Shown here in pieces: positions 1 through 64,000 of a stretch of DNA of 64,000 nt (positions are counted from its first letter, which is position 1; each line of letters opens with the position of its first letter). The notes under the pieces were generated by a model that did no database searches, was not told the origin of the DNA, and worked only from the letters and a program-made list of their open reading frames with translations. A program made the position numbers and the translations under genes. Origin of the DNA: a virus (taxonomy: Duplodnaviria; Heunggongvirae; Uroviricota; Caudoviricetes). The DNA is taken from the IMG/VR virus record IMGVR_UViG_3300022660_000042. One strand, given 5' to 3'.

Positions 1-126
1 TGCACAATTCGTTAGTGCAATAGAACTGCTTATGATTTTCAGAAATTGCCAATTCACCGCCACAAATAGGGCAAACGGTCGGCATATTCCAGTTATGAAG
101 GCGGGCTAAAGTCTTAACGTCCATTG
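1..126 (-). CDS. partial CDS (N-terminal part; continues beyond window start); zinc-ribbon-like protein
   Basis: Reverse complement of 1..126 reads MDVKTLARLHNWNMPTVCPICGGELAISENHKQFYCTNELC with no stop before the window edge; CPICGG...C motif. Confidence 0.35.
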
Positions 127-178
127 TAATCTCCAATTTATGACTACAATATAGTATTTTTGTGTCTGTTTGTCAATG

Positions 179-442
179 CTAAATAAACATATAATTTTGC
201 TCGAACGATTCAGATGCTTCCATGCTTTCGCAAACCTGAATTTTCGTGGCTACGAGTCTCCAGCCGTATTTACCGCATTTTTCAGTGGCGAAATCGGTAG
301 CTATAGCCTTATCTGTCCAGCATAATACGTTTTCGTCAAGTTTTGTCTGATATGTATTATATTTGGTAGGAAATACTGGTTCATTCGGAAAATCAAACTG
401 AATAGTCCATTCAATTTCCTTTTTATAAGTCTTACATGTCAT
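179..442 (-). CDS. hypothetical protein
   Basis: 87-aa ORF in the six-frame track, co-oriented with neighbours. Confidence 0.4.
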   Translation of the reverse strand: MTCKTYKKEIEWTIQFDFPNEPVFPTKYNTYQTKLDENVLCWTDKAIATDFATEKCGKYGWRLVATKIQVCESMEASESFEQNYMFI

Positions 443-620
443 CTTGAATTACCTTTTCTGAAAATTCTTCAAGTTTATCCAAACTTTTCTCAGCAGCTAC
501 ACGTTCTTCTGTAACTACGTCAGTATCAAATCTGTCAAGATGGAGCATGGCCCTAGCCAATTCGGCAGCCGGAAACATTTCCATCATCGTTTTCGGTTTT
601 TCTTTATTGTCTTCATCCAT
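432..620 (-). CDS. hypothetical acidic small protein (start moved to internal ATG at 620)
   Basis: Track ORF 432..803 overlaps the uvsX 3' end and would run through the promoter/hairpin at 621-668. The internal ATG at 620..618 (MDEDNKEKP...) lies 8 nt downstream of a TATATT -10 element. Confidence 0.35.
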   Translation of the reverse strand: MDEDNKEKPKTMMEMFPAAELARAMLHLDRFDTDVVTEERVAAEKSLDKLEEFSEKVIQDDM

Positions 621-687
621 AATAATATAATATAGTAAAATAAAAGGGCCCGATTGGACCCTTTTATTTATTTGTTCTGAAAAACAA

Positions 688-1881
688 CTACACATCGTCT
701 TCGTCTTCAGCGAGAATATCACCATCGAGTTCATCGAGGTTGGCACCAGTACGGTTAACCATAGCGATACCAGTGTTTTCACTGAGGTCTTCATAACCTG
801 CATTCATAAGAGCGAGAACGTCTTCGTTTGCGTTGATAAGTACCTGTTCTTCGAATGCGAACTTGGATTCTACATAGTGTCTGAATGTTTCATCCTTATA
901 GAGAGGAATCCAGAATTTAGCACAATAGAGTTCTTCTTCCTTCCACATTCTTTCCGGCTTACCAAGTTCACCAGTTTCCGGGTCAACCTTGGCGTCGTAA
1001 CCGACACGAGCATAATATCCAGGCTTCGGCTTGTAAACTACGCCACATTCCATGGCTTCGTCCAAAAGACCGTAGTAAGGAGATACACCACCTGCATGGA
1101 GAATAAGATACTTGGTTTTGACGAATTCCTTAGCGGAACGACCCTTAGCGACAGCACAGGTAACAACCTTACCAAGAACATTCTTGCCCTTGTCACGTTC
1201 CTTCTTAGAAGAGTAACCGAGAACAATACCGTCAGCGTTGAATATGATACGCATACCACCAGGAATCTTATACGGGTCGCCGAACATTTCAAGAGAAGCA
1301 TAGACGTGGTTCATAACGAGAGTTGTAAATCCACCGCTCAAAATAATGTTTGCGAGCTCGTTCTTGAACTTTGCGGAAGACATGTTAACAGCGGAACTTC
1401 CCTGTTGTGCCTTTTCAAGAACCTGGTCTTCAATAATCGGACCCCAGGAGTCAAACAATACGAAAGTATTGCGACGTTGCTGAAGCGATCCGCATTGAGC
1501 CGAAAGCTTTGCAATAAATTGTTTAATCTTCGGAATACTGTTTGTAGGACCGTGGACACCGACTTCATCCATGTTAATTCCGAGCTTCGTAAGAAGGTCA
1601 TAGTTAACGGAGTTTTCAGTATCGACAATGAAGCAGTCCATACCAGAATCCTGTGCAGCCTTAAGAACAGAATAACCAATCATAGATTTACCCCAGCCGG
1701 AACCGGCCGCAATCATACTAATTGAACCCTTCTTAATACCGCCCTTGATTTTACCAGAAAGAACCAGATTAACCGAAATACAGTTCGTACTGAGCCATTC
1801 CACCGGAATTCGCTCGGTATGGAGAAGATCGGCCAAATCCTTATCCTTCTTCATTTTTGCAAGAAGCATGTTTTTTGCCAT
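688..1881 (-). CDS. uvsX: UvsX/RecA-family recombinase
   Basis: 397 aa. Strong collinear similarity to T4 UvsX (from memory): IPVEWLSTNCISVNLVLSGKIKGG..., P-loop GSGWGKS, and C-terminal GLLDEAMECGVVYKPKPGYYAR versus T4 GLLDMALELGFVVKPKNGWYAR. Confidence 0.9.
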   Translation of the reverse strand: MAKNMLLAKMKKDKDLADLLHTERIPVEWLSTNCISVNLVLSGKIKGGIKKGSISMIAAGSGWGKSMIGYSVLKAAQDSGMDCFIVDTENSVNYDLLTKLGINMDEVGVHGPTNSIPKIKQFIAKLSAQCGSLQQRRNTFVLFDSWGPIIEDQVLEKAQQGSSAVNMSSAKFKNELANIILSGGFTTLVMNHVYASLEMFGDPYKIPGGMRIIFNADGIVLGYSSKKERDKGKNVLGKVVTCAVAKGRSAKEFVKTKYLILHAGGVSPYYGLLDEAMECGVVYKPKPGYYARVGYDAKVDPETGELGKPERMWKEEELYCAKFWIPLYKDETFRHYVESKFAFEEQVLINANEDVLALMNAGYEDLSENTGIAMVNRTGANLDELDGDILAEDEDDV

Positions 1882-1996
1882 GTTTTACCTATTATTTTAT
1901 TTTGTCATCGAATTTGTCATCATTGAGCTTTAATTGACTAACGCACTTCTGAATCGCCCTTTTCATTGTACTTTTACTGTTAGTCAGAATATTTAT

Positions 1997-2028
1997 AATA
2001 TAGAAAAAATGGTAAACTTTCGTTTACC
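1997..2028 (-). promoter_or_regulatory. -10 TATATT element plus GAAA-tetraloop hairpin (GGTAAACgaaaGTTTACC on the minus strand) upstream of uvsX
   Basis: Plus-strand AATATA at 1997..2002; perfect 7-bp stem hairpin at 2011..2028; weak -35. About 110-nt leader to the uvsX ATG. Confidence 0.45.
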
Positions 2029-2049
2029 ATTTTAATTTTTATTCCGATT

Positions 2050-2415
2050 TTATCGACCGAGGAACTCATTGAGAACTTCACCTTCCGACGGATATAAATC
2101 GCGGTACGGATTGTGATATTCATTCTTTTGTTTTACAAATTCGTTCTTCTCAGCCTTTTCGACAACGAAATCCTTATCTACCTTGACAGCCGGAGTTTCA
2201 AGAATTTCCTTGGATTCCTTAATCTGTTTCGGTTGAATCAAAGCTTCAGCAGCCTTAGGCTTTGATGATTCGTTAATCTGCGGATTCGGAGTTTCAGAAG
2301 AGTGAGCAGCTTCATATTCCTTAAGCTTGGTCTTATGCTTTGTCCACATATGAGAACCGAGCTTCATACGGTTTTCAAAAGTCTCACCGCAAATAGGGCA
2401 AATTACTTGATCCAT
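2050..2415 (-). CDS. C2H2 zinc-finger-like small protein
   Basis: N-terminus ICPICGETFENRMKLGSHMWTKHK matches a CxxC...HxxxxH (C2H2-type) pattern. Confidence 0.5.
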   Translation of the reverse strand: MDQVICPICGETFENRMKLGSHMWTKHKTKLKEYEAAHSSETPNPQINESSKPKAAEALIQPKQIKESKEILETPAVKVDKDFVVEKAEKNEFVKQKNEYHNPYRDLYPSEGEVLNEFLGR

Positions 2416-2427
2416 AGTCTACTCCAA

Positions 2428-3066
2428 TTATTTCTTTTTAGAATTCTTCTTTGCAGGCTTCTTCTTGTTCTTCTTTCCGTTAACAGCCTCATTTTGGCGG
2501 GGCTTAGTTTTCTTCGGAGTGCTCTTGCTTGGCTTGACAGTTTTCTCAGTCGTCTTCTTGGTGTCATTTGTCTTTTCCTTACGTGAACGTTTCTTGTCAG
2601 TAGACTTCTTGTCGGCGGACTTCTTAGCCGGCTTGAGAGCCTTTGCGATATTCTTCAAGTCTTCGTCAGAAATCTTTTCAATTTCTTCCTTAGTTACTTC
2701 GGTAACTTCATTTTCACCGGTAACGACAGCGACTTTCGGAGTATCTTCAACCTTATCAAGAACCTTACCGGCGAGCTCTTCAGTCATTGTGTAAGTCGGA
2801 TCCAATTCTACCATCGGCTCAGGCTTATTTGCTTCTTCGCAAATAATATTTCCAGCTTCCATGATGTCGCATGCAGTCTGCTTGCATTCTTCTTCATGCT
2901 TTACAGGATCTTCGCCTTCAGTTTCGACAAAAGCATCGAGCGGATTTTCATCGAACTTTGCAAGTTCCGGTTCCTGTTCGCGCAATGCCTTACGGAGCAA
3001 GAAATATCCAGTTACTACCAAGATTACGGCAAGCGCAATCAAACCAATTATCAATGTTGTATTCAT
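2428..3066 (-). CDS. membrane-anchored protein with lysine-rich, histone H1-like basic C-terminal tail
   Basis: N-terminal hydrophobic helix (LIIGLIALAVILVVTGYFLL), acidic middle, and a C-terminal ~60 aa dominated by K/R/T/S. Confidence 0.5.
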   Translation of the reverse strand: MNTTLIIGLIALAVILVVTGYFLLRKALREQEPELAKFDENPLDAFVETEGEDPVKHEEECKQTACDIMEAGNIICEEANKPEPMVELDPTYTMTEELAGKVLDKVEDTPKVAVVTGENEVTEVTKEEIEKISDEDLKNIAKALKPAKKSADKKSTDKKRSRKEKTNDTKKTTEKTVKPSKSTPKKTKPRQNEAVNGKKNKKKPAKKNSKKK

Positions 3067-3115
3067 ATTTTCACCTCATTAAAATAATAACTTGTGTATT
3101 GTATATATAAAAATT

Positions 3116-4192
3116 TTAACTGAAAAACTCGAACATCGTCGGGCGTTCCAAATTAATTTCTTCCTTTGGACCTAACCAACCGGCAATTCTGAACATCGTA
3201 TCAAAAAGCTGACAGAACGATTTTCTGAACGCGGTTTCATAGTCAATCTCAAAGTATTTATTAAATTCTTTCGGCCAAGATTCAAGATATGCAACCGCTT
3301 CAATCGGTTCTATCTTTCCGTCCATATCCTTAGCTGAAATCTTTTGAGAAGGCTTTACATATACATAACGCAATTTTGAGTTATTACGAATCGGATTATA
3401 TTTCAACCTGTCCTTTGTGATAATATAGTTGTAGATAATGGAAATCTTTGCACCGAAAATAAGACCTGTCGGAAGAATCAAACCATGGTCCATATAATAG
3501 TCCATAAGAGTTTCGTATTTCGTGTCGAACGGCTGTGTATTCATCGAACTTTCCATATATTGTTCTCTGAATTTATCCATTGCGATTGTAGTATATTTCG
3601 TATAGTTCTTGATACCAATAACAGACGAAATAACATTCAAATCTGAGCTCTTAAACTGGTCATAAACCTTGTAGATATATTCCTGTGCTTCTTCCTTACC
3701 GATACCGTCACAAATTTTGAACGCGAGTTCTTCGGCTGCAACCTTACAGAAGTCAGGCATTATAGATTTCTTAATAGGAATACCCATGATTTTGTGTTTC
3801 ATGTGGTCCAACGGAAACTTCTTACCTTCACTGTCGATAATATTACCGATATACAACTTCTTCGCAAAACAGAACATGTTTTTGAAGATATTTTCACGGT
3901 TAAAATTAATCTTATTGACTGTATGGAATTGTGTGGCTCGAATTTCAAGAATCCTATCAAAAAAGCGCTGGAATATGTTTTCGCATTTCTCAAAATATCT
4001 ACGATATTCATCTTCATTCGTAATCGATAAACCAGATTCTAATAAACGACGCTTAAGTTCGATAATCGAGAAATAAACGGAGTCCGTGTCATTATGTACG
4101 GCACAGACATCACGTCCTTTCACAACAAGCGGACTCATGTTGTTCATTTGAAATTTATCAATCTTTACATCTAATGCTTTCTTAAATTCCAT
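3116..4192 (-). CDS. family-B DNA polymerase, C-terminal subunit (palm motif C / thumb)
   Basis: Contains the HNDTDSVYF motif C (YGDTDS-type). Real start ATG at 4192..4190 (MEFKKALDV...) with GAGGA Shine-Dalgarno 6 nt upstream. The junction with the upstream gene is TAA-A-ATG. Confidence 0.8.
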   Translation of the reverse strand: MEFKKALDVKIDKFQMNNMSPLVVKGRDVCAVHNDTDSVYFSIIELKRRLLESGLSITNEDEYRRYFEKCENIFQRFFDRILEIRATQFHTVNKINFNRENIFKNMFCFAKKLYIGNIIDSEGKKFPLDHMKHKIMGIPIKKSIMPDFCKVAAEELAFKICDGIGKEEAQEYIYKVYDQFKSSDLNVISSVIGIKNYTKYTTIAMDKFREQYMESSMNTQPFDTKYETLMDYYMDHGLILPTGLIFGAKISIIYNYIITKDRLKYNPIRNNSKLRYVYVKPSQKISAKDMDGKIEPIEAVAYLESWPKEFNKYFEIDYETAFRKSFCQLFDTMFRIAGWLGPKEEINLERPTMFEFFS

Positions 4193-4193
4193 T

Positions 4194-6401
4194 TTAATCC
4201 TCAATACCGAGAAGGTCAGTGTCCTTGTTGAATTCATAAGCATAGATTTCCATTTCGTCATTACCGCGAAGAACGGTAATCTTTTCATAGAAATCATACT
4301 TATATGTCTTTTCTTCTGTAATAATGGAAACTGTCGAGAATTCCTTAATTACATCCTTGAGCAAGTACGGAGAAACATAGTATTCGTTAAGATGCTTAGT
4401 CAACCAGTCTCTCAAGGTAACACGAGCACAACGACAAATTGCACGGGCAACATCCGGGTCATACAATGCGAAGCTGTTTGCAAGAGATACACCGTAAACC
4501 GAGTTAATAATCAACTTCTTGGTCATTTGTCGGTTATGATAAAGATGTGCACCAGCCTTGTCACCATTCTTTTCACATTCCTTTTCCTTATTCTTATATA
4601 TCTTACGTTCTGCAAACACCTGCTTAACAACGTTCGGAAGAATACCATCGTCACGGTTATAGAACCCAAGTTCTGCAACATCCGTCGGAATAACCTCACC
4701 GGATTCAATCTGTTCCTTAGTAGGATGAACAACCTTCAATTCTGGAGAGATATGGAATTCCATAATATGGTGCGGATATGAAGACGTAATATCGAAAGAC
4801 ATACAGTCGTCATGTCGGCCAGGGAAGTCATAACAATAACCGGCTTTTACCTGGAATTCTGGGAATGGATGAGGATCCTTCTTATAAGCATTCCATGCTT
4901 CTATGAAAGCATCTTCAGTTTTCCAATGTTCAAATCGTTTCTGACCAACTATTGACCTAATCGTGGCATAATCGGCTTTTCCTACTTTCTGAGCTTCCTT
5001 ATAGGCATCATAGAAAATCCTGAACTTACAATAATCCTTGTAACGTTTTGCACCAGGTTCCCATTCAGTGTTCTCGAAGTAATCGTTTCCATCCTTATCC
5101 TTGATAATATAGCAACGTTCGTTTCTCCACCAGTCAACATGATGGTCTTCGCGGTCATTAAGCACACGGTTTGTCTTGTGCAAGAACTTCAAGATATAAC
5201 CGGTAGTCGTCGGAACTTTCTGTTCAACCTTATCGAGAGTTACAAGGCAATCGAACGCATATTCAATAATAAGGTCGAAAAGCTTATTCTTTGTTTCCAA
5301 GTCGACCATAATCATAACGTCCTTTCGGTTATACTTCAGGAAGTTATTACCGTCAATCTTGTAGGTTTCAGAAATCGCACCGCTATACTCCAATTTCTGG
5401 TCATTCAATTCGAGGTTGGCCACATAGTTAAGAGAATACGAAGAAAGAGGCGGATGAGATCCGAAGACTTCGTACAGTTTCATGTAGTCAAGCGAATACA
5501 AACCAGGAATGGTATATTTAGTTCCGAGTTCGACATTTTCCATCTTGCGGTCAGTAATCTTTTCCGCAATAGGCATCATGCCAAGAGGAGACAACTGCTT
5601 TTCCCATTCTACCTTTATATCCAGTTTTTCTCTAAGGACTTCACAACGACGCATGATATACGGAATATCGTATGCAAGCGAATTCCAACCTGTAATGATG
5701 TCAAAATGGTTATTGGCGAACCACTTTATCCATTCTCGGATAAGTACCGCTTCTGACTTACAATACGTATAGTTAGGCAAATCCTTAGGGTCATCCGTAT
5801 ATCTGATTGTACTCCAGGTATAAGATTGCTTTGTCTTTGTAGAATAACAAGTAATTGCGTTAATCGGCCATTGTGCTATTTCAGGAGACGGGAAATCATA
5901 GGAAACGAAACAGCTGTCTTCGTACGGAAGATATTTATCAACTTCAATATCATAAACGAAATACTTATCATGGTCAAACTTCATGTCGAAATCAATAAGA
6001 CTAACATCGATAGTCTTATTGGTTTTCTTCTCACAAACTTTAATCAACGTTTCGTCATAATACTTACTGCCAGACGCAACTTCAATATCGAAGAAACAAA
6101 TGTTCCACAAACTCATGTCTACATGGAGTTCTTCGTTATCGTACAGCTGATGCATGTATTTGACTTCAGGACGCAAATTACCTTCACAGACGCCTTTCAG
6201 ACCTATTAACGAATTTCGGTCCTTATAAGGGAACCTTTCCATTGGAGTCTTATGAATATCGGTAAGCTTGCTCTTTTTTGTCTTATCAGGAATGTAGCAC
6301 CAGTTATTGAATTCTACTTCCTTAAATTCAGTATCTTCTTGGGCCTTAAAGTATAACTTTTGTTTCTTAAAGTCCCAATAACAATTTTTAAATCCACTCA
6401 T
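4194..6401 (-). CDS. family-B DNA polymerase, N-terminal subunit (3'-5' exonuclease plus palm motifs A and B)
   Basis: 735 aa; Exo I FFDIEVASGS; motif A SFDITSSYPHHIM (DxxSLYPS-type); motif B KKLIINSVYGVSLANS (KxxxNSxYG). Ends with TAA at 4196..4194. Confidence 0.85.
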   Translation of the reverse strand: MSGFKNCYWDFKKQKLYFKAQEDTEFKEVEFNNWCYIPDKTKKSKLTDIHKTPMERFPYKDRNSLIGLKGVCEGNLRPEVKYMHQLYDNEELHVDMSLWNICFFDIEVASGSKYYDETLIKVCEKKTNKTIDVSLIDFDMKFDHDKYFVYDIEVDKYLPYEDSCFVSYDFPSPEIAQWPINAITCYSTKTKQSYTWSTIRYTDDPKDLPNYTYCKSEAVLIREWIKWFANNHFDIITGWNSLAYDIPYIMRRCEVLREKLDIKVEWEKQLSPLGMMPIAEKITDRKMENVELGTKYTIPGLYSLDYMKLYEVFGSHPPLSSYSLNYVANLELNDQKLEYSGAISETYKIDGNNFLKYNRKDVMIMVDLETKNKLFDLIIEYAFDCLVTLDKVEQKVPTTTGYILKFLHKTNRVLNDREDHHVDWWRNERCYIIKDKDGNDYFENTEWEPGAKRYKDYCKFRIFYDAYKEAQKVGKADYATIRSIVGQKRFEHWKTEDAFIEAWNAYKKDPHPFPEFQVKAGYCYDFPGRHDDCMSFDITSSYPHHIMEFHISPELKVVHPTKEQIESGEVIPTDVAELGFYNRDDGILPNVVKQVFAERKIYKNKEKECEKNGDKAGAHLYHNRQMTKKLIINSVYGVSLANSFALYDPDVARAICRCARVTLRDWLTKHLNEYYVSPYLLKDVIKEFSTVSIITEEKTYKYDFYEKITVLRGNDEMEIYAYEFNKDTDLLGIED

Positions 6402-6409
6402 ATAGTTTA

Positions 6410-6446
6410 AATATAGAAAAAACCTACAAATGATTAAATTTGTAGG
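6410..6446 (-). promoter_or_regulatory. -10 TATATT plus hairpin (CCTACAAAT...ATTTGTAGG) upstream of DNA polymerase
   Basis: Plus-strand AATATA at 6410..6415, 8 nt from the polymerase ATG (6401); hairpin at 6423..6446 followed by a T-run. Confidence 0.45.
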
Positions 6447-6470
6447 TCTTTTTATTCCAAAATTCTTTAA

Positions 6471-6677
6471 TTATGCATTCAACGTCTTGATGAAGGTCTG
6501 CATATCCTGGAAAGCCTGGAGATAGCCGGCCTTGAATTCAGCCTTAGCTTCCGGGACTTCAGTCTTACGGACTTCATCGATCTTTGCGACCACGATTTGC
6601 TTGATTGCACGGAGGTTGTTAACAACAACGTCTTCGGCGTCAACTGCATCATTAAAGTTATTAGCATTAGTCATCAT
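6471..6677 (-). CDS. hypothetical protein
   Basis: 68-aa ORF, co-oriented, in an otherwise noncoding gap. Confidence 0.4.
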   Translation of the reverse strand: MMTNANNFNDAVDAEDVVVNNLRAIKQIVVAKIDEVRKTEVPEAKAEFKAGYLQAFQDMQTFIKTLNA

Positions 6678-6880
6678 ATTATGTTTTCCTTTATCGTTTA
6701 GTTAACCATATATTATAGGTTCTTGTGTCTTCTTGTTGTTTCTTCGCATTGTCAGGAATCATAGACTGATATTCTTCCGGAATTTCAGAAAAATCTGGAG
6801 CCTGCTCATATTGTTTCCATACATTGATATTACCGATAGCATTTGCTATTTCTGGCATACCTTCTGTAACTTCTTCAATA

Positions 6881-7171
6881 TCAAGCGGTAGTCGTCTCTT
6901 TCTGCTGTACTCTGGTATCATATCTAAACTTTATCCTTCCTTTACTCATATCATAGATGTTCACACCGATAAGGCATTTATCACCTGGAGTGATATGAAT
7001 ATGCTTAACACGAATTTTGCCAGATATAGTGCAAAGCACTCTCTGACCATTTTCTAGTTCAACGTCAAACATCGCATTAGGGCGGGCTTCTAAAACCGTG
7101 CCGATAACGTCGACTTCTGACAAGTTTTGTTTTTCTGCTTTATCTTTTTTATTAGTTTTAATTTTCTTCAT
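6881..7171 (-). CDS. infA: translation initiation factor IF-1 homolog (S1-like OB fold)
   Basis: GTVLEARPNAMFDVELENGQRVLCTISGKIRVKHIHITPGDKCLIGVNIYDMSKGRIKFRY aligns nearly position by position with E. coli IF1 ([60 protein letters not shown], from memory). Confidence 0.8.
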   Translation of the reverse strand: MKKIKTNKKDKAEKQNLSEVDVIGTVLEARPNAMFDVELENGQRVLCTISGKIRVKHIHITPGDKCLIGVNIYDMSKGRIKFRYDTRVQQKETTTA

Positions 7172-7173
7172 TT

Positions 7174-8193
7174 TTAATTCGCAGCTGTCTCAAGCTCAGC
7201 ATCAGTGGTCGTGTTTTCTTCATTAGATGGCATTTCAAAAGTCGATTCTCCGTCTGCTACAACTTCGAATTCTTCAACAGGTTCATTAGATTCTTCTTTA
7301 TGCTGTGCTTCTTGTTTTTCTTCAGATAGCTTCTTAATTCTTTCACTATTAGCCTTCACCAAAGCAAGTCGCTTAGCACCTTCGTCTACTTGGACAGAAG
7401 ATTGCTTAGTAAGCGTACTTCCCAATTCACTCAGATCTGCGGTTTCGAGCATTGCATCGAGGTTAGCTTTCTTTTCTTTCAAGATTTCTTCTTCAGTTTT
7501 CGCAGGTTCTGCTTTTTTAACAACTTTAGGTTTCGTTACTTGCGGTGCTGCTGCAGTTTCAGTTACTTTTTCAGTCTTCTTTTCGACAACTTTGGCTGCA
7601 ACGGGCTTTTTCTTAATAACAGTCTTTTTAACCGGAGCAGGTGCTACAACAACTTCCGGTTCTTTTTCTTTGTAAATAATCTTTGGAGCTGGCGGTGGTG
7701 GATTCATGATTTCATCACACATGTCCAACATGCATTCATTAAGCTTTGTGAGGCCAGTCATTCCATATTTAAAAAACATTGCGGTCATTTTCTCTTTCAT
7801 TTCGTCAATAAGAGAAAAAGCTTCAGAAAAAGCGGGGTTATTAATATAACCCGCACTTTCTGTAAATGTTTGTGGCTTTTTAGCTGGACGTCTGCGAACA
7901 GGCGCCGGCTCTACATAATTCGTATCATCGTCAAAATCGGGTTCAGCAGGAACTGGTGCAGGACGCGGTGCCGGAGCAGGAGCCGGACGTGGCGCAGGCC
8001 TTGGTGAAGGACGCTGCGTACGATGGGCTTCATTTATTTCCGGAACTTCGTCATTATAGAATTCATCATCTTCAAGCTCATCGACATTGACTGTCTGAGC
8101 CTTATAATTCTTATATGCCTCAAGTTTCTGTTCTTCGGTATAAGACGGGTCGTTTCTATGTAGATAGCTTATAAAAGAATCACCATTACTCAT
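7174..8193 (-). CDS. hypothetical Pro/Ala-rich protein
   Basis: 339 aa with a PRPAPRPAPAPAPRPAPVP repeat and K/E-rich coiled segments. Confidence 0.5.
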   Translation of the reverse strand: MSNGDSFISYLHRNDPSYTEEQKLEAYKNYKAQTVNVDELEDDEFYNDEVPEINEAHRTQRPSPRPAPRPAPAPAPRPAPVPAEPDFDDDTNYVEPAPVRRRPAKKPQTFTESAGYINNPAFSEAFSLIDEMKEKMTAMFFKYGMTGLTKLNECMLDMCDEIMNPPPPAPKIIYKEKEPEVVVAPAPVKKTVIKKKPVAAKVVEKKTEKVTETAAAPQVTKPKVVKKAEPAKTEEEILKEKKANLDAMLETADLSELGSTLTKQSSVQVDEGAKRLALVKANSERIKKLSEEKQEAQHKEESNEPVEEFEVVADGESTFEMPSNEENTTTDAELETAAN

Positions 8194-8238
8194 AATTATA
8201 CCTTATTTATAGAAGTTATTTTTAAAATATAGAAAATT

Positions 8239-8982
8239 TTAAACCAACTTCGTCTTTACCTTATCAATTAATCCGATTTTCTTTGCTTCATTTGCCGACA
8301 TAAAGTTGTCAAACGAAGTAAGTTCACGGAGTTCTTCAGTAGTCTTCCCAGTCTGTTTCTTGAATACACGATTCATGCTATCAGTCCAGTTCTGCAATTC
8401 CTTCTGGAGAATGCTAACGTCCTTAAGACGACCAGCAAAACCATCGGCGACAATACCAGCCTGATGAATCATGATACGAGAAGACGGGAATGCATAACGA
8501 TGGCCAGGAGTTCCGTTTGCAAGAATGACAGAAGCCATACTAGAGCAAGAACCGCAAGCAATCGTGTTAATAATAATACCTTTACGCTTCAATTCATCCA
8601 TAACGTCGATGAGAGCAAAACCAGCATCGCAATCTCCACCAGGAGAAGAGAGGTAAATGGTAACGGGATCCTTAATGTCGTCATCGTAAAACGAAAGACG
8701 TTGAATAGTGCGAATGGCGATATTCCAATCAATCGCACCAGTAATCCAAATACAACGCTTGACTTCAAAGTAATTCTGACGCATTACTTCAAAATAACCG
8801 CCCATTTCACCAAGAGGAATGGCTTGTTGTTCAGGTTCTTCAGGCTGACCTTCCGGAGGAACATCACCAGGATTTTCCGGTACAGGAGGCATTTGACCCG
8901 GATTCGGAGTAACCATAGGAGCAATAGGTGCTTCTACAGGCTTATTTTCAGTTTTCTTCTTTACGATGCGCTTTAAAGACAT
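8239..8982 (-). CDS. ClpP-family serine peptidase (S14) with Pro-rich N-terminal extension
   Basis: Core IYLSSPGGDCDAGFALIDVM...GSCSSMASVILANG...RIMIHQAG matches the ClpP Ser/His/Asp regions. Confidence 0.8.
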   Translation of the reverse strand: MSLKRIVKKKTENKPVEAPIAPMVTPNPGQMPPVPENPGDVPPEGQPEEPEQQAIPLGEMGGYFEVMRQNYFEVKRCIWITGAIDWNIAIRTIQRLSFYDDDIKDPVTIYLSSPGGDCDAGFALIDVMDELKRKGIIINTIACGSCSSMASVILANGTPGHRYAFPSSRIMIHQAGIVADGFAGRLKDVSILQKELQNWTDSMNRVFKKQTGKTTEELRELTSFDNFMSANEAKKIGLIDKVKTKLV

Positions 8983-9292
8983 TTAAATATCCTTCATTAT
9001 TTAAGTTAATTTCAATTTGCTTTCTGTATTTCGATTTTTCTTCAACATCGATTTCCGAGTCGAATCTAAGTTTGAATGGACCAGCAGACAATAACGGCTT
9101 TCCATATTGGATTACAGTATCATTGCCAGAATACAGTACATACCTAAATCGTTTCGTGACATTGCGGAACTTAACGTTTATATAGTTTTCATCTAGCGAT
9201 AAAACAGTATATTCGTTTCCATCAACGCCTTTGTAAGTTTTTCCGACTTCAAATTTCATGTTACACCAATTTGTTCTTTTCGAGGAAAACAC
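8948..9292 (-). CDS. hypothetical protein
   Basis: 114-aa ORF; the real start is probably the internal MKFEVGK. Confidence 0.4.
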   Translation of the reverse strand: MFSSKRTNWCNMKFEVGKTYKGVDGNEYTVLSLDENYINVKFRNVTKRFRYVLYSGNDTVIQYGKPLLSAGPFKLRFDSEIDVEEKSKYRKQIEINLNNEGYLNVFKAHRKEEN

Positions 9293-9485
9293 TAATTTTA
9301 TGGTTAAAATCTTCGTTCTTCAAGAAAATGGCCTTGAGTTCTTCATCATTGTAGTTGTCATAATTCTTTACAAAAACTTTCGCATAGTCCGTAAAGTTCT
9401 TATAGACATCTTCAAGAACCGACGCATAGACGGTCTTAACAAGATTCAGCGGTGTTACTTCCTTTTGATTCATTCGAATATTCAT
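9261..9485 (-). CDS. hypothetical protein
   Basis: 74-aa ORF. Confidence 0.35.
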   Translation of the reverse strand: MNIRMNQKEVTPLNLVKTVYASVLEDVYKNFTDYAKVFVKNYDNYNDEELKAIFLKNEDFNHKISVFLEKNKLV

Positions 9486-9726
9486 TTACTAGATCCTTTA
9501 GTTTTTCACAGAATTCTGTGTCAGTTTCAAATTTGGGCAAAATAGAAATAACATAAACCATCCAATCATTAAGATTCTTCGGATGAACGATGTTATCCGT
9601 AACCTGTTTTGACTGGTTGACCATTTCCTTCAATGTCTCAAGGGTCTTAGGGTTACTAATGACCTTGAGATAATCTTTTTCCTTTCGGAACAAAGGCTGC
9701 ATCTTTATTGGTTTATGTTTCTTCAT
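9436..9726 (-). CDS. hypothetical protein
   Basis: 96-aa ORF. Confidence 0.4.
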   Translation of the reverse strand: MKKHKPIKMQPLFRKEKDYLKVISNPKTLETLKEMVNQSKQVTDNIVHPKNLNDWMVYVISILPKFETDTEFCEKLKDLVNEYSNESKGSNTAESC

Positions 9727-9729
9727 ATT

Positions 9730-10173
9730 TTACTCGACGATTTCAAGTTCTTCGGGGTCTGTCATAGGTTCTGGACCATTTGACGGCTGAGTATTCTCGA
9801 GATACTTACCAGCATAGAGCACGGCAGTTTCGCCTTGAATAGTATCAACCATGTCTTTAATTCCAGCCATGAAAGCGGACTCATCAGATTCTTCAGTTTT
9901 TTCTATTTTTTCTTCGACATTGATATTCATCTTGTCATAGGCTTCGAACACAGCCTTATTAATCTTGTCCGCAAGCGGCTTCTTAATAGGCTGGACGAAA
10001 CAAAGCTCACGCTTGTTATTCACGTTCTTAGGGTAAATAACATAACGCTTGCCATAATAGTCCATCAATGTAAGGCCAGTAAGTAAGAGTTCGTGGTCAA
10101 GAATAACCTGACACTTGCCGAGCTTACCGTACTTCACATTATATGGATAAATTTTGACTTTTGTTACTTCCAT
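9730..10173 (-). CDS. spoVG: SpoVG-family nucleic-acid-binding regulator homolog
   Basis: MEVTKVKIYPYNV...GKCQVILDHELLLTGLTLMD...RELCFVQPI...KINKAVFEAY parallels SpoVG (MEVTDVRLRRV...ASITLDHEFVVHDIRVI...RDIAHPI...IQDAVLNEY, from memory). Start moved to the internal MEVTKV. Confidence 0.65.
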   Translation of the reverse strand: MEVTKVKIYPYNVKYGKLGKCQVILDHELLLTGLTLMDYYGKRYVIYPKNVNNKRELCFVQPIKKPLADKINKAVFEAYDKMNINVEEKIEKTEESDESAFMAGIKDMVDTIQGETAVLYAGKYLENTQPSNGPEPMTDPEELEIVE

Positions 10174-10174
10174 A

Positions 10175-10630
10175 TTATGGTAGATCCTTTCTGTACTCTT
10201 CAAGAGCTTCAATATCCTTGGAAACCTTCATCAGGTCAATTTCCTTAGCCACAGCTATGGAAATAATATCATTGAAGATACTCTGTACAGCCGGAACCGG
10301 TTCAACATCTGCAACCTTAATCATACGTTCTACAACTTCTGCAGGAGGAACCGGATGTTCATTAGTTACATTACCACTTCCGTCAACGAAATTCTTGAGG
10401 AAGTCATTGAGATAGAAAATCGCCTTACCGAGGTCCTGATACGGCGTAGCATGTTCAGGGTCAGTCTTGGTCTTATCGAGGTAACGCATGGAATATTTCC
10501 ATACATTTGCGCAGTCACAATCAAGATAGCGAGTAATCGTAATAGTTTCAATACCAGATGCGTTATTGCAATAATGACTAGGATGATTAACGGCCTGGTC
10601 AATTTTCTTAAGCTGTTCTTCAGTATGCAT
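10175..10630 (-). CDS. phage protein with N-terminal HPSHY motif (DUF3310-like)
   Basis: VNHPSHYCN motif near the N-terminus, typical of a widespread phage family of unknown function. Confidence 0.45.
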   Translation of the reverse strand: MHTEEQLKKIDQAVNHPSHYCNNASGIETITITRYLDCDCANVWKYSMRYLDKTKTDPEHATPYQDLGKAIFYLNDFLKNFVDGSGNVTNEHPVPPAEVVERMIKVADVEPVPAVQSIFNDIISIAVAKEIDLMKVSKDIEALEEYRKDLP

Positions 10631-10645
10631 TGTCTTTTACCTAAA

Positions 10646-11044
10646 TTATTTAAATGTTTCGTTTGTTTTCAATGCTTTTAATATATTTTCTTGTAATTCA
10701 TGAGACTTCGCAGCATGTTCAGAAAGCTTTTTATCGAATTCACGGTCCTCTTTGAGCTGCTTATTACGAGCAAGAGCTTGACTGATACGAATAGGAAGGA
10801 AAATTGCCATGAAATAACCGAATGCCATTGCAATATATGGTACAATGTCGGTCATAAAATACATTATTCCTTTCTTAAGTGTATCTCCAAACACACCAAA
10901 TCCGCCTAAAACTAGGGTATAAACCAAGACCATAATAAGAGTACCGATAACCAGTCCCTTATTGGCCTTGATATTCACCCAAAAATTCTTAATTTTGGCA
11001 GGAAATTTAGACGTATTTTGATTAGATGTCTTCATTGTCTTCAA
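10646..11044 (-). CDS. small membrane protein
   Basis: Two hydrophobic helices (GLVIGTLIMVLVYTLVLGGFGVF, IVPYIAMAFGYFMAIFLPI). Confidence 0.5.
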   Translation of the reverse strand: MKTMKTSNQNTSKFPAKIKNFWVNIKANKGLVIGTLIMVLVYTLVLGGFGVFGDTLKKGIMYFMTDIVPYIAMAFGYFMAIFLPIRISQALARNKQLKEDREFDKKLSEHAAKSHELQENILKALKTNETFK

Positions 11045-11351
11045 GAATTACTTCCACTGCAGAATCAGGAATCTGGTAATACTTCGTCTTAACGTAAGCA
11101 CCCTTATCATTCTTTGCAGCGATATTGAGTTCGATTGCCTTCAAATCTGTAAAAATAATGCGGTCACCGACAGATACGGTGCACGGAATTCGAGAATCCG
11201 TAACGGCATTATACTTACCTGGGCCAACGGCAACAACTTCGCCATAAACAAGCTTACCCGAGCTATCAAGTTCCGGAATATAAATACCGCCTGCAGTCTT
11301 CGTATCACCGCTACGGCGCTTTACAAGCACATAGTTATCGTTCATCTTCAT
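11022..11351 (-). CDS. GroES/gp31-like co-chaperonin (copy 1)
   Basis: 109 aa, GroES/Cpn10-like pattern: TAGGIYIP, mobile-loop-like segment, GEVVAVGPGK, GDRIIF. Confidence 0.7.
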   Translation of the reverse strand: MKMNDNYVLVKRRSGDTKTAGGIYIPELDSSGKLVYGEVVAVGPGKYNAVTDSRIPCTVSVGDRIIFTDLKAIELNIAAKNDKGAYVKTKYYQIPDSAVEVILEDNEDI

Positions 11352-11365
11352 AGTTAAATTTCCTT

Positions 11366-11695
11366 TTACTTAATTTCTTCGTTATCGTCAAGAATGCAGG
11401 TACATTCGTTTTCGGCAACCTTGACCAACTTGAGCTTACTGACATTTCCCTGTTCATCCTTAACAGAAACAGTTACTTCAGTTGTGACACCCGGATTATA
11501 AATCACACGGTCACCAACCTTGAGTTCAATCGGAGTAAGTTTCTTGGTAAACGGATTATACTTACCCGGTCCAAGTTTTACAACTGTACCGAGAGCCATA
11601 GGAATCGTTCCAATTCGGGGAATAAATAAGCCTCCGACAGTCATTTTGTCGAAAGGTTCCTCTTTTACGAGTACGTTATTTTCTGTAGTTTTCAT
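11366..11695 (-). CDS. GroES/gp31-like co-chaperonin (copy 2, tandem paralog)
   Basis: 109 aa, the same architecture as copy 1 (MTVGGLFIP...GTVVKLGPGK...GDRVIY). Confidence 0.7.
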   Translation of the reverse strand: MKTTENNVLVKEEPFDKMTVGGLFIPRIGTIPMALGTVVKLGPGKYNPFTKKLTPIELKVGDRVIYNPGVTTEVTVSVKDEQGNVSKLKLVKVAENECTCILDDNEEIK

Positions 11696-11705
11696 CTCAG
11701 TTTCC

Positions 11706-12347
11706 TTAAATTTTAAATAGAAAGTCTTTCTTAGTGTATTTTGTGCTCTTATCGATGCACGAATTATTTATTAAAAACGTGTCACCGATTTCGCAAATGG
11801 ACTTTTTCTTATCCTGTCCAAAATGCCAGATCTTTCCATTTACATTTAAATTCATTTTCCGTGGGTCATAATAAGAAACAACGACGTCGGGAATAGATTC
11901 CGCAATTTTACGAAACCTATCAACTTCATCGTTGTACATCTCATTAATATCAGTGGTCCACCAATTCCATCGTTTAATATTAACACTGGGGTCAATTCCA
12001 GTCGCTCCGCCAAAAACATGCTTATCAACCATAACTACTTGCCCATCTAACCTAATTGGCGAACAAAGTTTGCGCTGGAATGACCTCAGTGAATCTTTAA
12101 CTTTTTCAAATTTCAAATCAAGCGGCATATCAGATTTCATATCACAGCCACCATAAACATACAGCACATTTTTGTAGTGCTGTCCAAGATAAACCAGAAA
12201 ACGCCTAGTCATCTCGTAATCTTCAGATATGCCGCTTATACACAATACATCAGCAGGGAGAAATTCTTCATCAAGTAGTTTCTTAAAATCAGCAAACATG
12301 TGCTTGCTGGGCTTAAGATTCAAATTATTGATGAAGAAACAATCCAT
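11706..12347 (-). CDS. hypothetical protein (possibly a degenerate phosphoesterase-like fold)
   Basis: 213-aa ORF with no clean catalytic motif. Confidence 0.4.
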   Translation of the reverse strand: MDCFFINNLNLKPSKHMFADFKKLLDEEFLPADVLCISGISEDYEMTRRFLVYLGQHYKNVLYVYGGCDMKSDMPLDLKFEKVKDSLRSFQRKLCSPIRLDGQVVMVDKHVFGGATGIDPSVNIKRWNWWTTDINEMYNDEVDRFRKIAESIPDVVVSYYDPRKMNLNVNGKIWHFGQDKKKSICEIGDTFLINNSCIDKSTKYTKKDFLFKI

Positions 12348-12349
12348 AC

Positions 12350-12526
12350 TTACTTAGTCCAGATAGTAGTCCACTTTCCACCGATAAACTGTTCAATCTT
12401 GACAACCGAACGAAGACGCGGATTCTTATAGGATTCCATGAGTTCTTCAGTATAGCAGTCAGAAGTAAACGGTTCACCATACGGTGTACCAGTTTCGTCA
12501 ACGTGATAACGAGTAATGCGCCACAT
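12350..12526 (-). CDS. small hypothetical protein (58 aa, below the ORF-track cutoff)
   Basis: ATG at 12526..12524 and TAA at 12352..12350 (MWRITRYHVDETGTPYGEPFTSDCYTEELMESYKNPRLRSVVKIEQFIGGKWTTIWTK). It exactly fills the gap between neighbouring genes. Confidence 0.3.
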   Translation of the reverse strand: MWRITRYHVDETGTPYGEPFTSDCYTEELMESYKNPRLRSVVKIEQFIGGKWTTIWTK

Positions 12527-12816
12527 TAGGCCATAACCTCCTGTTGAAGTGTTCGATATAATGCAACCATGTTACGGTCGAGTTCAGAACGCTTGTGCTT
12601 ACCACGAAGAACCTTTTCAGCCATGAAACAAATAGTTGCTTCAGTCTGAGAAAGAGCTACGAGACTTGACACAGCATAACGGGTATGTTCCGGTGAACGG
12701 ATTTCCATACCTTCGAGCTGAACACGGTTACGGGTTTGTTCATTGCCGGTTGTGACCACATAGGCCTTACCGGTCTTTCGATTCATTGCATAATTCATAT
12801 TAATCTCCTCTATCAA
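12526..12816 (-). CDS. hypothetical protein
   Basis: 96-aa ORF. Confidence 0.45.
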   Translation of the reverse strand: MIEEINMNYAMNRKTGKAYVVTTGNEQTRNRVQLEGMEIRSPEHTRYAVSSLVALSQTEATICFMAEKVLRGKHKRSELDRNMVALYRTLQQEVMA

Positions 12817-12889
12817 TTTTATCGATATTACAAATATAGTTAATCGCCTGTAAAAAATTGTTTAACATAGGAAAAAGATTTGAGTTTTC

Positions 12890-13465
12890 TTACAGGGTTG
12901 ATACGGGAAGCAATATGAGCTCATTTTTGAGAGAATACAACTTGGACATCATGTTTTTTACAAATGTATGATGTTTATCCGAATTTTTGTCAAATATCGG
13001 ATCTGTTGATTCTGTATAATTAACTATTCTACAAAGGTCACCGAGAGCCGCGTCAAATTTATTCAGAACTTTGAAAAAGGTAAATAGCTTTTCAAAAGTA
13101 AACCAGCTCTTAAATTGAGAAATACTATCAAACCGCATGGTCTGATATTTATCGATGCCATCCTGGAAAAATTCTTGGTCAAAGTATTCATACATAGCCT
13201 TACGGCAAAGATTTTCCTCACCTTCAGTATAAAAACTTTGAATATAAGTATCGGCTACATAAACTATTCCGACTTTCTTATCATCAGTAACTGTAATTTT
13301 AATATCATGCACCCCGAAAGGTACGACAATACAGGTAGTATATACCTTAATAAGTGGAATCTGCCGTGTAGTATTATGTAGAGCAGTTTCCACTATTTCT
13401 GCTACTTCTTTATCAAATAGACCGTAGTCTAAATATTCAATTCTGTCTTTTTTAGTCATATACAC
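12890..13465 (-). CDS. hypothetical protein
   Basis: 191-aa ORF. Confidence 0.5.
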   Translation of the reverse strand: MYMTKKDRIEYLDYGLFDKEVAEIVETALHNTTRQIPLIKVYTTCIVVPFGVHDIKITVTDDKKVGIVYVADTYIQSFYTEGEENLCRKAMYEYFDQEFFQDGIDKYQTMRFDSISQFKSWFTFEKLFTFFKVLNKFDAALGDLCRIVNYTESTDPIFDKNSDKHHTFVKNMMSKLYSLKNELILLPVSTL

Positions 13466-13498
13466 TTCAAAGTGTAATACATTGCATTACACTATCAT

Positions 13499-13533
13499 AA
13501 TATAGTAAAATGACGGGCTTTTGTAAACCCGCC
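13499..13533 (-). promoter_or_regulatory. sigma70-type promoter TTTACA-17-TATATT with -35 inside hairpin
   Basis: Plus-strand AATATA at 13499..13504, TGTAAA at 13522..13527, hairpin GACGGGCttttgtaaaCCCGCC at 13512..13533. Confidence 0.55.
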
Positions 13534-13541
13534 ATGCTACA

Positions 13542-14084
13542 TTATTTTAGTCTTTCAATTATCTTTTTGACAATTTCGTTATATCCGTCTTCAGTTCCGT
13601 CAGCAGTTTCATATTTCAGATTATTTGAATCCAAAAATTCCAATAATCTTCCATCGATTGCCCTAGCTTCTTCTTCAGTCTGGTTTCGACCGTTAGGATT
13701 ATACTTCTTTGCACGCTTTACGAAAATATTAAAAGTATTTGGATATTTCTTTGCTTCATAAAGGCATACATCCTGATACGGTTTTTCTTCGGTATACATA
13801 GCGCCCATTGCAATAGGACTATCTGTAACAATTACGTCAACCTTTCCGAGAAGTCTCGCAACTTTCAGGCATTGCTTACCGGTTACATATAACTGACAAT
13901 ACTTGAGCGGAAACTGATCATCTTGCCATACACGATCTTTCGCATATTCTGAAACATATTCACAATCAACGCCAGCCATCTTAAGTTTCGCAAAAATATA
14001 AGCAGCTCCTGTCGACTTTCCCGAACCAGGACCCGCATAAAGATTAACCAATAGAGTATTACATGTTCTTTTCATAATTTTCAC
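13542..14084 (-). CDS. P-loop NTPase / nucleotide kinase-like protein
   Basis: Walker A AGPGSGKST near the N-terminus; apparent GTG start. Confidence 0.6.
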   Translation of the reverse strand: MKIMKRTCNTLLVNLYAGPGSGKSTGAAYIFAKLKMAGVDCEYVSEYAKDRVWQDDQFPLKYCQLYVTGKQCLKVARLLGKVDVIVTDSPIAMGAMYTEEKPYQDVCLYEAKKYPNTFNIFVKRAKKYNPNGRNQTEEEARAIDGRLLEFLDSNNLKYETADGTEDGYNEIVKKIIERLK

Positions 14085-14095
14085 CTGTGATTACA

Positions 14096-14101
14096 AATAT
14101 A
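14096..14101 (-). promoter_or_regulatory. -10 element (TATATT on minus strand) for the 13542..14084 gene
   Basis: Plus-strand AATATA at 14096..14101. Part of a bidirectional promoter region shared with the plus-strand CCA gene. Confidence 0.4.
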
Positions 14102-14144
14102 GTAAATTTTTTATTGCCTATTGAAATGTTTATAAAAATCTGTA

Positions 14145-14173
14145 TTTACAAAAACGCTTCAGTTTGCTATATT
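14145..14173 (+). promoter_or_regulatory. sigma70-type promoter for the CCA-adding enzyme gene (TTTACA-17-TATATT)
   Basis: -35 TTTACA at 14145..14150, a 17-nt spacer, -10 TATATT at 14168..14173, and ATG at 14181 only 7 nt downstream, i.e. a leaderless arrangement. Confidence 0.55.
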
Positions 14174-14180
14174 TATTAAC

Positions 14181-15368
14181 ATGAAGATTGATTTATCGAC
14201 TATCAAAAATGACCTCCTCACTTCTGGTATGAAACTCGCTTCCGCTATCGAAAGCAAGGGTTACGAAGCATATCTGGTTGGCGGTTGCGTTCGTGACATG
14301 GTTCGTTGGACTATTGGCCAATGTGGTTTTCCGGATATTCACGATATTGACATCAGCACGAACATGCCTATCGATGAACTTCAGAAAAACTTCAAAACTG
14401 CCAGTAACAATGGCGAAGCTCACGGCACTATTCTGGTTTTCCAGGACGGTGAGCCTTTTGAAGTGACTCAGTTCCGTACCGATGGCGCTTATACCGATGG
14501 TCGTCACCCGGATTCAATCAAGTTCGCCAAGACTTTCAAGGAAGACTGCTTACGCCGCGATTTTACTATCAACGCAATGGGTCTTACCGGTCAGGGTGAA
14601 GTCATTGACTATTACGGTGGTATCGATGATGTTACGAACGGCATTATCCGAGCTGTCGGTAAGGCAGAAGACCGTTTTGCTGAAGATTATCTCAGAATTT
14701 TCCGCGGTGTTCGTTTCATGGTCAACTTCGACTATTCTTTGGCTGATAGTACCTATGAAGCGATGAAGACAACCGTTGATACTTATACTTATAAGATTAA
14801 CTCTCTGTCTTATCCTCGTATTCGTGATGAAATCAGCAAGGTCAAGAATCCTTCTAAGAATCTCGCTTTGTTTTTCACGACACTGTATCGTACCGGTATT
14901 CTGAAATACTTGGTTACTTTCGAAGATGTTGATATTCCGGGTCTGATTGCACGTTTAGAATCTGTAAATCATCTCACTGCGGATAACATCTTTGCGGTTA
15001 TCGCTTTCGGCGAATACGACGTAATGTTACATCGTCTTGCTGCTACTCGAGAAGATTCTCGTTTGCTCAAGTGGTATTATTACATGCTCAAGAAGCTGAA
15101 AGAACCTAACGAAAATACAAGCTGGGACACTATTGTTAAATTCGTCGAAGGTGATTACAAAACTCTCCTCGAACTGTCCAAGATTGTTCCTGCCTGGTAT
15201 AACAGAATTCCTATCGCTTTGAAGCTTAAAAAGGATAAACCCGATTTACATGCTATCTCTGAAAGAGTTCAGAACGAATTTCATGTTAAACCAGGTCCTA
15301 AGTTCGGTGCAGCTGTTAGCTACCTGCTCGAAGAGGCTTACGAAGCAAAAGCAAGGCATCTTCAATAA
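14181..15368 (+). CDS. cca: tRNA nucleotidyltransferase (CCA-adding enzyme) / poly(A) polymerase family
   Basis: Class II nucleotidyltransferase head motif GGCVRD with downstream D.D and RRDFTINA-like signature; 395 aa. It is the only convincing plus-strand gene. Confidence 0.8.
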   Translation: MKIDLSTIKNDLLTSGMKLASAIESKGYEAYLVGGCVRDMVRWTIGQCGFPDIHDIDISTNMPIDELQKNFKTASNNGEAHGTILVFQDGEPFEVTQFRTDGAYTDGRHPDSIKFAKTFKEDCLRRDFTINAMGLTGQGEVIDYYGGIDDVTNGIIRAVGKAEDRFAEDYLRIFRGVRFMVNFDYSLADSTYEAMKTTVDTYTYKINSLSYPRIRDEISKVKNPSKNLALFFTTLYRTGILKYLVTFEDVDIPGLIARLESVNHLTADNIFAVIAFGEYDVMLHRLAATREDSRLLKWYYYMLKKLKEPNENTSWDTIVKFVEGDYKTLLELSKIVPAWYNRIPIALKLKKDKPDLHAISERVQNEFHVKPGPKFGAAVSYLLEEAYEAKARHLQ

Positions 15369-15370
15369 AA

Positions 15371-15400
15371 ATAAACCCGGTTTTAAAAACCGGGTTTTCT
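15371..15400. terminator. bidirectional rho-independent terminator between convergent genes
   Basis: AAACCCGG-ttttaaaaa-CCGGGTTT perfect inverted repeat flanked by A-run and T-run (TCTTTT), between the + gene end (15368) and the - gene end (15402). Confidence 0.75.
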
Positions 15401-15401
15401 T

Positions 15402-15650
15402 TTACTTAGCGGTAGATTCCCAACTGAAAGTAATTGTGTTATTGTCTTCGTCCATTCGAAGGAACTTAAATTCAAATTCAGAGAATTCAATATCCTTACG
15501 TTTCATCGTGGGCGATTTTACTTGAACTTCAAGAACTGGCAAACAGCATTCTCGGAATCGTGTGATTTGACGAGATGCTCCAGGAGTTCCTTCAGCTTCA
15601 TCTACAATAGAACATGCTTTAGTTTTCTTATTAACTCTTACAATAACCAT
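15402..15650 (-). CDS. hypothetical protein
   Basis: 82-aa ORF immediately downstream of the kinase gene. Confidence 0.4.
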   Translation of the reverse strand: MVIVRVNKKTKACSIVDEAEGTPGASRQITRFRECCLPVLEVQVKSPTMKRKDIEFSEFEFKFLRMDEDNNTITFSWESTAK

Positions 15651-16091
15651 TTAGATTCTCCGTTTAATTTTAATTTCGTTTTCCAGATCCTTAAACTGTT
15701 CTTTCATGTATGCAACCTTATCTGGCGGTACATTATGAACATTTTGGAATTCGTTATCCATACGATAAATCGTGACCTCAATGCCACGAGCTGCCGCCTC
15801 TTTCAAATACGGTTTCATATCCTTACGGGTTACAAAAGTATTTGCGACGATAACATACTGAATTCCGTCGTCTAATGCCTTAAACGCTCTTTCATAACAA
15901 TTTTTATGGGCATAATAAATTCGTTTTTGGTCGAAATTATAATTACCCTTATCATCATACCAAAAATCGTCGGCCTCGAAGTGCTTGACTGTATAGCCCT
16001 GCTTTTCGAGGTCGGCTTTAAGCGCTTTGGCATAAGTAGACTTTCCGGATCCAGGGATTCCCCTGATAATTATTAATGTCTGCTTTGCCAT
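15651..16091 (-). CDS. polynucleotide kinase-like P-loop kinase (Pnk kinase domain only)
   Basis: IIRGIPGSGKSTYA Walker A. C-terminal VANTFVTRKDMKPYLKEAAARGIEVTIYRMD...VPPDKV parallels the T4 Pnk kinase domain ([30 protein letters not shown], from memory). No phosphatase domain. Confidence 0.65.
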   Translation of the reverse strand: MAKQTLIIIRGIPGSGKSTYAKALKADLEKQGYTVKHFEADDFWYDDKGNYNFDQKRIYYAHKNCYERAFKALDDGIQYVIVANTFVTRKDMKPYLKEAAARGIEVTIYRMDNEFQNVHNVPPDKVAYMKEQFKDLENEIKIKRRI

Positions 16092-16103
16092 TTTTCTGAT
16101 TTC

Positions 16104-16286
16104 CTATTCTGTGAACCGATATATTATCGCAACCAGTAGAACATTCAGTAAATAGAATTTAAAGAATATTCCTAGGATTGTACGACAACATAAGTCTTTG
16201 CTTGTGGTTCCTATTGAAGATATGACTAAAAAGAAACATTCCAATAGGAACAACGCCGTTCCATATTCAAATATAGTTAAAATCAT
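16104..16286 (-). CDS. small hydrophobic protein
   Basis: 60-aa ORF with two hydrophobic stretches, filling the gap between the kinase and ligase genes. Confidence 0.3.
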   Translation of the reverse strand: MILTIFEYGTALFLLECFFLVISSIGTTSKDLCCRTILGIFFKFYLLNVLLVAIIYRFTE

Positions 16287-17551
16287 TCTTCAATAGTCCT
16301 CTGCACGTTAGAAGGTTCCAATTTTTTGTGAACTGCACGCTTAACAGATGCATAATTAGTGATATTACGATTAATGCACTTGATAGCCTGCATAATAGCC
16401 CCAATATCGCTCTTATAGTGCTCCAGAGCGTATTCGTAGCGAGAACGCTGGTCTTCGCAAGCCTTCATGGTTTCGCGAGCCTCAGCGAGAACTTCTTCAG
16501 TACGTTCCTTAACCTGAATGCGGACACTTTCGGCGTATGCACGTAAATCAGGGAATTCTTCAGGAATATACAGAACTTCATCATCTACAGGCTTGTAACC
16601 GTTAGTCTTGTCGACATGGGCATGGAAGAAATCCTTTTCACAGTCATACGCTACCCAGATATTCCACTCGCTGAGGCATTCGAATATCTTTGCGAGCTGG
16701 CACCATTCATCGGATTTAACCTTGACCTTGAATCCATATTCCGGGAAAGTTACAACATAACCTTCCTGAGACGAAGGAAGCTTGGTCGCAGTATTTCGAG
16801 CGTCATTGAAATTATCGTATTCATAGATTTCTGCCATCTTGATTTGCCAAGTATTGGCATAAGCGCTAAGTCCAATAATATGCTCTTCAGCACCAGTTTC
16901 ATTGTCGATAACTGCCAAAAGAACAAGACCTTCAAAATCATAACGAATCGGGTGAAAATCTTCATTTGAAACAATTTCAAACAAATAAGTTTTCTTCGGA
17001 TTCAAAGTTGCCGCATGAGGACCGCCGATATGCTGGTCAAACCAACGCTGTCCCCAAATTGCCTGGTCAGAATCGAAAGATCCACCGGTCTTCAACTGCC
17101 AATGCTTAAGATAAGGATTCCAGAATACAATACCTAAAGAACCGTCCACCTTTTCCATAGTCAGGAAACGAATAGACTTGAGAATCTTTCGAATATCAAT
17201 TTTCTTCTGGTACTTCATTACCTTTTTTGCAAGGTCGGTAAGTTCGCCAGTTTCGTTGTTAATCAATTCGCCATAGTTGAAGAATTTATCAAAAGGACGT
17301 GCTACAATTTCGCCGGTTTCAGAATCGAAAACAATACCACGAGCATTGAGAGTAATTTCATCCCAATCCGATGAATATACTGTTTCACGAGTATACTTGA
17401 AACCAACCAGCTTACCATACCAGTGAGCTGAAATACGTCCCTTCTTTGCTGCCTTCAAATACTTACGGAGTCTGTGCTTGTTCCGCAGTTTCCGGAGTAG
17501 GTTCTTCAGCCAAGTCATCATTTTTCTTTTCCACCTTTTTCTTAGGCTCAT
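16283..17551 (-). CDS. Rnl1-type RNA ligase (T4 RnlA-like tRNA repair ligase); start uncertain
   Basis: KxDG nucleotidyltransferase motif MEKVDGSL. YSSDWDEITLNARGIVF / RPFDKFFNYGE parallels T4 Rnl1 YSDWLLPDALECRGIMF / RPMEKFFNLNE. The first ~30 codons overlap the 17463..17738 ORF in another frame and look like out-of-frame translation. Confidence 0.8.
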   Translation of the reverse strand: MSLRKRWKRKMMTWLKNLLRKLRNKHRLRKYLKAAKKGRISAHWYGKLVGFKYTRETVYSSDWDEITLNARGIVFDSETGEIVARPFDKFFNYGELINNETGELTDLAKKVMKYQKKIDIRKILKSIRFLTMEKVDGSLGIVFWNPYLKHWQLKTGGSFDSDQAIWGQRWFDQHIGGPHAATLNPKKTYLFEIVSNEDFHPIRYDFEGLVLLAVIDNETGAEEHIIGLSAYANTWQIKMAEIYEYDNFNDARNTATKLPSSQEGYVVTFPEYGFKVKVKSDEWCQLAKIFECLSEWNIWVAYDCEKDFFHAHVDKTNGYKPVDDEVLYIPEEFPDLRAYAESVRIQVKERTEEVLAEARETMKACEDQRSRYEYALEHYKSDIGAIMQAIKCINRNITNYASVKRAVHKKLEPSNVQRTIEE

Positions 17552-17738
17552 ACTTATGAGTCTTATCGAGTTCTACCGTTTCAATAGTACATCCAGCTTC
17601 ATACTTTTCACGAATGAAACTTTCAAGTTCTCCGCGAACTTCAGTTTCCGTTTCGCCATAACGCTTAAAAACAAGCGGTCCTGGAATACCTTCAATTAAA
17701 ACCAAGCACTTATAACGTTGTTTCATTATTTTTCCCAC
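17463..17738 (-). CDS. hypothetical acidic protein
   Basis: 91-aa ORF whose 3' end overlaps the annotated 5' end of the RNA ligase ORF. Confidence 0.4.
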   Translation of the reverse strand: MGKIMKQRYKCLVLIEGIPGPLVFKRYGETETEVRGELESFIREKYEAGCTIETVELDKTHKYEPKKKVEKKNDDLAEEPTPETAEQAQTP

Positions 17739-18391
17739 ATGGCATCGGTTTTGACCAGTTCATCAATGCTTACTGGACGATACCATGCTTCCCAGCTAAC
17801 ATTGTTTTCGACCATTTTGCCGTTATGGTTATCGACAACGCTAGTCTTGTTGAATTCATGCGTATGACCATGAACGAGATAGTCAATAGGCTTACCTTCC
17901 GCAAGATACTGGTTCAATGCGGTCGGGTCACCAGTTGTACCGTCATGTTCATTAATCGTTTCATCATAATTATAATGCTGCAACAGATAGTTCTTACCAT
18001 TATACGTAAGGTAAATGTTATCCTTTACCATAGTAATGTTCGGAAACATAGTTTCCTTGACCGGATAGAGCTTCTTGAACAGAGCATAGTCATGATTACC
18101 ACGAATCATATACATGTGCTTGAAATTCAACTTGTTCGTGTAATAATCGCCAAACACTTCAAGCAACTTGCTACCGGGAGTACCGAGAGTAAAATCACCG
18201 AGGAAAATGACAATATCATTCGGAGAAACAACAGAATTCCATTGCTTCACAATATCTTCATTCATTTCCTCGACGGTTACGTACTTTCGTGTACGGTCAA
18301 AATGATCCTCGTAACTCGTGCAGAGTTTACGATGATTAACGTGCAAGTCACTGACAATAAAAATCTTTTCGTTGTGTAATTCTAGTTCCAT
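17726..18391 (-). CDS. calcineurin-like metallophosphoesterase
   Basis: Motifs SDLHV (DxH), GDF, GNHD and GHTH in canonical order. Start moved to ATG at 18391 (MELELHNEK), 6 nt downstream of a TATATT -10. Confidence 0.75.
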   Translation of the reverse strand: MELELHNEKIFIVSDLHVNHRKLCTSYEDHFDRTRKYVTVEEMNEDIVKQWNSVVSPNDIVIFLGDFTLGTPGSKLLEVFGDYYTNKLNFKHMYMIRGNHDYALFKKLYPVKETMFPNITMVKDNIYLTYNGKNYLLQHYNYDETINEHDGTTGDPTALNQYLAEGKPIDYLVHGHTHEFNKTSVVDNHNGKMVENNVSWEAWYRPVSIDELVKTDAMWEK

Positions 18392-18397
18392 AATGCA

Positions 18398-18432
18398 AAT
18401 ATAATAAAAATAAGGCATTTTGTAAATGCCTT
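18398..18432 (-). promoter_or_regulatory. promoter (TTTACA-17-TATATT) with -35 inside a terminator-like hairpin
   Basis: Plus-strand AATATA at 18398..18403; hairpin AAGGCATTttgtAAATGCCTT at 18412..18432 contains the -35 (plus-strand TGTAAA). Confidence 0.5.
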
Positions 18433-18600
18433 ATTTTTTGTCACCAGATTTTGGAAACCGGTAACAGAGCAATACTAATAAAATTGTTTCAAGAATTACA
18501 TAGATTATCGAAAACTGAAGCTGTAACAATGAACAGAAAATGAACATTGTAAAGAACACTGATAAAAACGTGTTAATAATGAATAATAACAGTTTTTCCA

Positions 18601-18807
18601 TTATTCCTCAACTTCTTCTACCAAATCCTTGATTTTTACAATTTTAGGTTTTTGACCATTCAATTCAAACGCATGTGTATTGATATAGTCAGTACACTGT
18701 GCGGAAGAATCGAAAGTATATGCTGAGCGCGGATTTCTGGTGGTTCCCCAACCATTCCAATATTCTGAATCAATCTTAAGAACGTAATAATATTTAAGCA
18801 TAGCCAT
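18601..18807 (-). CDS. hypothetical protein
   Basis: 68-aa ORF. Confidence 0.35.
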   Translation of the reverse strand: MAMLKYYYVLKIDSEYWNGWGTTRNPRSAYTFDSSAQCTDYINTHAFELNGQKPKIVKIKDLVEEVEE

Positions 18808-18819
18808 CTTTATATATGA

Positions 18820-19938
18820 TTACTTCTGCAGATAATCTTGAATAATCTTTTCATGATGGAAACCCATCTTCGGAAGATTACCGACACTGAACCATGCTGC
18901 ATCCTTCGCATCGTCGCCGGCCTTAGCCATCTTCTTTTCCTTACCAGTAACCCTTACAGATACTGCTGTATCGATAATACGCAAGCGTGGGTCAAACATA
19001 TGGCTATAGGTCTTAATCTGTTCGAACTTTTCAACTGGGAGGTTCAGAGACGTTTCTTCGCGGAATTCACGCTGTGCTGCATGTTCCAAAGAAGCATCAG
19101 CCTTTTCAGGAAGTCCGGTTTCCTTATTGATATAATCAACCGGATTAAAGAATCCACCAGGAGTACAGAAGTAATTCATATACGGTGGTTTCCTACGGCG
19201 AATCAACAGAACTTCATCACCGGAAATACCGACAATATCAACCGTGTTTGCAAACTTTCCCCAACCCTGCTTCTTATAGTTTTCAATCCACTGCTTTTCA
19301 AGTTCAGTATAGTTGGTCGGATTCTGGTCATAAAGACTGTTTGTCTTAATCGGATTATCACGGTCATCCGTAAGTTCGCCTTCTTTTCGGATATATTCAA
19401 ACACTGGCTTGCTAATCAGTGTCTTAACATCCTTATAGTGGCATTCCGGATTACGGTAGAAAATTTTACGAGCTTCGCTACTGGAAATACCTTCAGTCTT
19501 AATACCCATGAGATAAGTACAATCATAACCGTACTTCGATTTCAATGCACCATCATTATCATCACGAGGAATAACCAAGAACTTATAGTTATTCAAAAGC
19601 TGATTACCGAACTTCCACTTTCCGTTAACCAAAGAATACCATTCGTCTTCGCCGATAACAATAGTAATATCCTTATCCTTGGTACCGAACTTATGGGAAA
19701 TGAATTCATAAGTCCTGTTATTCTGAACGAGAATCGTAGGATTCAACTTTCGTGCAGTCATTGCGACCTTAACCATCGCGACACGTTCATCTACCGGAGT
19801 CTTATAATTCTTTTCGTCCGTATTGGAAACAAGAACATAAAGTTCATCGCCCTTACGAACCTTTTTGCTCACTGCCTTAATAATAGCTTCATGAGCGTGA
19901 GTAATCGGATCAAATGCACCACCAATCAAATACTTCAT
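18820..19938 (-). CDS. bifunctional NMN adenylyltransferase / Nudix ADP-ribose pyrophosphatase (NadM-Nudix, NatV-like)
   Basis: N-terminal GGAFDPITHAHEAIIK ((H/T)xGH nucleotidyltransferase motif). C-terminal Nudix box GGFFNPVDYINKETGLPEKADASLEHAAQREFREETSL. Confidence 0.8.
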   Translation of the reverse strand: MKYLIGGAFDPITHAHEAIIKAVSKKVRKGDELYVLVSNTDEKNYKTPVDERVAMVKVAMTARKLNPTILVQNNRTYEFISHKFGTKDKDITIVIGEDEWYSLVNGKWKFGNQLLNNYKFLVIPRDDNDGALKSKYGYDCTYLMGIKTEGISSSEARKIFYRNPECHYKDVKTLISKPVFEYIRKEGELTDDRDNPIKTNSLYDQNPTNYTELEKQWIENYKKQGWGKFANTVDIVGISGDEVLLIRRRKPPYMNYFCTPGGFFNPVDYINKETGLPEKADASLEHAAQREFREETSLNLPVEKFEQIKTYSHMFDPRLRIIDTAVSVRVTGKEKKMAKAGDDAKDAAWFSVGNLPKMGFHHEKIIQDYLQK

Positions 19939-19940
19939 AA

Positions 19941-20333
19941 TTATCTCCTAATATTTCCACAAGATGTATGAGCGTCACCCATAATATCGCCCTTGACTGT
20001 AATGTTTCCTGCATGGGTTTCAACATCACCTGAAACATCACCACCAATTTCGATATTACCTGCTGCACTTTCAACATTACCCATGACGTCGCCAGAAACT
20101 GTAATGTTGTTTCCCTTACATACCTTATCTACGTCACCATAGACCGTAATGTTAATAACTTTATCTTTTACAGTAAAAGACTGATTACCAACAATAACAG
20201 TTTCACCCGAAATCTTAACAGAATCTGCGCAAATAGGTTCTTCAACCTTTTTACCGTTAATTTCAATACTATCTGTGAGGCATAAACCTTTGAGAATATC
20301 TTCAGCCATAGTTTTCCTTATGTTTTTATACAA
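19941..20333 (-). CDS. bactofilin-like protein (beta-helical repeat)
   Basis: Repeated VxGxVxGNIxxGGDVSGDVETHAGNITVKGDIMGD pattern typical of the bactofilin (DUF583) domain. Confidence 0.55.
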   Translation of the reverse strand: MYKNIRKTMAEDILKGLCLTDSIEINGKKVEEPICADSVKISGETVIVGNQSFTVKDKVINITVYGDVDKVCKGNNITVSGDVMGNVESAAGNIEIGGDVSGDVETHAGNITVKGDIMGDAHTSCGNIRR

Positions 20334-20365
20334 TATAGCAAAATTAAAGGGCTTTGTAAGCCCTT
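20332..20365 (-). promoter_or_regulatory. promoter/-10 (TATATT) plus hairpin AAGGGCTTtgtAAGCCCTT
   Basis: Plus-strand AATATA at 20332..20337 and hairpin at 20347..20365, between two minus-strand genes. Confidence 0.45.
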
Positions 20366-20369
20366 ATAA

Positions 20370-20651
20370 TTATTTAATCGTATATGTTTGACCTTCGTAC
20401 TCTACAACACGTTCTTTCTTAGGATTTTTAACTTCGACTGCGCACATCTTAAGAGAAAAACCACTTGTAGTTTCAGCTGTTACTTTTCGTCCAGCGTCAT
20501 CATCTCGATATGCAAAGCAAGGACCCATACCAGTAATATCCGCTTTTTCATGGAGGTCGCTAAGAATCATTATAGGAATCCCGAAAAAAAACAATCCCAA
20601 AATTAAAAACAAAACTGGAACTGTCCTATCTAATTTCCACATTATATCCAT
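20370..20651 (-). CDS. hypothetical membrane-associated protein
   Basis: 93-aa ORF with one hydrophobic helix. Confidence 0.4.
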   Translation of the reverse strand: MDIMWKLDRTVPVLFLILGLFFFGIPIMILSDLHEKADITGMGPCFAYRDDDAGRKVTAETTSGFSLKMCAVEVKNPKKERVVEYEGQTYTIK

Positions 20652-21061
20652 TATTTACCACCTTTAATGAATGTTTCATATTTTGAAAGGGTATTACTGT
20701 CAATTTCCGGTTTTTTATGTGTGTGCACCAACCGATACAAAAAACAAGCAAATGTATACGGTGACTTTAAAATTGTTAAAATTAGTGCAAACAAATTATG
20801 TACTATTGCTATACCTGTAATAATTTCAGCTATTGCCAAACCTAGAAGTGCAGCACCGCTATTAATTACAGACCATCCAAGATAGCATGCATACGAATGT
20901 TCATGCAAATAACAATTTTGTGCCGCACAAACAATTGTCTGGTTTTCATTGTACATTACAAAACAGGTTATAATGGATGCAATAATTATTGTTGGAAGCC
21001 AGTCAAAAAGAAACAGATTCAAGCTATCTGAATCGTTATCTGTCATATATTTCCAAGTCAT
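20651..21061 (-). CDS. membrane protein
   Basis: 136 aa with multiple hydrophobic segments. Confidence 0.45.
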   Translation of the reverse strand: MTWKYMTDNDSDSLNLFLFDWLPTIIIASIITCFVMYNENQTIVCAAQNCYLHEHSYACYLGWSVINSGAALLGLAIAEIITGIAIVHNLFALILTILKSPYTFACFLYRLVHTHKKPEIDSNTLSKYETFIKGGK

Positions 21062-21065
21062 TCAA

Positions 21066-21407
21066 TTACCCCTTATGCTTAAAATATGTTCTGAACAACC
21101 ATGGCGCTTTCTTAACCTTTTCGGCAAATTCTTCCATAGCTTTATATGCAAAAATTGCTCGATTATCGTCGTCAATCTTTACAGTATCTCCGTAATACAG
21201 TTCATTAAACAATGTGACAAAATCATCGGAATCCAAATACTTTCGAGTAGTATTATGTTTTTCATGAATTTCGCCGAGAGTTTCGCGAACATGAACTGAA
21301 CTGTTCTTGATAACCTGATTTGCCGCAAGATACTGGGCAAAATAAGCACCGATACCGATACCGATACCAATACTAACAATTACAAGTATTACAATAAAGA
21401 CTCCCAT
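21066..21407 (-). CDS. membrane protein
   Basis: N-terminal TM helix with a GIGIGIG motif. Confidence 0.45.
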   Translation of the reverse strand: MGVFIVILVIVSIGIGIGIGAYFAQYLAANQVIKNSSVHVRETLGEIHEKHNTTRKYLDSDDFVTLFNELYYGDTVKIDDDNRAIFAYKAMEEFAEKVKKAPWLFRTYFKHKG

Positions 21408-21409
21408 AA

Positions 21410-21964
21410 TTACCCCTTCAGAATACCGGCGTGACGTGCCGCAGTAATTGTGGTCAAATCTGTTCCTTGTCCATCAGCAAAAGTAAGCTTCGTTGCGGAA
21501 AAAGAAACAGTATAATACGGATCCTGATTTGGCCTGCTGTTAGTCAACTCCAAAGCGCTGAGTCCACAAACCTTCACATTTTCATACTTGTACTGGCCCA
21601 AAGGCATATGCGGATTATGATTATAAATTTCAAGGGTAATCTTTGCGACTTCGTTTCCATTCTTCAACAAATCAACCCAGAATGCGTAATCAACAATAGA
21701 TGTACGCTTAAAGACGAGCTTAAAACTAAGGTTAGAAGAATCCGTAAATTCACGCATTGCATCAGATTCTCCCGGGTGACTTGCAGTAATTGCTGAACCT
21801 TGACTGGAATTAAGATGGTCGCTAAAATGACCACCCCATGCAGCAATCAAAGCATTATTGCTTGTAAAGCGAGATTCTGCATTTATATTGAAATCAAACT
21901 GTGCCTTTAAACCGTAACCGTCGGGATTTGCAACTTCTTTTTCAGGATAGACTTGATTGTTCAT
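21410..21964 (-). CDS. hypothetical protein (beta-rich; possibly Hcp/tail-tube-like fold)
   Basis: 184 aa, alternating beta-strand-like pattern. Any Hcp resemblance is weak. Confidence 0.4.
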   Translation of the reverse strand: MNNQVYPEKEVANPDGYGLKAQFDFNINAESRFTSNNALIAAWGGHFSDHLNSSQGSAITASHPGESDAMREFTDSSNLSFKLVFKRTSIVDYAFWVDLLKNGNEVAKITLEIYNHNPHMPLGQYKYENVKVCGLSALELTNSRPNQDPYYTVSFSATKLTFADGQGTDLTTITAARHAGILKG

Positions 21965-21988
21965 ATTGGTTCCTTTTGTTTATGCATA

Positions 21989-22017
21989 TAATATAGTAAA
22001 AATATTCATATTTGTCA
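21989..22017 (-). promoter_or_regulatory. sigma70-type promoter TTGACA-17-TATATT
   Basis: Plus-strand AATATA at 21989..21994, TGTCAA at 22012..22017, exact 17-nt spacer; followed upstream by hairpin AGGCTGACttgcGTTAACCT at 22030..22051. Confidence 0.6.
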
Positions 22018-22082
22018 ACCTAAAAAATAAAAGGCTGACTTGCGTTAACCTTTTACCCTCACACATCCAATATTCTTTTTTC

Positions 22083-24011
22083 TTACTTCTTTGTTTCGGA
22101 GAACAAATCAATAAGAGTGTCCTTGCTCAACTGAGTCAAATCAAGTCCAACTTCAGAATCCTTATCGGAATCGTCAACAAATGTAAAGCCTGCTTTTTCA
22201 AGAATCGGCTTCAGGTTGACGAACGAACGACACTTATTCTTGAGGTTTTCAATATACACGTCTGCATATTCATGATTTGGCACACGTCCACCACCTTGAG
22301 TAAGGTCCATGAGGAATACCTTATTGTCTACAATAAGTGCACACTGCTTTTCGCGTTCATTATCAACTGGAATGATAAATTCAGCGAGAACATTGTTCGG
22401 ATCCACCTTTACATCCACACGCTGGCTATAATAAGCATCTTTCTTAAGCTTCTTCTCTTGACGAGCAACGAAGAACTTAAACTGAGACTTAGGAGAACCA
22501 TTGTACTGGTTTACCGATACCTTGCCATCAGGACACTTACAGTCAATGTAGAACAATTCTGTTGCTTCCGGACGAGCTGTAGTCATATCACCCGAGTAAA
22601 TGATCTTATTCTCATGGTCCTTGTAACTTGCGTTCCAACCATAAGTACCTCCATTAATGTCATACATATGAAGGTCAAAATCCTGGGTTCCCCATTCTCC
22701 ACGCCAATAGATACCAACAACGTTGTGGTCGTCGGACATATCAACGGAAGTGCCAAACGGATAATTACCGATGAAGTTCTTTTCAGAAGTCGGCATTGTC
22801 AGATTGACATGCTGAGGATAACGAACAGTACATGCCTTATCCTTGATAGACTTGACCAACGAATCTTCAAGAAGATTGTAGACAACCATCAAGTAGGAAT
22901 TCAATTCCTGATTAGGCACCGGAGCATCCTTACGAACCCACATCTTGCCGTTACGAATTACATACATCTTTCCGCTAGCATTCTGGAGCTTAGCGAGAAT
23001 ACCCTGCATGAGCGTGACCTTCTTGAAATTGGTGATTTCACCCTTTGCAAGACGTTCACGAACTTCGTCCAGCTTCTTGTGTTCAGAAAGTACAGTTTCC
23101 CAGAAACCTGCAGTAAACGGCTTATGGTCAGTAACAGCCAAACGACGGATATGGTTAATAACCGAGGAGTTTGTCTTCTGTCCAACAACAACGGCCTTAA
23201 GCTTTGCTGCGGCCTTTCTGAAAGCTTCATTCTTGAAAACTGCCGGCTTACCGTCAACCTTTTGGTTCTTGAACGCTAAGAATAACGGCTTGAAACGATA
23301 GAAAATCGAAGCGAGAGCGTGTAGCTGCTCATCCGACAACTTCGTAAAGTCGACAGTTTCTGCCTTTTCCTTAATGGCCTTGATAGTCTTTCGGTCCTTG
23401 ATAAGCATGGCGCTGCCAGTTGCCTTAAAGACGAAATAACGTAACATGTTGAACGGGTCCTTGCCGTAGATACCTGTTGCATCCATCAATGCTATGGAAG
23501 CTTCCTTATTCTTGATGGAATCGACGTCGAGTCCATAAGTATTGAAACGCTTATCTTGCGTAATGAAGTTCACAAGGACATTAATGGTTTCAGTTTCAAG
23601 GGCAATCCCGGACTGGAGCATCTTTACACAGCGTGTATAAATTTCCTCGTCAGTCGCAGGCATAATAACCTTGAATGAATTGTACGGAATTTCTACGTCC
23701 GGAGCGTTGTTTGGAATATACGCATCGCCCGTATAATTTGTGCCATAAGTAGAGGCATAATGAAGAAGTTGATCTACCAACAGTTCAAAACGCGTCTTGG
23801 ACGTAATGTCAGACCACTTAGCATAAAACGTCTTATTGTAATTGGTCTTAGCTTCAGCATTCACCCAGTCAAGGGCAAGCTTCGAGCAACAGTCGGGATG
23901 AATAATCCAACCATACTTTGCTGATTCTGCGTTAACCTCTTCAAAAGAGCGCTTAGAGTTACCTTCTGCCTTAGGCATGACATTGAACATTGTAATCAAC
24001 TTAAGATTCAT
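22083..24011 (-). CDS. large hypothetical protein (642 aa)
   Basis: Long uninterrupted ORF with RBS AGGAAAAATT-ATG and an upstream promoter at 24103..24131. No motif I could assign. Confidence 0.6.
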   Translation of the reverse strand: MNLKLITMFNVMPKAEGNSKRSFEEVNAESAKYGWIIHPDCCSKLALDWVNAEAKTNYNKTFYAKWSDITSKTRFELLVDQLLHYASTYGTNYTGDAYIPNNAPDVEIPYNSFKVIMPATDEEIYTRCVKMLQSGIALETETINVLVNFITQDKRFNTYGLDVDSIKNKEASIALMDATGIYGKDPFNMLRYFVFKATGSAMLIKDRKTIKAIKEKAETVDFTKLSDEQLHALASIFYRFKPLFLAFKNQKVDGKPAVFKNEAFRKAAAKLKAVVVGQKTNSSVINHIRRLAVTDHKPFTAGFWETVLSEHKKLDEVRERLAKGEITNFKKVTLMQGILAKLQNASGKMYVIRNGKMWVRKDAPVPNQELNSYLMVVYNLLEDSLVKSIKDKACTVRYPQHVNLTMPTSEKNFIGNYPFGTSVDMSDDHNVVGIYWRGEWGTQDFDLHMYDINGGTYGWNASYKDHENKIIYSGDMTTARPEATELFYIDCKCPDGKVSVNQYNGSPKSQFKFFVARQEKKLKKDAYYSQRVDVKVDPNNVLAEFIIPVDNEREKQCALIVDNKVFLMDLTQGGGRVPNHEYADVYIENLKNKCRSFVNLKPILEKAGFTFVDDSDKDSEVGLDLTQLSKDTLIDLFSETKK

Positions 24012-24102
24012 AATTTTTCCTCATTAAAAGTGTTAAAGCGAGAAGTAAGTATTTTGCCTAAATTATAATGATATAGGAACATCCTTTGCTTTAACGGTGT
24101 TA

Positions 24103-24131
24103 AATATAGTAAATTGTTTGTGTTTTGTAAA
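24103..24131 (-). promoter_or_regulatory. sigma70-type promoter TTTACA-17-TATATT for the 22083..24011 gene
   Basis: Plus-strand AATATA at 24103..24108 and TGTAAA at 24126..24131, 17-nt spacer. Confidence 0.55.
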
Positions 24132-24139
24132 CCCTATTT

Positions 24140-24307
24140 TTAAAGGTTTTTTAATGCTTTTTTCCAAGCCTTTACTTTCTTCTTGGATTCTTTGCTCAGT
24201 TTTAATCCGAAAATATCCATTAGTGCATTGGCAGTATCAACACCTGCCAAACGACTTTCGAGTTCTTTCTTCTTTAACGAATTTTCCGTTTCCAATGAAC
24301 TTCCCAT
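24140..24307 (-). CDS. small basic hypothetical protein (55 aa, possibly leaderless)
   Basis: ATG at 24307 lies 8 nt downstream of the -10 of the promoter at 24316..24344. The track ORF start at 24325 would sit inside the promoter. Confidence 0.35.
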   Translation of the reverse strand: MGSSLETENSLKKKELESRLAGVDTANALMDIFGLKLSKESKKKVKAWKKALKNL

Positions 24308-24315
24308 ACATGTAT

Positions 24316-24344
24316 AATATAGCAAGTGTATTTTATTTTGTAAA
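24316..24344 (-). promoter_or_regulatory. sigma70-type promoter TTTACA-17-TATATT
   Basis: Plus-strand AATATA at 24316..24321 and TGTAAA at 24339..24344, 17-nt spacer. Confidence 0.55.
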
Positions 24345-24356
24345 CCCCTAAATATA

Positions 24357-24388
24357 AAAAAGTAGAGCCGGTTGACTCTACTTTTAAA
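24357..24388. terminator. rho-independent terminator hairpin
   Basis: AAAAGTAGAG-ccggttga-CTCTACTTTT inverted repeat with flanking A- and T-runs, downstream of the patatin gene. Confidence 0.65.
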
Positions 24389-24402
24389 TTAAAACCCGAA
24401 TA

Positions 24403-25272
24403 TTATCGATTTTTTACAAAATCTAAAATATCCTTTTTAACTGATTCGTAGTAGTCATCCCAGATTTTCATAACTAAATTAATAGTTTTATCTGATACAT
24501 CATCCATTTTTATCTTTTTTGTATAATTCGGAGATGCATTGAAAACATACTTATCGCCGAGAATGGCTTGTGCTTCATAAATTGGTGATTTTGAACTTCT
24601 TGCTACCCAATCTCCAATCATATATTCTGCCCATCCTAACAATGTTTTATTTCCATGTTCTGTATTTGGTGTATTCATTCCAGTATTAAAATTTAAAAGT
24701 TTAAGATTTCGATTGCCTTGTTTAAATTGACCAGCAATAACTATATCGGCAGGGTTATTTGCCCAACAGCCACCGTCCATATAAGAGTTTCCATCTTTTT
24801 CTATAACATCAAAATATGTAGGTGCTGCTGTTGATGTAAGTACAGCAAATGCCTTTGTTGTATCTTTATCACCTAAATCCCACACTTTTTCTACAGAAGC
24901 ACCATTCATAAATGTTGTTGTAATATAGATAGGTTTTTTCCAATCACTAACTTTACCTTTAAGTTTTTCTTCTAAAATTTTTTTAAGATTTGTATTATCA
25001 TATGTTGGACACGTTGGTTTAAGTCGTTTATACCAGGAATTTTTTGTAAAAATTTTCTTTAAATTATCTTGGTATAATTTAAATATATCATGTGCACTCA
25101 TACCTTCATTCATACATGCAGCAACTATTGAACCCGTAGAAGTACCAGTATATGCTGATACATAATCACCTAATTTTTTACCTAGATCTTGTTCCAATCT
25201 GCACATAAATGCTAAAGGTCCCATAGCCAAGGCTCCACCACCTTCAATACTTAAACACAATTGTTTGCCCAT
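24403..25272 (-). CDS. patatin-like phospholipase
   Basis: Oxyanion-hole GGGALAMG (GGGxxG) near the N-terminus and nucleophile elbow GTSTGS (GxSxG); DGG near the end of the domain. Confidence 0.8.
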   Translation of the reverse strand: MGKQLCLSIEGGGALAMGPLAFMCRLEQDLGKKLGDYVSAYTGTSTGSIVAACMNEGMSAHDIFKLYQDNLKKIFTKNSWYKRLKPTCPTYDNTNLKKILEEKLKGKVSDWKKPIYITTTFMNGASVEKVWDLGDKDTTKAFAVLTSTAAPTYFDVIEKDGNSYMDGGCWANNPADIVIAGQFKQGNRNLKLLNFNTGMNTPNTEHGNKTLLGWAEYMIGDWVARSSKSPIYEAQAILGDKYVFNASPNYTKKIKMDDVSDKTINLVMKIWDDYYESVKKDILDFVKNR

Positions 25273-25303
25273 AAAATTCTCCTAATATAATTTTATATTA
25301 TAT

Positions 25304-25822
25304 TTATATAATTATATTATTCCGAATTTTTTCTATAAGTATATCCAACTCTTTTCTTTTTAAAATAATAACATTATTTTTTATCATGCATTCTTGTTTT
25401 TCCAGTTGTAATTCTTTTGTAAATGGATTTATTAATTGATTATTATCATTAAAGAAAAAATCTCCTTTAACTTCATAAAATTTACCATTTATAATAAAAT
25501 CTGGCTTATATTTATGTTCTTGTTCTTCTTTAATATAAGTAAACGTAATTTTTGGATGATATTCAAACACATTCTTACTGGACTGTAATGCTTCATATAA
25601 TTCATATTCCCAGTGAGAATCGAAATATATATCATTATAATAAAAACCATATACTGTATGTGATTGTGTATTTGGATTTTGACCGGGATTTTTATAACCA
25701 GTTTTTTCATAATATGTTTGCTGACATTTAGCAAATGATTCAGGATTCGACCAATTATGGTAATACCCTGTTTTTCTAAAATATTCTTCAGAACGTTGTT
25801 TTAAATGTTCTGGATTTTTCAT
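25304..25822 (-). CDS. repeat-containing protein (tandem ~23-aa YFxKTGYYHNWSNPES repeats); same frame as upstream ORF across a single TAA
   Basis: Repeats continue upstream of the annotated ATG through 25823..25927 with no stop until the TAA at 25930..25928. Confidence 0.5.
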   Translation of the reverse strand: MKNPEHLKQRSEEYFRKTGYYHNWSNPESFAKCQQTYYEKTGYKNPGQNPNTQSHTVYGFYYNDIYFDSHWEYELYEALQSSKNVFEYHPKITFTYIKEEQEHKYKPDFIINGKFYEVKGDFFFNDNNQLINPFTKELQLEKQECMIKNNVIILKRKELDILIEKIRNNIII

Positions 25823-25927
25823 ATTATGAGTATAACCAGTTTCTTTAAAATATGTATCTATACATTTTTGTCGTGAATCTGGATTAGACCAATTATGATA
25901 ATATCCGGTTCTTTGAAAATATGTATT

Positions 25928-26260
25928 TTATGTTCGAAGCCTAACATCTTGTTTCCATTCATCAGTATGAGAATGCCATGTTTCTGATGCAGATAATTTT
26001 GCTTCTTCACTTTGTCTTGCACACAATGTACAACAATAACGTCTATAACCGTATGTAAAATTTATAAATTTTGTTTCTTTACCACAATTTTTACAAATAT
26101 TTTCATCAGGTTCTTTTAAATATTTATCATAATATTCACGAGAATGTATATTGTGCTTAACTAATAAATGTGTAGAAATTCCCAATGATTTTATTTGTTT
26201 ATGACAGAATTTACATTCTATTATATCATGTCTTACTATATTAAATTTACTTATACTCAT
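25928..26260 (-). CDS. zinc-ribbon protein
   Basis: Two CxxC pairs (CKFCHK...CKNCGK) plus CCTLCARQ; 110 aa. Confidence 0.5.
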   Translation of the reverse strand: MSISKFNIVRHDIIECKFCHKQIKSLGISTHLLVKHNIHSREYYDKYLKEPDENICKNCGKETKFINFTYGYRRYCCTLCARQSEEAKLSASETWHSHTDEWKQDVRLRT

Positions 26261-26403
26261 TAAAAAACTCCTACCTAATTCTTGCCCAATTAGATAGGAG
26301 ATAATACGATAACGTATTTTTCAAATTTTTCTACTATTAAAAGGGCAAGTTTTAATAATACTTATATAGTATTTATAATATTTGCCCGTTTTATTTTGTA
26401 ATA

Positions 26404-26883
26404 TTACGCTAAATTTTTCAATAATGCGGTTTCAATCTCGAAATCACTCATGGCCTTTTTATATTCAAAACTATCTTCATGTCCAGAAAGTCTCGAATAT
26501 GGAACTCCCATAGAATCCCAGATTTTATGCTGCATAACTATCCAGCCATACGCAGCATAAAAATTTTCCCATCTATTAAGAAATTCAATCAGCTCATTTA
26601 GCTTAGATTTTGTCAGCCATTCCAACATTTTAAAGACATTATCTTTATAGTCAAAAATCATTATTGAACATCTGTCTTTAATGGGCATAAGAGTACATGC
26701 GACCATAATTTCAAACTTTTCATCATCTTCGTACCAACTGAATTCAACCTCAAATCGATTATCCTTATCGCGAAGACAAATACTATCATGGGTTTTAGAA
26801 GTATTTACCCTCATGTAATAATCATTCGGTTTAATCCGAAGAATATAGTTTTGAAAATGTTGGAATGTATATGCTTCAGACAT
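26404..26883 (-). CDS. hypothetical protein
   Basis: 159-aa ORF. Confidence 0.5.
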   Translation of the reverse strand: MSEAYTFQHFQNYILRIKPNDYYMRVNTSKTHDSICLRDKDNRFEVEFSWYEDDEKFEIMVACTLMPIKDRCSIMIFDYKDNVFKMLEWLTKSKLNELIEFLNRWENFYAAYGWIVMQHKIWDSMGVPYSRLSGHEDSFEYKKAMSDFEIETALLKNLA

Positions 26884-26970
26884 TAATTCTTACCTAAAAG
26901 CTTATTAAAAGCATTTACAAGCTTACTGATTTCACCTTCATCGCTTGTAGGTTCATAATCAATACTTGTA

Positions 26971-27330
26971 TCATAAACCACGCGACGCTGAACTGGGGGC
27001 TTTCTTCATTTTTTCCTTATGTTCATTCATAAGTTTTTCAGCAAGTTCATATGACGGAATATAAGAACCAACATCCCATGAAGCATCTTTTGAACAAATA
27101 TGAGGTTTAGATTCTTCTTTCCAAATATGACTATCACGGTATCTTAAATATCGTTCCATATTATAGGTCAAGCGAAACCAATTCTTCGAACCGCTATTTA
27201 TCTTACGATATTCAACAACAAACCATGACGGGTCTCTGTTTACAATACTTGGAGCAACATCAAAATCGAACGTCGGATATTCATATGTACCGAGTTCTAT
27301 AATACGATATTCATAAAGCGATTTTTCCAT
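26971..27330 (-). CDS. hypothetical protein
   Basis: 119-aa ORF. Confidence 0.45.
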   Translation of the reverse strand: MEKSLYEYRIIELGTYEYPTFDFDVAPSIVNRDPSWFVVEYRKINSGSKNWFRLTYNMERYLRYRDSHIWKEESKPHICSKDASWDVGSYIPSYELAEKLMNEHKEKMKKAPSSASRGL

Positions 27331-28484
27331 TAGAACACATATCCTTCACGAGATTTACCGGTTGTAACATTACGCAAGATAGTCGGAATAATTTCACCAG
27401 CCTTCGTAATAATAACTTCATGACCGATTTCGATGCCCATATATTCAAGCATGTCAATATTGCACATATTTGCACGCTGAACTGTAGTTCCGCAAAGTTC
27501 AACAGGTTCAACTACTGCAACCGGAGTCAAATTGCCATTCTTGATAGACCATTCAATGTTAATGAGCTTGGTCTGAGCAAGAGAATACTTCGGCTTGAGT
27601 GCAATCGAGAATTCCGGCAAATAATTGGTTTCAAGATCTTCATAATCAATCAAAGACGTCTTCCAAACAAGACCGTCAATCTGATAATCACGTTCTTCAT
27701 GCCAAATCTGGTCCATAAGAGCGACAGCCTTTTCACCGTTCATGGTTTTAAGGTCGTAAATCTTGTAGTCAACAACATCAAAACCCTGGTTTTTCATCCA
27801 ATCAAGCATATCAGACTGAAGTCGGAAATGACGCTTGGTGTTAGAGGCATAGCGAGCTTCATAAACCTTGATATTAAGCTTTTCACAATCTGCACCGTCG
27901 AGATGCTTCATAATACCAGAAGCAGCATTTCGGCAGTTCTTATACTTCGGGAAATACTTTTCCTTAACGGACTTGTAAAGCAAAATTTCGCCGCGAATAG
28001 TTCCTGTAAAATCCTTATCGACTTTCTTGACGAGACCATTCATCTTAAGAATATTATTGGTAATGTCGTCACCGTATGTACCATCACCACGGGTAGTACC
28101 CTGAACGAACTTTCCATCGACGTATTTAAGCGCAATAGAGCAGCCATCGAGCTTCAAAGGAGCAACGACATATTCATGACCATTCATACGGCACTTATTG
28201 AACCAGACATCCATTTCTGGAGCCGTATTGGCCTTATTCTGAGAACCCATGATAATATCATGCTTGACTTTTTCAAAACCTTCAGTATGGTCCTTACCAA
28301 CTTCCTTCAAAACATCAGAATCAGGATATTTAGTCTTCAGTTCATCCCAGAGTGCATCAAATTCAATGTCGCTCATGATAGGAGAATCGGAATTATAATA
28401 GGCATCTTGTGCCTGACGGATTTTTGCTTCAAGTTCGTTCTTATTCATGTGATACAATATAGTAAAAAATATAGGCTTTGTCAA
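27330..28484 (-). CDS. ligA: NAD-dependent DNA ligase (LigA-type adenylation domain, compact phage form)
   Basis: N-terminal LigA-like opener AQDAYYNSDSPIMSDIEFDALWDEL; adenylation lysine motif KLDGCSIALKYVDGKFVQGTTRGDG (compare LigA [25 protein letters not shown]). Confidence 0.85.
   Translation of the reverse strand: MTKPIFFTILYHMNKNELEAKIRQAQDAYYNSDSPIMSDIEFDALWDELKTKYPDSDVLKEVGKDHTEGFEKVKHDIIMGSQNKANTAPEMDVWFNKCRMNGHEYVVAPLKLDGCSIALKYVDGKFVQGTTRGDGTYGDDITNNILKMNGLVKKVDKDFTGTIRGEILLYKSVKEKYFPKYKNCRNAASGIMKHLDGADCEKLNIKVYEARYASNTKRHFRLQSDMLDWMKNQGFDVVDYKIYDLKTMNGEKAVALMDQIWHEERDYQIDGLVWKTSLIDYEDLETNYLPEFSIALKPKYSLAQTKLINIEWSIKNGNLTPVAVVEPVELCGTTVQRANMCNIDMLEYMGIEIGHEVIITKAGEIIPTILRNVTTGKSREGYVF
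28456..28484 (-). promoter_or_regulatory. sigma70-type promoter TTGACA-17-TATATT embedded in hairpin
   Basis: Plus-strand AATATA at 28456..28461, TGTCAA at 28479..28484, and hairpin TATAGGctttgtcaaCCTATA at 28470..28490. Confidence 0.55.
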
Positions 28485-28485
28485 C

Positions 28486-28752
28486 CTATATTTTAGTTAA
28501 AGAGTTAAGTATTATAAAATCATTCACAAATTGCATATTCTGAAATTTGTCATCGAGGTCATACTTTTTTCCATCCATTTCGACGATTATATCATGTATA
28601 CCCATTAAATGTGAACTTACGTTATCTTTAACAACTATACCGCCAGCTCTATCATGATGAAGTGTCATACGAATAATTTTTTCAATATGACATTCAATAT
28701 CTTCTTCATGTAGGCTTTTATATTTGAGTATTACCGGAATCATATTTATCAT
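28486..28752 (-). CDS. hypothetical protein
   Basis: 88-aa ORF. Confidence 0.4.
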   Translation of the reverse strand: MINMIPVILKYKSLHEEDIECHIEKIIRMTLHHDRAGGIVVKDNVSSHLMGIHDIIVEMDGKKYDLDDKFQNMQFVNDFIILNSLTKI

Positions 28753-29128
28753 CTAATGCATGTTCGATTTCATAAGCTTCCGTTTGATTCTTTACATACA
28801 TTTGGGCTTTCTGAAAATCTTTTCCGTATTTTTGGTATAAATCGTAAAGCATATCTGTAGCGACATCCATACCAGGATGTCTAGTATAAAACTCGTTCAA
28901 TCTATAATTCGGTTTTAAATTAGTTTCAATGATATATGACATTCCGTGTTCCCACATATTTTCTATACGAAAACCATTTCCAATCATTGCCTGTGCATAT
29001 TCATACGCATGGTCACCAATCATTTTATGGTTTTCGACTATTTCTTTATAATAGCAACAACGCATTACGTCAGTTACGTAATCTTTCCAGTCTTCTTTAG
29101 TTTTAAAATAATCTAAAAAACTAAGCAT
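28718..29128 (-). CDS. hypothetical protein
   Basis: 136-aa ORF. Confidence 0.45.
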   Translation of the reverse strand: MLSFLDYFKTKEDWKDYVTDVMRCCYYKEIVENHKMIGDHAYEYAQAMIGNGFRIENMWEHGMSYIIETNLKPNYRLNEFYTRHPGMDVATDMLYDLYQKYGKDFQKAQMYVKNQTEAYEIEHALDDKYDSGNTQI

Positions 29129-29129
29129 A

Positions 29130-29486
29130 TTATAAATTGTCCAAAGAATTTAATGTGTTAAAATACTCGATAAAAGCTCTTCGTTGGTCATCATCACGTA
29201 ATTTAAATTTTTGAGTACCAATATAGACAGTTTTTGATATATCAATATTCTTTACATCAATTTGAGACTTAGACTTTCGGCATTCACCCCAAATTTTATC
29301 ACATTTACGTTTTGACGGTGGAGCCGGAGTAAAATAAAATCGACTTTTGAAATGAATTTCTAAAGACTTAGGTGAACCTGAACCAGCTAACTTTTCTCGC
29401 CATCGTCTAAATACATCATTCCAATCATATTCCCAGCTAATATCGGAAACCTTATAAATATGTCCATCTATTTTCAGCTCTACCAT
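29130..29486 (-). CDS. hypothetical protein
   Basis: 118-aa ORF. Confidence 0.45.
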   Translation of the reverse strand: MVELKIDGHIYKVSDISWEYDWNDVFRRWREKLAGSGSPKSLEIHFKSRFYFTPAPPSKRKCDKIWGECRKSKSQIDVKNIDISKTVYIGTQKFKLRDDDQRRAFIEYFNTLNSLDNL

Positions 29487-29487
29487 A

Positions 29488-30387
29488 TTAAAGTCCGGTT
29501 TGTCTTCCAGAGAAATTAACAGAACCTCTACCTTCTACTGTAAGGTAATCATCATAACTGCGCCATTCGTTTTCCTTTCCTGCATGACGAACGAAAGAAA
29601 TATCACCAGTAAAATCCTTAATTACTGTAGCACACCAGTCTTTCTTCTTAAATTCTTCAACGGCATTCTTATCAAGCAACGGTTCATCAAGCGGATAAAC
29701 ACATACCATACCCGCATCTGCACAGAACTGTCCAATTTCTTCCTTTGTATCTAAATCGAATACAGTACAAGACCAATCGCCATAAAGCGTATCAGTGCAC
29801 ATTCCAGACTTGATAGATTCAGCCTTGGAAACCCAATCATGGTCATCATTTACGATATAGCAAGGATCCGTGATAATAATATCCTTATGCTCGAAATGCA
29901 TTGTTCTCGGATGTTTAATTTGATATTCTCGACGAAGAATAAATGCAATCAAATTCCAATAATCATGAGCAAATCCAAGTAATCGTTTCTTTCGCCATGT
30001 TTCAGCGGTATAATTTTTAGCTTTTTCTTTTGTACCGTCTGCACGGGTAATAAACATGTCATCATATTCCATATCATATGCAATATTCCAGTCAAGCTTT
30101 TGACACAGATTAGCCCTACGCTGGCATTCTTCATAACCGAGCTTATAGTGATATTTCTTGATATGTAATTTCTTAAATTCAGAGCATTTAATTTTACGAA
30201 GTTCGTCATTTCGGTTAACCCAATAACGCATATTTTCTACTTCGCGCTTAGCTTTAAGAACCTCTTCAAGTTCTGCGCCTTTAAGCAAGCCCTTATCTGC
30301 CATACAGAACTTACACATAAAATTCTTAACATCCTTAACGCCTTTGGCACAATATTCGCCACCACATACAATACACTTTGCTGTCAT
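29488..30387 (-). CDS. Cys-rich hypothetical protein (N-terminal zinc-binding-like CxxC...C...CxxC)
   Basis: MTAKCIVCGGEYCAKG...CKFC; 299 aa. RBS AAGGAG 8 nt upstream of the ATG. Confidence 0.5.
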   Translation of the reverse strand: MTAKCIVCGGEYCAKGVKDVKNFMCKFCMADKGLLKGAELEEVLKAKREVENMRYWVNRNDELRKIKCSEFKKLHIKKYHYKLGYEECQRRANLCQKLDWNIAYDMEYDDMFITRADGTKEKAKNYTAETWRKKRLLGFAHDYWNLIAFILRREYQIKHPRTMHFEHKDIIITDPCYIVNDDHDWVSKAESIKSGMCTDTLYGDWSCTVFDLDTKEEIGQFCADAGMVCVYPLDEPLLDKNAVEEFKKKDWCATVIKDFTGDISFVRHAGKENEWRSYDDYLTVEGRGSVNFSGRQTGL

Positions 30388-30411
30388 TAAAAACTCCTTT
30401 TATAATTTTGT

Positions 30412-30444
30412 AATATAGAAAAAGGGGAGACTTTCGTCAACCCC
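30412..30444 (-). promoter_or_regulatory. sigma70-type promoter TTGACG-17-TATATT with -35 and spacer inside a GAAA-tetraloop hairpin followed by T5
   Basis: Minus strand reads GGGGTTGACGAAAGTCTCCCCTTTTTCTATATT. Plus coordinates: AATATA 30412..30417, CGTCAA 30435..30440, hairpin 30424..30444. Confidence 0.65.
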
Positions 30445-30649
30445 TATAATTCGGGTACATTCTGCAAGTGTCCCAAATATTTGCCTGTTCTTCATCTGAC
30501 AAATAAATTGTCTGGTCTTCCGGAACTGACTTTCCTTCCAATCGATTCATAAATGAATTACGCATTTTTAAAATAGCATCTTGTCGTTCATCAATGCCAT
30601 TGATACACATGTCGAATTTTTCAGCTAACTGTTGTGCTTTGGATTTCAT
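30437..30649 (-). CDS. hypothetical protein
   Basis: 70-aa ORF. Confidence 0.4.
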   Translation of the reverse strand: MKSKAQQLAEKFDMCINGIDERQDAILKMRNSFMNRLEGKSVPEDQTIYLSDEEQANIWDTCRMYPNYRG

Positions 30650-30661
30650 TCTTGTTCTCCA

Positions 30662-31090
30662 TTAATAAAGTTCTTTTGCAAAAAATTCTTTAGTAGCACT
30701 TTGCATAGCAACGGCTTTCCAATCCGATACAGTTTTGGTATTCATCCATTTATCCATATCATCAATCATACATTGAGTTTTAGTCTTCAAACCAACAGAC
30801 TTCAACAATTCACGTTGACGCCATTCATTAAAGTCTCGCTTTTTAGCATCTTGTTTTGCTCTGTATGCCAAAACCGCGGCTTCACCTTGTCTCTTTCGTC
30901 TTTCTCGTTTTTCTACACCAGTTTCCGTATCTGACAAAAGGTCATCGAATTCTTCAATCAGCTTTCCAAGCTTGTAATCTACACTATTTCGATAATCTTT
31001 TTGGAAAATGCATTCTAACATGCCTTGCATGTACAGAATAACAGCACCTATAAGAAGGACGCAAGCTGCAGAAATAATGATTGTTGCCAT
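30662..31090 (-). CDS. membrane protein (N-terminal TM, basic coiled C-terminal region)
   Basis: MATIIISAACVLLIGAVILYM TM helix; RBS AAGAGGAG upstream. Confidence 0.5.
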   Translation of the reverse strand: MATIIISAACVLLIGAVILYMQGMLECIFQKDYRNSVDYKLGKLIEEFDDLLSDTETGVEKRERRKRQGEAAVLAYRAKQDAKKRDFNEWRQRELLKSVGLKTKTQCMIDDMDKWMNTKTVSDWKAVAMQSATKEFFAKELY

Positions 31091-31116
31091 GATGAACTCC
31101 TCTTGTTTATGTTCAT

Positions 31117-31148
31117 AATATAGAAAAAGGGCCGACTTTCGTCAACCC
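31117..31148 (-). promoter_or_regulatory. sigma70-type promoter TTGACG-17-TATATT inside GAAA-tetraloop hairpin plus T-run
   Basis: Minus strand reads GGGTTGACGAAAGTCGGCCCTTTTTCTATATT. Plus coordinates: AATATA 31117..31122, CGTCAA 31140..31145, hairpin 31129..31148. Confidence 0.65.
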
Positions 31149-31178
31149 TTTATTATTATAGGAGAAAATATATACTTA

Positions 31179-32819
31179 TTAGCGACGACGGCGACGAGAA
31201 AGTTCAGCAATAACTGTCGGATCGTTCATCATGTCCGAAAGGCTACGTCCAATAGAAGTATTAGCTTCAGCCGGTTCCTTAGTCTTGTCAACATTCGGAG
31301 TTTCCGGACGAGCTTCAGCCTTAGGTTCATTTACGACTTCTGCTTCGGTCTTTTCAACCTTTGGAGCACCGGAAACACCAGCGAGTCGGGCACCGAACAT
31401 AGAACCGAGAACAGTCTTGAGGTCCATACCGAGAGAATCGGTCAAACCGCTAGAAATCTGAGTAAGCGTCTTGGTAATATCGCCGGTGAGCTTTGCAGTA
31501 CCGCTTTCACCGTACATATTGATGTTACCAATCTTTTCCATCGGCTTAGCAACTGCACCAGCGATAGCCGGGAGCTGTTCGAAATACTTTTCAATAGTCT
31601 TGAGCTGCATTTCCTGACGAGCTGCATCACCATACTTCTTCATGGCTTCAGCCTTCTGGTCAAGAGCTGCTGCTTCTGCAAGACCCTTAGCCTTTACAGC
31701 ATCAGCTTCAGCTTCACCCTTAGCCTTAGTAGCTGCAGCTTCAGCGAAAGCCTTTTCCTTATCAGCTTCAGCCTTGGCGATAATTGCCTTAGCTTGCTGC
31801 TGCTGGGTAAAGAGTGCTGCTTCAGCTTCCTTCTGCTGCTTATAAAGTTCAGCATCAGAACGCTGCATCTGAGCCTGCTTATCGGCTTCAGCCTTCTTCT
31901 GAATTTCAGCTTCGAGTTCCTTCTGACGGACAGCTACCATGCGTTCACGAATTTCAATCTGCTTTTCCTGCTTTGCAACTTCTGCAGCTGCTGCAGTAAT
32001 ATTGATGGTCTTCTGCTGTTCCTGCTTCTGAATTTCATAAGCGGCATCAGCTTCGGCCTTCTTAGTATCAGAAATTCGCTTAAGGTCAGCCTTCTTAACT
32101 TCGAGGTCGTTCTGCTTCTGAGCGATTTCAAGGTTTGCTGCAACCTGAGCATCGTTTGCTGTCTTCGCTGCTTCAGCCTGAGCAATCTTCACGTCACGTT
32201 CTGCATTTGCTCGAGAAATTGATGCAGCCTTCTGAATTGCTACAGCCTTATCAACACCGAGGTTTTCAATTACCTTACCGTCGTCCGAGAAGTTCTGAAT
32301 ATTGAAGGTCTTAACGATAATACCGAGCTTTTCAAGATCTGGAATAGCATTTTCAAGAACCTTCTCAGAAACCTGCTTTCGGTCCGTAACCATGTCGACA
32401 AGATTCATCTGGCCGACAATCTCACGCATATTACCCTCAAGCACGTCAACAATCATCGCCTTAATCTGTTCAATCGGCTTATTGAGGAAGTTCTGGGCAG
32501 CTTTCTTAATTGCTTCAGGTTCATCAGAAATCTTTGCATTAACAACAGCGTCAACTGTTACATTAATGTAGTCCTTGGTCGGAACTGCCTGCTTAGTCTT
32601 GACGTCAATCGGAATCAACTTCAAGCTAAGAACGTCAGCACGTTCAAGGAACGGGATCTTGAAACCGGCATGCCCGATAATTGTTCGAAGCTGTCGGAAA
32701 CCCGAAATAATAATTACTTCATCCGGCGCCGCCTTAATATAAGACGTAATGAAGAGGATAACGAGGAAAAGTACGAGCAGGCCGATACCCGCACCGATGA
32801 GGATATTTGAACTAAGCAT
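31179..32819 (-). CDS. flotillin-like SPFH/band-7 domain protein with long Ala/Glu/Lys-rich coiled coil
   Basis: N-terminal TM helix, then an SPFH-like region (APDEVIIISGFRQLRTIIGHAGFKIPFLERADVLSLKLIPIDV...), then a ~200-aa AEA/AKA-repeat coiled coil typical of flotillin/YqiK. Confidence 0.75.
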   Translation of the reverse strand: MLSSNILIGAGIGLLVLFLVILFITSYIKAAPDEVIIISGFRQLRTIIGHAGFKIPFLERADVLSLKLIPIDVKTKQAVPTKDYINVTVDAVVNAKISDEPEAIKKAAQNFLNKPIEQIKAMIVDVLEGNMREIVGQMNLVDMVTDRKQVSEKVLENAIPDLEKLGIIVKTFNIQNFSDDGKVIENLGVDKAVAIQKAASISRANAERDVKIAQAEAAKTANDAQVAANLEIAQKQNDLEVKKADLKRISDTKKAEADAAYEIQKQEQQKTINITAAAAEVAKQEKQIEIRERMVAVRQKELEAEIQKKAEADKQAQMQRSDAELYKQQKEAEAALFTQQQQAKAIIAKAEADKEKAFAEAAATKAKGEAEADAVKAKGLAEAAALDQKAEAMKKYGDAARQEMQLKTIEKYFEQLPAIAGAVAKPMEKIGNINMYGESGTAKLTGDITKTLTQISSGLTDSLGMDLKTVLGSMFGARLAGVSGAPKVEKTEAEVVNEPKAEARPETPNVDKTKEPAEANTSIGRSLSDMMNDPTVIAELSRRRRR

Positions 32820-32858
32820 TTATGTTCCTTTTGTTATGTGTTTTTGTTTAGTTAAAAT

Positions 32859-33599
32859 CTAATCGTTCAGCCATGAGTTTTCCATTGCAATAAAGATACA
32901 ACATATTACAATAATAACTATCGAGAAAATTATCCAGAAATACAATACTGTATGTTTCCAGCTAAAATCCTCTACTGCTTGATCGATTTTTACATTGTCA
33001 CGATATTCTGCATCATTCATTCGATGATTATCGATATTTGCATATACCGTTCCAGTAAAACTTAATGGGCGACAATAATAAACATATCGTTTATTATGTG
33101 CGAAATTGATTGTCTTTACATAATGACCGCTTGGCAATTCCGGAAACTGACCGTAGTAAAAGTCTTTCTTAATAAAATTAACTTTATCTACATTCCAGTC
33201 TTTTGCTCCATGATAGTCCCATGTCCAATAGACCTTAGTATGACAGCTACGTGTCTTTCCAGAACCAGTACAAACAAGCTTCGTATGCATCGTATAGACC
33301 TCGAGCACTCGATGGACTGACATATACTTACCTGGCAAACCGTCGTCTGTAACACTGCCTATCGCGGAAACAGTTCCGTATGCCAAAGTATGCCCAGCAT
33401 TAGTATTGAATGCATATTGAAACTGTGTAGAATCGTTATCGATTTTCACAGCCTGATTGTACTTCGCATTATGGTCATCTTGCCAAAGATCCATCCTATT
33501 ACCTACGTAGAAACCTACTGCTAGGGAAATAAGAGCGAATACAAGCGCTACAATAACTTCACGCTGAGTTACTTCAATATTGGTATCACCAATATACAT
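32859..33599 (-). CDS. membrane protein (TM helices at both ends) cotranscribed with LemA
   Basis: Start overlaps the LemA stop by 1 nt. Hydrophobic helices near the N- and C-termini. Confidence 0.5.
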   Translation of the reverse strand: MYIGDTNIEVTQREVIVALVFALISLAVGFYVGNRMDLWQDDHNAKYNQAVKIDNDSTQFQYAFNTNAGHTLAYGTVSAIGSVTDDGLPGKYMSVHRVLEVYTMHTKLVCTGSGKTRSCHTKVYWTWDYHGAKDWNVDKVNFIKKDFYYGQFPELPSGHYVKTINFAHNKRYVYYCRPLSFTGTVYANIDNHRMNDAEYRDNVKIDQAVEDFSWKHTVLYFWIIFSIVIIVICCIFIAMENSWLND

Positions 33600-34156
33600 T
33601 AATTCTTTTCCTTAAGAAGTCCTGTGGGTGCGTCTACTGGCGCATTTGCAAATTCAAGAACCTTATAGTCCTTTTCCTGATAACCTAGAATACTCAAACA
33701 GATGTTTGACGGGAACATACGAACATGCTGATGATATTCGGTTACATTTTTATTATAATACTTACGATGCGACGCAATTCGATTTTCAGTCATGGATAAT
33801 TCATTCATGTACTGCTTATAATTTTCTATTGAACGCAATTCTGGATAACGTTCTACAACACCACGGATATATGCAGAAGCATTAACATTTCCGTTGCCTT
33901 CTGCTGGTGTACGAGCCTGTGATAGCTGTACCAAAACTTCGGCTTCATGCTTGTTATACGACATTACTGCTTCTGCCAAGTTAACAAGCAAGCCTGCACG
34001 TCGATTATATTCGGTGTTCAAATCGCTCAAAGAACTTTCAATGAGCAATTCCTTTGCGATTGCCTTATTTTGTGAGCTTTGTACGCCAAACACTGTGGCG
34101 ATAATCAATGCTACAATAATAGCAAGACTTGAAATTAAGACTGTTACGGGTTTCAT
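33599..34156 (-). CDS. lemA: LemA-family protein
   Basis: N-terminal TM plus conserved LemA-like core (...YNRRAGLLVNLAEAV...VERYPELRSIENYKQYMNELSMTENRIASHRKYYNKNVTEYHQHVRMFPSNI...). Confidence 0.7.
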   Translation of the reverse strand: MKPVTVLISSLAIIVALIIATVFGVQSSQNKAIAKELLIESSLSDLNTEYNRRAGLLVNLAEAVMSYNKHEAEVLVQLSQARTPAEGNGNVNASAYIRGVVERYPELRSIENYKQYMNELSMTENRIASHRKYYNKNVTEYHQHVRMFPSNICLSILGYQEKDYKVLEFANAPVDAPTGLLKEKN

Positions 34157-34168
34157 TGGTTTCTCCTA

Positions 34169-34681
34169 TTAGTTGTTATTTAAAAGCTTGGAAATGTCTT
34201 CAACGATCTTGGCTGTATCAAGTTCATTGACCGGCGGGTTATTTTTGCCTAAAAGTGTGTCTTCATTTCCTATATACTGGTAATCCCATGTAATAGACTT
34301 ACCATCACTAGTTTCTAACATGGGAACAAGAACATGATAAATACCCTTATAGTTCTTATTCTTTTCATTAAGCTGGTTTAAAATCTTATTTGCTGCGTTT
34401 TTAACAATTTTACTACGCATTTGAATACGGTCTGATTCAAATATCTTATTCAAAGAATCATTATAAGCCCAGAAACGTAATCTTTCATACCTAAACCATT
34501 CAACAACGTTAGGACCGTAATTTTCTCGCATATACGCTTCCATAGTCGGCGTAGTATCTGATTTTTCAGAAGTTCTTGAATTCAAAAGTTTTTCATAATG
34601 GTCAATATAAGCCTTAGCCGTAAGTCGATTGACCAAAACAGTCCATGCTACCAATAAACAAACAATAATGACCGCTGCCAT
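34169..34681 (-). CDS. membrane protein
   Basis: N-terminal TM helix MAAVIIVCLLVAWTVLV. Confidence 0.5.
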   Translation of the reverse strand: MAAVIIVCLLVAWTVLVNRLTAKAYIDHYEKLLNSRTSEKSDTTPTMEAYMRENYGPNVVEWFRYERLRFWAYNDSLNKIFESDRIQMRSKIVKNAANKILNQLNEKNKNYKGIYHVLVPMLETSDGKSITWDYQYIGNEDTLLGKNNPPVNELDTAKIVEDISKLLNNN

Positions 34682-34706
34682 TTTAAATCTCCATGTTTAC
34701 GTGGTA

Positions 34707-34739
34707 AATATAAAAAAAGAGGTGACTTTCGTCAACCCC
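34707..34739 (-). promoter_or_regulatory. sigma70-type promoter TTGACG-17-TATATT inside GAAA-tetraloop hairpin plus T-run
   Basis: Plus-strand AATATA at 34707..34712, CGTCAA at 34730..34735, hairpin GAGGTGACtttcGTCAACCCC at 34719..34739. Confidence 0.6.
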
Positions 34740-34761
34740 TTTTTAATAATTATTTACAGGC

Positions 34762-36072
34762 TTAGTCCTTAAATAGTGTATATCCTGCTTGTAAGAGAAG
34801 TTTCTTTGCTTCGTTGAAATCGTCGACATCAGAAATCTCTTCCTTATTTTTCCAGTATTCGGCTGTTTCCTTATCGAGCTGGTCAATCATGAATGTAGTG
34901 ACTTCATCGAAAATCTTAAACAGCGTTCTTGTAGTATAGCCACGGTTGAATACAATCTTGAACTTATCGTAGAATTCCTGAATTGTACCGTCGAACGCAC
35001 CCTTCTGACCGACATGGAACTTGCGGTTAAGCTGGTTCATGCAATACTTATAGCTTTCTACAACTTGTTTCTTGTCAACCTTACCAATCTTAGCCTTATC
35101 GACAGCACCATCTTCAGCGGCAACTGCTACAATCTTTCTAAGAACCGGAGTAGGAATCGAGAATCCACCGAAGTTACCTTCAAAACTTCCGAAATAGCCG
35201 CCTTCATCATCATCATTGCTGAGATTACTGGAAGCGACACGGCGTTTTTCTTCAGCTTCAATCTGGTCAATATACTCTGGGTTATCAAGAGCTCTCATAA
35301 TACGCTTTAATTCGCGGTCCAAAGCTGTTTCATCAGCGTTAATAACCTTACGGCCAAGCATTGCACCTACAGTCTTTGCTACATAGAAGAATAGGCCCTT
35401 ATTTCCGATAATACGTTCAGCATCCGGCATATTGAGAAGGTCTTCAAGTTTTTCAAGAACTGCTGTACTGAGTGTATATTCCTTACCGTTCTTATGAGCA
35501 CGGTGCCAATCCCAGAATTTGTCGATAGCACCTTCATAGCTGTTTTCAAAATCGTCGACAATATACGGAGCGAGCCAACGAGCAGCCTTTGAATAATCCT
35601 TTCCGAAAACTTCCTGAGCTTTTTCATGGTCATTCTTGAAAAGGTTAACAAGTTGCTGCATTGTCTTGTCTTGTGACGGGTCAAACGAAGAAAGATCCTT
35701 TCCTTCAGACTTGGCCTTGTAGTATGCCCAGAAAACATCAATCATATCGTCATATTTGTCTTTGTTTTCTTCGACATATGCCCAATCATCACCCAAATTA
35801 ATATTATTCTTCTTTGCAATATCTTCGATTTTCCATTTCAAGTCAACTTTAGCGGTACTACCTTTCCAGAAGTTAATACCAAGCTTAGTTAACATATTTT
35901 CAGCGTCATCGCCATAATAACGTTCAATAAACTTGTAAACCTGGTTGGCTGTTACCTTTCCATTGTTTTCTGCAAAATCCTTAAGAATATAAAGGGCATT
36001 GGCAATGGAATCTCTTCCGAGAGTCCTATCAGAAGCTCTGGACATTTCATTAATAATATTCTTAAATCTCAT
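34762..36072 (-). CDS. hypothetical protein
   Basis: 436-aa ORF. Confidence 0.5.
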   Translation of the reverse strand: MRFKNIINEMSRASDRTLGRDSIANALYILKDFAENNGKVTANQVYKFIERYYGDDAENMLTKLGINFWKGSTAKVDLKWKIEDIAKKNNINLGDDWAYVEENKDKYDDMIDVFWAYYKAKSEGKDLSSFDPSQDKTMQQLVNLFKNDHEKAQEVFGKDYSKAARWLAPYIVDDFENSYEGAIDKFWDWHRAHKNGKEYTLSTAVLEKLEDLLNMPDAERIIGNKGLFFYVAKTVGAMLGRKVINADETALDRELKRIMRALDNPEYIDQIEAEEKRRVASSNLSNDDDEGGYFGSFEGNFGGFSIPTPVLRKIVAVAAEDGAVDKAKIGKVDKKQVVESYKYCMNQLNRKFHVGQKGAFDGTIQEFYDKFKIVFNRGYTTRTLFKIFDEVTTFMIDQLDKETAEYWKNKEEISDVDDFNEAKKLLLQAGYTLFKD

Positions 36073-36099
36073 AATAACCTCTATAACTATTTATAAAAG

Positions 36100-36127
36100 A
36101 AAGACTAGAACCCGAAAGTTCTAGTCT
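36100..36127. terminator. rho-independent terminator hairpin
   Basis: AAGACTAGAAC-ccgaaa-GTTCTAGTCTT inverted repeat, T-rich on the minus strand, downstream of the 36155..36943 gene. Confidence 0.6.
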
Positions 36128-36154
36128 TGGATTAAATAGAGTAAATGAATAAAC

Positions 36155-36943
36155 TTACTTTTCGTAACGTCCGCCAGTCTTCTGACGATTTACGTTTTCG
36201 ATATTCTTATCACGATAGCACTTATAGATTTCAGCCGGTGTCATACCAAGATTTACGAAAATCTTCACAAACTTGATAAACATCTTGTCACCGAGTTCCT
36301 GAATCTTAAGAGGATCTTCCTTCCATACATCGTAAGTCTTCCAATCCTTATAAGATGCACAATTCTGATACAAGTCACCGACAGCGACAATAAAGTCGCC
36401 GATAAGATACTGAAGGCTATTGGAACCGATAGTACCGGTCTTAGTATCTTCGACTGCAATATCATAGAACTTCTGAAGAGTCATCTTCGGACGATACTTA
36501 AGATAGAGCAACTGGTTATAAACGAAGTGTAATGCGTCAACTGCTTCAGCCTTACCTTCTGCGGTAACTTCGAAATTGTCCTTTTCAAGCTGTTCCATGA
36601 GTTCGAACAATTCAGTGACTGTACTCATCATGAAATAACCTGAACGCTTTGCATTCTGATGGTTATCTTCCTTATTCGTCGGAGCAAGAGTACCACGCTT
36701 TGCAGCAAGAATATTTTGAAGTGCTTCCTGCATATTATACATGGTTTCAAGAGCTGTTGCTTCAATGTATTCTTCTGGAAAATCCGGAAGCTTAATTTCA
36801 GAAGCCTTCAACTGTAACGGAAGCGGAACTGATTCTGCGAACTTCTTCGCTTCTTCTGCACGCTTTGCCAACTTTTCCTGAAGGACAACGAATTCATCCT
36901 TTTCTTCTTGTACGTTTCCGTACATTTCACCTGTACTAATCAT
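36155..36943 (-). CDS. hypothetical protein
   Basis: 262-aa ORF; its start overlaps the upstream gene's stop (ATGA). Confidence 0.5.
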   Translation of the reverse strand: MISTGEMYGNVQEEKDEFVVLQEKLAKRAEEAKKFAESVPLPLQLKASEIKLPDFPEEYIEATALETMYNMQEALQNILAAKRGTLAPTNKEDNHQNAKRSGYFMMSTVTELFELMEQLEKDNFEVTAEGKAEAVDALHFVYNQLLYLKYRPKMTLQKFYDIAVEDTKTGTIGSNSLQYLIGDFIVAVGDLYQNCASYKDWKTYDVWKEDPLKIQELGDKMFIKFVKIFVNLGMTPAEIYKCYRDKNIENVNRQKTGGRYEK

Positions 36944-37296
36944 TAGTTAACCTTTTCCTTTCGGCCCTTCTTTGCCGGACGAGTTTCAACTACTTCAGCC
37001 GGAACTTCGTTTCTATTCTCAAGAGATTCCAATAATTGCTTCTGCATTTTAATTGCATTGAGAATATTCTGAGATTCCTTGGTAAGAAGGTCTTGATTCA
37101 AGTTATATTCTTCTTCTGTAAGTCCCAAGAGATTCTTCAACACGAATTCCTGTGAAAGAACTGGAATACATTCTCCACTTAAGCTAGGCATGAACGGTGC
37201 AAAAATTCCCAAAAGACCTGCAATCTTTTCTGAACGTTCGAAATCAAATTTCTTTGATTCTTTCTTTGTTGTTTTTGTTTTCTTTGTAGTTTTCAT
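36943..37296 (-). CDS. hypothetical protein
   Basis: 117-aa ORF; its ATG sits 9 nt downstream of a TATATT element (plus-strand 37306..37311). Confidence 0.45.
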   Translation of the reverse strand: MKTTKKTKTTKKESKKFDFERSEKIAGLLGIFAPFMPSLSGECIPVLSQEFVLKNLLGLTEEEYNLNQDLLTKESQNILNAIKMQKQLLESLENRNEVPAEVVETRPAKKGRKEKVN

Positions 37297-37358
37297 AATA
37301 TTGCAAATATAGTAAATATTTTTTAACCAATTTTATTTTGTCTTACAAACTTCTGAAA

Positions 37359-38456
37359 TTAAAGGATTTCAAAATACGGTGCATATTTTTCCATGACTTC
37401 AATAACCTTCTTGTAATCAATCTTATTAAGATTCTTCGGAAGGTCCATACCGCCCTTGTTAATCAAATCGCCACAATTTGCAAAATAAAGAAGCTTCTTT
37501 TCTTCACGACAAATTGTTTCCTGCTGAATTACAAGATTAAATTCCTTCTTAGGAAGATACTTCTTGAAATTGGAAATATACTTCGTATAAACAGACTTCA
37601 ATTCTTCAGCATGTTCAGGATCCGTAGTTGCAGAAAGCATCAAAATACCGTTATTGACATATTCAATTACTCCAGCACGAGACTGATATGCAAGACCACG
37701 CTTTTCTCGAATTTCATGATAAAGCGGAGAAGTCAACTTACCGTTAAGCATTTCAAGGGCAATGACTACATACGGATAATCCTTCTTGGAAACCGGCTTC
37801 TTACAGATTGCAAAAACAGTTTCTTTTTCAGGAGCCGGAACAGGCATCAAGCTAACCTTATAATCCTTCTTCCAACGAAGCTTTGTTGTAATTTCAGGCA
37901 TCTTGGTCAAGAACTTAACCTTTACGCCAGTTGTCTGGCGAGGGCCGACTTCAACAATACGAACAGGTTTGAAAAGTTCCTTAAAAAGCTTCTTAGCGTC
38001 TGCAAGAGTAAAATTCATAATATCTTCAGTCTTGCCAAGAACGAAATCGTTATTGAAATGTTGACGAAGCAGGTTATGAAGCTTACCTTCTACAGGACGG
38101 TTAAATGCATCCAAAATTTCCTGGTAAACAATCTTTTGTTCTTTTTCGAAAACTTCCTTTGTGACATAAGTATCGAAACCGGTAGTAACACGTTCAATAA
38201 GCAACTTCTTCCATTCCGGAGTAAGATACTTATCCATGCCAGTAAAATGAACTACGAGCAAATCTGTGCTTGTATAGGCATTAAAATCGATGTTATATTT
38301 CTGAAAGTCATCAAATTGGTCTTGAATAGTATTCGTAATCAAGTGTTCCATCAAATGATGACAACCATGCTGACCATCTTTTTCATAACTAGAACCTGCC
38401 TGGAATACGATATACAAGCCAGTCTTCTTAAAAGATTTCTTCTTATAGATATACAT
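37359..38456 (-). CDS. M16-family (pitrilysin/insulinase-like) zinc peptidase
   Basis: Inverted zincin motif HxxEH as HLMEHL near the N-terminus (GCHHLMEHLITNT); ~365 aa, consistent with a single M16 domain. Confidence 0.55.
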   Translation of the reverse strand: MYIYKKKSFKKTGLYIVFQAGSSYEKDGQHGCHHLMEHLITNTIQDQFDDFQKYNIDFNAYTSTDLLVVHFTGMDKYLTPEWKKLLIERVTTGFDTYVTKEVFEKEQKIVYQEILDAFNRPVEGKLHNLLRQHFNNDFVLGKTEDIMNFTLADAKKLFKELFKPVRIVEVGPRQTTGVKVKFLTKMPEITTKLRWKKDYKVSLMPVPAPEKETVFAICKKPVSKKDYPYVVIALEMLNGKLTSPLYHEIREKRGLAYQSRAGVIEYVNNGILMLSATTDPEHAEELKSVYTKYISNFKKYLPKKEFNLVIQQETICREEKKLLYFANCGDLINKGGMDLPKNLNKIDYKKVIEVMEKYAPYFEIL

Positions 38457-38465
38457 TGTTTTTCC

Positions 38466-38960
38466 TTATATTTTTTCAACCGTTACGCCATTTCGTTCAA
38501 GGAACTGAATTCCTTTAGACCCACGGTCATATTTGTTTACGTACATGACATTCTTGATACCTGCGGCATAAATAAGTCTTGCACACGATTCACAAGGTTC
38601 ATGAGAAATAACCATAGAAGCACCGGTTATATTCATTGTCCATTTCAAAGCATAGCCGAGACAGCTTTGCTCTGCATGGATTTCTTGTTCATTTGCGAAT
38701 TCATGATGTTTAGCTCTCCATTCCATTTCTGGAACTTCCTTCCACTCTTCTTCCTTATTATCTCGCAGATAAAACTTTCCGTTTTCAGATTTGAAAATTT
38801 CGTTACAGTTAATTTGTCCTGCTGGAGTACCATTGTAGCCACATGAAATAATACGGCCTTTTTCAACGAGCAATGCTGCAACTTTCATCCTAGAGCATTT
38901 ACTAAGAGCTTGATATTCCTTAAGAACTGTTTTATAAAGATGTTTATATTTTAATTCCAT
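38466..38960 (-). CDS. dCMP deaminase
   Basis: Cytidine/dCMP deaminase zinc motifs HAEQSCL and SHEPCESCARLI (HAE...PCxxC). Confidence 0.8.
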   Translation of the reverse strand: MELKYKHLYKTVLKEYQALSKCSRMKVAALLVEKGRIISCGYNGTPAGQINCNEIFKSENGKFYLRDNKEEEWKEVPEMEWRAKHHEFANEQEIHAEQSCLGYALKWTMNITGASMVISHEPCESCARLIYAAGIKNVMYVNKYDRGSKGIQFLERNGVTVEKI

Positions 38961-39565
38961 AAAATAGTCCTCTTCGTAGAAAGAGTTTTAGAATAGTTTT
39001 TAATTTCAGAAAGATAGATTCTTACGAGTTGACTTTTATCCTTTATGATATTTCCATAATCATCTTCATGACTTCCTTGAAATACTTGGCCACTCATAAT
39101 TTTCATGTCAATTAAGCTAGAAATATATCCGCAATTCGGCATATATAATTCTGGCGAACCTTTATAAGCCAAAATTGATGGGATCTTTCTAAATTTGTTA
39201 ACTGCATTTGTTGATTCGCCAGCGCGATTTCGAACCGTAATAGTAAGATACGATTCTGCAAATTCTCCTTGTGCAGTTTTAATTTGAACAGGAAAAGTGT
39301 TTGCCGTAAGTTTATTTACAACTACAGCATCTATTCCAGCTATATCCGCTTTTGACTTATTTTCCATTTGGACAATAGTAAAATATTTGTTATAAAGTAA
39401 ATTCAAATTTTGTATAATAGATGCCTCATCGGCTAATCCATTAGCACGACCCTTATTGGTATTACCCATATATAATTTCCTCATTAAATTGTTAAAAGAA
39501 AACAAAATAATAGGAAGTTTAATTCCTATTATTTTGCAATTAAGATTTAGAATATTTCTACCCAT
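38951..39565 (-). CDS. hypothetical protein
   Basis: 204-aa ORF. Confidence 0.45.
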   Translation of the reverse strand: MGRNILNLNCKIIGIKLPIILFSFNNLMRKLYMGNTNKGRANGLADEASIIQNLNLLYNKYFTIVQMENKSKADIAGIDAVVVNKLTANTFPVQIKTAQGEFAESYLTITVRNRAGESTNAVNKFRKIPSILAYKGSPELYMPNCGYISSLIDMKIMSGQVFQGSHEDDYGNIIKDKSQLVRIYLSEIKNYSKTLSTKRTILWN

Positions 39566-40176
39566 GCACTCTGCGGAAGATGATTAACTGTAACATATGC
39601 CGTACATTTAATCGCTCCATTTCCAGCAGTTTTTTGAGCTGCAATATTCTTTATTTCTTTCTTCAACTTAGAGTCCGACATTGCATAGTCCCATGCAGCA
39701 TCGGCATCAACTACGAACATTCTCGACCAATCCTTACTTACGCAAAGGTAAAGAGAAAATCCGTCATTTTGATGGAAATCATATAAAGAGGAGACGGGAA
39801 TCGACCCAGCTACATAAGACGGAAGACCTTTACCAGTATCAACCATATCACAGGATGCTACTTTAAGATCTACACGAAATCCGTTTTGATACCAGTCACC
39901 GTTTGTTCTATCGAAATCGGTAAATTCCCAGTTGTTCTTATCTTTAAGATGTTTGCTATACTTTACAAGATACTCAGGATTCTGAGTCTTATGCAAAATA
40001 TTGATTTGCGGAGCAACCTTCTTAACGATGCTGATAAATCCCTGTTCTTCAGAATTTCCGTACGTATTCGGAATTACCGTAGGAGGATTTGCAATACATG
40101 CACCCTTAATTAAAGTTGAACTTCCATTAAACAATGTAGTAACGATGTTACCATTCATTTTATTACTTTGCGCCAA
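39547..40176 (-). CDS. hypothetical protein
   Basis: 209-aa ORF. Confidence 0.45.
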   Translation of the reverse strand: MAQSNKMNGNIVTTLFNGSSTLIKGACIANPPTVIPNTYGNSEEQGFISIVKKVAPQINILHKTQNPEYLVKYSKHLKDKNNWEFTDFDRTNGDWYQNGFRVDLKVASCDMVDTGKGLPSYVAGSIPVSSLYDFHQNDGFSLYLCVSKDWSRMFVVDADAAWDYAMSDSKLKKEIKNIAAQKTAGNGAIKCTAYVTVNHLPQSAWVEIF

Positions 40177-40273
40177 ACCACTTTTAGCGACTTCAAGATG
40201 AAAGAATGAGTTTATACCGTTATTGGTAGTTCGCTCACCCGAACGTAGTGGTAACGTTCGGTTAGATGAAACC

Positions 40274-41128
40274 TTACTTTATATTTTTTATTATATTGGT
40301 ATATTCAATTAAATTGACCATTAAGAGCGAAATACCAGAATTCATAGCGAATTCATTAAACTTCTTTGCTCTCGGTTCAGGAACATATTCAAAAGAATTA
40401 ACTACTCGTTTAATTGCTTCAGTATATTCCGTTGGTATATTTTCAAATGAAATAAGCTTAGAATTCAACATGAACTTTTCAGTAAGTTGATTTTCTTCAA
40501 GCCATTTATCGAGCTCGCCAGAATTAACAATCTTTTCAGCAGTCTTAATTCCAACGCCTTTTTTAATTCCCGGAATATCATCGGATTTATCGCCTGTAAT
40601 AATCTTGACAAGCAAATCTGTTTCCGGATTCAATGTACTTAAATACTGTTTTTTTATCCCGTCGTACTGGTGATAATTTGCGCAAACAAAAAGTTGCATA
40701 AAGTCTCTGTCAGAAGAAACATTATAGCATTCCCATTCAGGATGGGATTTGACAATAACCGAAATCTGGTCATCAGCTTCGGTCTTGGGTACATCTACGA
40801 AATAAATATTCGTACCTTCAAATGCAACCTTCAAGCGTTCGAGCAAATCACTCCATACTGCAAAAAATGCGTCGAAATTAACGATTGACGCAGAACGCTT
40901 TGCGGCACGACTGGCTTTATAACCTTCAAAAATATCTTTACGCCAGCTACTTCCATCAATACAACAAAAAACCCTATTAGGATTAATTTCACTAATAGCC
41001 TTAAAGAATGATGAAAAGAATGTCGCCTTAAATAACATGAACTCCTTTTCTTCTGGTCCAGGAGTTTGCGCAAATAAGCAGCGCATAATCATGTTTGAAA
41101 TATCGAGGGTCAATATCTTGTTGTTCAT
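40274..41128 (-). CDS. rnh: RNase H / flap endonuclease (5'-3' exonuclease, T4 rnh-like)
   Basis: ILTLDISNMIMR N-terminal motif, TEADDQISVIV, SSDRDFMQL, GDKSDDIPG; collinear with T4 RNase H (EADDHIAVLV, SSDGDFTQL, GDKKDNV, from memory). Confidence 0.8.
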   Translation of the reverse strand: MNNKILTLDISNMIMRCLFAQTPGPEEKEFMLFKATFFSSFFKAISEINPNRVFCCIDGSSWRKDIFEGYKASRAAKRSASIVNFDAFFAVWSDLLERLKVAFEGTNIYFVDVPKTEADDQISVIVKSHPEWECYNVSSDRDFMQLFVCANYHQYDGIKKQYLSTLNPETDLLVKIITGDKSDDIPGIKKGVGIKTAEKIVNSGELDKWLEENQLTEKFMLNSKLISFENIPTEYTEAIKRVVNSFEYVPEPRAKKFNEFAMNSGISLLMVNLIEYTNIIKNIK

Positions 41129-41169
41129 GTCCTCAAATATAGGTAAAAATAATTTTTTAGTTTTATGCT

Positions 41170-41661
41170 TTATGGCATTTTATCTGACTTTTTAACATGG
41201 CTCATTATGCAACGGCCAATAAAGCCTTCAATATCGCTGACATCGGTATCAATATAATAATATTCCTTTTTCAGCTCTTCAATACTTCCATAAAAATACT
41301 TCTTAATATAGCATTGAGTATTTACATCAACCATGGAATATCCAGAATTGTTGACAAAAGTATAATAATTGAGCATTTCATTTCCGTTATAGTATTCGCG
41401 GACTTTGAATGCCTGACTTATAACACCTTCCGTATTTACCTTATTATACGTATTGGTATCGATTACATATTCATAAAGGTTTTGCTTCATGTCGATAACC
41501 GTTACCTTAGTTTTTGTAGCGGAAATCTTAGATTCAGTAGGCATTACTGCACAATACCGAATATCATCGACCGCAGTGCATATTGCATAGGTATTGAATG
41601 TCTTAGCCTGTGCGAAAATACAAACTACAGAAAAAAGAATAGGTAATACGAACTTAATCAT
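41170..41661 (-). CDS. secreted/periplasmic hypothetical protein (signal peptide)
   Basis: MIKFVLPILFSVVCIFAQA signal-peptide-like N-terminus. ATG lies 7 nt downstream of the promoter -10. Confidence 0.45.
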   Translation of the reverse strand: MIKFVLPILFSVVCIFAQAKTFNTYAICTAVDDIRYCAVMPTESKISATKTKVTVIDMKQNLYEYVIDTNTYNKVNTEGVISQAFKVREYYNGNEMLNYYTFVNNSGYSMVDVNTQCYIKKYFYGSIEELKKEYYYIDTDVSDIEGFIGRCIMSHVKKSDKMP

Positions 41662-41668
41662 ATTACCT

Positions 41669-41697
41669 AATATAGAAAAATATCGTAATTTTGTAAA
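41669..41697 (-). promoter_or_regulatory. sigma70-type promoter TTTACA-17-TATATT
   Basis: Plus-strand AATATA at 41669..41674 and TGTAAA at 41692..41697. Confidence 0.55.
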
Positions 41698-41700
41698 TAG

Positions 41701-41826
41701 TTAAATTAAAGCGAACATAACGATAATACCGCCAATCAATCCTACAAGGATAATAGTCGCTATTATCTTCAGCGCCAATTCTTCTATACCGCCGCCGAAT
41801 AGATTTTTATCTTCGTCTTTTGTCAT
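41701..41826 (-). CDS. small membrane protein (41 aa, below the ORF-track cutoff)
   Basis: MTKDEDKNLFGGGIEELALKIIATIILVGLIGGIIVMFALI; ATG at 41826, TAA at 41703..41701. Confidence 0.3.
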   Translation of the reverse strand: MTKDEDKNLFGGGIEELALKIIATIILVGLIGGIIVMFALI

Positions 41827-41830
41827 ACAA

Positions 41831-42247
41831 TTAACCTGTTGTATAAAGCATTTTCTTATAGTCTAAATAATTCTTAATAGTAAATCCAAGATTCTTAATA
41901 TTCGTCAATGTTTCTTCGATAAAATCAAAGTAATACTTCTGTGTATCGTATTCTTTTACTGCTGCAAGATATTTCGGATCCTTATAAATTTGGGATTCGA
42001 TTTCTTTTGTAGTTCCCCAGCTCACATTATCGTTAAACTTATAATAATAATAGCATTCTCCATATATCTTATTCAAATTAACCTTGAGCTGAGATATAAG
42101 ATACTTTTGTGTCGTATATAGTTTTGTCCATTTCTGAACAGTAGAAGGTAAAAGGTTATTTACTTGCATTACCTGTTCAATATTGTCAGGCAATGCAGTA
42201 TCTTCTTCAGCGTATTTCTTTAATGTCTCAAAATCTTCTACTTTCAT
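41831..42247 (-). CDS. hypothetical protein
   Basis: 138-aa ORF. Confidence 0.45.
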   Translation of the reverse strand: MKVEDFETLKKYAEEDTALPDNIEQVMQVNNLLPSTVQKWTKLYTTQKYLISQLKVNLNKIYGECYYYYKFNDNVSWGTTKEIESQIYKDPKYLAAVKEYDTQKYYFDFIEETLTNIKNLGFTIKNYLDYKKMLYTTG

Positions 42248-42754
42248 AACTTATCCTTAACAATTAAATATAGCAAAACTGTAACAAATAGTTTACAACC
42301 TATATATAAAAGTTCTATGATTTTTAAAACGACAGAATATTTTATTTTTAGTTAAAAAAATTTTTACAAAAACTTTCTATTATTGTTTTCACATATTCAA
42401 GTCTGATTCCTCGGAACGAAAACCAATCCAATGGAATTATCGGTAGAGGGTCAGCCATTGAAAACTTCAGATACGGGTTTTCCAGAAATGAGCTGGAATA
42501 TCGTTTTGAAATATACTCGGTAACAGCTAGTGAAAGTATCAGCGAAGTACAGATTAGCAATCTGCACGTTTAGCCGCCATGGTTTTAACGGATGTAGCCG
42601 AAGTACAGGATGACCGCCTCGTAAGCCGTTATGTAAATCCCTAAAGATTGACGATGAAGCTTTATACCAAAAGTGGAATAGTCATAGTCTGGAAGTTCCT
42701 TCTAGGCTTATGATCTCTGAATCGCATTACCCAAAAGATAGAACAGATAAAAAT

Positions 42755-42780
42755 AAAACCTAGTTTAACAACTAGGTTTT
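42755..42780. terminator. bidirectional terminator hairpin
   Basis: AAAACCTAGTT-taacaa-CTAGGTTTT perfect inverted repeat with flanking A/T runs. Confidence 0.65.
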
Positions 42781-42799
42781 AAAATTAAAGATATTTGAA

Positions 42800-42949
42800 T
42801 TATTCTACTGATAAATCGATTTCATCAGAAAGTTCTTGTAATTCATCAAGCTCTTCTTCAGAATATTTCTTTTTCTTCTTATTCAAGACTGTTTCATCAA
42901 TCTGAATCGAATCCAACTCGACGAAATTTTCTTCTGTATTATACATCAT
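42800..42949 (-). CDS. small acidic protein (49 aa)
   Basis: GGAGAAATTT-ATG RBS; MMYNTEENFVELDSIQIDETVLNKKKKKYSEEELDELQELSDEIDLSVE. Confidence 0.4.
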   Translation of the reverse strand: MMYNTEENFVELDSIQIDETVLNKKKKKYSEEELDELQELSDEIDLSVE

Positions 42950-42959
42950 AAATTTCTCC

Positions 42960-43844
42960 TTATTTTAACTCACCGATAGGTTCTTCTTTTCTAATCATGC
43001 CCTTAGGGAATCTTGAATCTCTATAATATTTTGTCATATCCCTACTTGCACGAATATTAGTGAATTCTTCCGGTTTCAATGTTGGCCATTCTCTGGTCCA
43101 TTTTCCTTTATAATAACTAGGTATACCAGCTTCGCTTGCAGATTTTCCATCCTTTATAGCATTTAGGATTTTATTAAGCTGTGTGTTATTTTTAGAAATA
43201 CAGAAATAGCAAGTTCCCAAAGGACCGCCTTCAACTTTTACAATAACGTTTTTAAGACAGAAATCAACAACGTACTTTTTATCCATCATTGCAACGCCAG
43301 TTTCTGTATTTTGAACCGCATATCTTTCAATATTGCCAAGTTCTGGATATTTAAGCGACATTTCATCTGCTAATTGTTTCCAAACACCAGTATGAGCAGT
43401 TTCGGCAGTATTATTCAGAATCTGGCGATAACGTGTAATAGCACGATAGCTTAAAGCACGTCTAGCGGCATCCCATTCAGCTTCCGTAAAACCTACAACG
43501 CAGTCACGGTAATAGTGAAGCATTTCATGAACAAATGTATTTCTAAAAGCGGCAAAAGTACCACAAGCATTGATATTAAGTTTAATTTCGACACCTTCAA
43601 CTTTACTTTCGTAAACATTCGGTCTCGGTCTAAAATAGCCATGAACACTTGTACCCTTGAACCAGCCTAATGAAATCGGTTGAAGCTTACCTCCGAAGTA
43701 AGTATCGTTAAATTCATTAAAATACTTCTTTAACGCTGCGTCATTCTTTTCGAATTCTTCGCCGGTATCTGGGTCTGTAAGCTTAAAGCTTTCGTCTAAT
43801 AAAAATTCTTCATTTTCCATATTATATTTATGACAATTCTTCAA
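42960..43844 (-). CDS. SprT-like zinc metallopeptidase domain protein
   Basis: HEMLHY (HExxH) preceded by an SprT-like N-terminal region (KKYFNEFNDTYFGGKLQPISLGWFKGTSVHGYF...NTFVHEMLHYY). Confidence 0.6.
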   Translation of the reverse strand: MKNCHKYNMENEEFLLDESFKLTDPDTGEEFEKNDAALKKYFNEFNDTYFGGKLQPISLGWFKGTSVHGYFRPRPNVYESKVEGVEIKLNINACGTFAAFRNTFVHEMLHYYRDCVVGFTEAEWDAARRALSYRAITRYRQILNNTAETAHTGVWKQLADEMSLKYPELGNIERYAVQNTETGVAMMDKKYVVDFCLKNVIVKVEGGPLGTCYFCISKNNTQLNKILNAIKDGKSASEAGIPSYYKGKWTREWPTLKPEEFTNIRASRDMTKYYRDSRFPKGMIRKEEPIGELK

Positions 43845-44643
43845 CGAAGGTAATGAACTTCATCGGAATGTTTTGGTTAGTAAAGCATGCACATGAAGAC
43901 AATTCGTCATCGTCGTCGAATTCCGGATCTTTATGAACAGGCCAGTTTTCAGGAAGGTCGATTCTGTACATATACATCTGCGGCATTGATTCATCATGGT
44001 CTTCTTCCCATTCAATGACTATCTGGCCGAACATAGACTGTGCGAGGTTGTACATTTCGTCATTAAGCTTATGCTGGGCTGTTCTTACGTTCGTGTCTAT
44101 ATCTATATCACCTCTGAGGATAAGGACCTTTAAAGCCATCTTACCGTTAATCATATAGATACGAGGAGGATAGTTGACCTTCATAGACTTCCTCTTACAA
44201 CGAAGACCACCGGTTTTGACCAAATCATCCGGCGATGCACTGCTTATATGATAGAACTTCGTAAAATCGAGTTTTCCAAGGAACTTATTGAATGTAGCCA
44301 TATATTCCTTGTTTTTGAAAAGCTCAAGTTCGTAATAAGGCTTTACATTATCGACATCTTCTCTTCCTTGGCGGAAAATAAGTTCATCTGTCGTATATTG
44401 TCCTTTAGAATTGACTAGAGAACAATCATCCCAACCGTTAGCGGCGAAAAACTTCGAAATTTCGTCGACTTCAAGTCCTTTATCCGTTAAGGTTGAAATT
44501 GCGAACTTAACTTCCATGCCGTTCAAAATGAGACGCTTTGCACAGTCTTGTAATGGAATATGAAATCTTACTCTGAACTTCTTTACTAATTCAGGCAAAT
44601 CTACAAATTTAAGCGATTCTGTCAAAATATTTAAAAGTCTCAT
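43828..44643 (-). CDS. hypothetical protein, paralog family ending in ...xCACFT
   Basis: Shares the N-terminal MRL start and the C-terminal HKDPEFDDDDELSSCACFTNQNI motif with the adjacent 44644..45366 gene. Confidence 0.5.
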   Translation of the reverse strand: MRLLNILTESLKFVDLPELVKKFRVRFHIPLQDCAKRLILNGMEVKFAISTLTDKGLEVDEISKFFAANGWDDCSLVNSKGQYTTDELIFRQGREDVDNVKPYYELELFKNKEYMATFNKFLGKLDFTKFYHISSASPDDLVKTGGLRCKRKSMKVNYPPRIYMINGKMALKVLILRGDIDIDTNVRTAQHKLNDEMYNLAQSMFGQIVIEWEEDHDESMPQMYMYRIDLPENWPVHKDPEFDDDDELSSCACFTNQNIPMKFITFVEELS

Positions 44644-45366
44644 TTATTCTCCAATCATTTTCTTTAACTTTTGAATTGTATCTGCATATTTATCATTAGA
44701 ACTTACGAGTTCAATCCAAGAAGGGTCAATCTTATGCGTTGTAAAACAGGCACCAGTCGAAACTTCTTCTTCTAACTCTGTATATTCCGGGTCTTTATAA
44801 ACTTTTACTGTATCTGGCAATCTTACAAGGTAAATATTCTTGCCATACGGTCTCATTGCTTCGATGACATAGTAAACATTGTCCCAAAATTCAAACTTAT
44901 TCTTTGTATGTGCTGCAATTTCTTCGAGACTCCAAAGATATACACGAGCTTCGTTATAAATCGGACCAACCTTTGTATCGTTAGGATGTTCGTCGTCCCA
45001 GCTGTTATACTTTGCCGGACGAAATCCAATCTTAGAAAATACTTCAATATTTCTATGTGCGGCACGAAGATATAAACCGTGGAATTTCTTGGCGAACTTG
45101 GAATCTGTCTTATATTCTGTTTTAGAATTTCTCAAAACCAATGACCAATCGCTATAGGCTCCGATTCTCCAGCCATAAGCGTCCAATAGTTCATCGAATT
45201 CTTTAACAGTGTATTTAATCTTGTCAAAAATGGAAGGATCCATTTCAATAACACCGTCGTTTTCGTCAAGGACATAATGTGCCACATCGATTCCTAGTTT
45301 TCCCTTTAGGAATCCAACCAACTGCTGTGGTGTTGTTGTATGTGTAAGAAATTCAACTAGACGCAT
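44644..45366 (-). CDS. hypothetical protein, paralog of 43828..44643
   Basis: C-terminal YKDPEYTELEEEVSTGACFTTHKI motif; 240 aa. Confidence 0.5.
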   Translation of the reverse strand: MRLVEFLTHTTTPQQLVGFLKGKLGIDVAHYVLDENDGVIEMDPSIFDKIKYTVKEFDELLDAYGWRIGAYSDWSLVLRNSKTEYKTDSKFAKKFHGLYLRAAHRNIEVFSKIGFRPAKYNSWDDEHPNDTKVGPIYNEARVYLWSLEEIAAHTKNKFEFWDNVYYVIEAMRPYGKNIYLVRLPDTVKVYKDPEYTELEEEVSTGACFTTHKIDPSWIELVSSNDKYADTIQKLKKMIGE

Positions 45367-45668
45367 TCTTTACCTATAATCATCTTGACATTTTTCTCAA
45401 TTTCATAAGTCAAAGTTTCTGGGACAATCGGAAGAACCTTTATTGTACTGTCGTCAATAACCATGGTAACATGACTGTTTCCGAAAATATAGTAGAAGTT
45501 AATTTCAGTTCCGCATTCTTCAATCGAAAGTGAAAGTGCTTTCGTACTTTTATTTTCATTTGTTTTTGACATTATAACGTTTCTATCTCGAATAGCCTTG
45601 TCCATATCGACAAAAACTTTCTTGACATTATCGTAATTGAGTGCTCGCCAGTTTATATTGTCGTTCAT
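45357..45668 (-). CDS. hypothetical protein
   Basis: 103-aa ORF. Confidence 0.45.
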   Translation of the reverse strand: MNDNINWRALNYDNVKKVFVDMDKAIRDRNVIMSKTNENKSTKALSLSIEECGTEINFYYIFGNSHVTMVIDDSTIKVLPIVPETLTYEIEKNVKMIIGKECV

Positions 45669-45688
45669 ATCATATTTATAAGTATAAA

Positions 45689-45718
45689 AAGAGCATAGAA
45701 CTTTTCATCTATGCTCTT
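45689..45718. terminator. rho-independent terminator hairpin downstream of MFS gene
   Basis: AAGAGCATAG-aacttttcat-CTATGCTCTT inverted repeat. Confidence 0.55.
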
Positions 45719-45738
45719 AAACTTAAAATTTATAGTTG

Positions 45739-46890
45739 TTAGGCTACATTGTCTCGTTTTACGAAAATGGTAAATCCAAGGAAACCAATAAAATAGAGAA
45801 GTGCCAAAACAAGATATAAAGTATTGTCAGTAAACAAGTTTCCAAGAATAGGTCCCGCAATTCCAGCAAATCCCCAGGCACTAAGCGTCATAGAGTGAAC
45901 TGTAGAAAGACAACTATCTCCGAATCTCTTAGCAAGTAAACTTGGCAAACAACTGAATCCTCCGCCGTAGTTCCATTCAATCATCAAAATACCAGCTACA
46001 AGCAAAATCGGATTTTGTGTATAACACAAAAACGCACCAAGAATACCCAAACTTGCAACCCAATGATAAGCAGCCTTTCTACCAATCGAATCACTAGCCG
46101 TACTCATTCCAAATCGACCACCGACATTTGCAACAGCTGTAGCAGCCATAAGTGAAGCGATAGCAGTATATCCAGCATTTAAAAACAGGCTCTTTTCCTG
46201 AGAAATAAGTGCAAGGCCGCATGTAATGTTGATAAAGAACATAAACCAAATCGAAATATATTCTTTAGTCAAAAATTTGGCCTTTATAAGAGTCTTATAC
46301 GGAATAGCAGTATATTTTGTAGAAATATATGCAGGATTAGGTTTATATAGCCATGAAGAGAAACTCATTACAACTAAGAAAATCAATCCCATGAGTAAGA
46401 ATACAACTGGCAACGTAAAGGTTGCAAGCAAATACTCAATCATAGGAGCCGCAACGAACTTTCCCAATCCGAAACCGGTAATAGCCAATCCGGAAGCGAG
46501 TCCTTTATGATTACTGAAGTTTGCAAGCAGCTGTTTAATTGGTGCCGTATAGCCTATGCCGGTACCGCAACCCATAAATGAACAGCCGATATAATAAAGT
46601 GGTAAAAATCCAGTATAGGTTGCAAACGAAAGTAGCAATAATCCTATTGCAAACAGAATTGTTGAAACTATCGCCATTCGTTTCGGGAACATTTCAACGA
46701 ATCTTCCGAAAACCGCAGCACCCATGCCAAGGAAGAAAATAATCAGAGTAAATCCAATATCAGCTGAGAATTTCGAAATATCAAAAGTCTCCATGATATT
46801 CTTGGCATATTGTGAATAGTTATAAACTGAACCTAAACTGACAGGTAACAAAATACCCGGAATTAAAATATTGAGAAATCTATTTGTCAT
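45739..46890 (-). CDS. MFS-family transporter (oxalate/formate antiporter-like)
   Basis: 383 aa with ~11-12 hydrophobic helices spaced throughout, as in major facilitator superfamily transporters. Confidence 0.7.
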   Translation of the reverse strand: MTNRFLNILIPGILLPVSLGSVYNYSQYAKNIMETFDISKFSADIGFTLIIFFLGMGAAVFGRFVEMFPKRMAIVSTILFAIGLLLLSFATYTGFLPLYYIGCSFMGCGTGIGYTAPIKQLLANFSNHKGLASGLAITGFGLGKFVAAPMIEYLLATFTLPVVFLLMGLIFLVVMSFSSWLYKPNPAYISTKYTAIPYKTLIKAKFLTKEYISIWFMFFINITCGLALISQEKSLFLNAGYTAIASLMAATAVANVGGRFGMSTASDSIGRKAAYHWVASLGILGAFLCYTQNPILLVAGILMIEWNYGGGFSCLPSLLAKRFGDSCLSTVHSMTLSAWGFAGIAGPILGNLFTDNTLYLVLALLYFIGFLGFTIFVKRDNVA

Positions 46891-46891
46891 A

Positions 46892-47266
46892 TTAATTGAA
46901 TGCCGTAGTAATAGGGTCTTTGAATACTTCCTTGAATTCGTGTTTGAGTTTCATATTGAAATGCCAATATGGGTCGAATAATGGATCCGTATTTTCAATC
47001 AATCCGATAGTATCAGATTCTTCCTTTGGAATGTCCCATGAAATATCAAATATTCCATTATCAAGAACATTTAAAGTAAACTTTATATTCGGACAAGTAC
47101 CATCCCGGTCAAATATATGACCGAAAATACCAGCAATATCTTCAGTAATGAAATTGCTAGGTGGTTTGATAAGTAATTTGTATACGCCTGTTCTGAATTT
47201 TATATTATTATCATCTATCTTGTCACGCCAAGTAGATGAATATGTTGAATCATATGTCATTTTCAC
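46892..47266 (-). CDS. hypothetical protein
   Basis: 124-aa ORF. Confidence 0.45.
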   Translation of the reverse strand: MKMTYDSTYSSTWRDKIDDNNIKFRTGVYKLLIKPPSNFITEDIAGIFGHIFDRDGTCPNIKFTLNVLDNGIFDISWDIPKEESDTIGLIENTDPLFDPYWHFNMKLKHEFKEVFKDPITTAFN

Positions 47267-48042
47267 CTCGTCTTATAACCAAAGGGCAACATTTCGTCCT
47301 TTATAAATTCTTTATATTTATACAGTCCGATTTCTTCAATTACCCAATTTTCATCGACGGGTTTAGTAAAGTCAAAAACAGGAATACAGTCATATTTCGT
47401 ATGCTGATTAAACTTATAGAGGTAGTTTAAGAACATAGCAATATCAGTATTGCAATAATCTATAAAATTTTTGCACTCATCTACCGTAGCAAATCCGATA
47501 TACTGATTTTTGAGTTTTAAGGCACTTTCGGGGACGTTTTGAACTGGAGTATATCTTTCCTTGGACAAAAGCGTACACCAGTCCCAGGCTCGTCTATGGC
47601 CTCTTATATCGCTTAATTGGATATACCAGGTATTCTTCTTTCCCTGTTCGGTTCCAATAGTCTTTTTTCCAACCAGATATGCATCTACAATCTTCGTAAT
47701 TTCCTTATATTTCTCAGGATCCGAAAATCTGTTAAATCGTAAATCATAGAGGTCAAGTTTCTTTTGGTCAAACTTGAAAATACCTACATCCGAGAAAAAT
47801 TCAGCATCTTCAAACTTTGCATCACCGACAACGGTTTCAATACGGCTAAAAGACTCAAATCTTTCATTGAGAATTTCGATATGCTTATTGTTGATATTTT
47901 CCTTAATACGATGATTGTCTACAAAATCAGTAGGTACAAGCCAAACGGCGGAATCTGCGAATTTCTCACATTCCGACATTACTTTTAAATAAAGCTTTTC
48001 GCCTTTACCGATATATGGTGGATTTCCGATTATTGTAAACAT
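47263..48042 (-). CDS. N6-adenine DNA methyltransferase, C-terminal fragment (motif IV NPPY onward)
   Basis: Starts MFTIIGNPPYIGKG. FTIIGNPPY matches the gamma-class motif IV context (TaqI FDLILGNPPY, from memory). No SAM-binding motif I in this ORF. Confidence 0.7.
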   Translation of the reverse strand: MFTIIGNPPYIGKGEKLYLKVMSECEKFADSAVWLVPTDFVDNHRIKENINNKHIEILNERFESFSRIETVVGDAKFEDAEFFSDVGIFKFDQKKLDLYDLRFNRFSDPEKYKEITKIVDAYLVGKKTIGTEQGKKNTWYIQLSDIRGHRRAWDWCTLLSKERYTPVQNVPESALKLKNQYIGFATVDECKNFIDYCNTDIAMFLNYLYKFNQHTKYDCIPVFDFTKPVDENWVIEEIGLYKYKEFIKDEMLPFGYKTR

Positions 48043-48431
48043 AGAAGGTCACGTTCAGCTTGTAGATTAGAAATAACTTTTAAAAAATCTCCGTCGTTAT
48101 TTATTGTAATGGTCCAATCCTTACCGCTAACTACGTCGCCGTGCAAAAATTTGACATCACAAGAACTCGGTTGAATACTGAAAACTTTATCATCATATTT
48201 TTCTTGACTTTCATAGATGGCTTTAAATTTCTTTGAACAAAAACCAACACCAGAATATAAATTCGGGGCTTTAAATAAACCATAACAACATGGCAATCTT
48301 CCAAGGTTACTACTATAGTCCTGGCTTGAGAAATAACAGACTCTATCTATTAAATCGGAAGTAACAGAATGTTTAATTGTCTTATCATTTCGAACAATCG
48401 AGAATTTAATCTTTTTCTTAAACCAAAGCAA
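48030..48431 (-). CDS. small protein, tandem paralog A (C-terminal GDxVxGKDWTIxINxDGDFxKVIxNLxxE motif)
   Basis: 133 aa; C-terminal ...HGDVVSGKDWTITINNDGDFLKVISNLQAERDL is shared with the next two ORFs. Confidence 0.5.
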   Translation of the reverse strand: MLWFKKKIKFSIVRNDKTIKHSVTSDLIDRVCYFSSQDYSSNLGRLPCCYGLFKAPNLYSGVGFCSKKFKAIYESQEKYDDKVFSIQPSSCDVKFLHGDVVSGKDWTITINNDGDFLKVISNLQAERDLLCLQ

Positions 48432-48813
48432 TTTCAGTCTCCAGGTTATAAATCAATTTTTCAAAACTAAATTGAGAATCTAATGTAATCGTCCAGTCAT
48501 GGCATTTAACAGTATCGCCAAGCTTGAAACTCGCGCCACAATCATCAAGATTCTTATAGCTAGAGCCAAACATTACATCCTGATATTCTTCCGGGTACAA
48601 TACCATGTATTTTGTAAATTCTTGATTATCATTAGTAAAACTTAATCGGGTATCGTCTTTTCGAGAAGAATTACAAAGGTAATATTTTCGTGTTTTACCG
48701 TTATGAACAATCTTTACTCTTAAAGTATTAGAACTATGTCTTCTACTGCAATACATATTCCATTTCCAAGTTGTTGAAGAGACGTTTAAAATCACCAGTA
48801 GTATTAAGTTCAA
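48418..48813 (-). CDS. small protein, tandem paralog B
   Basis: C-terminal ...LGDTVKCHDWTITLDSQFSFEKLIYNLETEIAL. The real start is probably the internal MYCSRR. Confidence 0.5.
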   Translation of the reverse strand: MNLILLVILNVSSTTWKWNMYCSRRHSSNTLRVKIVHNGKTRKYYLCNSSRKDDTRLSFTNDNQEFTKYMVLYPEEYQDVMFGSSYKNLDDCGASFKLGDTVKCHDWTITLDSQFSFEKLIYNLETEIALV

Positions 48814-49201
48814 TAGTCCAGGTAGGAAATACTACCTTATCGCCACGTTTGAGAATATATGTTGCATCACATGGATATACATGAGAACCATAATGTACAC
48901 GTGTTTCAACTTCATCATGTTCAGACATATATCTTACACCAAATCCATAAATTTCTTCAGGTGTTGGATTATGCAGCTGACCCATCGAAAGAATATCATA
49001 ATATTGCGACATACTATCAAAACGTTGTGTCAAATCCGGCTTATATTTATCGCTGCTATAAATTGTAGTCTTAAACCAAGGCGCATATTCGAGACGACTT
49101 GAACGACCATTTCGAAAAACAGTAAATAAAACCGGTTTTTCATGTTTCACCGATTCTTTGGTTTCAGGCTCATCATAGATATGTTTATAATCTGTCAACA
49201 T
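48743..49201 (-). CDS. small protein, tandem paralog C
   Basis: C-terminal ...RGDKVVFPTWTIELNTTGDFKRLFNNLEMEYVL. Confidence 0.5.
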   Translation of the reverse strand: MLTDYKHIYDEPETKESVKHEKPVLFTVFRNGRSSRLEYAPWFKTTIYSSDKYKPDLTQRFDSMSQYYDILSMGQLHNPTPEEIYGFGVRYMSEHDEVETRVHYGSHVYPCDATYILKRGDKVVFPTWTIELNTTGDFKRLFNNLEMEYVLQ

Positions 49202-49647
49202 ACAAATTCCGCAAATCCGCTATTTTCAATTTTTGTTTCATCGACTTCTTCTTTAGGTTTCCAGTTTTCAAAATCCCACTTAAAGAAATCGGCACATACA
49301 ATATTTTTGTTTACAATTTTACTGTATTTAGGTCCAACAATTTCAAGAATTCTTTGGACACACAAATCTCTGTTATCCTGCATTAATTCAACACCGTAAA
49401 GTGTCTTTACTGCATCTTCAACCGAAATTCCAGAAGCAAGACGTTTTTCAAGCATACGAACAAGGATGTTTCCGCTTCCCGCTGTAGGATCCAAAAATGT
49501 GGCTTTAGGGTCTTTCCATTTTTCTTCAGGAATTTTAGTAATCATTTGGTCAATAACTGCAAATGGTGTAAATACTTCACCGTTCTTGGTGATACGTTCT
49601 TTAGAACGTTGAATTCCATCATTAGTAGTAAATAACTCTTTAGACAT
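49195..49647 (-). CDS. N6-adenine DNA methyltransferase, N-terminal fragment (motifs X, I, II, III)
   Basis: EVFTPFAV (FTP motif), FLDPTAGSGN (motif I FxGxG), YGVEL (motif II) and VCADFFKW (motif III, compare TaqI ADFLLW). The ORF then stops before any NPPY. Confidence 0.7.
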   Translation of the reverse strand: MSKELFTTNDGIQRSKERITKNGEVFTPFAVIDQMITKIPEEKWKDPKATFLDPTAGSGNILVRMLEKRLASGISVEDAVKTLYGVELMQDNRDLCVQRILEIVGPKYSKIVNKNIVCADFFKWDFENWKPKEEVDETKIENSGFAEFVC

Positions 49648-49684
49648 AATTTAAATATAACAATTTTTCTTAATTTTGTAAGCG

Positions 49685-50467
49685 CTATCGTGATGCATAG
49701 CTTTCAGACCAGTCTTCTTTTTCGATAGCATGCATTTTTGCATATGAATCTTTACTGTCACCTTCAAATTTAGCCAAATCACTTAGTAAATCACAGTTAT
49801 GCATAATTGCTTTTGCGGTACATTCCTTAAATCTTCTAACATCATCACTGTTTTTAATTGAAAGTATGGCATTCAAGTTATAGAAAAAACAATCCATATC
49901 TTCTTTATCTGAATTTACTCTAATAGTCTGACATGTATGATAAAAACCTTTTGTTTTTCCAATAGAATATATACAATTTTTTATAATGTTTGCTCTGGCA
50001 GAATTTTTATTTACAAACATTTTTCCAAGTTCATAAGTATCAAAACTATATTCTAGTTCATAAAATCTATATTCATATCTATATGTTTTAGGGTCATTTT
50101 TCAAATGATATTTTCCAACTCTTTTATTATATCTTGCACGTATATTTAAAATAACATCATTATCCGAATGTTTTATATTGAAAATGATGGTAGAATATGG
50201 TATAATATCTGTAACTTCTTCAGGTTCAATTATAGAACCATTATATGTTACTGGTGCTTTATTAAATGCCGAAACATCATAACCGCATACTTCAATACCA
50301 TATTTTTCAAACAGTTTAATAATCTGAAAAATTTCACCTTTTCTAGCTGTTATTTCTTTCTTTGTCTGTTTGATTTTATCAATAACTTTATTATACTGCT
50401 TGATGGGTTTATCAAGAAGTTTGTTAATATCGTTTCCAATTTTAATATCTAAATCTTTCATAATCAA
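49685..50467 (-). CDS. hypothetical protein, array family X (copy 1)
   Basis: 260 aa. C-terminal ...ECTAKAIMHNCDLLSDLAKFE resembles X2 (...CKAAKQNLLMLKSINKLE) and X3 (...CYMARQDMETLKCIEKLD). Also shares a mid-protein GY-II and an RYY/RLY-x-S/T-x-R motif. Confidence 0.5.
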   Translation of the reverse strand: MIMKDLDIKIGNDINKLLDKPIKQYNKVIDKIKQTKKEITARKGEIFQIIKLFEKYGIEVCGYDVSAFNKAPVTYNGSIIEPEEVTDIIPYSTIIFNIKHSDNDVILNIRARYNKRVGKYHLKNDPKTYRYEYRFYELEYSFDTYELGKMFVNKNSARANIIKNCIYSIGKTKGFYHTCQTIRVNSDKEDMDCFFYNLNAILSIKNSDDVRRFKECTAKAIMHNCDLLSDLAKFEGDSKDSYAKMHAIEKEDWSESYASR

Positions 50468-50862
50468 CCAGGCAAAACATCAAATGTTTGTTCAACAGCA
50501 TGCATTTTTAAACGTAAATCGATTTTATAAAAATCAACCTCTCCATCATAGATAGCTTTCAAAAAGATTTTAAGATCTTCTCTTTCCATCTTATTAAACC
50601 AGAACATATGCATATCATCGTTCGGTTTATTTCCATTATGGATTGACATAGCGCTACTGTGAAGTTTTACGCACAACTGATGTCCTGGTAAATGATAATA
50701 AACCGAATGATAACCCTTTATAAATCCAAAAGTTTTCAAAAATGCATCCATAATATCACGTATATGGTCAGCAAACGCTGGAGCTTCATCCAGACATTGC
50801 ATAAAATACGCAAGTTTCATCTCTTTTGGCATATCTGCAAAATTTGAAAGTTTAAATTTCAT
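50464..50862 (-). CDS. hypothetical protein, array family Y (copy 1)
   Basis: 132 aa ending ...VLPG, the same length and C-terminal LPG as Y2. ATGA overlap with X1. Confidence 0.5.
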   Translation of the reverse strand: MKFKLSNFADMPKEMKLAYFMQCLDEAPAFADHIRDIMDAFLKTFGFIKGYHSVYYHLPGHQLCVKLHSSAMSIHNGNKPNDDMHMFWFNKMEREDLKIFLKAIYDGEVDFYKIDLRLKMHAVEQTFDVLPG

Positions 50863-50863
50863 A

Positions 50864-51436
50864 TTATTCGAGTTTGTTAATTGATTTTAACATCAATAAG
50901 TTTTGTTTTGCTGCCTTACATGTAAAATCTCTGTATCTGATAAAATCATCTTCAGTAGTTATTTCGGTTAATGCATCAATTAGCATAAAGAATGTATCTA
51001 CCTTTTCTGGTTCGGTATCGGCAAAAATCTGAATGAACGGTGTTTCATTAGTAGCCCTAGCGTAATGATATTTTATTGTATCTTTCTTAGCTACATATCC
51101 GCCTTTATGACGAATAGACAAATATAGACGACCATTTAATTCTTCTTTTTTAGAAGCAGAAACATTATAATTTAAAACTACAGAATGTGTATTTTCTTTA
51201 CGAATATGAATTGCTGCAAACTTATTATCATTAACTGCATCAATAGATGGTTCTATTACTTCATGGTATATAATTTTATATCCTCTTGAAGTAATCATAT
51301 TTTCAAGAATTTCTGCATCTTCTTTATTTTTCTCATATATAGAACGAAACCGGTTAATAGCCCGGTCGCGTAAATTATTATAATATTCTTTTATACGCTC
51401 AATATTGTCGTCTACTATATTTGAAAATTTACACAT
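50864..51436 (-). CDS. hypothetical protein, array family X (copy 2)
   Basis: 190 aa; paralog of X1 and X3. Confidence 0.5.
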   Translation of the reverse strand: MCKFSNIVDDNIERIKEYYNNLRDRAINRFRSIYEKNKEDAEILENMITSRGYKIIYHEVIEPSIDAVNDNKFAAIHIRKENTHSVVLNYNVSASKKEELNGRLYLSIRHKGGYVAKKDTIKYHYARATNETPFIQIFADTEPEKVDTFFMLIDALTEITTEDDFIRYRDFTCKAAKQNLLMLKSINKLE

Positions 51437-51439
51437 ATA

Positions 51440-51838
51440 TTACCCAGGTAATTTGTCGATTGCTTCTTTCACTTCGGCTTCTTTAATTGCTAAACAATAC
51501 TTTCTGTAATATTCTAAAAAGTCTTCTTTAGATTCGTCATCTACATAATGCATTATAACCGCTGGAAGAAGAGTCATTTCATCACTGCAAATTTTAAAAC
51601 TCTGCTCAAGATTTATTATCTCCAGCAATGTACAAAAATTATTAGTCTTTGCAGATTCAATAGCTGCATTTTCCGGCGCAGTTACAACAATATTTCCATC
51701 AATGTAAAATTTTACTAATTCTTTATAAAGATTACTAACTTCACATGTAATAACTTTGCATTTGGCAAAATTTAAACACGTGTATTTATTAGTACCAGGT
51801 GAAGAATGTAGTAACAGCATATTAATCCAGCTTTTCAA
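51440..51838 (-). CDS. hypothetical protein, array family Y (copy 2)
   Basis: 132 aa ending ...KLPG. Confidence 0.5.
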   Translation of the reverse strand: MKSWINMLLLHSSPGTNKYTCLNFAKCKVITCEVSNLYKELVKFYIDGNIVVTAPENAAIESAKTNNFCTLLEIINLEQSFKICSDEMTLLPAVIMHYVDDESKEDFLEYYRKYCLAIKEAEVKEAIDKLPG

Positions 51839-52415
51839 TGCATTTCAATGTTTCCATATCTTGACGTGCCATATAGCATACGCCAGTTCTGTAACGTTCT
51901 GAATTCTGGTTTTTACGTACTTCTTCCAATTCGTTGAGCAAATTGAAGAAAATATCCTTCAATTCTTTCGGGCTGTCGACACGTACATGACAACGAGGAC
52001 GTGCATTCATAGCGCTAATCATAACATTTCGCTGTGCTTCCCAATCATCGCTATATGCATTGTTGTACATGGTATCGTCGAATGTCGCACGCATAGTTAC
52101 ATAGTAACGGCCGGTTTTCTTCTTGTTGTTACTGGCCATATCGATATGGTGCTTAATTCCGTCTTTTCCCTTTTGAACAATAAACGGAACACGGTTTGAT
52201 TCAAAATTGAAAACAGAAAAACCGATAATGGAATATCCATATTCAGCAAACATGGTTTCAAAATGCTTAAGCTGATTTTCATAGATCTCTTGGAGTTCTA
52301 TGCTTCTACGACGCTTGGAGTCGATAGCATGCTTAATATGCTCGATTTGTTCAAGCATTTTGTTTTCGTCTTTTGTAACTGCGGCATTTACTGCTTCTAA
52401 GAAATTTTTATACAT
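51822..52415 (-). CDS. hypothetical protein, array family X (copy 3)
   Basis: 197 aa; paralog of X1 and X2. Confidence 0.5.
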   Translation of the reverse strand: MYKNFLEAVNAAVTKDENKMLEQIEHIKHAIDSKRRRSIELQEIYENQLKHFETMFAEYGYSIIGFSVFNFESNRVPFIVQKGKDGIKHHIDMASNNKKKTGRYYVTMRATFDDTMYNNAYSDDWEAQRNVMISAMNARPRCHVRVDSPKELKDIFFNLLNELEEVRKNQNSERYRTGVCYMARQDMETLKCIEKLD

Positions 52416-52421
52416 GACTAT

Positions 52422-52452
52422 AATATAATAAAAAGGCTGACTTTCGTCAACC
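52422..52452 (-). promoter_or_regulatory. sigma70-type promoter TTGACG-17-TATATT inside GAAA-tetraloop hairpin plus T-run (drives the X/Y array)
   Basis: Plus-strand AATATA at 52422..52427, CGTCAA at 52445..52450, hairpin AGGCTGACtttcGTCAACCT at 52433..52452 followed by a T6 run. Confidence 0.6.
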
Positions 52453-52478
52453 TTTTTTATTTTAACTATTACAGTGTG

Positions 52479-53795
52479 TTAATCTTGTTTCAAAGTTACA
52501 TTAATTTCATAACCCTTACCGTACTTATAGTTAGGAATATACTTAGTAATGAATTCTTCGAAATATTCCTTATTTTCCGGATAAGTAAGGTTATAAGTAT
52601 TACCGTCCATATCTTCTTCAGCTAGGTCGTAATTCAATTCTTTACTACAGAACTTAGTCCAGTTTTCCGGAGTTCCTGTAATCTTGAGAGCCCAGGTTCT
52701 TTCGGAATATGTGGTAAAGTAAGTAATATAGTTGGAATTTTCACCATATGGACCATAGTGACCCCAGTCTGCAACCGGTTCTTCATCAACATCCTGAGAA
52801 ACAGTAGCTTGTGTATGCTGTTCGGAAACATTCAAACCGAAATCGGCAAAGAAATCCTTGATAGCAGCAGTATCTACCCATGTCCAAGATTTACTAGAAT
52901 CAAAATCGGCCTTTCTGTGAATCATACCAATGGTAGTGCTACCCATTTGTTGAGCATCCTTACCGAGTGCATTAGCTTCAGCACGTTTTTTCATAGCACG
53001 CTGAAGCATTTCCTTACGGGTTTCAGCAGTCTCCTTCGGAGCTTCTTCACCCTTCTTAGGTCTGTAATCTTCAAGACCATAGGCCTTTGCATTCATGTGA
53101 TATGTTCTACGGCCTTCCGGTGTACGATTGTCCGCAGCCTTTGTCGTTTCGTGCTTAATGTAAGTATTGACAATAAGAGTAATTTCGTTAGTTGCTTCGT
53201 TGAGAACCGCTTCATAGCCTAGACGCTTGAGGGTTTCAAGTGCTTCTTCAACTTTGTTTTTACCCTTATCAGACTTCTTAGACTTAAACGCAAACCACTT
53301 GGACTTCTTGTTTTTCTTCTTACCTCCACAGCAGCAACTTTCGTTTTCGAGGTTCGTTTCTGGATCCACATAGGAATCATCTTCGAGACCTGTTTGCTGT
53401 TCGTCCTGGACTGCCTGTTCTGGAGTACCGAACATCTTAACGAATTCATCATAAGAAGTTTCATTGAACCATACCGGAATTTCAGTATCGTTCATTTCCG
53501 CCTTCCAAAGTTCATCGTCACCGTCAAACGGATAATTGAGGTCCTGTAAACCATTTACCGGCAATGCGTCATGCCAAAGAGTATACTGGTCATCTTTACC
53601 GCCGAGTGCTTCGTATTCTTCGAACCAATCATTACCGGTCTTTCCGGAATTATCACAAGAACCGTCAGCACAAGAACCGTCGCCGCATTCATTTATGAAA
53701 TTATTGCGGAAAGCACGGAATTCATTCCTGAACTTGAATTCTGCAGGAAGTGAATCTAAATGTTGTTCATCGTGAGAATACATTAACACCTCCAA
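52479..53795 (-). CDS. hypothetical protein (acidic N-terminus, CCCGGKKKNKKSK basic patch)
   Basis: 438-aa ORF. Confidence 0.5.
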   Translation of the reverse strand: MEVLMYSHDEQHLDSLPAEFKFRNEFRAFRNNFINECGDGSCADGSCDNSGKTGNDWFEEYEALGGKDDQYTLWHDALPVNGLQDLNYPFDGDDELWKAEMNDTEIPVWFNETSYDEFVKMFGTPEQAVQDEQQTGLEDDSYVDPETNLENESCCCGGKKKNKKSKWFAFKSKKSDKGKNKVEEALETLKRLGYEAVLNEATNEITLIVNTYIKHETTKAADNRTPEGRRTYHMNAKAYGLEDYRPKKGEEAPKETAETRKEMLQRAMKKRAEANALGKDAQQMGSTTIGMIHRKADFDSSKSWTWVDTAAIKDFFADFGLNVSEQHTQATVSQDVDEEPVADWGHYGPYGENSNYITYFTTYSERTWALKITGTPENWTKFCSKELNYDLAEEDMDGNTYNLTYPENKEYFEEFITKYIPNYKYGKGYEINVTLKQD

Positions 53796-53798
53796 AAA

Positions 53799-54176
53799 TT
53801 AAGCGGTGAAAGTATTCTTAGCGTTAGAAATGTCAACACCAATGTGACGGAAAAGGTCAACCATTGTACCACCGGCAGTAAGACCGATTTTCTGGTCAAC
53901 GAAGTTTTCGTACTTGGCCTTGGCGTCAATAGAATCGAACTGGTCTTCGGAAACGACCTGATTCTTAGCATAGTCGACAATAGCCTGAACGAGGTCCTGA
54001 GCAAGGTTCTTGAAACCTTCCTTAAGGTCACCATTCTTAACATACTGTGCAATCATGCTAGCGGCACCACCCATCGGAGCTGCAGCAGGCTGAGCCTGAG
54101 GAGCAGCGGCAAGAGCAGCTTCTTCGTCGAGCTTCTGACGCATATAGGTCTTGAAATCTACATCTTTTAAATCCAT
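53799..54176 (-). CDS. hypothetical protein
   Basis: 125-aa ORF with an Ala/Pro/Gln-rich linker. Confidence 0.45.
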   Translation of the reverse strand: MDLKDVDFKTYMRQKLDEEAALAAAPQAQPAAAPMGGAASMIAQYVKNGDLKEGFKNLAQDLVQAIVDYAKNQVVSEDQFDSIDAKAKYENFVDQKIGLTAGGTMVDLFRHIGVDISNAKNTFTA

Positions 54177-54202
54177 AATTGTTTCTCCTAATTTTTTATT
54201 AT

Positions 54203-54553
54203 TTATAGTTCCTTGGCCAGTTCCTTAACTGCGTCCTTGTATTTCTTGATAAGAATACGAGATTCCGCACCGACTTCAAGCAAAGCCTGTCCAGCCTTAA
54301 AAATTCGCTTGTTTGCCTTCATCAATGTCTTGATTTTGCCCTTATTTTTACTTCCGGTAAGAGTGAATGTTACTTCGCCTCCCTTAGAAACAGTAATAGA
54401 ACCAATTTCTCCGGTTTCATCGGTACAAGTCATTGAATTGTCGACGATTTTAATCTTGGAGTCCCTATAAAAACTGTACTTGAATCCAGCCTTTGTAAGA
54501 ATATCCAAGATTTTGTTTAATTTTGGGTCAATTTCTTTAAAATCTCTAGTCAT
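54203..54553 (-). CDS. hypothetical protein
   Basis: 116-aa ORF. Confidence 0.45.
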   Translation of the reverse strand: MTRDFKEIDPKLNKILDILTKAGFKYSFYRDSKIKIVDNSMTCTDETGEIGSITVSKGGEVTFTLTGSKNKGKIKTLMKANKRIFKAGQALLEVGAESRILIKKYKDAVKELAKEL

Positions 54554-54570
54554 ATATTATTTATAGAAGG

Positions 54571-55086
54571 TTAGTAAAATTTGGCATTTTTATATACATA
54601 GAAATCGACGTCAAAATCGTCTCCTTCCTGACCATGTGCTTCACCAGTCTTTTCCTTTTTCCAAAATTTTTCATCTACTTCTGGAAAGAAAACGTCTGCT
54701 TCCGGGAATTCCTGATTTACTTCCGTAATATAGAGATAGTCTACACAGCCCGTATTCATCATCTGGCGATATATTGTAGCTCCGCCTATAACAAATACTT
54801 CCGTCTCGTTTTTTGAGGCCACGTAGTCCATTGCGAGCTGTAAAGTGGGCTTTACGACACAACCTTCTGCCTTATATTCAGGATTGCTTGAAACTACTAC
54901 ATTTGTTCGATTCGGAAGAGCCTTGCCTATAGATTCAAAACAGCGACGGCCCATAATGACACAGTGTCCGCTGGTTAGTTCCTTGAAATGCTTCAAGTCA
55001 GATTTGATATGCCAAGGCATACAATTTTTGGAACTTATACCGATTTCGTTTTTAAGCCCCTTGGCAACGATTAAACTAATTTTCAT
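54571..55086 (-). CDS. frd: dihydrofolate reductase
   Basis: MKISLIVAKGLKNEIGISSKNCMPWHIKSDLKHFKELTSGHCVIMGRRCFESIG... carries the canonical DHFR N-terminal signature (IxLIxA...IG...LPW...D...F...T...VIMGR). Confidence 0.85.
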   Translation of the reverse strand: MKISLIVAKGLKNEIGISSKNCMPWHIKSDLKHFKELTSGHCVIMGRRCFESIGKALPNRTNVVVSSNPEYKAEGCVVKPTLQLAMDYVASKNETEVFVIGGATIYRQMMNTGCVDYLYITEVNQEFPEADVFFPEVDEKFWKKEKTGEAHGQEGDDFDVDFYVYKNAKFY

Positions 55087-55408
55087 ATTCTAGTCCTTCA
55101 AATTCAAGTTGTCGTTCTTTATACATTTTACGACTTTCACGAGTTTTAATTTTTCGTTTTTCTGTTTCTTTCATCTTAATATATTGATGAGCATTAACAT
55201 GCCTGTAACAATACTTAAGACACTTACCCATTTTAATAAGCAGCAAATGACAGATATGATGTTCTTTCGGAGAAAGCTCGATTTTATTTTCTTTCTTGTT
55301 ACTTCCGCCTTCAGACCTTGGAATTATGTGATGGTTTTCTATTTGTCCTATTAATAATCTGTTTTTTGCTCTTTCAATTATTCTATTATAGATTTTCTCG
55401 TAATCCAA
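55076..55408 (-). CDS. HNH endonuclease (free-standing homing-endonuclease-like)
   Basis: HHIIPRSEGGSNKKENKIELSPKEHHICH matches the HNH motif. Its 3' end overlaps the frd start by 11 nt. Confidence 0.7.
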   Translation of the reverse strand: MDYEKIYNRIIERAKNRLLIGQIENHHIIPRSEGGSNKKENKIELSPKEHHICHLLLIKMGKCLKYCYRHVNAHQYIKMKETEKRKIKTRESRKMYKERQLEFEGLEYEN

Positions 55409-55409
55409 A

Positions 55410-55871
55410 CTAATATCCTTTGTTGGAGGTTGTAGACAATTCTCTCAGAGCGTTCTTTTGAATGTCATTCGACATAAAGAATTCTGACGGAATACCAAGT
55501 ATTTCACCGATGTATTCGTTTTTAATTCGATAACAGCTTCTAACTCTCTCCTTTCTATACATTTTCAAGCCATAACCAATATTTGAATAACATCTATTGA
55601 GCTCATAGCCATTGAAAATAGTTGGAACGTCCTTATCCATAATATTCTTCATTTTCTGCATATTAACAAGTATCTTCATAACAATATCGGTATTGAAGTA
55701 ATGAAAATTTATTCCAGCAAAATGCGGATCCATCGGAGGTGCAAAAGCACAGTAAATAACTGGCGATTTATCACTTCCGATAATATCTTTTGCCTGATAA
55801 TTGAATGTATAAAAATAGCCAGCAATAACTTGACTGGTATATACAAGCGCTTCATTAGTATCAACTGCCAT
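55410..55871 (-). CDS. hypothetical protein
   Basis: 153-aa ORF; not thymidylate synthase (no PCH motif). Confidence 0.45.
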   Translation of the reverse strand: MAVDTNEALVYTSQVIAGYFYTFNYQAKDIIGSDKSPVIYCAFAPPMDPHFAGINFHYFNTDIVMKILVNMQKMKNIMDKDVPTIFNGYELNRCYSNIGYGLKMYRKERVRSCYRIKNEYIGEILGIPSEFFMSNDIQKNALRELSTTSNKGY

Positions 55872-55917
55872 ACGTTATTTATGTTAATATAGCTTTATTT
55901 TAATAACAATAAACAAA

Positions 55918-55943
55918 AAACTCAGTAATAATACTGAGTTTTT
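55918..55943. terminator. rho-independent terminator hairpin
   Basis: AACTCAGTA-ataa-TACTGAGTT with flanking A/T runs, downstream of the acidic-repeat gene. Confidence 0.55.
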
Positions 55944-55966
55944 GAATATAAAGGATTGTTTATCTA

Positions 55967-56833
55967 TTACTTCTTAAGAGCAGCCTCACGAAGTTCCTTC
56001 TTAGCTTCTTCGATACGCTTTCTGATTTTTGCATTGATAGCAGTCATAATCGGATCAAAGAGTAAGTCAAAACGGGATTCGTTGAGCTTACCGATGAGGT
56101 AATCGCTCTTGGCGTTCAAGTAACGACCCTTACGATGCCAGTAGTTATAGGCTTCAGACTTAGTAGCGTCGTCTTCAGAAGTATCTTCTTCTTCAGCTTC
56201 GCCTTCGCCTTCGGAACCTTCTTCAGATTCACCTTCGCCTTCAGTACCTTCTTCGGATTCGCCTTCACCACCTTCAGTACCTTCTTCGGATTCGCCTTCG
56301 CCTTCAGCACCGTTATCTTCGTCGCCGAGTTCAGCATCGCCGAAATCTTCAGTAGCAGCATCTTCGGATTCGCCTTCACCTTCACCTTCAGAACCTTCGT
56401 CGTTATTGTTACCAAGGTTTTCTACCTTGTCAGACAAAGTTTGAATAGCGGTGGTAAGGGTGGTAAGAATGTCCTTAAGTTCGGTAGTAACTCCGGATTC
56501 GTCTTCCTTAGAAGAACCGTCGTCTTCTTCACCTTCGCCCTTGAAATCTTCGAGGTTGTCGGAATTTTCTTCGCCTTCACCTTCAGTGCCTTCTGCATCA
56601 GAAGCAGATTCATCGTCAGAAGCACCTTCGCCTTCAGCACCTTCTTCTGGTTCTTCAGAAATATCGAGATCTGAATTCTTTTCGTCCTCGTTAGAAAGTT
56701 CTTCGAGGTTTTCTTCACCAGTAGAATCGTCGGAAGTTACCGGCTTTTCTTCGTCACCATCCAAGAAACCTTCGTTGAGGCCCTTCTTGTTGGCACGCTT
56801 CCATTCTTCAAAAATTTGCTGTTCGTTTTTCAT
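55967..56833 (-). CDS. highly acidic low-complexity repeat protein (EGEGESEEGTEG repeats)
   Basis: 288 aa with a Glu/Gly/Ser/Asp-dominated core; underlying ~27-30 nt tandem DNA repeats (ttcgccttcggaaccttcttcagattc...); folded basic C-terminal segment. Confidence 0.55.
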   Translation of the reverse strand: MKNEQQIFEEWKRANKKGLNEGFLDGDEEKPVTSDDSTGEENLEELSNEDEKNSDLDISEEPEEGAEGEGASDDESASDAEGTEGEGEENSDNLEDFKGEGEEDDGSSKEDESGVTTELKDILTTLTTAIQTLSDKVENLGNNNDEGSEGEGEGESEDAATEDFGDAELGDEDNGAEGEGESEEGTEGGEGESEEGTEGEGESEEGSEGEGEAEEEDTSEDDATKSEAYNYWHRKGRYLNAKSDYLIGKLNESRFDLLFDPIMTAINAKIRKRIEEAKKELREAALKK

Positions 56834-56893
56834 AATTTAAAATCCTCTATATTCTTATTTATAAAAATTTTAAAAAGGCTCGTTTTTGCAAAA

Positions 56894-57298
56894 TTAAAGG
56901 GTATTTCTAAATGTTAACATTTCTGGAGAATTATACATTTCGTTAAATTTCTTGGTAAGTTCTACACACTTCATGAAACTTGTCGTGTTATTTGTAATAA
57001 TATCACGGAAATCCATGTAATATTCATCAAGAGTAGTCTTATAGTTCTTGCTGAGCTTGAACATATCCAGAACTGCTGCATTCTTAAATTCCTTCTTGAG
57101 CTGCTTGATAGTTGCCGGAGTCAAAGTCTTGATATAGCGTTCAACACAGTCAACTGCAACCTTAAGAACAACATCAGCCTTAATTTCTTTCTTATCGGCA
57201 CAAGTGATAAGACGTGGGCTAATGAGAGTGTAAATCAATGGATTGTTTTCCATCGAACTAAACTCTGCAGATTCATTCATTAAGTAGTCTCTTAACAT
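56894..57298 (-). CDS. hypothetical protein
   Basis: 134-aa ORF. Confidence 0.45.
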   Translation of the reverse strand: MLRDYLMNESAEFSSMENNPLIYTLISPRLITCADKKEIKADVVLKVAVDCVERYIKTLTPATIKQLKKEFKNAAVLDMFKLSKNYKTTLDEYYMDFRDIITNNTTSFMKCVELTKKFNEMYNSPEMLTFRNTL

Positions 57299-57645
57299 AT
57301 TATTTTTCCCTTCGAACTCTTATATTGGTATTTTGCCGCAATGCTAGCAAGCGACAAAGCCATTTGATTCAATGTTTCCTTGATGTCTTTAATATCAGCC
57401 TTAACTGTGGATGTTTCATCTTTCAAATACGAAATATCCTTTTGCATCAATTCTTTTTCAATTTCTAACTTATTAATTTTATCTTTGTACTTGTCATCAA
57501 GTGCCTGGATTTGAGACTCTCTCGAAGCACTTGTAGACTTACGTTGGAAGTAAATAACCAAATACACAAATGCACAACAAAAAATAGTAACCACTATAGC
57601 CAATGCGTTTCCTGAATCAATAATTTTTAAAACCAAATTCTCCAT
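57292..57645 (-). CDS. membrane protein with coiled-coil region
   Basis: N-terminal TM (ALAIVVTIFCCAFVYLVIYF), then a K/E-rich heptad-like segment. Confidence 0.45.
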   Translation of the reverse strand: MENLVLKIIDSGNALAIVVTIFCCAFVYLVIYFQRKSTSASRESQIQALDDKYKDKINKLEIEKELMQKDISYLKDETSTVKADIKDIKETLNQMALSLASIAAKYQYKSSKGKIIC

Positions 57646-57660
57646 AATGCGAACCTCCTT

Positions 57661-58440
57661 TTAATTATTTATTTTATTTTTTAAAGCGTTCACATCTTGT
57701 TTTAGAACCGTATTTTCGTTCTTAAGTGCATCAATTTCAATCTGTAATTCATGAACTTTATTGTATAAAGTTTGAATAGATGCGAAATTATCACTAAGTG
57801 CAGAAAATACCTGGTCACATTCTTTATTAGTTACGAGAGTCCATGGATAACTAGCCTCGTCTAATGGATTTCCAGAACCAGCATATGTAACATCTAAAAC
57901 TTTATCTATTGCAATTCTTGCATTAGGCGAAAGTCTTAATACGTTATTTCTAGTTCCGTTTCCAGCAAAATAGTTTGGATCTGCATAAACAGCACTAAGA
58001 TGTGCGCTAGCTGCAGAACAATATTCCTTTTGGTCAACTTTAGCAGAAATAGCAGAAAGTTGCTCATAAATGTTTGGAACATATTGCGCAGAAGACCACA
58101 TTTCATAGTTGTCACCAACAATCAATGCAGCCGAAACCATTTCAGAAAGACCAGATAAAGCGGTTAATCCACTAAGAGCCCCAATATCGAGCTGTGCAAA
58201 GGCACTAACTGCAGAAATTGTATTCCACATGTCAATATCTTGATATGTCACACAAACACATTCATCAGCAGAAGGCGGACAACAAGGCATATTCCAAGGA
58301 ACTAGCGCAGCTGGTTCAGAATCATTCCAATGATGCCAATATCTATAATGCGGCCAGTCAGGATGAACGTGCGGACCTGGCCAATCCGGGCCGTATGGAC
58401 TCGGATAATGTGGTGGAAATGGTGGATAACCGTTATTCAT
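57661..58440 (-). CDS. hypothetical protein (Pro/aromatic-rich N-terminus, C-terminal coiled coil)
   Basis: MNNGYPPFPPHYPSPYGPDWPGPHVHPDWPHYRYWHHW...; C-terminal LQIEIDALKNENTVLKQDVNALKNKINN. Confidence 0.5.
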   Translation of the reverse strand: MNNGYPPFPPHYPSPYGPDWPGPHVHPDWPHYRYWHHWNDSEPAALVPWNMPCCPPSADECVCVTYQDIDMWNTISAVSAFAQLDIGALSGLTALSGLSEMVSAALIVGDNYEMWSSAQYVPNIYEQLSAISAKVDQKEYCSAASAHLSAVYADPNYFAGNGTRNNVLRLSPNARIAIDKVLDVTYAGSGNPLDEASYPWTLVTNKECDQVFSALSDNFASIQTLYNKVHELQIEIDALKNENTVLKQDVNALKNKINN

Positions 58441-58460
58441 ATTATATTTATAAATTTTGA

Positions 58461-58484
58461 AAACACCCTGATTTTGGGTGTTTC
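58461..58484. terminator. rho-independent terminator hairpin
   Basis: AAACACCC-tgatttt-GGGTGTTT. Confidence 0.55.
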
Positions 58485-58509
58485 AAAACTTTTTATATAA
58501 ATTATTCTA

Positions 58510-58920
58510 TTAAAGATACCTAGAAGCAATGTCCATAGAATAATCAAATGCTGTCTTCTTTGGCTGTTCTTCAGCAGGAGCAGGAGCCGGAGCAGCAGAT
58601 GTTTCTGTGCCAGTCGGAGCCGGAGCTGGATTTGCTTCAGGAGCCGCAGGAGCAGCAGGAGCCGGAGCAGGATTTGCTTTAGGTGCAGGAGCAGCGGCCG
58701 GTTTTGTTTCCGGAGTAGCAGCCGGAGCCGGAGCTTCAGCAGGCTTAGCGGCAGGAGCCGGTTCATCAGCCTTACGAACATTATAACCAGCAGCCATTGC
58801 GATATTGCGAGCCTGTTCTACTTCATCCTTCGGGAGTTCAACGGTATAACCGCTGTTGCGAACAATACGCTTTGCTCTAATAATATCTTCAACACTGTAA
58901 TCACTCATATTTTTCCTCAC
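58510..58920 (-). CDS. hypothetical protein with Pro/Ala-rich linker
   Basis: 136 aa; PAPAAKPAEAPAPAATPETKPAAAPAPKANPAPAPAAPAAP. Confidence 0.45.
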   Translation of the reverse strand: MRKNMSDYSVEDIIRAKRIVRNSGYTVELPKDEVEQARNIAMAAGYNVRKADEPAPAAKPAEAPAPAATPETKPAAAPAPKANPAPAPAAPAAPEANPAPAPTGTETSAAPAPAPAEEQPKKTAFDYSMDIASRYL

Positions 58921-58947
58921 TATGTTTTAATTGTTATAACTTATTTA

Positions 58948-60357
58948 TTAAATTTTTGCGGTGCCATATTTCTTGGCAGTATCATCATTCTTTGCCCAGG
59001 CATTTAATGTTCTCCAAATCTTTTCACAACGTTTTGCGATTTGGGAATCCGGTTCTTGAATGATTTTAATTGCAGTCTGAGTAACAGAAAGGAATTCACC
59101 AGTTTCCTTATCATAAAGAACTGAATTACTTCCTGTATCATCACTGAAATATTCAACTTCAATAGGTTCTTCAAGTCTATCAGGGTAAATCTGAACTAAG
59201 TCACAACCCTGTCTCATATATACATTTCCTTCTGCGTCGACTTCAAGACCATCTGCAAGTTCATCAGTTGTAAATAACTGATTATTAACGGATCTGTCTC
59301 TATTCCATGCAGCTTGAATTGCATCTTTCTTTTGAGAATAATATTGAACCATTTTGTTCTTTTTCCAGGTTTCTTTACTTGTAAGTTTAGTCCAGCTAAA
59401 CTTACCGTCTTCAGTAGTCACATCGGACCAAGAAATTCCGCCCGGGAAAATATTTTTAGAAAGGTCAAATGCATTATTTGCCTTGCTTAATTCTGTCGGA
59501 TTAACCAGAACATCACACATCGTATCAATGTCATTTATACAGTCATTGATTGTCGACGTACTTCCTTCGATTGCACCATAAGTGCTATTTTTATATTCCG
59601 GGTCAACATACCAAGTATCTCCGCTCTTCGTAATGTGCATTGTGGCGCATGCATTAGCATAATAATTACTGGAAGTTGCGATAGAAGCACATGTTTCATC
59701 GGAATCAATAACGCAGTTAAACAAACCTTCGATTTTGTTAAGATAATCGACAATACCTGTACTGAAAGTCCATTCAAGGAACTGTTCCAAGAATTTTTTA
59801 ATAGATTCAATTTTCTTGTTTACTAATTCACGATTGACAAGAAGTTGTTTTTTGAGACCCAATAAAATTTGCTTAATAGTTTCAACACCGAAACTAAATG
59901 TAAAACCGTAATTACAAACCGTTTTCTGGAATGTTTGAATATCTGAAAGAATTTCACGAATATTATTAAATAAATCCGCATTTACAAAATTATCTTTACA
60001 TTGCTTTGTAAACCATTTATCCAACTGTTTAAAAAGTAAGGAACTTGGGTCAAGAAGTTCATTAACGAAAGTCAAGCAGTCGAAAAGACGGTTACACCAG
60101 ATATTATGTCCAGCACTGTCTTGAGCTGACGGATCATATATCATATCCGCCAGTTTCTTTTGATATAGTCGCACCGCATCTACAGCGGTTTCAATTAACT
60201 TTGCAACTGTATAATTCCATAAGGTAATAAGAGACTGAGCCAAAGCTTCAATCTTTTCGAGCATACCTTTTGCCATTTCCTGATATGCTTCAATAGCACC
60301 GCAAATGACCTGAAAGGTTCCGTAAATATATGTACATATTAAAGATGTAACGCTCAT
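58948..60357 (-). CDS. hypothetical protein (possibly virion-associated)
   Basis: 469-aa ORF. Confidence 0.5.
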   Translation of the reverse strand: MSVTSLICTYIYGTFQVICGAIEAYQEMAKGMLEKIEALAQSLITLWNYTVAKLIETAVDAVRLYQKKLADMIYDPSAQDSAGHNIWCNRLFDCLTFVNELLDPSSLLFKQLDKWFTKQCKDNFVNADLFNNIREILSDIQTFQKTVCNYGFTFSFGVETIKQILLGLKKQLLVNRELVNKKIESIKKFLEQFLEWTFSTGIVDYLNKIEGLFNCVIDSDETCASIATSSNYYANACATMHITKSGDTWYVDPEYKNSTYGAIEGSTSTINDCINDIDTMCDVLVNPTELSKANNAFDLSKNIFPGGISWSDVTTEDGKFSWTKLTSKETWKKNKMVQYYSQKKDAIQAAWNRDRSVNNQLFTTDELADGLEVDAEGNVYMRQGCDLVQIYPDRLEEPIEVEYFSDDTGSNSVLYDKETGEFLSVTQTAIKIIQEPDSQIAKRCEKIWRTLNAWAKNDDTAKKYGTAKI

Positions 60358-60383
60358 TATTATCCTTGTTGTAGTATATATAG

Positions 60384-60935
60384 TTATTTATCTTCTAAGT
60401 TCTGTAACTGCAATTCGATAGTTTCGTAATCGAATGTGCAAGCAAAAGTACAAATATCCGAAGTACCATATTCAAGAGAGACATTTTGAAGGTTAGTCAA
60501 AATTGCATGCTTGAATTTCATCTTTGACTGAATCTTATTGTCATTGTTTAACGAAACGATTTCAATGGCGTCGATACAGTCCATACGTAAAAGTTCTTCG
60601 CCTTTAAGGCTCTTCTTTCCGCAAGTTTCACCATGACGCATAGCGTCAATCCAACAATAGAAATAATAAAAATTCTTTAACTCTTCATCAAGCTTGAATT
60701 CGACAGTAATAGACTGGAGTTCACGAGCACCAATCGGATTCGGGTGCAACTGACGTTCATGCATATACATGGAAGTAAGCATGGGAATAGACAAATCCGG
60801 AATACTGACCGAGCGAACATAGTTGTCAAGAATATGAGTATCTAAGTCGATACCTGTAAAATTAACAAGATTCGAGAATCGCACCACGAATTTGTTTTTA
60901 TTAAAATCATTAATACTGGTTGTAATTCCTGCCAT
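60384..60935 (-). CDS. hypothetical protein
   Basis: 183-aa ORF. Confidence 0.5.
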   Translation of the reverse strand: MAGITTSINDFNKNKFVVRFSNLVNFTGIDLDTHILDNYVRSVSIPDLSIPMLTSMYMHERQLHPNPIGARELQSITVEFKLDEELKNFYYFYCWIDAMRHGETCGKKSLKGEELLRMDCIDAIEIVSLNNDNKIQSKMKFKHAILTNLQNVSLEYGTSDICTFACTFDYETIELQLQNLEDK

Positions 60936-60966
60936 AATTATCCTCTGATTATATTTATAAACGAAA

Positions 60967-60995
60967 AAATCACCCCTCCAGGAAGGGTGATTTTT
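60967..60995. terminator. rho-independent terminator hairpin
   Basis: AATCACCC-ctccaggaa-GGGTGATT followed by TTTT. Confidence 0.55.
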
Positions 60996-61010
60996 GGAAA
61001 TGAATAAAAA

Positions 61011-61715
61011 TTACTTATTACTTACAGAAGTATCAACCTTGGAAGTATTTGCGAAGTTGTAAATAAATCCGTATGGTGCTTTCTTCTTAATAAGCGTTGT
61101 TAAGCGGCTAATAAACTTCTTAAAGAAATTTTCTCCTGCTCCAGAAATAGTCAACTTAATGAAGTCTTGTTTTTCATCGCCTTCGATTAAATCAACGTTT
61201 ATTTTAACAGGATTGTCTTCCTTATCAAGATTTTCCAAATAATTATCGGAAATTACCTGAATTGCTTCCTTAAGATTCTGTTCGATTTTTTGAACAACAA
61301 CGCCCCTAAGTTTTTCATTAGAGAAATCAAAACCAGTTTCTTTTTCGGCTTCAAGAATAATACTATCCAAATCTAAACCAAAAGCTTCAGAAACATTAAT
61401 TTCGATAAGTTTGATGTTGGAAAAACTTTTAATCTTATTGATAATTTCAGTATATTTTTTATTTGCACCAGCCTTATCAAATTCGCCTTCCGGTGTCTGC
61501 ATATTACCAAGGGATTCAATAGCTTGCTTAATATTTGACTTATTGATAGCAACTTTATAGACAAAATTACGGCTGTTCATTTCCTTAACTTTGTCCTGCT
61601 TATCCTGTTCGTCTTTTTCTGCCTGTGCAATGTCGAATTTATCTTTTGCAATCTTTGCAACACGATCGAAAAGTTTTTGTGCTTTAAAAACGGATGCTTC
61701 AAATAAATTTGTCAT
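61011..61715 (-). CDS. hypothetical protein
   Basis: 234-aa ORF; ATGA overlap with the upstream gene. Confidence 0.5.
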   Translation of the reverse strand: MTNLFEASVFKAQKLFDRVAKIAKDKFDIAQAEKDEQDKQDKVKEMNSRNFVYKVAINKSNIKQAIESLGNMQTPEGEFDKAGANKKYTEIINKIKSFSNIKLIEINVSEAFGLDLDSIILEAEKETGFDFSNEKLRGVVVQKIEQNLKEAIQVISDNYLENLDKEDNPVKINVDLIEGDEKQDFIKLTISGAGENFFKKFISRLTTLIKKKAPYGFIYNFANTSKVDTSVSNK

Positions 61716-62815
61716 TATGCTTCTCCTCGATTCATGTTCTTCTTAATAATCATTGTGTTAACCTTGACTTCCTTCGGTTCACCGAATTCGCCAATGATAT
61801 TTTCATCATCGATTTCATCAAGGAAGTTCTGACAGTCGGCAACAGTTTCGAAATTCAAGAACACATTGCCCTTCTGAGAACCACGACCATACAAGAAGTG
61901 ACCAACGTCTTCAGCTTTCTTATTGATTGCTGCAAAGAGTTTATTAAGTTCTTCGCCGATACCAGACAAGTCGATATTCGGATTTTCTTTACGCTTTGCT
62001 TCGATAAATTCTTCAATATCACTATCGGAAAGCTTCCAAACAATACGTCCAATCTTTCTATCGTTACCATAGCGGTTATTCTTTACTGCATCCATAATTT
62101 CATCTTTGATTTTGTCAAAGATAACTTCGGAACTCTTGTCAGTAAACTTAGCCTTTTCAATGGTCTTACTCTGCTTCCAACCGCGGTTTTCACTTTCAAC
62201 CTTGTCGTAAACAATTCCCTTACGGCGAGTACATTTTTCAATTTTAATCATCGCCTTAAGAGTATCTTCCGAAACTTCAAGAATCTTCTGTTCGAACAAC
62301 TTTTCATTCATGAAATCTTCAGCATGGTCCTTGGAATCATAATACATGTACAAATGACCGTCCTGAACCCAAGAATACTTATAGCCCTTGATAGCGTCAG
62401 TGTAAAGTTTTTCGTCTTCATCACTTCCGGGATTAGTATCTGGACTATCGTATTTTGTATTGGCACCACGAGCAAATCCGACAATTTTATCGATTGTGCT
62501 ATTGACTGTATCTGTAATAGTCTTTATAATTTCAGTCTTAGCATTGTCAATATCGTCGCTGTTTTTGCTGTCCTTAAGTGTCATAGCACACTTTTCGATA
62601 AGGCCTTGACGGAAATTACGATTACTGAAATCGAAATTCAAACGCCAAAGTTCAATCTTTTCATCCGAAAGATTACCGGTAAGGTGCTTCTTTGTATTAT
62701 GCCAGCTTTTCTTAAAAATATCACCAATGCCTTCGTCAAGCTGAAGGTCGTAGGTATAATTACCCTTTAGCTTTTCTTTCGCTAAATACTGTGAAAATGT
62801 TGTATCTTTATTCAT
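61715..62815 (-). CDS. hypothetical protein
   Basis: 366-aa ORF. Confidence 0.5.
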   Translation of the reverse strand: MNKDTTFSQYLAKEKLKGNYTYDLQLDEGIGDIFKKSWHNTKKHLTGNLSDEKIELWRLNFDFSNRNFRQGLIEKCAMTLKDSKNSDDIDNAKTEIIKTITDTVNSTIDKIVGFARGANTKYDSPDTNPGSDEDEKLYTDAIKGYKYSWVQDGHLYMYYDSKDHAEDFMNEKLFEQKILEVSEDTLKAMIKIEKCTRRKGIVYDKVESENRGWKQSKTIEKAKFTDKSSEVIFDKIKDEIMDAVKNNRYGNDRKIGRIVWKLSDSDIEEFIEAKRKENPNIDLSGIGEELNKLFAAINKKAEDVGHFLYGRGSQKGNVFLNFETVADCQNFLDEIDDENIIGEFGEPKEVKVNTMIIKKNMNRGEA

Positions 62816-62847
62816 TCCGGAATTCCTTTTAAAATCTTTTATATTAT

Positions 62848-63210
62848 TTATAAAGATTCAAAAGTTTCGAGATCCTTGGCGAAATGCTTACGGTTAGCCT
62901 TAATCCAGGATTTTATATCCTGAAGTGCCCTGTGCATATCGTTCCAATCGATAGTTGTACCCTTTGGGACATCCTCTTCACGAATATCCATAGCCCAATT
63001 ACCGGAATTGAACCTAAATGTATGATTATCAAGACTATCAGAAATACGGTCACACTCTTCAAGAGCCCAATCCGGGTATCTCTTGACAGTATCGACACAA
63101 AGTTTCAGAAGTGGGTTAAAAGTCGGCATCTGAAGGATGTTTTCCATAGTTCTAAAGCCAGTGAACTTTGCAATAGTGTAAAATCTTAGAATTTGTACAA
63201 TCGGTCTCAT
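62848..63210 (-). CDS. hypothetical protein
   Basis: 120-aa ORF. Confidence 0.45.
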   Translation of the reverse strand: MRPIVQILRFYTIAKFTGFRTMENILQMPTFNPLLKLCVDTVKRYPDWALEECDRISDSLDNHTFRFNSGNWAMDIREEDVPKGTTIDWNDMHRALQDIKSWIKANRKHFAKDLETFESL

Positions 63211-63237
63211 TTTAATTTCTCCTATAAAAATAAATGA

Positions 63238-63261
63238 AAGCCTAATTTGAAAATTAGGCTT
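63238..63261. terminator. rho-independent terminator hairpin
   Basis: AAGCCTAATTT-tgaa-AATTAGGCTT followed by CTTT. Confidence 0.6.
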
Positions 63262-63292
63262 CTTTAACGTTATGTCTTATTATATATGAAAA

Positions 63293-63985
63293 TTAATCCT
63301 GGATTTTTGTCGCTGTAAAGTTATGTTTTTTGAGGACCAAAAGAGCTTCTTCCAGATTTTTATCCATTTCTTCGGATTTGTCTTCTTGTTCTGGTTGTTC
63401 CTTAGTTTCTTCTTCCTTTTCTTCAGCAATTGGACTGTCTACAGGCATTATATAAGTAATAGCCTCATCCCAAGACATACCCTTATATTTTGAATCTGGT
63501 TCAAAATATGTGGACTGATTTTCTTTACCAAGGTCTGCACGATAAACGAGCTTCGCACCGTCGGCATATTCAAGGAAGTTGTTTCCGTCGACTAACTTAC
63601 CCTTTCCAATAACACCGTTAGTGACCTTTGCATTTGCAACATCTTCAACATCGGATTTCATTCCAGCTGCAAACTGCTTAAATCTTCCAAGAATTTCTTC
63701 AGCCTTTTCGATACCTGCCGTTATACGAGAATTGATAGCTGACATATTCGGAGATTCCTTTGCGTTTCCAGAAGTATTAAGGAAAAGGACTGCCGCGACG
63801 ATAGTGCTCAAGAGAATCTGTGTAAGATTGTTATCTACATTAGAATTCTGAATTTCCTGTTTAATATCACCGGCATCAGACATAAGCTGTTCTTTTTCGT
63901 TTTCGGTTTTTGCGCCTTTTGCAAAATTTACAAATGTCTTAACCTTGTTAAATAGATTGTCTAGTTTCTGTGCTTCGTTAATCAT
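63293..63985 (-). CDS. hypothetical protein
   Basis: 230-aa ORF. Confidence 0.5.
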   Translation of the reverse strand: MINEAQKLDNLFNKVKTFVNFAKGAKTENEKEQLMSDAGDIKQEIQNSNVDNNLTQILLSTIVAAVLFLNTSGNAKESPNMSAINSRITAGIEKAEEILGRFKQFAAGMKSDVEDVANAKVTNGVIGKGKLVDGNNFLEYADGAKLVYRADLGKENQSTYFEPDSKYKGMSWDEAITYIMPVDSPIAEEKEEETKEQPEQEDKSEEMDKNLEEALLVLKKHNFTATKIQD

Positions 63986-64000
63986 ATCTTATTTATAAAT

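Follow-up and report, generated by a model that had tools for sequence, protein, structure and literature searches.

Introduction

Large, highly conserved and knotted RNAs are rare, and the cases described in the past have proved to be ribozymes, RNA-protein machines and, lately, RNA cages. In phage phi29, the pRNA of about 170 nt is a phage-encoded structural RNA of the DNA-packaging motor. Phage T4 produces two stable RNAs of about 120-140 nt, species 1 (RNA C) and species 2 (RNA D), which are encoded in its tRNA cluster; T4-like phages package their DNA with a protein terminase, and they carry group I introns. ROOL and GOLLD, two other RNAs considered below, often adjoin tRNA islands. To our knowledge, the Rfam motif cow-rumen-2 is an orphan, with neither an organism nor a function assigned to it.

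Cow-rumen-2 was described as a candidate sRNA by Weinberg et al. in 2017, in a study of 224 motifs (PMC5737381). Its consensus structure was revised with R-scape in Rfam 15 (PMC11701678), the sole mention of the motif in the literature searched. ROOL and GOLLD are phage or prophage RNAs that form cages and whose function is open (PMC12286853; PMC5737381), and ROOL, too, was discovered in cow rumen (PMC5737381).

The locus described here lies between two genes in a 64,000-nucleotide stretch of viral DNA (IMG/VR record IMGVR_UViG_3300022660_000042), which was analysed as a whole and is called the window below. It almost certainly encodes a functional structured RNA of the cow-rumen-2 family (RF02947). 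The window shares with RF02947 three helices, the conserved strands and the rumen or ruminant-gut origin of the homologues. The RF02947 model, however, covers only about one quarter to one third of the conserved RNA, and has no counterpart of the three pseudoknots found here, nor of the 5' and 3' domains or the three-way junction. Like ROOL and GOLLD, the RNA is phage-encoded, large for a noncoding RNA of the bacterial world, and multiply pseudoknotted; unlike them, it is shorter, is not beside tRNA genes, and matches neither in sequence or structure. Like RNA C and RNA D, it would be a stable non-coding RNA of a T4-type phage whose function is open, whereas those two are smaller and sit in a tRNA cluster, of which this window has none, and no similarity to them is expected.

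Results

The intergenic island and its host phage

The island occupies positions 42248-42799, between a UvsY-like gene on the minus strand (41831-42247; PHROG 231, E 3e-12) and, on the far side, a small minus-strand ORF at 42800-42949. Both flanking ORFs are complete, mutually unrelated and opposite in strand to the RNA, and no split gene was seen. An initial annotation of this DNA, made by eye, had stated that the island holds no credible ORF. This was borne out, since only short and unconserved frames were present (70 aa from a TTG start at 42348-42560 on the minus strand, 38 aa and 30 aa), none of which matched Pfam. The same annotation had described the central segment as GC-richer than the rest of the genome. 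The G+C content of 42400-42720 (0.42) is indeed far above that of its own flanks (0.18), but it exceeds the mean of the whole window (0.37) by only about 1 SD and is equalled by 15% of 320-nt windows. The "GC island" thus differs from its own AT-rich flanks, not from the genome.

The host is a distant T4-like phage. UvsX, DNA polymerase, RNA ligase 1-like, RNase H-like and UvsY proteins are encoded in the window, and the UvsX shares only about 28-30% identity with that of isolates. The T4-type DNA polymerase is spread over two minus-strand ORFs that span 3116-6401, with the N-terminal part at 4194-6401 and the C-terminal part at 3116-4297. Both match PHROG 262 and they overlap by about 100 nt; the arrangement may reflect a gene that is naturally split, a frameshift or an error of assembly. 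The RNA ligase 1 / gp63-like gene (16283-17551, minus strand; PHROG 562, E 2e-45) indicates that the phage has RNA-repair capacity, and no link between this gene and the RNA gene was found.

Several other features of the coding complement were recorded. A tandem pair of paralogous ORFs, made up of 43828-44643 on the minus strand and the adjacent upstream minus-strand ORF, belongs to a family that begins with MRLLNILTESLKF, and the pair is shared only with the closest relatives of the window (loci L002-L004). The 294-aa ORF at 42960-43844 (minus strand) gave a weak match to SprT-like zinc metalloproteases, at 22.9 bits under the Pfam cut-off of 25.6. Pairs of long ORFs (>350 aa) on opposite strands overlap almost fully at 18820-19971, 27330-28496, 37338-38846 and 61694-62815; these are probably shadow ORFs of real genes.

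A match to the cow-rumen-2 family

Scanning of the whole window against Rfam 15 with cmscan gave a single match at the gathering level, RF02947 (cow-rumen-2), located at 42541-42645 on the plus strand. The match scored 102.8 bits against a gathering score of 66 (E 1e-18) and covered the entire model, from position 1 to 106 of 106, so that these 105 nt are typical of the family. A permissive local scan of 42200-42850 (E<=10) recovered RF02947 again, with E 1e-20; the matches to other RNA families were at chance level only, with no intron, tRNA, tmRNA, RNase P RNA, 6S or SRP RNA. ARAGORN also called no tRNA or tmRNA gene in the window. The Rfam search thus gave a clear family assignment, and a tRNA in the island, for which the initial annotation had looked by eye, was found by neither tool.

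The helices of RF02947 were all located on the plus strand. H4 is formed by 42548-53 and 42561-66 around the loop UAGCAA. The invariant strand UAGCCGCCAU (42571-80) follows, and then the long helix H5 (42581-91 / 42626-40), which encloses H6 (42599-603 / 42618-21 plus 42608-09 / 42614-15, with the loop AUGA). In 40 sequences, the 22 nested pairs of H4, H5 and H6 were paired at 95.7%, and 19 of the 22 had changed on both sides. The unpaired strands of the RF02947 model, AGCCGCCA, AUGUAGC, ACAGGAUGACC and UAAG, are all present in the window and are invariant or nearly so in 59 homologues. The complementarity TAACGG...CCGTTA and the hairpin CAGATTAGCAATCTG, both of which had been picked out by eye, turned out to be real: they are H5 and H4, respectively, with compensatory changes. 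The repeated word CGAAGTACAG reported earlier is likewise present, at 42543-52 and 42599-608, with both copies at conserved positions.

Homologues in ruminant-gut phages

BLASTN found no match to the island among 50,697 deposited genomes of phages, and its relatives are known only from metagenome-derived collections. Three pattern scans of IMG/VR and one scan of the GTDB genome set yielded 78 homologous copies, of which 60 were unique (about 28 effective sequences), and all of them lie in viral or ruminant-gut contigs. The closest, L002-L004, are 98-99% identical to the window across the whole island. Alignment of 15 lineages revealed near-invariant blocks that define a conserved unit of about 340 nt at 42397-42734, and an nhmmer profile of the 15 lineages found a single copy in the window, at the same positions (E 1e-74). 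The core of about 42400..42720 that had been proposed is thus conserved, but it was drawn too small, the unit being about 42397-42734 plus the terminator. As described below, the homologues from related phages covary across the whole island.

The matches from the GTDB set were all in contigs of goat or ruminant-gut MAGs with T4-like neighbours, and their labels were inconsistent (Methanobrevibacter, Succinivibrionaceae, Bacilli). They are probably mis-binned phage contigs. Among them, L072-L080 (JAFQXD010000042.1, JAFRFB010000097.1 and others) are goat-gut MAG contigs of 173-191 kb that carry the label Methanobrevibacter and two copies of the RNA each; they are probably phage contigs that were binned with the archaeon because of their low G+C.

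The RNA was found in at least four conserved settings, namely between baseplate-like genes, upstream of a UvsW-like block, divergent from uvsY as in the window, and near gp46/47-like genes. Its orientation relative to the neighbours varies, with either strand used among the settings. No protein family was constantly adjacent to the RNA among the related loci, and no tRNA gene was detected by ARAGORN near it in 33 related loci. Large contigs hold two to four paralogues of the RNA. Four diverged paralogues each are present in IMGVR_UViG_3300028832_000001 (L034, L040, L041 and L044) and in IMGVR_UViG_3300037455_000543 (L014, L019, L049 and L097); these two contigs span 415-424 kb, and may be genuine jumbo phages or chimeric assemblies.

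The 5' domain, the three-way junction and the pseudoknots

All structure tests were made on MAFFT alignments built without structural guidance. As controls we used 500 shuffles, which do not correct for the relatedness of the sequences, and slid controls, which do. None of the 500 shuffles reached the observed pairing or covariation score in the tests of P1x, B0-B2, PK1, PK2/PK3 or H4-H6, and the slid controls paired at 10-59% across all structure tests.

Upstream of the Rfam motif, the plus strand is predicted to fold into a 5' domain at 42403-42454 (alignment A2, 42 sequences), which consists of the helix P1x, internal-loop strands and the hairpin P2x. P1x (42403-06 + 42409-12 / 42446-49 + 42451-54) was paired at 94.8%, compared with 29-52% for its slid controls, and seven of its eight pairs had changed on both sides. 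It encloses the near-invariant internal-loop strands GGARCGA and RUCGGUA together with P2x (42420-24 / 42433-38, loop AAYYCAAU), which is weaker, with covariation in two of four pairs. The 5' domain is followed by a three-way junction at 42456-42532 (alignment A3, 32 sequences, MAFFT only). Its members are B0 (42456-59 / 42529-32; 97% paired), the hairpin B1 (42460-65 / 42477-82; 88%) and the hairpin B2 (42491-95 / 42524-28, loop GGUA...AAC; 99%). Thirteen of the 15 pairs in B0-B2 had changed on both sides, and the covariation score was 0.47, compared with 0.16 in the shuffles.

Long-range contacts were first pointed to by a mutual-information scan and then examined with a pair-counting tool. 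PK1 joins the GAUAC of the B1 loop (42470-74) to the GUAUC of the linker (42536-40), which immediately precedes the Rfam motif. PK1 was paired at 86.5% (slid controls, 22-50%); all five of its pairs had changed on both sides, and its covariation score was 0.83 against 0.21 in the shuffles. Covariation also supports PK2, between G42557 and C42558 of the H4 loop and G42597 and C42598, and PK3, between G42542 and C42543 and G42616 and C42617. Taken together, PK2 and PK3 were paired at 98.1% (slid controls, 10-59%) with changes on both sides in all four pairs, and the variety of pairs is illustrated by one example with GC 16, UA 15, AU 4 and CG 3. Because PK1 and PK3 use neighbouring nucleotides of one strand, the 5' domain is physically tied to the Rfam core. 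The Rfam motif alone is not the folding unit.

A possible fourth pseudoknot between CCGCC (42574-78) and UCGG (42439-43) has two invariant sides, and the lone variable pair does not covary. Some further candidates were tried and rejected. A hammerhead-like CUGA lies in a stretch that covaries as a helix. The idea of an RNase P-like element (5' AAGUC with 3' GGCUU, P4-like) failed at the fourth position, where U, C or A faces an invariant G without compensation, and also failed because GGCU is the 3' strand of the hairpin D2 described below. For a helix that would close the RNA by joining its 5' leader to its 3' tail, pairing was inconsistent among lineages. A small peptide read from the conserved AUG in CAAUGG was discarded as the ORF is lost, for example in L007, where a stop follows after seven codons.

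The 3' domain and its internal repeat

The 3' domain (42645-42716, plus strand) is the least certain part of the fold model, with competing pairings in some lineages. Inspection of the lineages suggests a closing helix D0, between AGAUU (42645-49) and GAUCU (42712-16), and a hairpin s1, between GCUUU (42659-63) and AAAGU (42670-74). The hairpin D2 (42687-95 / 42699-707, loop UUC), which contains the invariant UAGGCU, was recognized by comparing stems over the lineages. D2 stems of 7-10 bp with differing 5' partners were present in 16 of 24 lineages, and the mean stem length was 6.5 bp, compared with 4.3 bp when the 5' part was shuffled. In L018, L041 and L077 (for example L041:3947-4270), the core and the 3' domain are kept next to an unrelated 5' domain (UAGACAGCAACUGGGGCUGAGAGAUGCCC...), which suggests that the RNA is modular.

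A direct repeat brackets D2, with R1 (CCAAAAGUGGAAUAG, 42667-81) before it and R2 (CCAAAAGAUAGAACAG, 42731-46) after it, both on the plus strand. The repeat is present in every lineage, but its words are lineage-specific: CCAAAAG..GAAnAG in the window, and ACGGAAUAU, ACAGAU, GGUCCAU or stretches of about 40 nt elsewhere, the repeated stretch reaching about 40 nt in L082, L085 and L095. The score of R1 against its own R2 averaged 17.1, compared with 12.1 +/- 2.5 against the R2 of other lineages, and in 12 lineages the own R2 was the best of 23 for R1. A third segment is complementary to two similar words and can form a helix with one or the other (W:Z1 or W:Z2), so that the two helices are mutually exclusive. 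R1 and R2 could be a switch or twin recognition loops.

Extent, strand and putative transcription signals of the RNA gene

From the sequence, we infer an RNA gene of about 390 nt at 42392-42783 on the plus strand. Its 5' end is placed at about 42392 because conservation starts there (ACAU...), and its 3' end at 42783 because of the U run after the terminator stem. Only the plus strand gave the RF02947 match. The covarying helices contain many G-U pairs, which also point to the plus strand, since their minus-strand equivalents would be A-C mismatches. The folding energy was equally unusual on both strands (z of -3.2 on the plus and -3.3 on the minus strand), and therefore gives no strand call.

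A putative promoter region at 42363-42385 (plus strand) contains TTTACA (42363-68) and the conserved box TATTATTG (42378-85), which reads as a -10 element or a TAnnTTTG-like element. In most lineages of the alignment, the RNA is preceded by conserved boxes that read GTTTACA-N17-TATAAT/TATATT(TG). The spacer in the window lineage is 8 nt shorter than in L007, L005 and L009, which puts TTTACA out of register and makes the -35 assignment doubtful in this lineage. A second match to the promoter consensus lies at 42292-42321, and the short spacer and this second site leave the start of the RNA uncertain.

Downstream, a terminator hairpin at 42754-42781 (AAAACCUAGUU-UAAC-AACUAGGUUUU) has a 12-bp stem and would serve both strands, being shared with the converging minus-strand gene. 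The terminator scan called this site for the minus strand alone, on which TTTTTATCTG comes after the stem (4 sites versus 0.6 expected). Only UUUU comes after it on the plus strand, and the hairpin is therefore a weaker terminator for the RNA than for the converging gene. Of the "perfect bidirectional terminator" claimed earlier, the 12-bp hairpin and its minus-strand activity as a predicted terminator stand, whereas the plus-strand side, with its four U, is weaker than the wording implied. Other lineages have their own hairpin terminators 20-40 nt past R2, or else the T4-type TATAAATA late promoter of the next gene. A second terminator-like hairpin in the window (41640-41669, minus strand; a 12-bp stem and then TTCTTTTTTC) is located at the 5' end of the ORF 41170-41661 (minus strand), and probably terminates the small ORF 41701-41826, which lies about 30 nt upstream of the hairpin.

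Discussion

As far as sequence comparison can tell, the locus is a gene in its own right, carried by a T4-like rumen phage, and specifies a structured RNA of about 350-390 nt on the plus strand, opposite to its coding neighbours. The RF02947 match and the island-wide covariation in phage homologues support the structured non-coding RNA that had been suspected at this place. The covariation shows that the RF02947 motif is only the core of a larger fold, the rest of which is the 5' domain, the junction, the three pseudoknots and the 3' domain. The overall anatomy comprises at least nine helices, three pseudoknots and long invariant single strands. Since the locus clearly belongs to a family already catalogued, the term "candidate structured RNA" used in the initial annotation was right, and the RNA is not new as such. 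What is new is the phage host, the full extent of the RNA, its pseudoknots, its paralogy and the concerted internal repeat.

The RNA probably acts in trans. Its varied settings, its paralogues and its own boxes and terminators argue against a cis leader, an intron or a gene remnant. As an overall explanation we favour, by somewhat better than even chances, a free-standing phage RNA gene whose product is a trans-acting, compact folded object. Such a compact three-dimensional object would work neither through coding nor through simple antisense pairing. The invariant unpaired segments GGAGCGA, GUCGGUA, UAGCCGCCAU, GAUGUAGC, ACAGG..GACC, GUAAG and UUCC/UAGGCU would most likely make up a tertiary core, which may serve in catalysis or in the binding of a protein or nucleic-acid partner, and the two identical, lineage-specific words of the 3' domain may be recognition or switching elements. 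As to its nature, our leading but tentative choice, itself given a little less than an even chance, is an RNA-protein or ribozyme-like machine rather than any of the rivals considered below. Phi29 pRNA offers an analogy for this mode of action only: it is a folded phage RNA that is a machine part and not a regulator, but its sequence and size are unrelated, and no link to packaging genes was seen for the RNA described here.

The rival that survives best, although it is unlikely, is a base-pairing regulatory RNA, in which the fold would be a scaffold and R1/R2 (here CCAAAAG...) would be seed loops for phage or host transcripts. The two words are identical within each RNA and different across lineages, for which a varying nucleic-acid target is the easiest fit, and in several lineages they fall in predicted loops or single strands. 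However, complements of the repeated words in the 64-kb window were no commoner than chance (7 versus 5.1 expected, 1, the RNA itself, versus 0.4, and 8 versus 4.7), and 390 nt with three pseudoknots far exceeds what a seed scaffold needs. An sRNA or a ribozyme, as suggested in the initial annotation, may apply; typical base-pairing sRNAs are much smaller and less knotted than this RNA.

Phage origin, the rumen, multiple pseudoknots and the lack of an evident protein partner also recall ROOL and GOLLD, and would suit a self-assembling RNA-only particle in the form of a homo-oligomeric cage. We give this a low probability. No Rfam match to either RNA was obtained even at E<=10, and at about 390 nt the RNA is shorter than ROOL (about 580 nt) and GOLLD (more than 800 nt). 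The window and the 33 related loci have no tRNA gene, and palindromic loops that would hint at kissing contacts were not seen.

About equally improbable is an element acting in cis, either a leader or attenuator of a same-strand downstream gene, or a module that serves the minus-strand uvsY operon as antisense or terminator. The RNA does lie directly upstream of the same-strand gene "MKSEKLDLN..." in 25 loci and of another gene in 11; in the window it is antisense to the intergenic spacer of a row of minus-strand genes, and the mutually exclusive pairings of the 3' domain resemble an expression platform. Against this, no plus-strand gene comes next in the window, as a riboswitch or leader would have it, and a terminator and a converging gene are found there instead. 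The neighbours differ over at least four contexts, where the downstream gene is on the same strand it has a TATAAATA late promoter of its own, placed after the RNA and before the start codon, and a hairpin terminator ends the RNA in many lineages.

It is very improbable that the RNA descends from a self-splicing intron or another mobile ribozyme, whether as a relic or as a free-standing derivative. Such an origin would agree with an RNA that is multi-copy and complex and has long-range pseudoknots, but no intron family was matched in 42200-42850 at E<=10, no host gene is interrupted, and the RNA has its own promoter-like boxes. Its copies occupy the same conserved intergenic positions in diverged phages and are not scattered, and the order of its helices is unlike the P3-P8/P4-P6 arrangement or the P3-P7 pseudoknot core. 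The degenerate intron that had been offered as an option is thus left unsupported. A decayed protein-coding gene or a chance GC-rich spacer, the former also among the early suggestions, has next to no probability, since the 70-aa TTG ORF that overlaps the island on the minus strand matches no protein family in Pfam, the indels between lineages are not in multiples of three, and the compensatory substitutions in the helices and the strong covariance-model match refute it.

Returning to the machine-like, trans-acting RNA that we prefer, a more specific and speculative version, to which we assign a small chance, is that it represents a so far undescribed class of large ribozymes or RNA-protein machines of phages, with R1/R2 programming or flipping it and with paralogues for different targets. 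The invariant pseudoknotted core would then provide the chemistry or the binding. R1/R2 would direct the RNA to a lineage-specific nucleic-acid target or toggle it between two conformations, and the several paralogues in a T4-like genome may each have different targets.

The functional unit of this family exceeds the catalogued motif three- to fourfold in length, and cow-rumen-2 is now placed in T4-like phages of the ruminant gut, where it occurs as paralogues at conserved genome positions. The motif thereby becomes a concrete experimental object with a defined transcript, and even without a function these results are a useful correction of the cow-rumen-2 family model.

Follow-up and report, generated by a model that had tools for sequence, protein, structure and literature searches.

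DNA methyltransferases consisting of two polypeptides are established among the C5 enzymes, the examples being M.AquI and M.EcoHK31I, and complementation by fragments is also established for M.HhaI, M.BspRI and M.SssI (PMC3404938). In M.AquI and M.EcoHK31I a single catalytic domain is made as two separately translated polypeptides, which necessarily associate (PMC3404938). Our literature search found no paper on a split N6-adenine methyltransferase of a phage, and the portion of a survey of jumbo phages considered here (PMC7824862) refers to permuted DAMs and also to Pol III alpha in split form, with no split DAM in that portion. Gamma-class N6-adenine enzymes (PF02384 / Eco57I PF07669; M.TaqI, EcoKI HsdM, M.BseCI, CamA) carry the FTP, FxGxG and NPPY motifs, with X, I, II and III placed before IV.

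The locus described here lies within a stretch of 64,000 nucleotides of phage DNA (the window, meaning the whole of the DNA analysed). It has the same motifs in the same order as the gamma-class enzymes, but they are divided between two genes cut at the β3/β4 loop, with three further genes in between, and the protein carrying the first motifs has an extra conserved tail that the gamma-class enzymes lack. Judging from sequence, we consider it probable (roughly 0.7) that a large T4-like gut phage has here an operon of five translationally coupled genes, encoding a natively two-polypeptide N6-adenine DNA methyltransferase. With low confidence, we regard the three small genes (P genes) as a possible accessory of a two-subunit enzyme, and not as an insertion that broke the enzyme.

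Features of the methyltransferase locus, in the order of transcription
Feature	Coordinates	Strand	Description
N-half	49195..49647	(-)	150 aa; putative AdoMet-binding half, motifs X, I-III
P1 (pA)	48743..49201	(-)	152 aa; first of three paralogous small proteins
P2 (pB)	48418..48756	(-)	probably 112 aa from ATG 48756; second paralog
P3 (pC)	48030..48431	(-)	133 aa, TTG start; third paralog
C-half	47263..48042	(-)	259 aa; putative catalytic and target-recognition half, from strand β4 / motif IV

The five ORFs of the preliminary description were all found where it had placed them, co-oriented on the minus strand, and the space between the halves is indeed filled by three tightly overlapping small ORFs, with all four junctions overlapping by 7-14 nt. 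The N-half stop and the P1 start share the sequence ATGTTGA, the other junctions are similar, and P3 runs 13 nt into the beginning of the C-half. The distance from motif III to NPPY had been given as 1.55 kb; from ADFFKW to NPPY it measures about 1.25 kb, and from the N-half stop to the C-half start 1.15 kb. The middle ORF had been called as 48418..48813. It is present, but that call begins at a TTG (48813), and the most likely start is the ATG at 48756, giving 112 aa beginning MYCSRR. This start matches the relatives, namely a gene call of 112 aa in L004 and the homologs P0030-P0033, which begin MYCS(R/K). There are no terminator-like sites on the minus strand inside the operon, and promoter and terminator scans of the locus performed no better than on shuffled sequence. 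A search of GenBank phages for near-identical DNA returned none. The surroundings are rich in further tandem paralog sets, as seen in an all-against-all blastp of the minus-strand ORFs of the window.

The N-half contains the motifs previously noted, these being FTP (X), FLDPTAGSGN (I), YGVEL (II) and VCADFFKW (III), and it passes the Pfam N6_Mtase model (PF02384) with 28.2 bits against a cut-off of 20.4 (1.5e-6, profile positions 23-96 of 311). In PHROGs it matches phrog_21201 and phrog_4376, both of them short stand-alone families, and also the C-terminal positions 283-383 of phrog_11371. There are more than 200 stand-alone homologs, 145-153 aa long and 55-99% identical, and dN/dS is 0.08-0.33. 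The C-terminal tail of the N-half (WDFENW...G-x-x-EF) is nearly invariant in the homolog alignment, and may act as a docking element.

The C-half opens with motif IV, as had been reported (MFTIIGNPPY). IIGNPPY forms residues 4-10, and aligns with the NPPY of the fused relative P0023, of ZPAH1 and of P-SSM2 gene 036. There is an in-frame stop two codons 5' of the ATG, and therefore the C-half has no possible N-terminal extension. The close homologs all begin at NPPY (22/22; 261-266 aa, 72-88% identity), and dN/dS is 0.04-0.19. The C-half matches positions 7-246 of the 383 in phrog_11371, and over 99% of its length it aligns with residues 115-382 of P0023, at 31% identity. The C-half alone gives nothing significant with Pfam, and its profile finds only weak matches to the NPPF region of METTL5 among PDB sequences. 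Its C-terminal domain has conserved IRGH and F-T-x-x-E-x-x-NF-x-Y-x-x-TD motifs, and shows no sequence match to known target-recognition domains in Pfam or in a PDB sequence search.

Taken together, the two halves hold the features of the N6_Mtase / Eco57I clan, with motifs X, I, II and III in the N-half and IV in the C-half. P0023 is a single chain of gamma order that matches both Eco57I and N6_Mtase, and its AlphaFold model (pLDDT 69.5) has the canonical seven-stranded methyltransferase fold; the fold was tested on P0023 only, which stands in for the window halves. The best Foldseek matches of this model are CamA, M.BseCI, EcoKI HsdM and M.TaqI, with E about 1e-7. The assignment to the gamma class made in the preliminary description thus agrees with a catalytic domain of TaqI / EcoKI-M / CamA-like fold, as judged from the model of the fused P0023, although only the gene order of the window is gamma-like, and fused relatives (31-36% identical) are known in both motif orders. 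P0023 also bears out the earlier figure for intact enzymes, in which motifs III and IV are about 14 aa apart (NDFFVFANEINMKFDVIIGNPPY). On its model, the break in the window falls between β3 and β4, which is the motif III/IV loop. The single-polypeptide order X-I-II-III-IV-...-VIII-TRD is replaced by two genes, here and likewise in all close relatives. Nor is the layout that of Type I-like enzymes, where M holds a complete catalytic domain and the S subunits hold TRDs only: here it is the catalytic domain that is cut, at β3/β4, so that this domain is divided between two separately encoded and conserved polypeptides.

The same division is found widely. A separate N-half and an NPPY-first half are retained in many large phages, from 99% down to about 35% identity. 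Among close relatives, the spacing from N-half to C-half is 1.15 kb, 4.2 kb or 61 kb. The order N-P-P-P-C is found in the window and in L004, L014, L021 and L057, while L009 has N-P-[10 ORFs]-P-C. Other loci have P-P-P-C, P-P-C or P-C with no N-half within 6-10 kb (L007, L017-20, L015/16). There are two large contigs with a window-type C-half, of 230 kb and 415 kb, and both also encode an N-half, with N and C on the same strand and 61 kb apart.

In more distant relatives the order is mostly reversed, with C followed by N at 16 distinct loci and C-C-N at L022, L037 and L041. The tandem C-halves of the C-C-N loci have conserved ends and a diverged middle. Stand-alone N-halves are present in Lak phages and cyanophages. 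In phage P-SSM2, gene 036 (MKFTLAIGNPPY...) and gene 037, which has motifs X, I-III, overlap by 20 nt. Phages S-CAM7 and S-SKS1 likewise have a C-half and an N-half side by side. P-SSM2 036/037, Lak-A2 and many IMG/VR contigs resemble the window in encoding the two halves as separate polypeptides, and the cyanophage and Lak-like versions resemble it further in that the C-half starts at NPPY and the N-half ends in an aromatic-rich tail. They differ from it in having the opposite order, usually with an overlap of about 20 nt, in sometimes having two C-halves for one N-half, and in lacking the P family. These split genes are annotated merely as hypothetical proteins. In the T4-like Aeromonas phages (ZPAH1, where it is called an 'adenine-specific DNA methylase', CC2 and Aeh1), the phrog_11371 protein is homologous to both halves of the window. 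Unlike the window, it is a single chain of beta-like order, in which NPPY precedes motifs X, I-III; both the P genes and the N-half tail are missing, and the chain ends in HKDFLKV.

In the two-polypeptide enzyme that we propose, the N-half would supply the AdoMet-binding half of the Rossmann-like sheet (β1 to β3, motifs X, I-III), and the C-half would supply β4 to β7, the catalytic NPPY loop and a C-terminal putative target-recognition domain. The halves would join non-covalently across the β3/β4 seam to give an active enzyme, which may methylate the phage DNA against host restriction. This resembles M.AquI and M.EcoHK31I in having one catalytic domain in two associating polypeptides, the association being predicted for the window. 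The differences are that those enzymes use C5 chemistry, compared with N6 in the window; that their break lies within or after the variable region, whereas here it lies between motifs III and IV; that they are components of bacterial restriction-modification systems, compared with phage orphan enzymes here; and that they lack the variable stoichiometry of the window family.

A single N-half may be able to serve more than one C-half. A further-reaching version of our proposal, which we put forward tentatively and think unlikely to hold in full, is a combinatorial system in which an AdoMet subunit is shared in trans by several C-halves, with the P proteins as adaptors or as specificity or assembly factors, and in which the family displays intermediates of permutation. 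Separate catalytic and target-recognition halves would make it cheap to swap or multiply specificities, and living genomes with fused gamma, split in either order, and fused beta forms would represent every intermediate of fission and refusion.

The three small ORFs were described as paralogs, and a blastp comparison of all 164 minus-strand window ORFs of at least 50 aa with one another confirms this (E = 3e-6 to 7e-5, 31-35% identity over the C-terminal 65 aa). Their common motif, GDxVxxxxWTIxLxxxxxFxxLxxNLExE, is visible in the alignment. P1 orthologs are 88-93% identical, and dN/dS is 0.16 for P1 (against L004), 0.13 for P2 and 0.075 for P3. As stated in the preliminary description, no recognised nuclease motif is found: Pfam, PHROGs, PADLOC and NCBIfam return nothing for P1-P3, neither a LAGLIDADG, GIY-YIG, HNH or PD-(D/E)xK nuclease nor an intein. 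Among 5.8 billion proteins, a word-indexed search gave 12 P matches; when 1.84 billion representatives were searched exhaustively with HMMER, there were 17. In both searches almost all were small ORFans of the phage lineage of the window. The few large proteins that were matched look like spurious repeat matches. On these searches the P family is lineage-restricted; it is also fast-diversifying. An AlphaFold model of P3 (pLDDT 57.5) is confident only in an N-terminal hairpin and in a C-terminal unit of strands and a long helix, and Foldseek of this model against viral structures, a check proposed earlier, gave nothing at E < 0.2. Alignment of the P profile with hhalign to the N-half, the C-half and the N-extensions of long C-halves gave a probability of 0.1%, and the P proteins resemble neither HsdS nor any TRD. 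The ten extra ORFs of L009 were considered as diverged members of the family. In some of them the NL-x-T-E-x-AL tails look alike by eye, but none is significant against three successively broader P HMMs, and the idea was rejected.

A P gene lies directly upstream of the C-half, almost always overlapping it, in 9/9 distinct lineages, and directly 3' of the N-half wherever the N-half is local; the copy number ranges from 1 to 3 between loci. The preliminary description had offered, as one of three explanations, a set of accessory subunits for a two-piece methyltransferase, and of the three it alone survives. The two-piece part stands, the halves being conserved separately. The accessory part is putative, with linkage to the C-half as its only ground, and this adjacency could be plain synteny. 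With low confidence, we suggest that the P proteins work on the C-half or together with it, with a role in assembly, specificity or regulation. The competing view, to which we give a chance slightly below one half, is that the P genes simply share the operon, being fast-evolving early or accessory genes (anti-defence genes, say) that are unrelated to the methyltransferase and have no functional tie to it. It accords with the confinement of P to one lineage (17 matches in 1.84 billion representatives), with the distant split relatives, which do without P, with a neighbourhood full of other tandem paralog sets, and with the ten unrelated small ORFs that occupy the same interval in L009. It sits less well with strong purifying selection, with the P gene that directly follows every local N-half, and with the adjacency to the C-half in all nine lineages despite the turnover of everything else.

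A different question is whether the two halves belong to one enzyme. It is conceivable that the N-half also functions on its own, or together with a partner encoded far away: in seven loci (L011, L012, L035, L036, L038, L049, L054) it has no C-half within the fetched flanks, and the P-C module is found without a local N-half in L007 and L015-L020. On the 415-kb contig the C-half is 87% identical to that of the window and the N-half 61%. This unequal divergence between genomes indicates that N and C are not a co-evolving fixed pair. It could be argued that the N-half binds AdoMet autonomously, as a cofactor sponge, a regulator or the partner of other C-halves elsewhere in the genome, for instance, and that the P-C module is a separate entity such as a DNA-binding or anti-defence unit. 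We regard this as improbable, given that neither half is a complete methyltransferase fold, that the NPPY of the C-half would be pointless without an AdoMet site, that both large contigs with a window-type C-half carry an N-half, and that the two halves are adjacent or overlapping in most distant relatives.

There is very little prospect that an intact gamma-class gene was interrupted between motifs III and IV by a mobile or homing P cassette, as the preliminary description had supposed. The N...C order does look like that of a gamma-class enzyme severed in the III/IV loop, P0023 is a fused relative of gamma order, the P copy number varies, and in L014 P1 is only 55% identical to that of the window while N is 98% and C 93% identical, which shows mosaic turnover of the cassette. 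Against this, the halves are separate genes in hugely divergent phages, mostly in the opposite order and with a spacing of 1.15-61 kb; a natively multi-gene arrangement in related phages had been named beforehand as the finding that would speak against an insertion. No uninterrupted, insert-free allele was seen among the relatives (22 for the C-half, more than 200 for the N-half) or in the 60 fetched loci, and the sole fused relatives are the 31-36% identical ones. P stays with the C-half also at loci that lack a neighbouring N-half (L007, L015-L020), the N-half has its conserved extra tail, and the C-half its native start with the stop upstream. The reading frame is not continuous across the P insert, there being stops at every junction. 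Flanking direct or inverted repeats around the P genes were not found, only short chance matches, and Rfam searched down to E = 1 yields no intron, in agreement with the earlier statement that the tightly packed genes leave no space for intron RNA structure. The one Rfam match is sub-threshold, to PhrS on the wrong strand.

It is worth adding that genuine free-standing homing endonuclease genes (PF24308 DUF7487 / phrog_3339) do occur in L004 and L057, next to the cluster and not within it, and that they are present or absent between close relatives. The P genes differ from them in having no nuclease signature, in being under purifying selection, and in being tied to the C-half and not to a target site.

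Least credible of all is that the two ORFs are non-functional remnants of a decaying, pseudogenised anti-restriction methyltransferase, another of the earlier suggestions: fragments do build up in phage accessory regions, and the C-half alone has no significant Pfam match, but dN/dS is 0.04-0.33 on all five genes (for both halves, against three or four orthologs), homologs of the N-half (more than 200) and of the C-half (22) keep a constant length, and the NPPY and FxGxG motifs are intact.

If the halves of the proposed two-polypeptide enzyme assemble, this would be, within the literature searched, the first described N6-adenine family natively split through the catalytic domain. Large gut and marine phages commonly carry the family, with its genes annotated as 'hypothetical', and many 'truncated methylase' ORFs in phage genomes would be accounted for. 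It would also show in nature the split intermediates through which the circular permutation of methyltransferases has long been postulated to pass, and tools for targeted methylation could draw on split-methyltransferase parts that are already naturally optimised. The presence of several NPPY/TRD halves per AdoMet half suggests a cheap means of diversifying anti-restriction methylation. The P family, for its part, is a conserved and unexplained set of partner genes beside the C-half. Finally, we note that relatives carry a second type of N-half, located near clamp-loader genes, a neighbourhood absent from the 64-kb window.

The region 47263-49647 of the window holds the five minus-strand ORFs of the preliminary description, all in the same direction. 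At one end is the N-half, a stand-alone AdoMet-binding part with the motifs FTP, FLDPTAGSGN, YGVEL and VCADFFKW, which passes the Pfam N6_Mtase threshold with matches to profile positions 23-96 of 311 only. At the other is the C-half, the catalytic and target-recognition part, which starts MFTIIGNPPY and has an in-frame stop two codons 5' of its ATG. The distance from ADFFKW to NPPY is about 1.25 kb, rather than 1.55 kb as first given. Genes overlap by 7-14 nt at all junctions (ATGTTGA at that of the N-half and P1); short overlaps of this sort typically mark translationally coupled genes. The shorter form of P2 is likely the true one, the same start being called in relatives, where homologs all open MYCS(R/K). 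The proposed paralogy of the three small genes between the halves, P1-P3, is upheld by all-against-all blastp of the 164 minus-strand window ORFs of at least 50 aa (pairwise E = 3e-6 to 7e-5, 31-35% identity over the C-terminal 65 residues), and by the common motif GDxVxxxxWTIxLxxxxxFxxLxxNLExE.

Coordinates of the gene cluster, its surroundings and related loci (L, fetched relative loci)
Feature	Locus	Coordinates	Strand	Remarks
N-half	window	49195-49647	-	150 aa
P1	window	48743-49201	-	152 aa
P2	window	48418-48813	-	mechanical ORF; probable true start ATG 48756, 112 aa
P3	window	48030-48431	-	133 aa
C-half	window	47263-48042	-	259 aa
Polymerase, N-terminal part	window	4194-6401	-	735 aa
Polymerase, C-terminal part	window	3116-4192	-	
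ClpP-family protease	window	8239-8982	-	Pfam 2.6e-40
SpoVG-like	window	9730-10212	-	just under Pfam cut-off
Major facilitator superfamily	window	45739-46890	-	383 aa, multi-pass
Tandem paralogs	window	49685-50467 / 50864-51436 / 51822-52415	-	near cluster
Tandem paralogs	window	43828-44643 / 44644-45366	-	
Tandem paralogs	window	11022-11351 / 11366-11695	-	
Pair similar by eye	window	50464-50862, 51440-51838		no blastp score
Homing-endonuclease-like	L004	3480-4406, 6856-7992, 9258-10304		
Homing-endonuclease-like	L057	3082-4008, 6806-7918		
IS605 OrfB/TnpB (Cas12f-like)	L004	12202-12786	-	
IS605 OrfB/TnpB (Cas12f-like)	L012	15165-16358	+	
Two tandem NPPY-first halves, one N-half	L022	1335-3620		
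Two tandem NPPY-first halves, one N-half	L037	8128-10432		
Two tandem NPPY-first halves, one N-half	L041	5162-10435		
ORF of ~400 aa, extra N-half	L046	6951-10417		
ORF of ~400 aa, extra N-half	L051	8767-10441		
N-half and C-half C-terminal-domain matches	L003 (Prevotella phage Lak-A2)	1506-1970, 2030-2431, 2951-3598, 4001-4447	+, -, -, +	

Both halves are widely found as stand-alone genes. The N-half search gave 218 proteins, the best 120 of which are 145-153 aa long save a few truncated ones, with 55-99% identity and on contigs up to 359 kb. Lak megaphages and the cyanophages P-SSM2, S-CAM7 and S-SKS1 also have stand-alone N-halves (132-148 aa). The alignment shows hardly any variation past motif III, where the chain reads WDFENW and closes with G-x-x-EF, and this tail is therefore a selected feature, not read-through junk. 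The C-half search gave 22 close relatives at 72-88% identity; those of full length have 261-266 aa and, where inspected, all open M-x-F-x-I-(I/V)-G-N-P-P-Y. Values of dN/dS against orthologous loci are 0.08-0.33 for the N-half and 0.04-0.19 for the C-half, and P1-P3, compared with L004, give 0.075-0.16; at 0.04-0.33 across five genes, these exclude the suggestion that the cluster is a decaying anti-restriction methyltransferase.

Gene order was obtained by HMM mapping of 60 fetched loci. The arrangement N-P-P-P-C is found in the window, L021, L014, L004 and L057. In L009 ten unrelated small ORFs (3.4 kb) separate N-P from P-C; L007 has P-P-P-C with no N-half inside 6 kb, L017-L020 have P-P-C, and L015/L016 have P-C with no N-half inside 10 kb upstream. 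The L015/L016 contigs (415,750 and 230,319 bp) do carry an N-half on the same strand, 61 kb upstream, with 61% identity to that of the window. What never changes is therefore the position of P directly upstream of the C-half; linkage of N-half to C-half does vary. In distant large phages the usual order is reversed, with at least one NPPY-first half and then an N-half, often overlapping by 16-37 nt; 16 distinct loci show this, P-SSM2 genes 036/037 among them. Together, conservation, selection and gene order show the halves to be natively separate genes, not the product of an accident.

L022, L037 and L041 have two tandem C-halves ahead of a single N-half. The tandem copies are 68-100% identical at the ends and 25-50% in the middle, as would be expected of a recognition region that diversifies between parts held constant by a common interface. 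The first C-copy of L041 forms the C-terminal end of a protein of 1358 aa in which an N-half-like segment is also present. In L046 and L051 the ORF of about 400 aa combines an N-half-like segment with an NPPY that the C-half profile does not match, and is followed by an extra stand-alone N-half. In Lak-A2, three ORFs beside the stand-alone N-half match the C-half C-terminal domain only and lack NPPY; one of the three is divergently oriented, and they may be recognition-domain copies or remnants.

Fused relatives occur in both motif orders. The enzyme of Aeromonas T4-like phages (ZPAH1 and others; the single-chain family phrog_11371) has NPPY N-terminal and FTP, FLDPACGDGN, LYGFDI and HKDFLKV C-terminal, the window C-half matching positions 7-246 and the N-half 283-383. 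The single chain P0023 (382 aa) has the gamma order; it shares 36% identity with the N-half and 31-33% with the C-half, and matches Eco57I and N6_Mtase in Pfam. Its NDFF-(14 aa)-GNPPY agrees with the spacing of motifs III and IV first quoted for intact enzymes. Its AlphaFold model (pLDDT 69.5) places beta-1 to beta-3 at 42-102 and beta-4 to beta-7 at 117-198, and the window break is therefore predicted to sit exactly in the beta-3/beta-4 loop. Foldseek groups the model with CamA, M.BseCI, EcoKI HsdM and M.TaqI. By sequence and modelled fold the domain is a gamma-type N6-adenine methyltransferase, though carried on two polypeptides where the class criterion is one.

The preliminary description proposed a methyltransferase split by an inserted cassette. 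Mobile genes are recognisable around the cluster, positioned outside it: L004 and L057 have free-standing homing-endonuclease genes just upstream of the N-half and just downstream of the C-half, matching PF24308 DUF7487 (phrog_3339 'homing endonuclease' / phrog_559 HNH). The corresponding sites in the window lack them, so that real mobile genes are polymorphic here, present in some relatives and absent in others; they also give a functional hint for DUF7487. IS605 genes lie near the syntenic region in L004 and L012. In the cluster region no intron-like RNA was found, nor any direct or inverted repeats at its flanks above chance level, and P1-P3 have no match in Pfam, PHROGs, PADLOC or NCBIfam; on these grounds P was rejected as a mobile insert. 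The halves are conserved as separate genes whose spacing and order vary, which refutes the split; nor is the cluster an insertion of homing, intron or intein type. What replaces the cassette, as judged from sequence, is a widespread family of modular split enzymes that occurs naturally both fused and split, in either order.

The comparisons show two conserved halves of one methyltransferase domain, predicted to be separately translated and co-transcribed with P1-P3, themselves conserved; inside the cluster the minus strand has no terminator-like site. The halves would join across the beta-3/beta-4 seam, rebuilding the AdoMet site beside the NPPY loop, with the conserved N-half tail aiding docking, and the putative enzyme would methylate adenines of phage DNA to evade restriction. 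One N-half may serve several C-halves, because there are C-C-N loci and because the fetched loci of the 415-kb contig contain at least three C-type halves against one N-half. For C5 DNA methyltransferases, both two-polypeptide forms and complementation between fragments are established (M.AquI, M.EcoHK31I, M.HhaI, M.SssI; PMC3404938); the window enzyme may resemble these in its two-part working and differs from them in chemistry, break point and context. PMC7824862 notes that enzymes are divided into separately encoded pieces in the same jumbo-phage group. The searched literature, REBASE being outside that scope, yielded no account of an N6-adenine methyltransferase family that is natively split; in PHROGs the pieces are filed as separate families, mostly "unknown function". 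The family and its unexplained conserved companion P should be moderately surprising to methyltransferase specialists.

From linkage alone, we infer that P may act together with the C-half. P is lineage-restricted: a word-index search gave 12 matches among 5.8 billion clustered proteins and exhaustive HMMER 17 among 1.84 billion representatives, almost all small ORFans. The 19 mapped members, from nine distinct lineages, have in common a (Y)G(I/V)G motif in the middle and a strand-strand-helix motif at the C-terminus; the structure model is confident solely at the N-terminal hairpin and the C-terminal 40 residues. Profile comparison related P to neither of the methyltransferase halves. P turns over fast in copy number (1-3) and in sequence, L014 being 98% identical to the window in the N-half and 93% in the C-half but just 55% in P1, and despite this each copy is under purifying selection.

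The window comes from a large gut phage of T4-like type that has not been cultured. Its close relatives lie on metagenomic contigs of 229-415 kb, one related group coming from pig gut, and no DNA-level similarity to GenBank phages was found. Window genes are nearly all on the minus strand, and encode a T4-type family-B DNA polymerase, UvsX, an RnlA-like RNA ligase and ClpP. The polymerase occupies two ORFs (stop TAA at 4194, then ATG at 4192; TAAAATG), resembling the polymerase split into 43A and 43B in some T4-like phages. The ClpP and SpoVG-like genes are in the replication-gene region. Two genes downstream of the C-half is a major facilitator superfamily membrane protein (phrog_2034; PF07690 matched on the L004 ortholog), a transporter being unusual in phage. 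The region around the cluster is rich in duplicated small genes, the other tandem sets of the window having blastp E = 1e-4 to 1e-22.

What the first reader, a model, noticed from the sequence alone, without database searches (positions are those of the whole stretch)
49685..52452. Alternating tandem array of two novel paralog families (X1-Y1-X2-Y2-X3) under one hairpin-promoter
Five consecutive overlapping genes form a duplicated two-gene module. Family X has three copies (260, 190 and 197 aa) with shared C-terminal C(K/M)A(A/R)xQ...L(K/S)xI(N/E)KL(E/D) and a mid-protein (Y/E)GY(K/S)II motif. Family Y has two copies, both exactly 132 aa and ending in LPG. Neither family matches anything I recognise. 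The array sits in a visibly more AT-rich segment directly upstream (in transcription) of the interrupted MTase, behind a strong consensus promoter at 52422..52452. Divergent tandem duplicates of a gene pair in a phage accessory island are a hallmark of genes under diversifying selection, for example anti-defense or host-takeover factors, so this is a candidate undescribed two-component system.
Basis: partly seen in the sequence, partly recalled or inferred. Interest (0 to 1): 0.72.

Follow-up and report, generated by a model that had tools for sequence, protein, structure and literature searches.

The report
Orphan three-paralog early operon, rumen phage
Five tightly packed early genes of an uncultured rumen jumbo phage encode three old copies of a protein family with no known relative, plus two small unrelated-looking proteins; the array is real and conserved, but it is not a recently duplicated gene pair and shows no sign of diversifying selection.

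Summary
The five minus-strand genes are real, translationally coupled and conserved in related rumen metagenome phages (contigs up to 424 kb).

Family X is confirmed. X3, X2 and X1 are true paralogs (BLASTP 4e-11, 8e-7, 1e-3). They are ancient: each has its own ortholog in every related lineage, always in the order X3-X2-small gene-X1.

Family Y is not confirmed. Y1 and Y2 align only over their last 22 residues. Y2 is probably 126 aa, not 132, and exists in one clade only. More distant relatives carry a third, unalignable small protein in the Y1 slot. The "duplicated X-Y module" reading therefore fails.

Gene-wide dN/dS is 0.06-0.49. That is purifying selection, though looser than in neighbouring core genes.

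The hairpin-promoter is real. It is more conserved than the proteins, occurs three times in the window, and fits the known PeSL terminator/promoter motifs of T4-like phages.

Best reading: a non-enzymatic, probably multi-subunit early accessory protein set of unknown target. Interest is modest.

The parts
52422..52457 (-). Composite terminator/promoter (PeSL-like). Hairpin 52430-52457 is AAAAAGGTTGAC-GAAA-GTCAGCCTTTTT. The -35 box TTGACG (52450-52445) lies inside the left arm and the -10 box TATATT is at 52427-52422. The X3 ATG begins 6 nt after the -10 box, with no Shine-Dalgarno sequence.
   Evidence: The consensus scan finds both the promoter and the terminator. RNA fold is -21.7 kcal/mol, z = -6.5. 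The element is nearly invariant across clades A and B, with a stem change that keeps pairing. The same element precedes the first X gene in L012, L013 and L022, where X proteins are only 30-35% identical. Two further copies lie in the window at 31125-31149 and 22028-22052.
51822..52415 (-). X3, 197 aa: first gene of the operon and the most conserved X paralog.
   Evidence: BLASTP to X2 gives 4e-11. Orthologs are 95-97% identical in clade A, 65-66% in clade B and 30-33% in far relatives. dN/dS is 0.06-0.16. The AlphaFold model has pLDDT 89.9 and pTM 0.80: helix 5-58, four strands, then helices 125-138, 150-169 and 173-196.
51440..51820 (-). Y2, 126 aa from the ATG at 51820 (the ORF reaches 51838 if the TTG is used). 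A clade-A-only small acidic protein with conserved Cys15/21/26/109 that ends in DKLPG.
   Evidence: Gene callers give 124-126 aa in relatives. Only 6 clusters were found, all at least 71% identical. It is absent from clade B and from far relatives. dN/dS is 0.22-0.37, with dS 2-4 times that of the flanking genes.
50864..51436 (-). X2, 190 aa: the paralog present in every X-bearing lineage in which X2 and its downstream neighbour could be read, and there always followed by a small gene of about 120-135 aa. The exception is L028, which carries only an X1-like gene and an unlinked Y1-family gene.
   Evidence: BLASTP to X3 gives 4e-11 and to X1 8e-7. Orthologs are P0026, P0027, P0029 and the 192-aa clade-B protein. 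dN/dS is 0.14-0.28.
50464..50862 (-). Y1, 132 aa: a small protein in the slot between X2 and X1 that ends in DVLPG.
   Evidence: Orthologs are 91-95% identical in clade A, 34-35% in clade B and 40% in L028. dN/dS is 0.14-0.39. No family or PDB match was found.
49685..50461 (-). X1, 258 aa from the ATG at 50461: the longest and fastest-evolving X paralog. It carries insertions in the beta region and a 25-residue C-terminal extension ending in SR.
   Evidence: BLASTP to X2 gives 8e-7 over the C-terminal helices. Orthologs are 89-95% identical in clade A, 38-42% in clade B and 31-38% further out. In clade B the start is GTG at the aligned position. dN/dS is 0.19-0.49.
49654..49682 (-). Promoter-like site (CTTACA-17-TATATT, with TG before the -10 box). 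Its -10 box lies 6 nt before the MTase motif-I gene and marks the downstream limit of the X/Y unit.
   Evidence: The site is found and has the same TATATT-6 nt-ATG geometry as at X3. Relatives carry insertions exactly at this junction: L005, L011 and L021.
49195..49647 (-). Neighbour, not part of the families: a 150-aa stand-alone N6-MTase motif-I protein (MTn). It follows the X/Y block in all six X-bearing arrangements whose downstream end could be read.
   Evidence: Pfam N6_Mtase E 1.5e-6 and phrog_21201 E 5.6e-23. It is 56-71% identical in L012 and L013, where it directly follows the block. It also occurs without X/Y in L018-L020 and L025.

Best explanation
SHOWN
- This is a conserved early-type transcription unit of a T4-like jumbo phage lineage from the rumen. 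It starts at a PeSL-like terminator/promoter hairpin.
- It encodes five translationally coupled genes with weak or no ribosome-binding sites.
- Three of them (X3, X2, X1) are anciently diverged paralogs of a lineage-restricted protein family. Their order is fixed across all related lineages, and each subfamily has its own conserved residues.
- The slot between X2 and X1 always holds a small, fast-evolving protein of about 120-135 aa: Y1 here, the unalignable Y' in far relatives.
- Y2 is an extra small gene gained, or uniquely kept, in one clade.

INFERRED
- X is not an enzyme. Across the paralogs only a Gly and a Phe-Phe pair stay invariant.
- X is a binding or scaffold protein built from a long heptad-patterned N-terminal helix, a four-stranded sheet and two C-terminal helices.
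- The paralogs have specialised as distinct subunits or distinct-target binders. They are made together in fixed proportion by termination-reinitiation from one, probably leaderless, early mRNA.
- They most likely assemble with each other and with the small slot protein into a complex that acts on a host or phage macromolecule early in infection, as an accessory host-adaptation function.
- The target is unknown.
For: - Coding and coupling.
- Paralogy.
- Orthology of each paralog and fixed order in clade B, L012, L013, L021, L022 and L026.
- Subfamily-specific invariant polar residues, against only G60/F156/F157 family-wide.
- Purifying selection, dN/dS 0.06-0.49.
- Promoter/hairpin conserved beyond protein conservation.
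- Ribosome-binding sites: X3 has none, and its ATG lies 6 nt after the -10 box. The other four genes have at most GGA or GGT, while about half of the window's genes have a Shine-Dalgarno sequence of 4 nt or more.
- Heptad periodicity of the N-terminal helix: p 0.000-0.04 in the X3 and X1 subfamilies. Sub-threshold hits to coiled-coil Pfam families also fall there.
- Rarity: 14 clusters among 1.84 billion representatives. None was found in 50,697 phage isolates or in genomes of 185,579 species.
Against: - No direct evidence exists for complex formation, timing of expression or any target.
- No multimer model could be run.
- Lineages exist with only two X paralogs (L012, L013) or with X1 and Y1 unlinked (L028). 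A strict three-subunit complex is therefore not obligatory.
- Heptad periodicity is not significant in the X2 subfamily (p 0.13-0.24). The long helix may simply pack against the C-terminal helices within one chain.
- The transcription start is inferred from a consensus match only.
Confidence: 0.5

Rival explanations
1. One reading: a recently duplicated two-gene X-Y module, diversifying under an arms race as anti-defence or host-takeover factors.
For: X/Y genes evolve faster than neighbouring core genes: 35-66% against 83-96% amino-acid identity between clades. The region is plastic and AT-rich. Y2 alleles are unusually divergent. Nothing excludes an anti-defence role.
Against: Each paralog has its own ortholog in every lineage, so the duplications are old. 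Clade B lacks Y2, and far relatives show X3-X2-Y'-X1. Y1 and Y2 share only 22 residues. Gene-wide dN/dS is always below 0.5. PADLOC and PHROGs give no match.
Confidence: 0.12
2. X and Y are accessory factors of the adjacent split DNA methyltransferase, serving for example in assembly, specificity or regulation.
For: The 150-aa motif-I protein follows the block in all six X-bearing arrangements whose downstream end could be read. These are clades A and B, L012, L013, L022 and, after a 4-kb insertion, L021.
Against: The motif-I gene has its own promoter-like site. Insertions of 1-4 kb separate it from X1 in L005, L011 and L021. It occurs without any X/Y within 6 kb in L018-L020 and L025. L028 has X1-like and Y1 genes with no methyltransferase nearby.
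Confidence: 0.1
3. The shared C-terminal endings (I-E/N-K-L-D/E in X, h-D-x-L-P-G in Y) are a short docking peptide for one common hub, for example the phage sliding clamp. From memory, the T4 polymerase tail is SLDFLFG.
For: A flush C-terminal motif h-polar-x-h-(P/E/D)(G) occurs in X3, Y2, X2 and Y1 but in only 1 of 94 other minus-strand ORFs. This is a post-hoc pattern. LPG is kept through 35% identity, with synonymous codon changes.
Against: In L028 the analogous LE(E/D)LE endings are simply the translation of a Shine-Dalgarno sequence plus an ATGA overlap. In the window the endings contain CTGG(A/T/G) 6-9 nt before the next ATG, in different frames. A nucleotide-level coupling signal may therefore explain them. 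This phage's own polymerase C-terminal part ends in TMFEFFS, a different tail. A Y-tail HMM does not find the X tails.
Confidence: 0.05
4. X and Y are virion or internal head proteins rather than early effectors.
Against: Those scores are at noise level. The location is among DNA-metabolism genes: DHFR, UvsY, methyltransferase and polymerase. The promoter is sigma-70-type rather than the TATAAATA late-type motif seen before other genes.
Confidence: 0.05

Closest known systems
PeSL (promoter-early stem-loop) composite terminator/promoter motifs of T4-like phages (Arbiol et al. 2010, PMC2839356; Comeau et al. 2014, PMC4122927)
   Same: A short, highly conserved element combines a stem-loop/terminator with a sigma-70-type -35/N17/-10 promoter. 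It is repeated in the genome and placed at the borders of variable ORFan gene blocks. The A-run/G...C/T-run stem resembles the nt-1 type (A3-4G3-loop-C3T3-4) described in PMC4122927.
   Different: Here the -35 box lies inside the left arm of the stem. The -10 box is only 6 nt from the start codon, implying a leaderless message. Only three copies were seen in 64 kb. A role in recombination was not tested.
Hyperplastic-region ORFan genes and tandem paralog sets of T4-like phages (for example the T4 modA/modB pair; from memory)
   Same: These are small early genes of unknown or accessory function, tightly packed, lineage-specific and faster-evolving than the core genome.
   Different: X has no ADP-ribosyltransferase or any other enzyme signature. 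The three paralogs are old and kept in fixed order across lineages that differ by 65-70% in sequence, which is unlike freshly shuffled ORFans.
Long-helix plus alpha/beta-head dimerisation scaffolds (PI31/Fbxo7 FP domain, NAP1/SET, Csm1, GrpE)

Membership tests
X as one paralog family | Significant pairwise or profile similarity among the three copies over the domain | tested here: met
   BLASTP gives 4e-11, 8e-7 and 1e-3. One profile recovers all three subfamilies and nothing else.
Y as one paralog family | Significant similarity over most of the length | tested here: not met
   There is no BLASTP alignment. hhalign aligns 22 of about 130 residues only. HMMER gives E 0.29 against the window background.
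Y as one paralog family | Shared C-terminal tail (Y..L......E..h-D-x-L-P-G) of common descent | tested here: inconclusive
   hhalign gives E 3e-5 to 1e-4 and probability 57-72%. The last codons may also be constrained as a coupling signal for the next gene.
Duplicated X-Y two-gene module | The X-Y pairs are each other's closest relatives, and the module number varies by whole pairs | tested here: not met
   X3, X2 and X1 each match their orthologs in other lineages far better than they match each other. Relatives differ by single genes: Y2, X1 or X3.
PeSL terminator/promoter motif | Sigma-70-like -35 and -10 boxes with a spacer of about 17 nt, joined to a stem-loop with a T-run | tested here: met
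PeSL terminator/promoter motif | Repeated in the genome and conserved between related phages | tested here: met
   Three copies lie in the window. The element is nearly invariant in clades A and B and present in L012, L013 and L022.
PeSL terminator/promoter motif | Sits at the borders of indels between close relatives (recombination role) | tested here: inconclusive
   The gene just upstream varies from 126 to 438 aa among relatives. Breakpoints were not mapped to the motif.
ADP-ribosyltransferase paralogs (Alt/ModA/ModB type) | HMM match and a conserved catalytic triad | tested here: not met
   There is no Pfam, PHROG or NCBIfam hit. An apparent H-Y-E set in the 18-sequence alignment disappears when far relatives are added.
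Known defence or anti-phage system proteins (PADLOC) | HMM match | tested here: not met
   There are no hits for any X or Y. No anti-defence library was available.
Toxin-antitoxin-like two-gene pair | A known toxin or antitoxin domain; toxicity neutralised by the partner | not testable with these tools
   No domain match was found. Toxicity needs experiment.
[not shown]
   [not shown]

The most novel reading that the evidence does not exclude
X1, X2, X3 and the small slot protein form a previously unseen hetero-oligomeric early effector complex with a new fold. This lineage of rumen jumbo phages would use it to take over or disarm its still unknown host. The three paralogs would supply distinct binding surfaces, and the fast-evolving small protein would tune specificity.
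Probability: 0.2. Interest if true: 0.6.

Novelty: new member of a known kind. Interest (0 to 1): 0.33.

Why it matters
If the inference holds, this is a compact, conserved, co-translated set of orphan proteins with a confidently predicted fold that has no known neighbour. They are made at the very start of infection by large rumen phages whose hosts and biology are unknown. That makes it a reasonable target for structural and interaction studies.

It also shows that PeSL-type regulatory cassettes extend to jumbo T4-like phages of the gut.

As it stands, it is one of many orphan early-gene blocks in large phages. No function is attached to it, and the host is uncultured.

Tried and rejected
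1. Y as a truncated X paralog.
- hhalign's best alignments are collinear with the X C-terminal part: the Y2 tail against the last X helix (E 0.04-0.05), Y' 83-100 and Y1 10-17 against the DSxKExxDxFF motif (E 0.4-0.7).
- None is significant, and a Y-tail HMM does not retrieve the X tails. The idea is left as an unproven lead.

2. X, Y, Z and the L028 small-gene array as one superfamily defined by the C-terminal LExL(E/P) ending.
- An HMM of the L028 tails finds nothing in the window.
- The L028 motif is the translation of GGAGG plus an ATGA overlap.

3. An H-Y-E catalytic triad in X. It disappears with more diverse sequences.

4. The X1 C-terminal extension as a remnant of a Y gene.
- The longest direct repeat in 47000-52600 links the X1 tail (DSYAKMHAIEK) and the Y1 tail (DLRLKMHAVEQ): 33 nt at 76% identity.
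- The protein match has E 6.4, so this stays unresolved.

5. Y' against Y1 or Y2 by profile comparison: no similarity.

6. Searches that found nothing:
- megablast and tblastn against 50,697 phage records;
- a genome-contig scan with X3;
- Rfam in the region.

7. Technical dead ends:
- The first AlphaFold run, on X2 with 18 sequences, gave pLDDT 56 and was not used.
- The afdb50 fold library was unavailable.
- The X alignment was too divergent for the search for related loci.
Full report
WHAT IS THERE

On the minus strand, 49685-52415 holds five consecutive ORFs. They join through TAAtATG, TAAtatATG, TAAtATG and TGAttATG.

Read from the most plausible starts, the genes are:
- X3, 51822-52415, 197 aa
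- Y2, 51440-51820, 126 aa
- X2, 50864-51436, 190 aa
- Y1, 50464-50862, 132 aa
- X1, 49685-50461, 258 aa

The 132-aa length quoted for Y2 comes from a TTG inside X3. Gene callers on related contigs give 124-126 aa. In clade B, X1 starts with GTG at the position of the window's ATG.

All five genes are under purifying selection in pairwise comparisons with four related contigs. No plus-strand ORF in the region exceeds 94 aa.

WHERE IT COMES FROM

- The window has no near match among 50,697 phage records.
- Its family-B DNA polymerase is at most 35% identical to those of T4-like cyanophages and Xanthomonas jumbo phages.
- DHFR, UvsY, an MFS transporter and an SPFH/flotillin protein are nearby.
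- An Rfam "cow-rumen-2" RNA lies at 42541-42645.
- Contigs carrying the same genes come from what appear to be rumen or gut metagenomes and reach 424 kb.

This is therefore an uncultured T4-like jumbo phage, most likely from the rumen.

FAMILY X IS REAL AND OLD

- Pairwise BLASTP gives X3-X2 4e-11 over the full length, X2-X1 8e-7 and X3-X1 1e-3. The last two cover mainly the C-terminal helices.
- A profile of the three found 18 clusters among 5.8 billion sequences. It found only 14 clusters at 50% identity among 1.84 billion representatives. All are orthologs of one of the three.
- Each window paralog has its own ortholog in a second clade (L005-L008) at 65-66%, 56-59% and 38-42% identity. Each also has one in far relatives (L012, L013, L021, L022, L026) at about 30-35%.
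- The order is always X3, X2, small gene, X1, although one member can be missing. L012 has X2-Y'-X1, and L013 and L026 have X3-X2-Y'.
- The triplication therefore predates all these lineages.

FAMILY Y IS NOT ESTABLISHED

- Y1 and Y2 give no BLASTP alignment.
- Profile-profile comparison aligns only the last 22 residues, flush with both C-termini. E is 1e-4 with probability 57%, improving to 3e-5 and 72% with an extra Y1 homolog.
- A Y1 HMM ranks Y2 fourth among the window's six-frame ORFs, at E 0.29.
- Y2 is confined to clade A, with 6 clusters all at least 71% identical. It is absent between X3 and X2 in clade B, where the two genes abut.
- In far relatives the slot after X2 holds a different protein of 121-135 aa, Y', which ends in (V/I)RA. 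It has no detectable similarity to Y1, Y2 or X.
- A Y1 homolog also occurs in L028, 3.3 kb away from an X1-like gene and inside an array of at least 20 other small paralogs.

What is conserved is a small-gene slot after X2, not a Y family. The array is not a duplicated X-Y pair.

THE LPG ENDING

- LPG is conserved in Y1 orthologs down to 35% identity, with synonymous variation: TTG CCT GGT, TTG CCG GGT, TTA CCT GGG. This points to constraint on the peptide.
- In L028, however, the near-universal ending LE(E/D)LE is the translation of CTGGAGGAnCTnGAATGA. That is a Shine-Dalgarno sequence plus an ATGA stop/start overlap.
- In the window the X and Y endings all contain CTGG(A/T/G) 6-9 nt before the next ATG, read in different frames.
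- Part of the shared ending may therefore be a nucleotide-level coupling signal. This weakens LPG as evidence of protein homology.

SELECTION

Nei-Gojobori dN/dS values:

| Gene | dN/dS |
|---|---|
| X3 | 0.06-0.16 |
| X2 | 0.14-0.28 |
| Y1 | 0.14-0.39 |
| X1 | 0.19-0.49 |
| Y2 | 0.22-0.37 |
| DHFR, both MTase parts, MFS transporter (clade-A and cross-clade pairs) | 0.00-0.08 |
| the same four, clade-B pair L005/L006 | 0.07-0.15 |

The block evolves faster than the core genome but is not under gene-wide diversifying selection. Y2 also has 2-4 times the synonymous divergence of its flanks. That suggests exchange of old alleles rather than positive selection.

REGULATION

- The hairpin at 52430-52457 has 12 pairs, a GAAA loop and a T-run. 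Its fold energy is -21.7 kcal/mol, z = -6.5.
- It overlaps TTGACG-17-TATATT at 52450-52422.
- The element is almost invariant across clades A and B, with a stem change that preserves pairing.
- The same element precedes the first X gene in L012, L013 and L022, where the proteins are only 30-35% identical.
- Two more copies lie at 31125-31149 and 22028-22052 (none expected by chance).

This fits the composite terminator/promoter "PeSL" motifs described for T4-like phages at the borders of variable ORFan regions (PMC2839356; PMC4122927).

- The X3 ATG starts 6 nt after the -10 box and has no Shine-Dalgarno sequence. Several other genes show the same CTATATT-N6-10-ATG geometry, while about half of the window's genes have a clear Shine-Dalgarno sequence.
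- The message is therefore probably leaderless, and the four downstream genes, with at most GGA or GGT upstream, depend on coupling. This is inference; no transcript data were available.
- A second promoter-like site with the same geometry precedes the MTase motif-I gene (49654-49682). Relatives carry insertions at that junction. The X/Y block is therefore its own unit.

WHAT X LOOKS LIKE

- With 23 sequences, AlphaFold gave a confident X3 model with pLDDT 89.9 and pTM 0.80. It has a 54-residue N-terminal helix, a four-stranded sheet, a short helix and two C-terminal helices.
- The weak top hits share only the general "long helix plus alpha/beta head" build: the PI31/Fbxo7 FP domain, SET/NAP1, Csm1 and GrpE.
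- Pfam, PHROGs, NCBIfam, PADLOC and PDB sequence searches gave nothing consistent. The sub-threshold Pfam hits are coiled-coil families on residues 10-51.
- The N-terminal helix has significant heptad periodicity in the X3 and X1 subfamilies but not in X2.
- Family-wide, only G60 and F156/F157 are invariant. Each subfamily keeps its own set of polar residues.

This pattern argues against a shared catalytic site. It favours structural or binding proteins that have specialised.

MOST LIKELY MECHANISM

X3, X2 and X1, with the small slot protein, are made together from one early, coupled message. They act as a non-enzymatic set, probably as an assembly, on a host or phage target during early infection.

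- Shown: the genes, the paralogy, the orthology, the fixed order, the selection regime, the conserved regulatory element, and the lack of relatives.
- Inferred: the timing, the leaderless start, the assembly and the function.

RIVALS

- The duplicated-module arms-race model is contradicted in its structural claims but not in its functional guess.
- Linkage to the neighbouring methyltransferase is positional. Insertions break it, and MTn occurs without X/Y.
- A common docking-peptide role for the C-termini is possible, but a coupling-signal explanation undermines it.
- A virion role has only noise-level support.

VERDICT

X, the tight array, the promoter-hairpin and the AT-richness hold. The Y family, the equal lengths and the duplicated module do not.
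- This is a new orphan family in a familiar kind of setting: a PeSL-bounded accessory block of a T4-like phage. The predicted fold is apparently new and no function is attached. Interest is modest.

Noticed in passing
window 42541-42645 (+): There is a full-length match to Rfam RF02947, "cow-rumen-2 RNA" (102.8 bits, E 1e-18). It lies on the strand opposite to almost all genes. An orphan metagenomic RNA motif is thus placed inside a jumbo phage genome.
   Followed up: no
[not shown]
   Followed up: partly
window 47263-48042 and 49195-49647 (-): The "interrupted" methyltransferase is an old split, not a recent disruption. The 150-aa motif-I part stands alone and is 56-71% identical in far relatives that have no NPPY part next to it. 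phrog_11371 carries the two parts in permuted order in one chain. In L020 an NPPY-like ORF sits directly upstream of the motif-I gene.
   Followed up: partly
window 31125-31149 and 22028-22052 (-): Two further copies of the hairpin (AAGGTTGACGAAAGTCAGCCTTTTT-like) lie here. The first overlaps a TTGACG/TATATT promoter exactly as at X3. The second is followed by a separate TTGACA-17-TATATT promoter.
   Followed up: partly
window, starts at 52415, 49647, 41661, 41128, 37296, 28448, 6401; and 63985, 58440, 54553, 45668, 43820, 8193: Two recurrent upstream designs occur without a Shine-Dalgarno sequence. CTATATT plus 6-10 nt before the ATG suggests leaderless early messages. TATAAATA plus 4-6 nt before the ATG (14 nt, with an intervening AAGG, at 8193) resembles the T4 late promoter.
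   Followed up: no
window 52479-53795 (-): The very acidic 438-aa gene (pI 4.7, net charge -31) just upstream of the hairpin varies from 126 to 438 aa among otherwise near-identical relatives. It may be the truly hypervariable gene of this neighbourhood.
   Followed up: no
L028 1-8614: This locus holds an array of at least 20 overlapping small paralogs (90-160 aa). They share a YNGKxY...LE(E/D)LE C-terminal module, whose last five residues are encoded by a GGAGG Shine-Dalgarno sequence plus an ATGA overlap. A Y1 homolog and an X1 homolog are embedded in the array.
   Followed up: partly
window 49718-49750 and 50488-50520: The longest direct repeat in the region (33 nt, 76% identical) links the X1 C-terminal extension (DSYAKMHAIEK) and the Y1 tail (DLRLKMHAVEQ). 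It could reflect gene conversion, a fusion remnant or chance.
   Followed up: partly
window 45739-46890 and 31179-32819 (-): The phage encodes an MFS transporter (Pfam E 4e-26) and an SPFH/Band-7-flotillin protein (E 7e-22). Both are unusual cargo for a phage.
   Followed up: no
window 3116-6401 (-): The family-B DNA polymerase seems split. A 735-aa ORF carries the exonuclease and only the first part of the polymerase domain. An overlapping 393-aa ORF follows and ends in TMFEFFS, a clamp-tail-like C-terminus.
   Followed up: no
L005 5295-6557 (-); L012 3586-4848 and 6039-7190 (-): IS605-family TnpB (Cas12f-like) genes are inserted close to the X/Y block in relatives. In L012 the insertion lies next to where X3 is missing.
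   Followed up: no
L026 1198-1422: A 75-aa ORF joins the N-terminus of the motif-I methyltransferase to the C-terminal part of Y'. It is either a real recombinant or an assembly chimera on a 1.4-kb contig.
   Followed up: no
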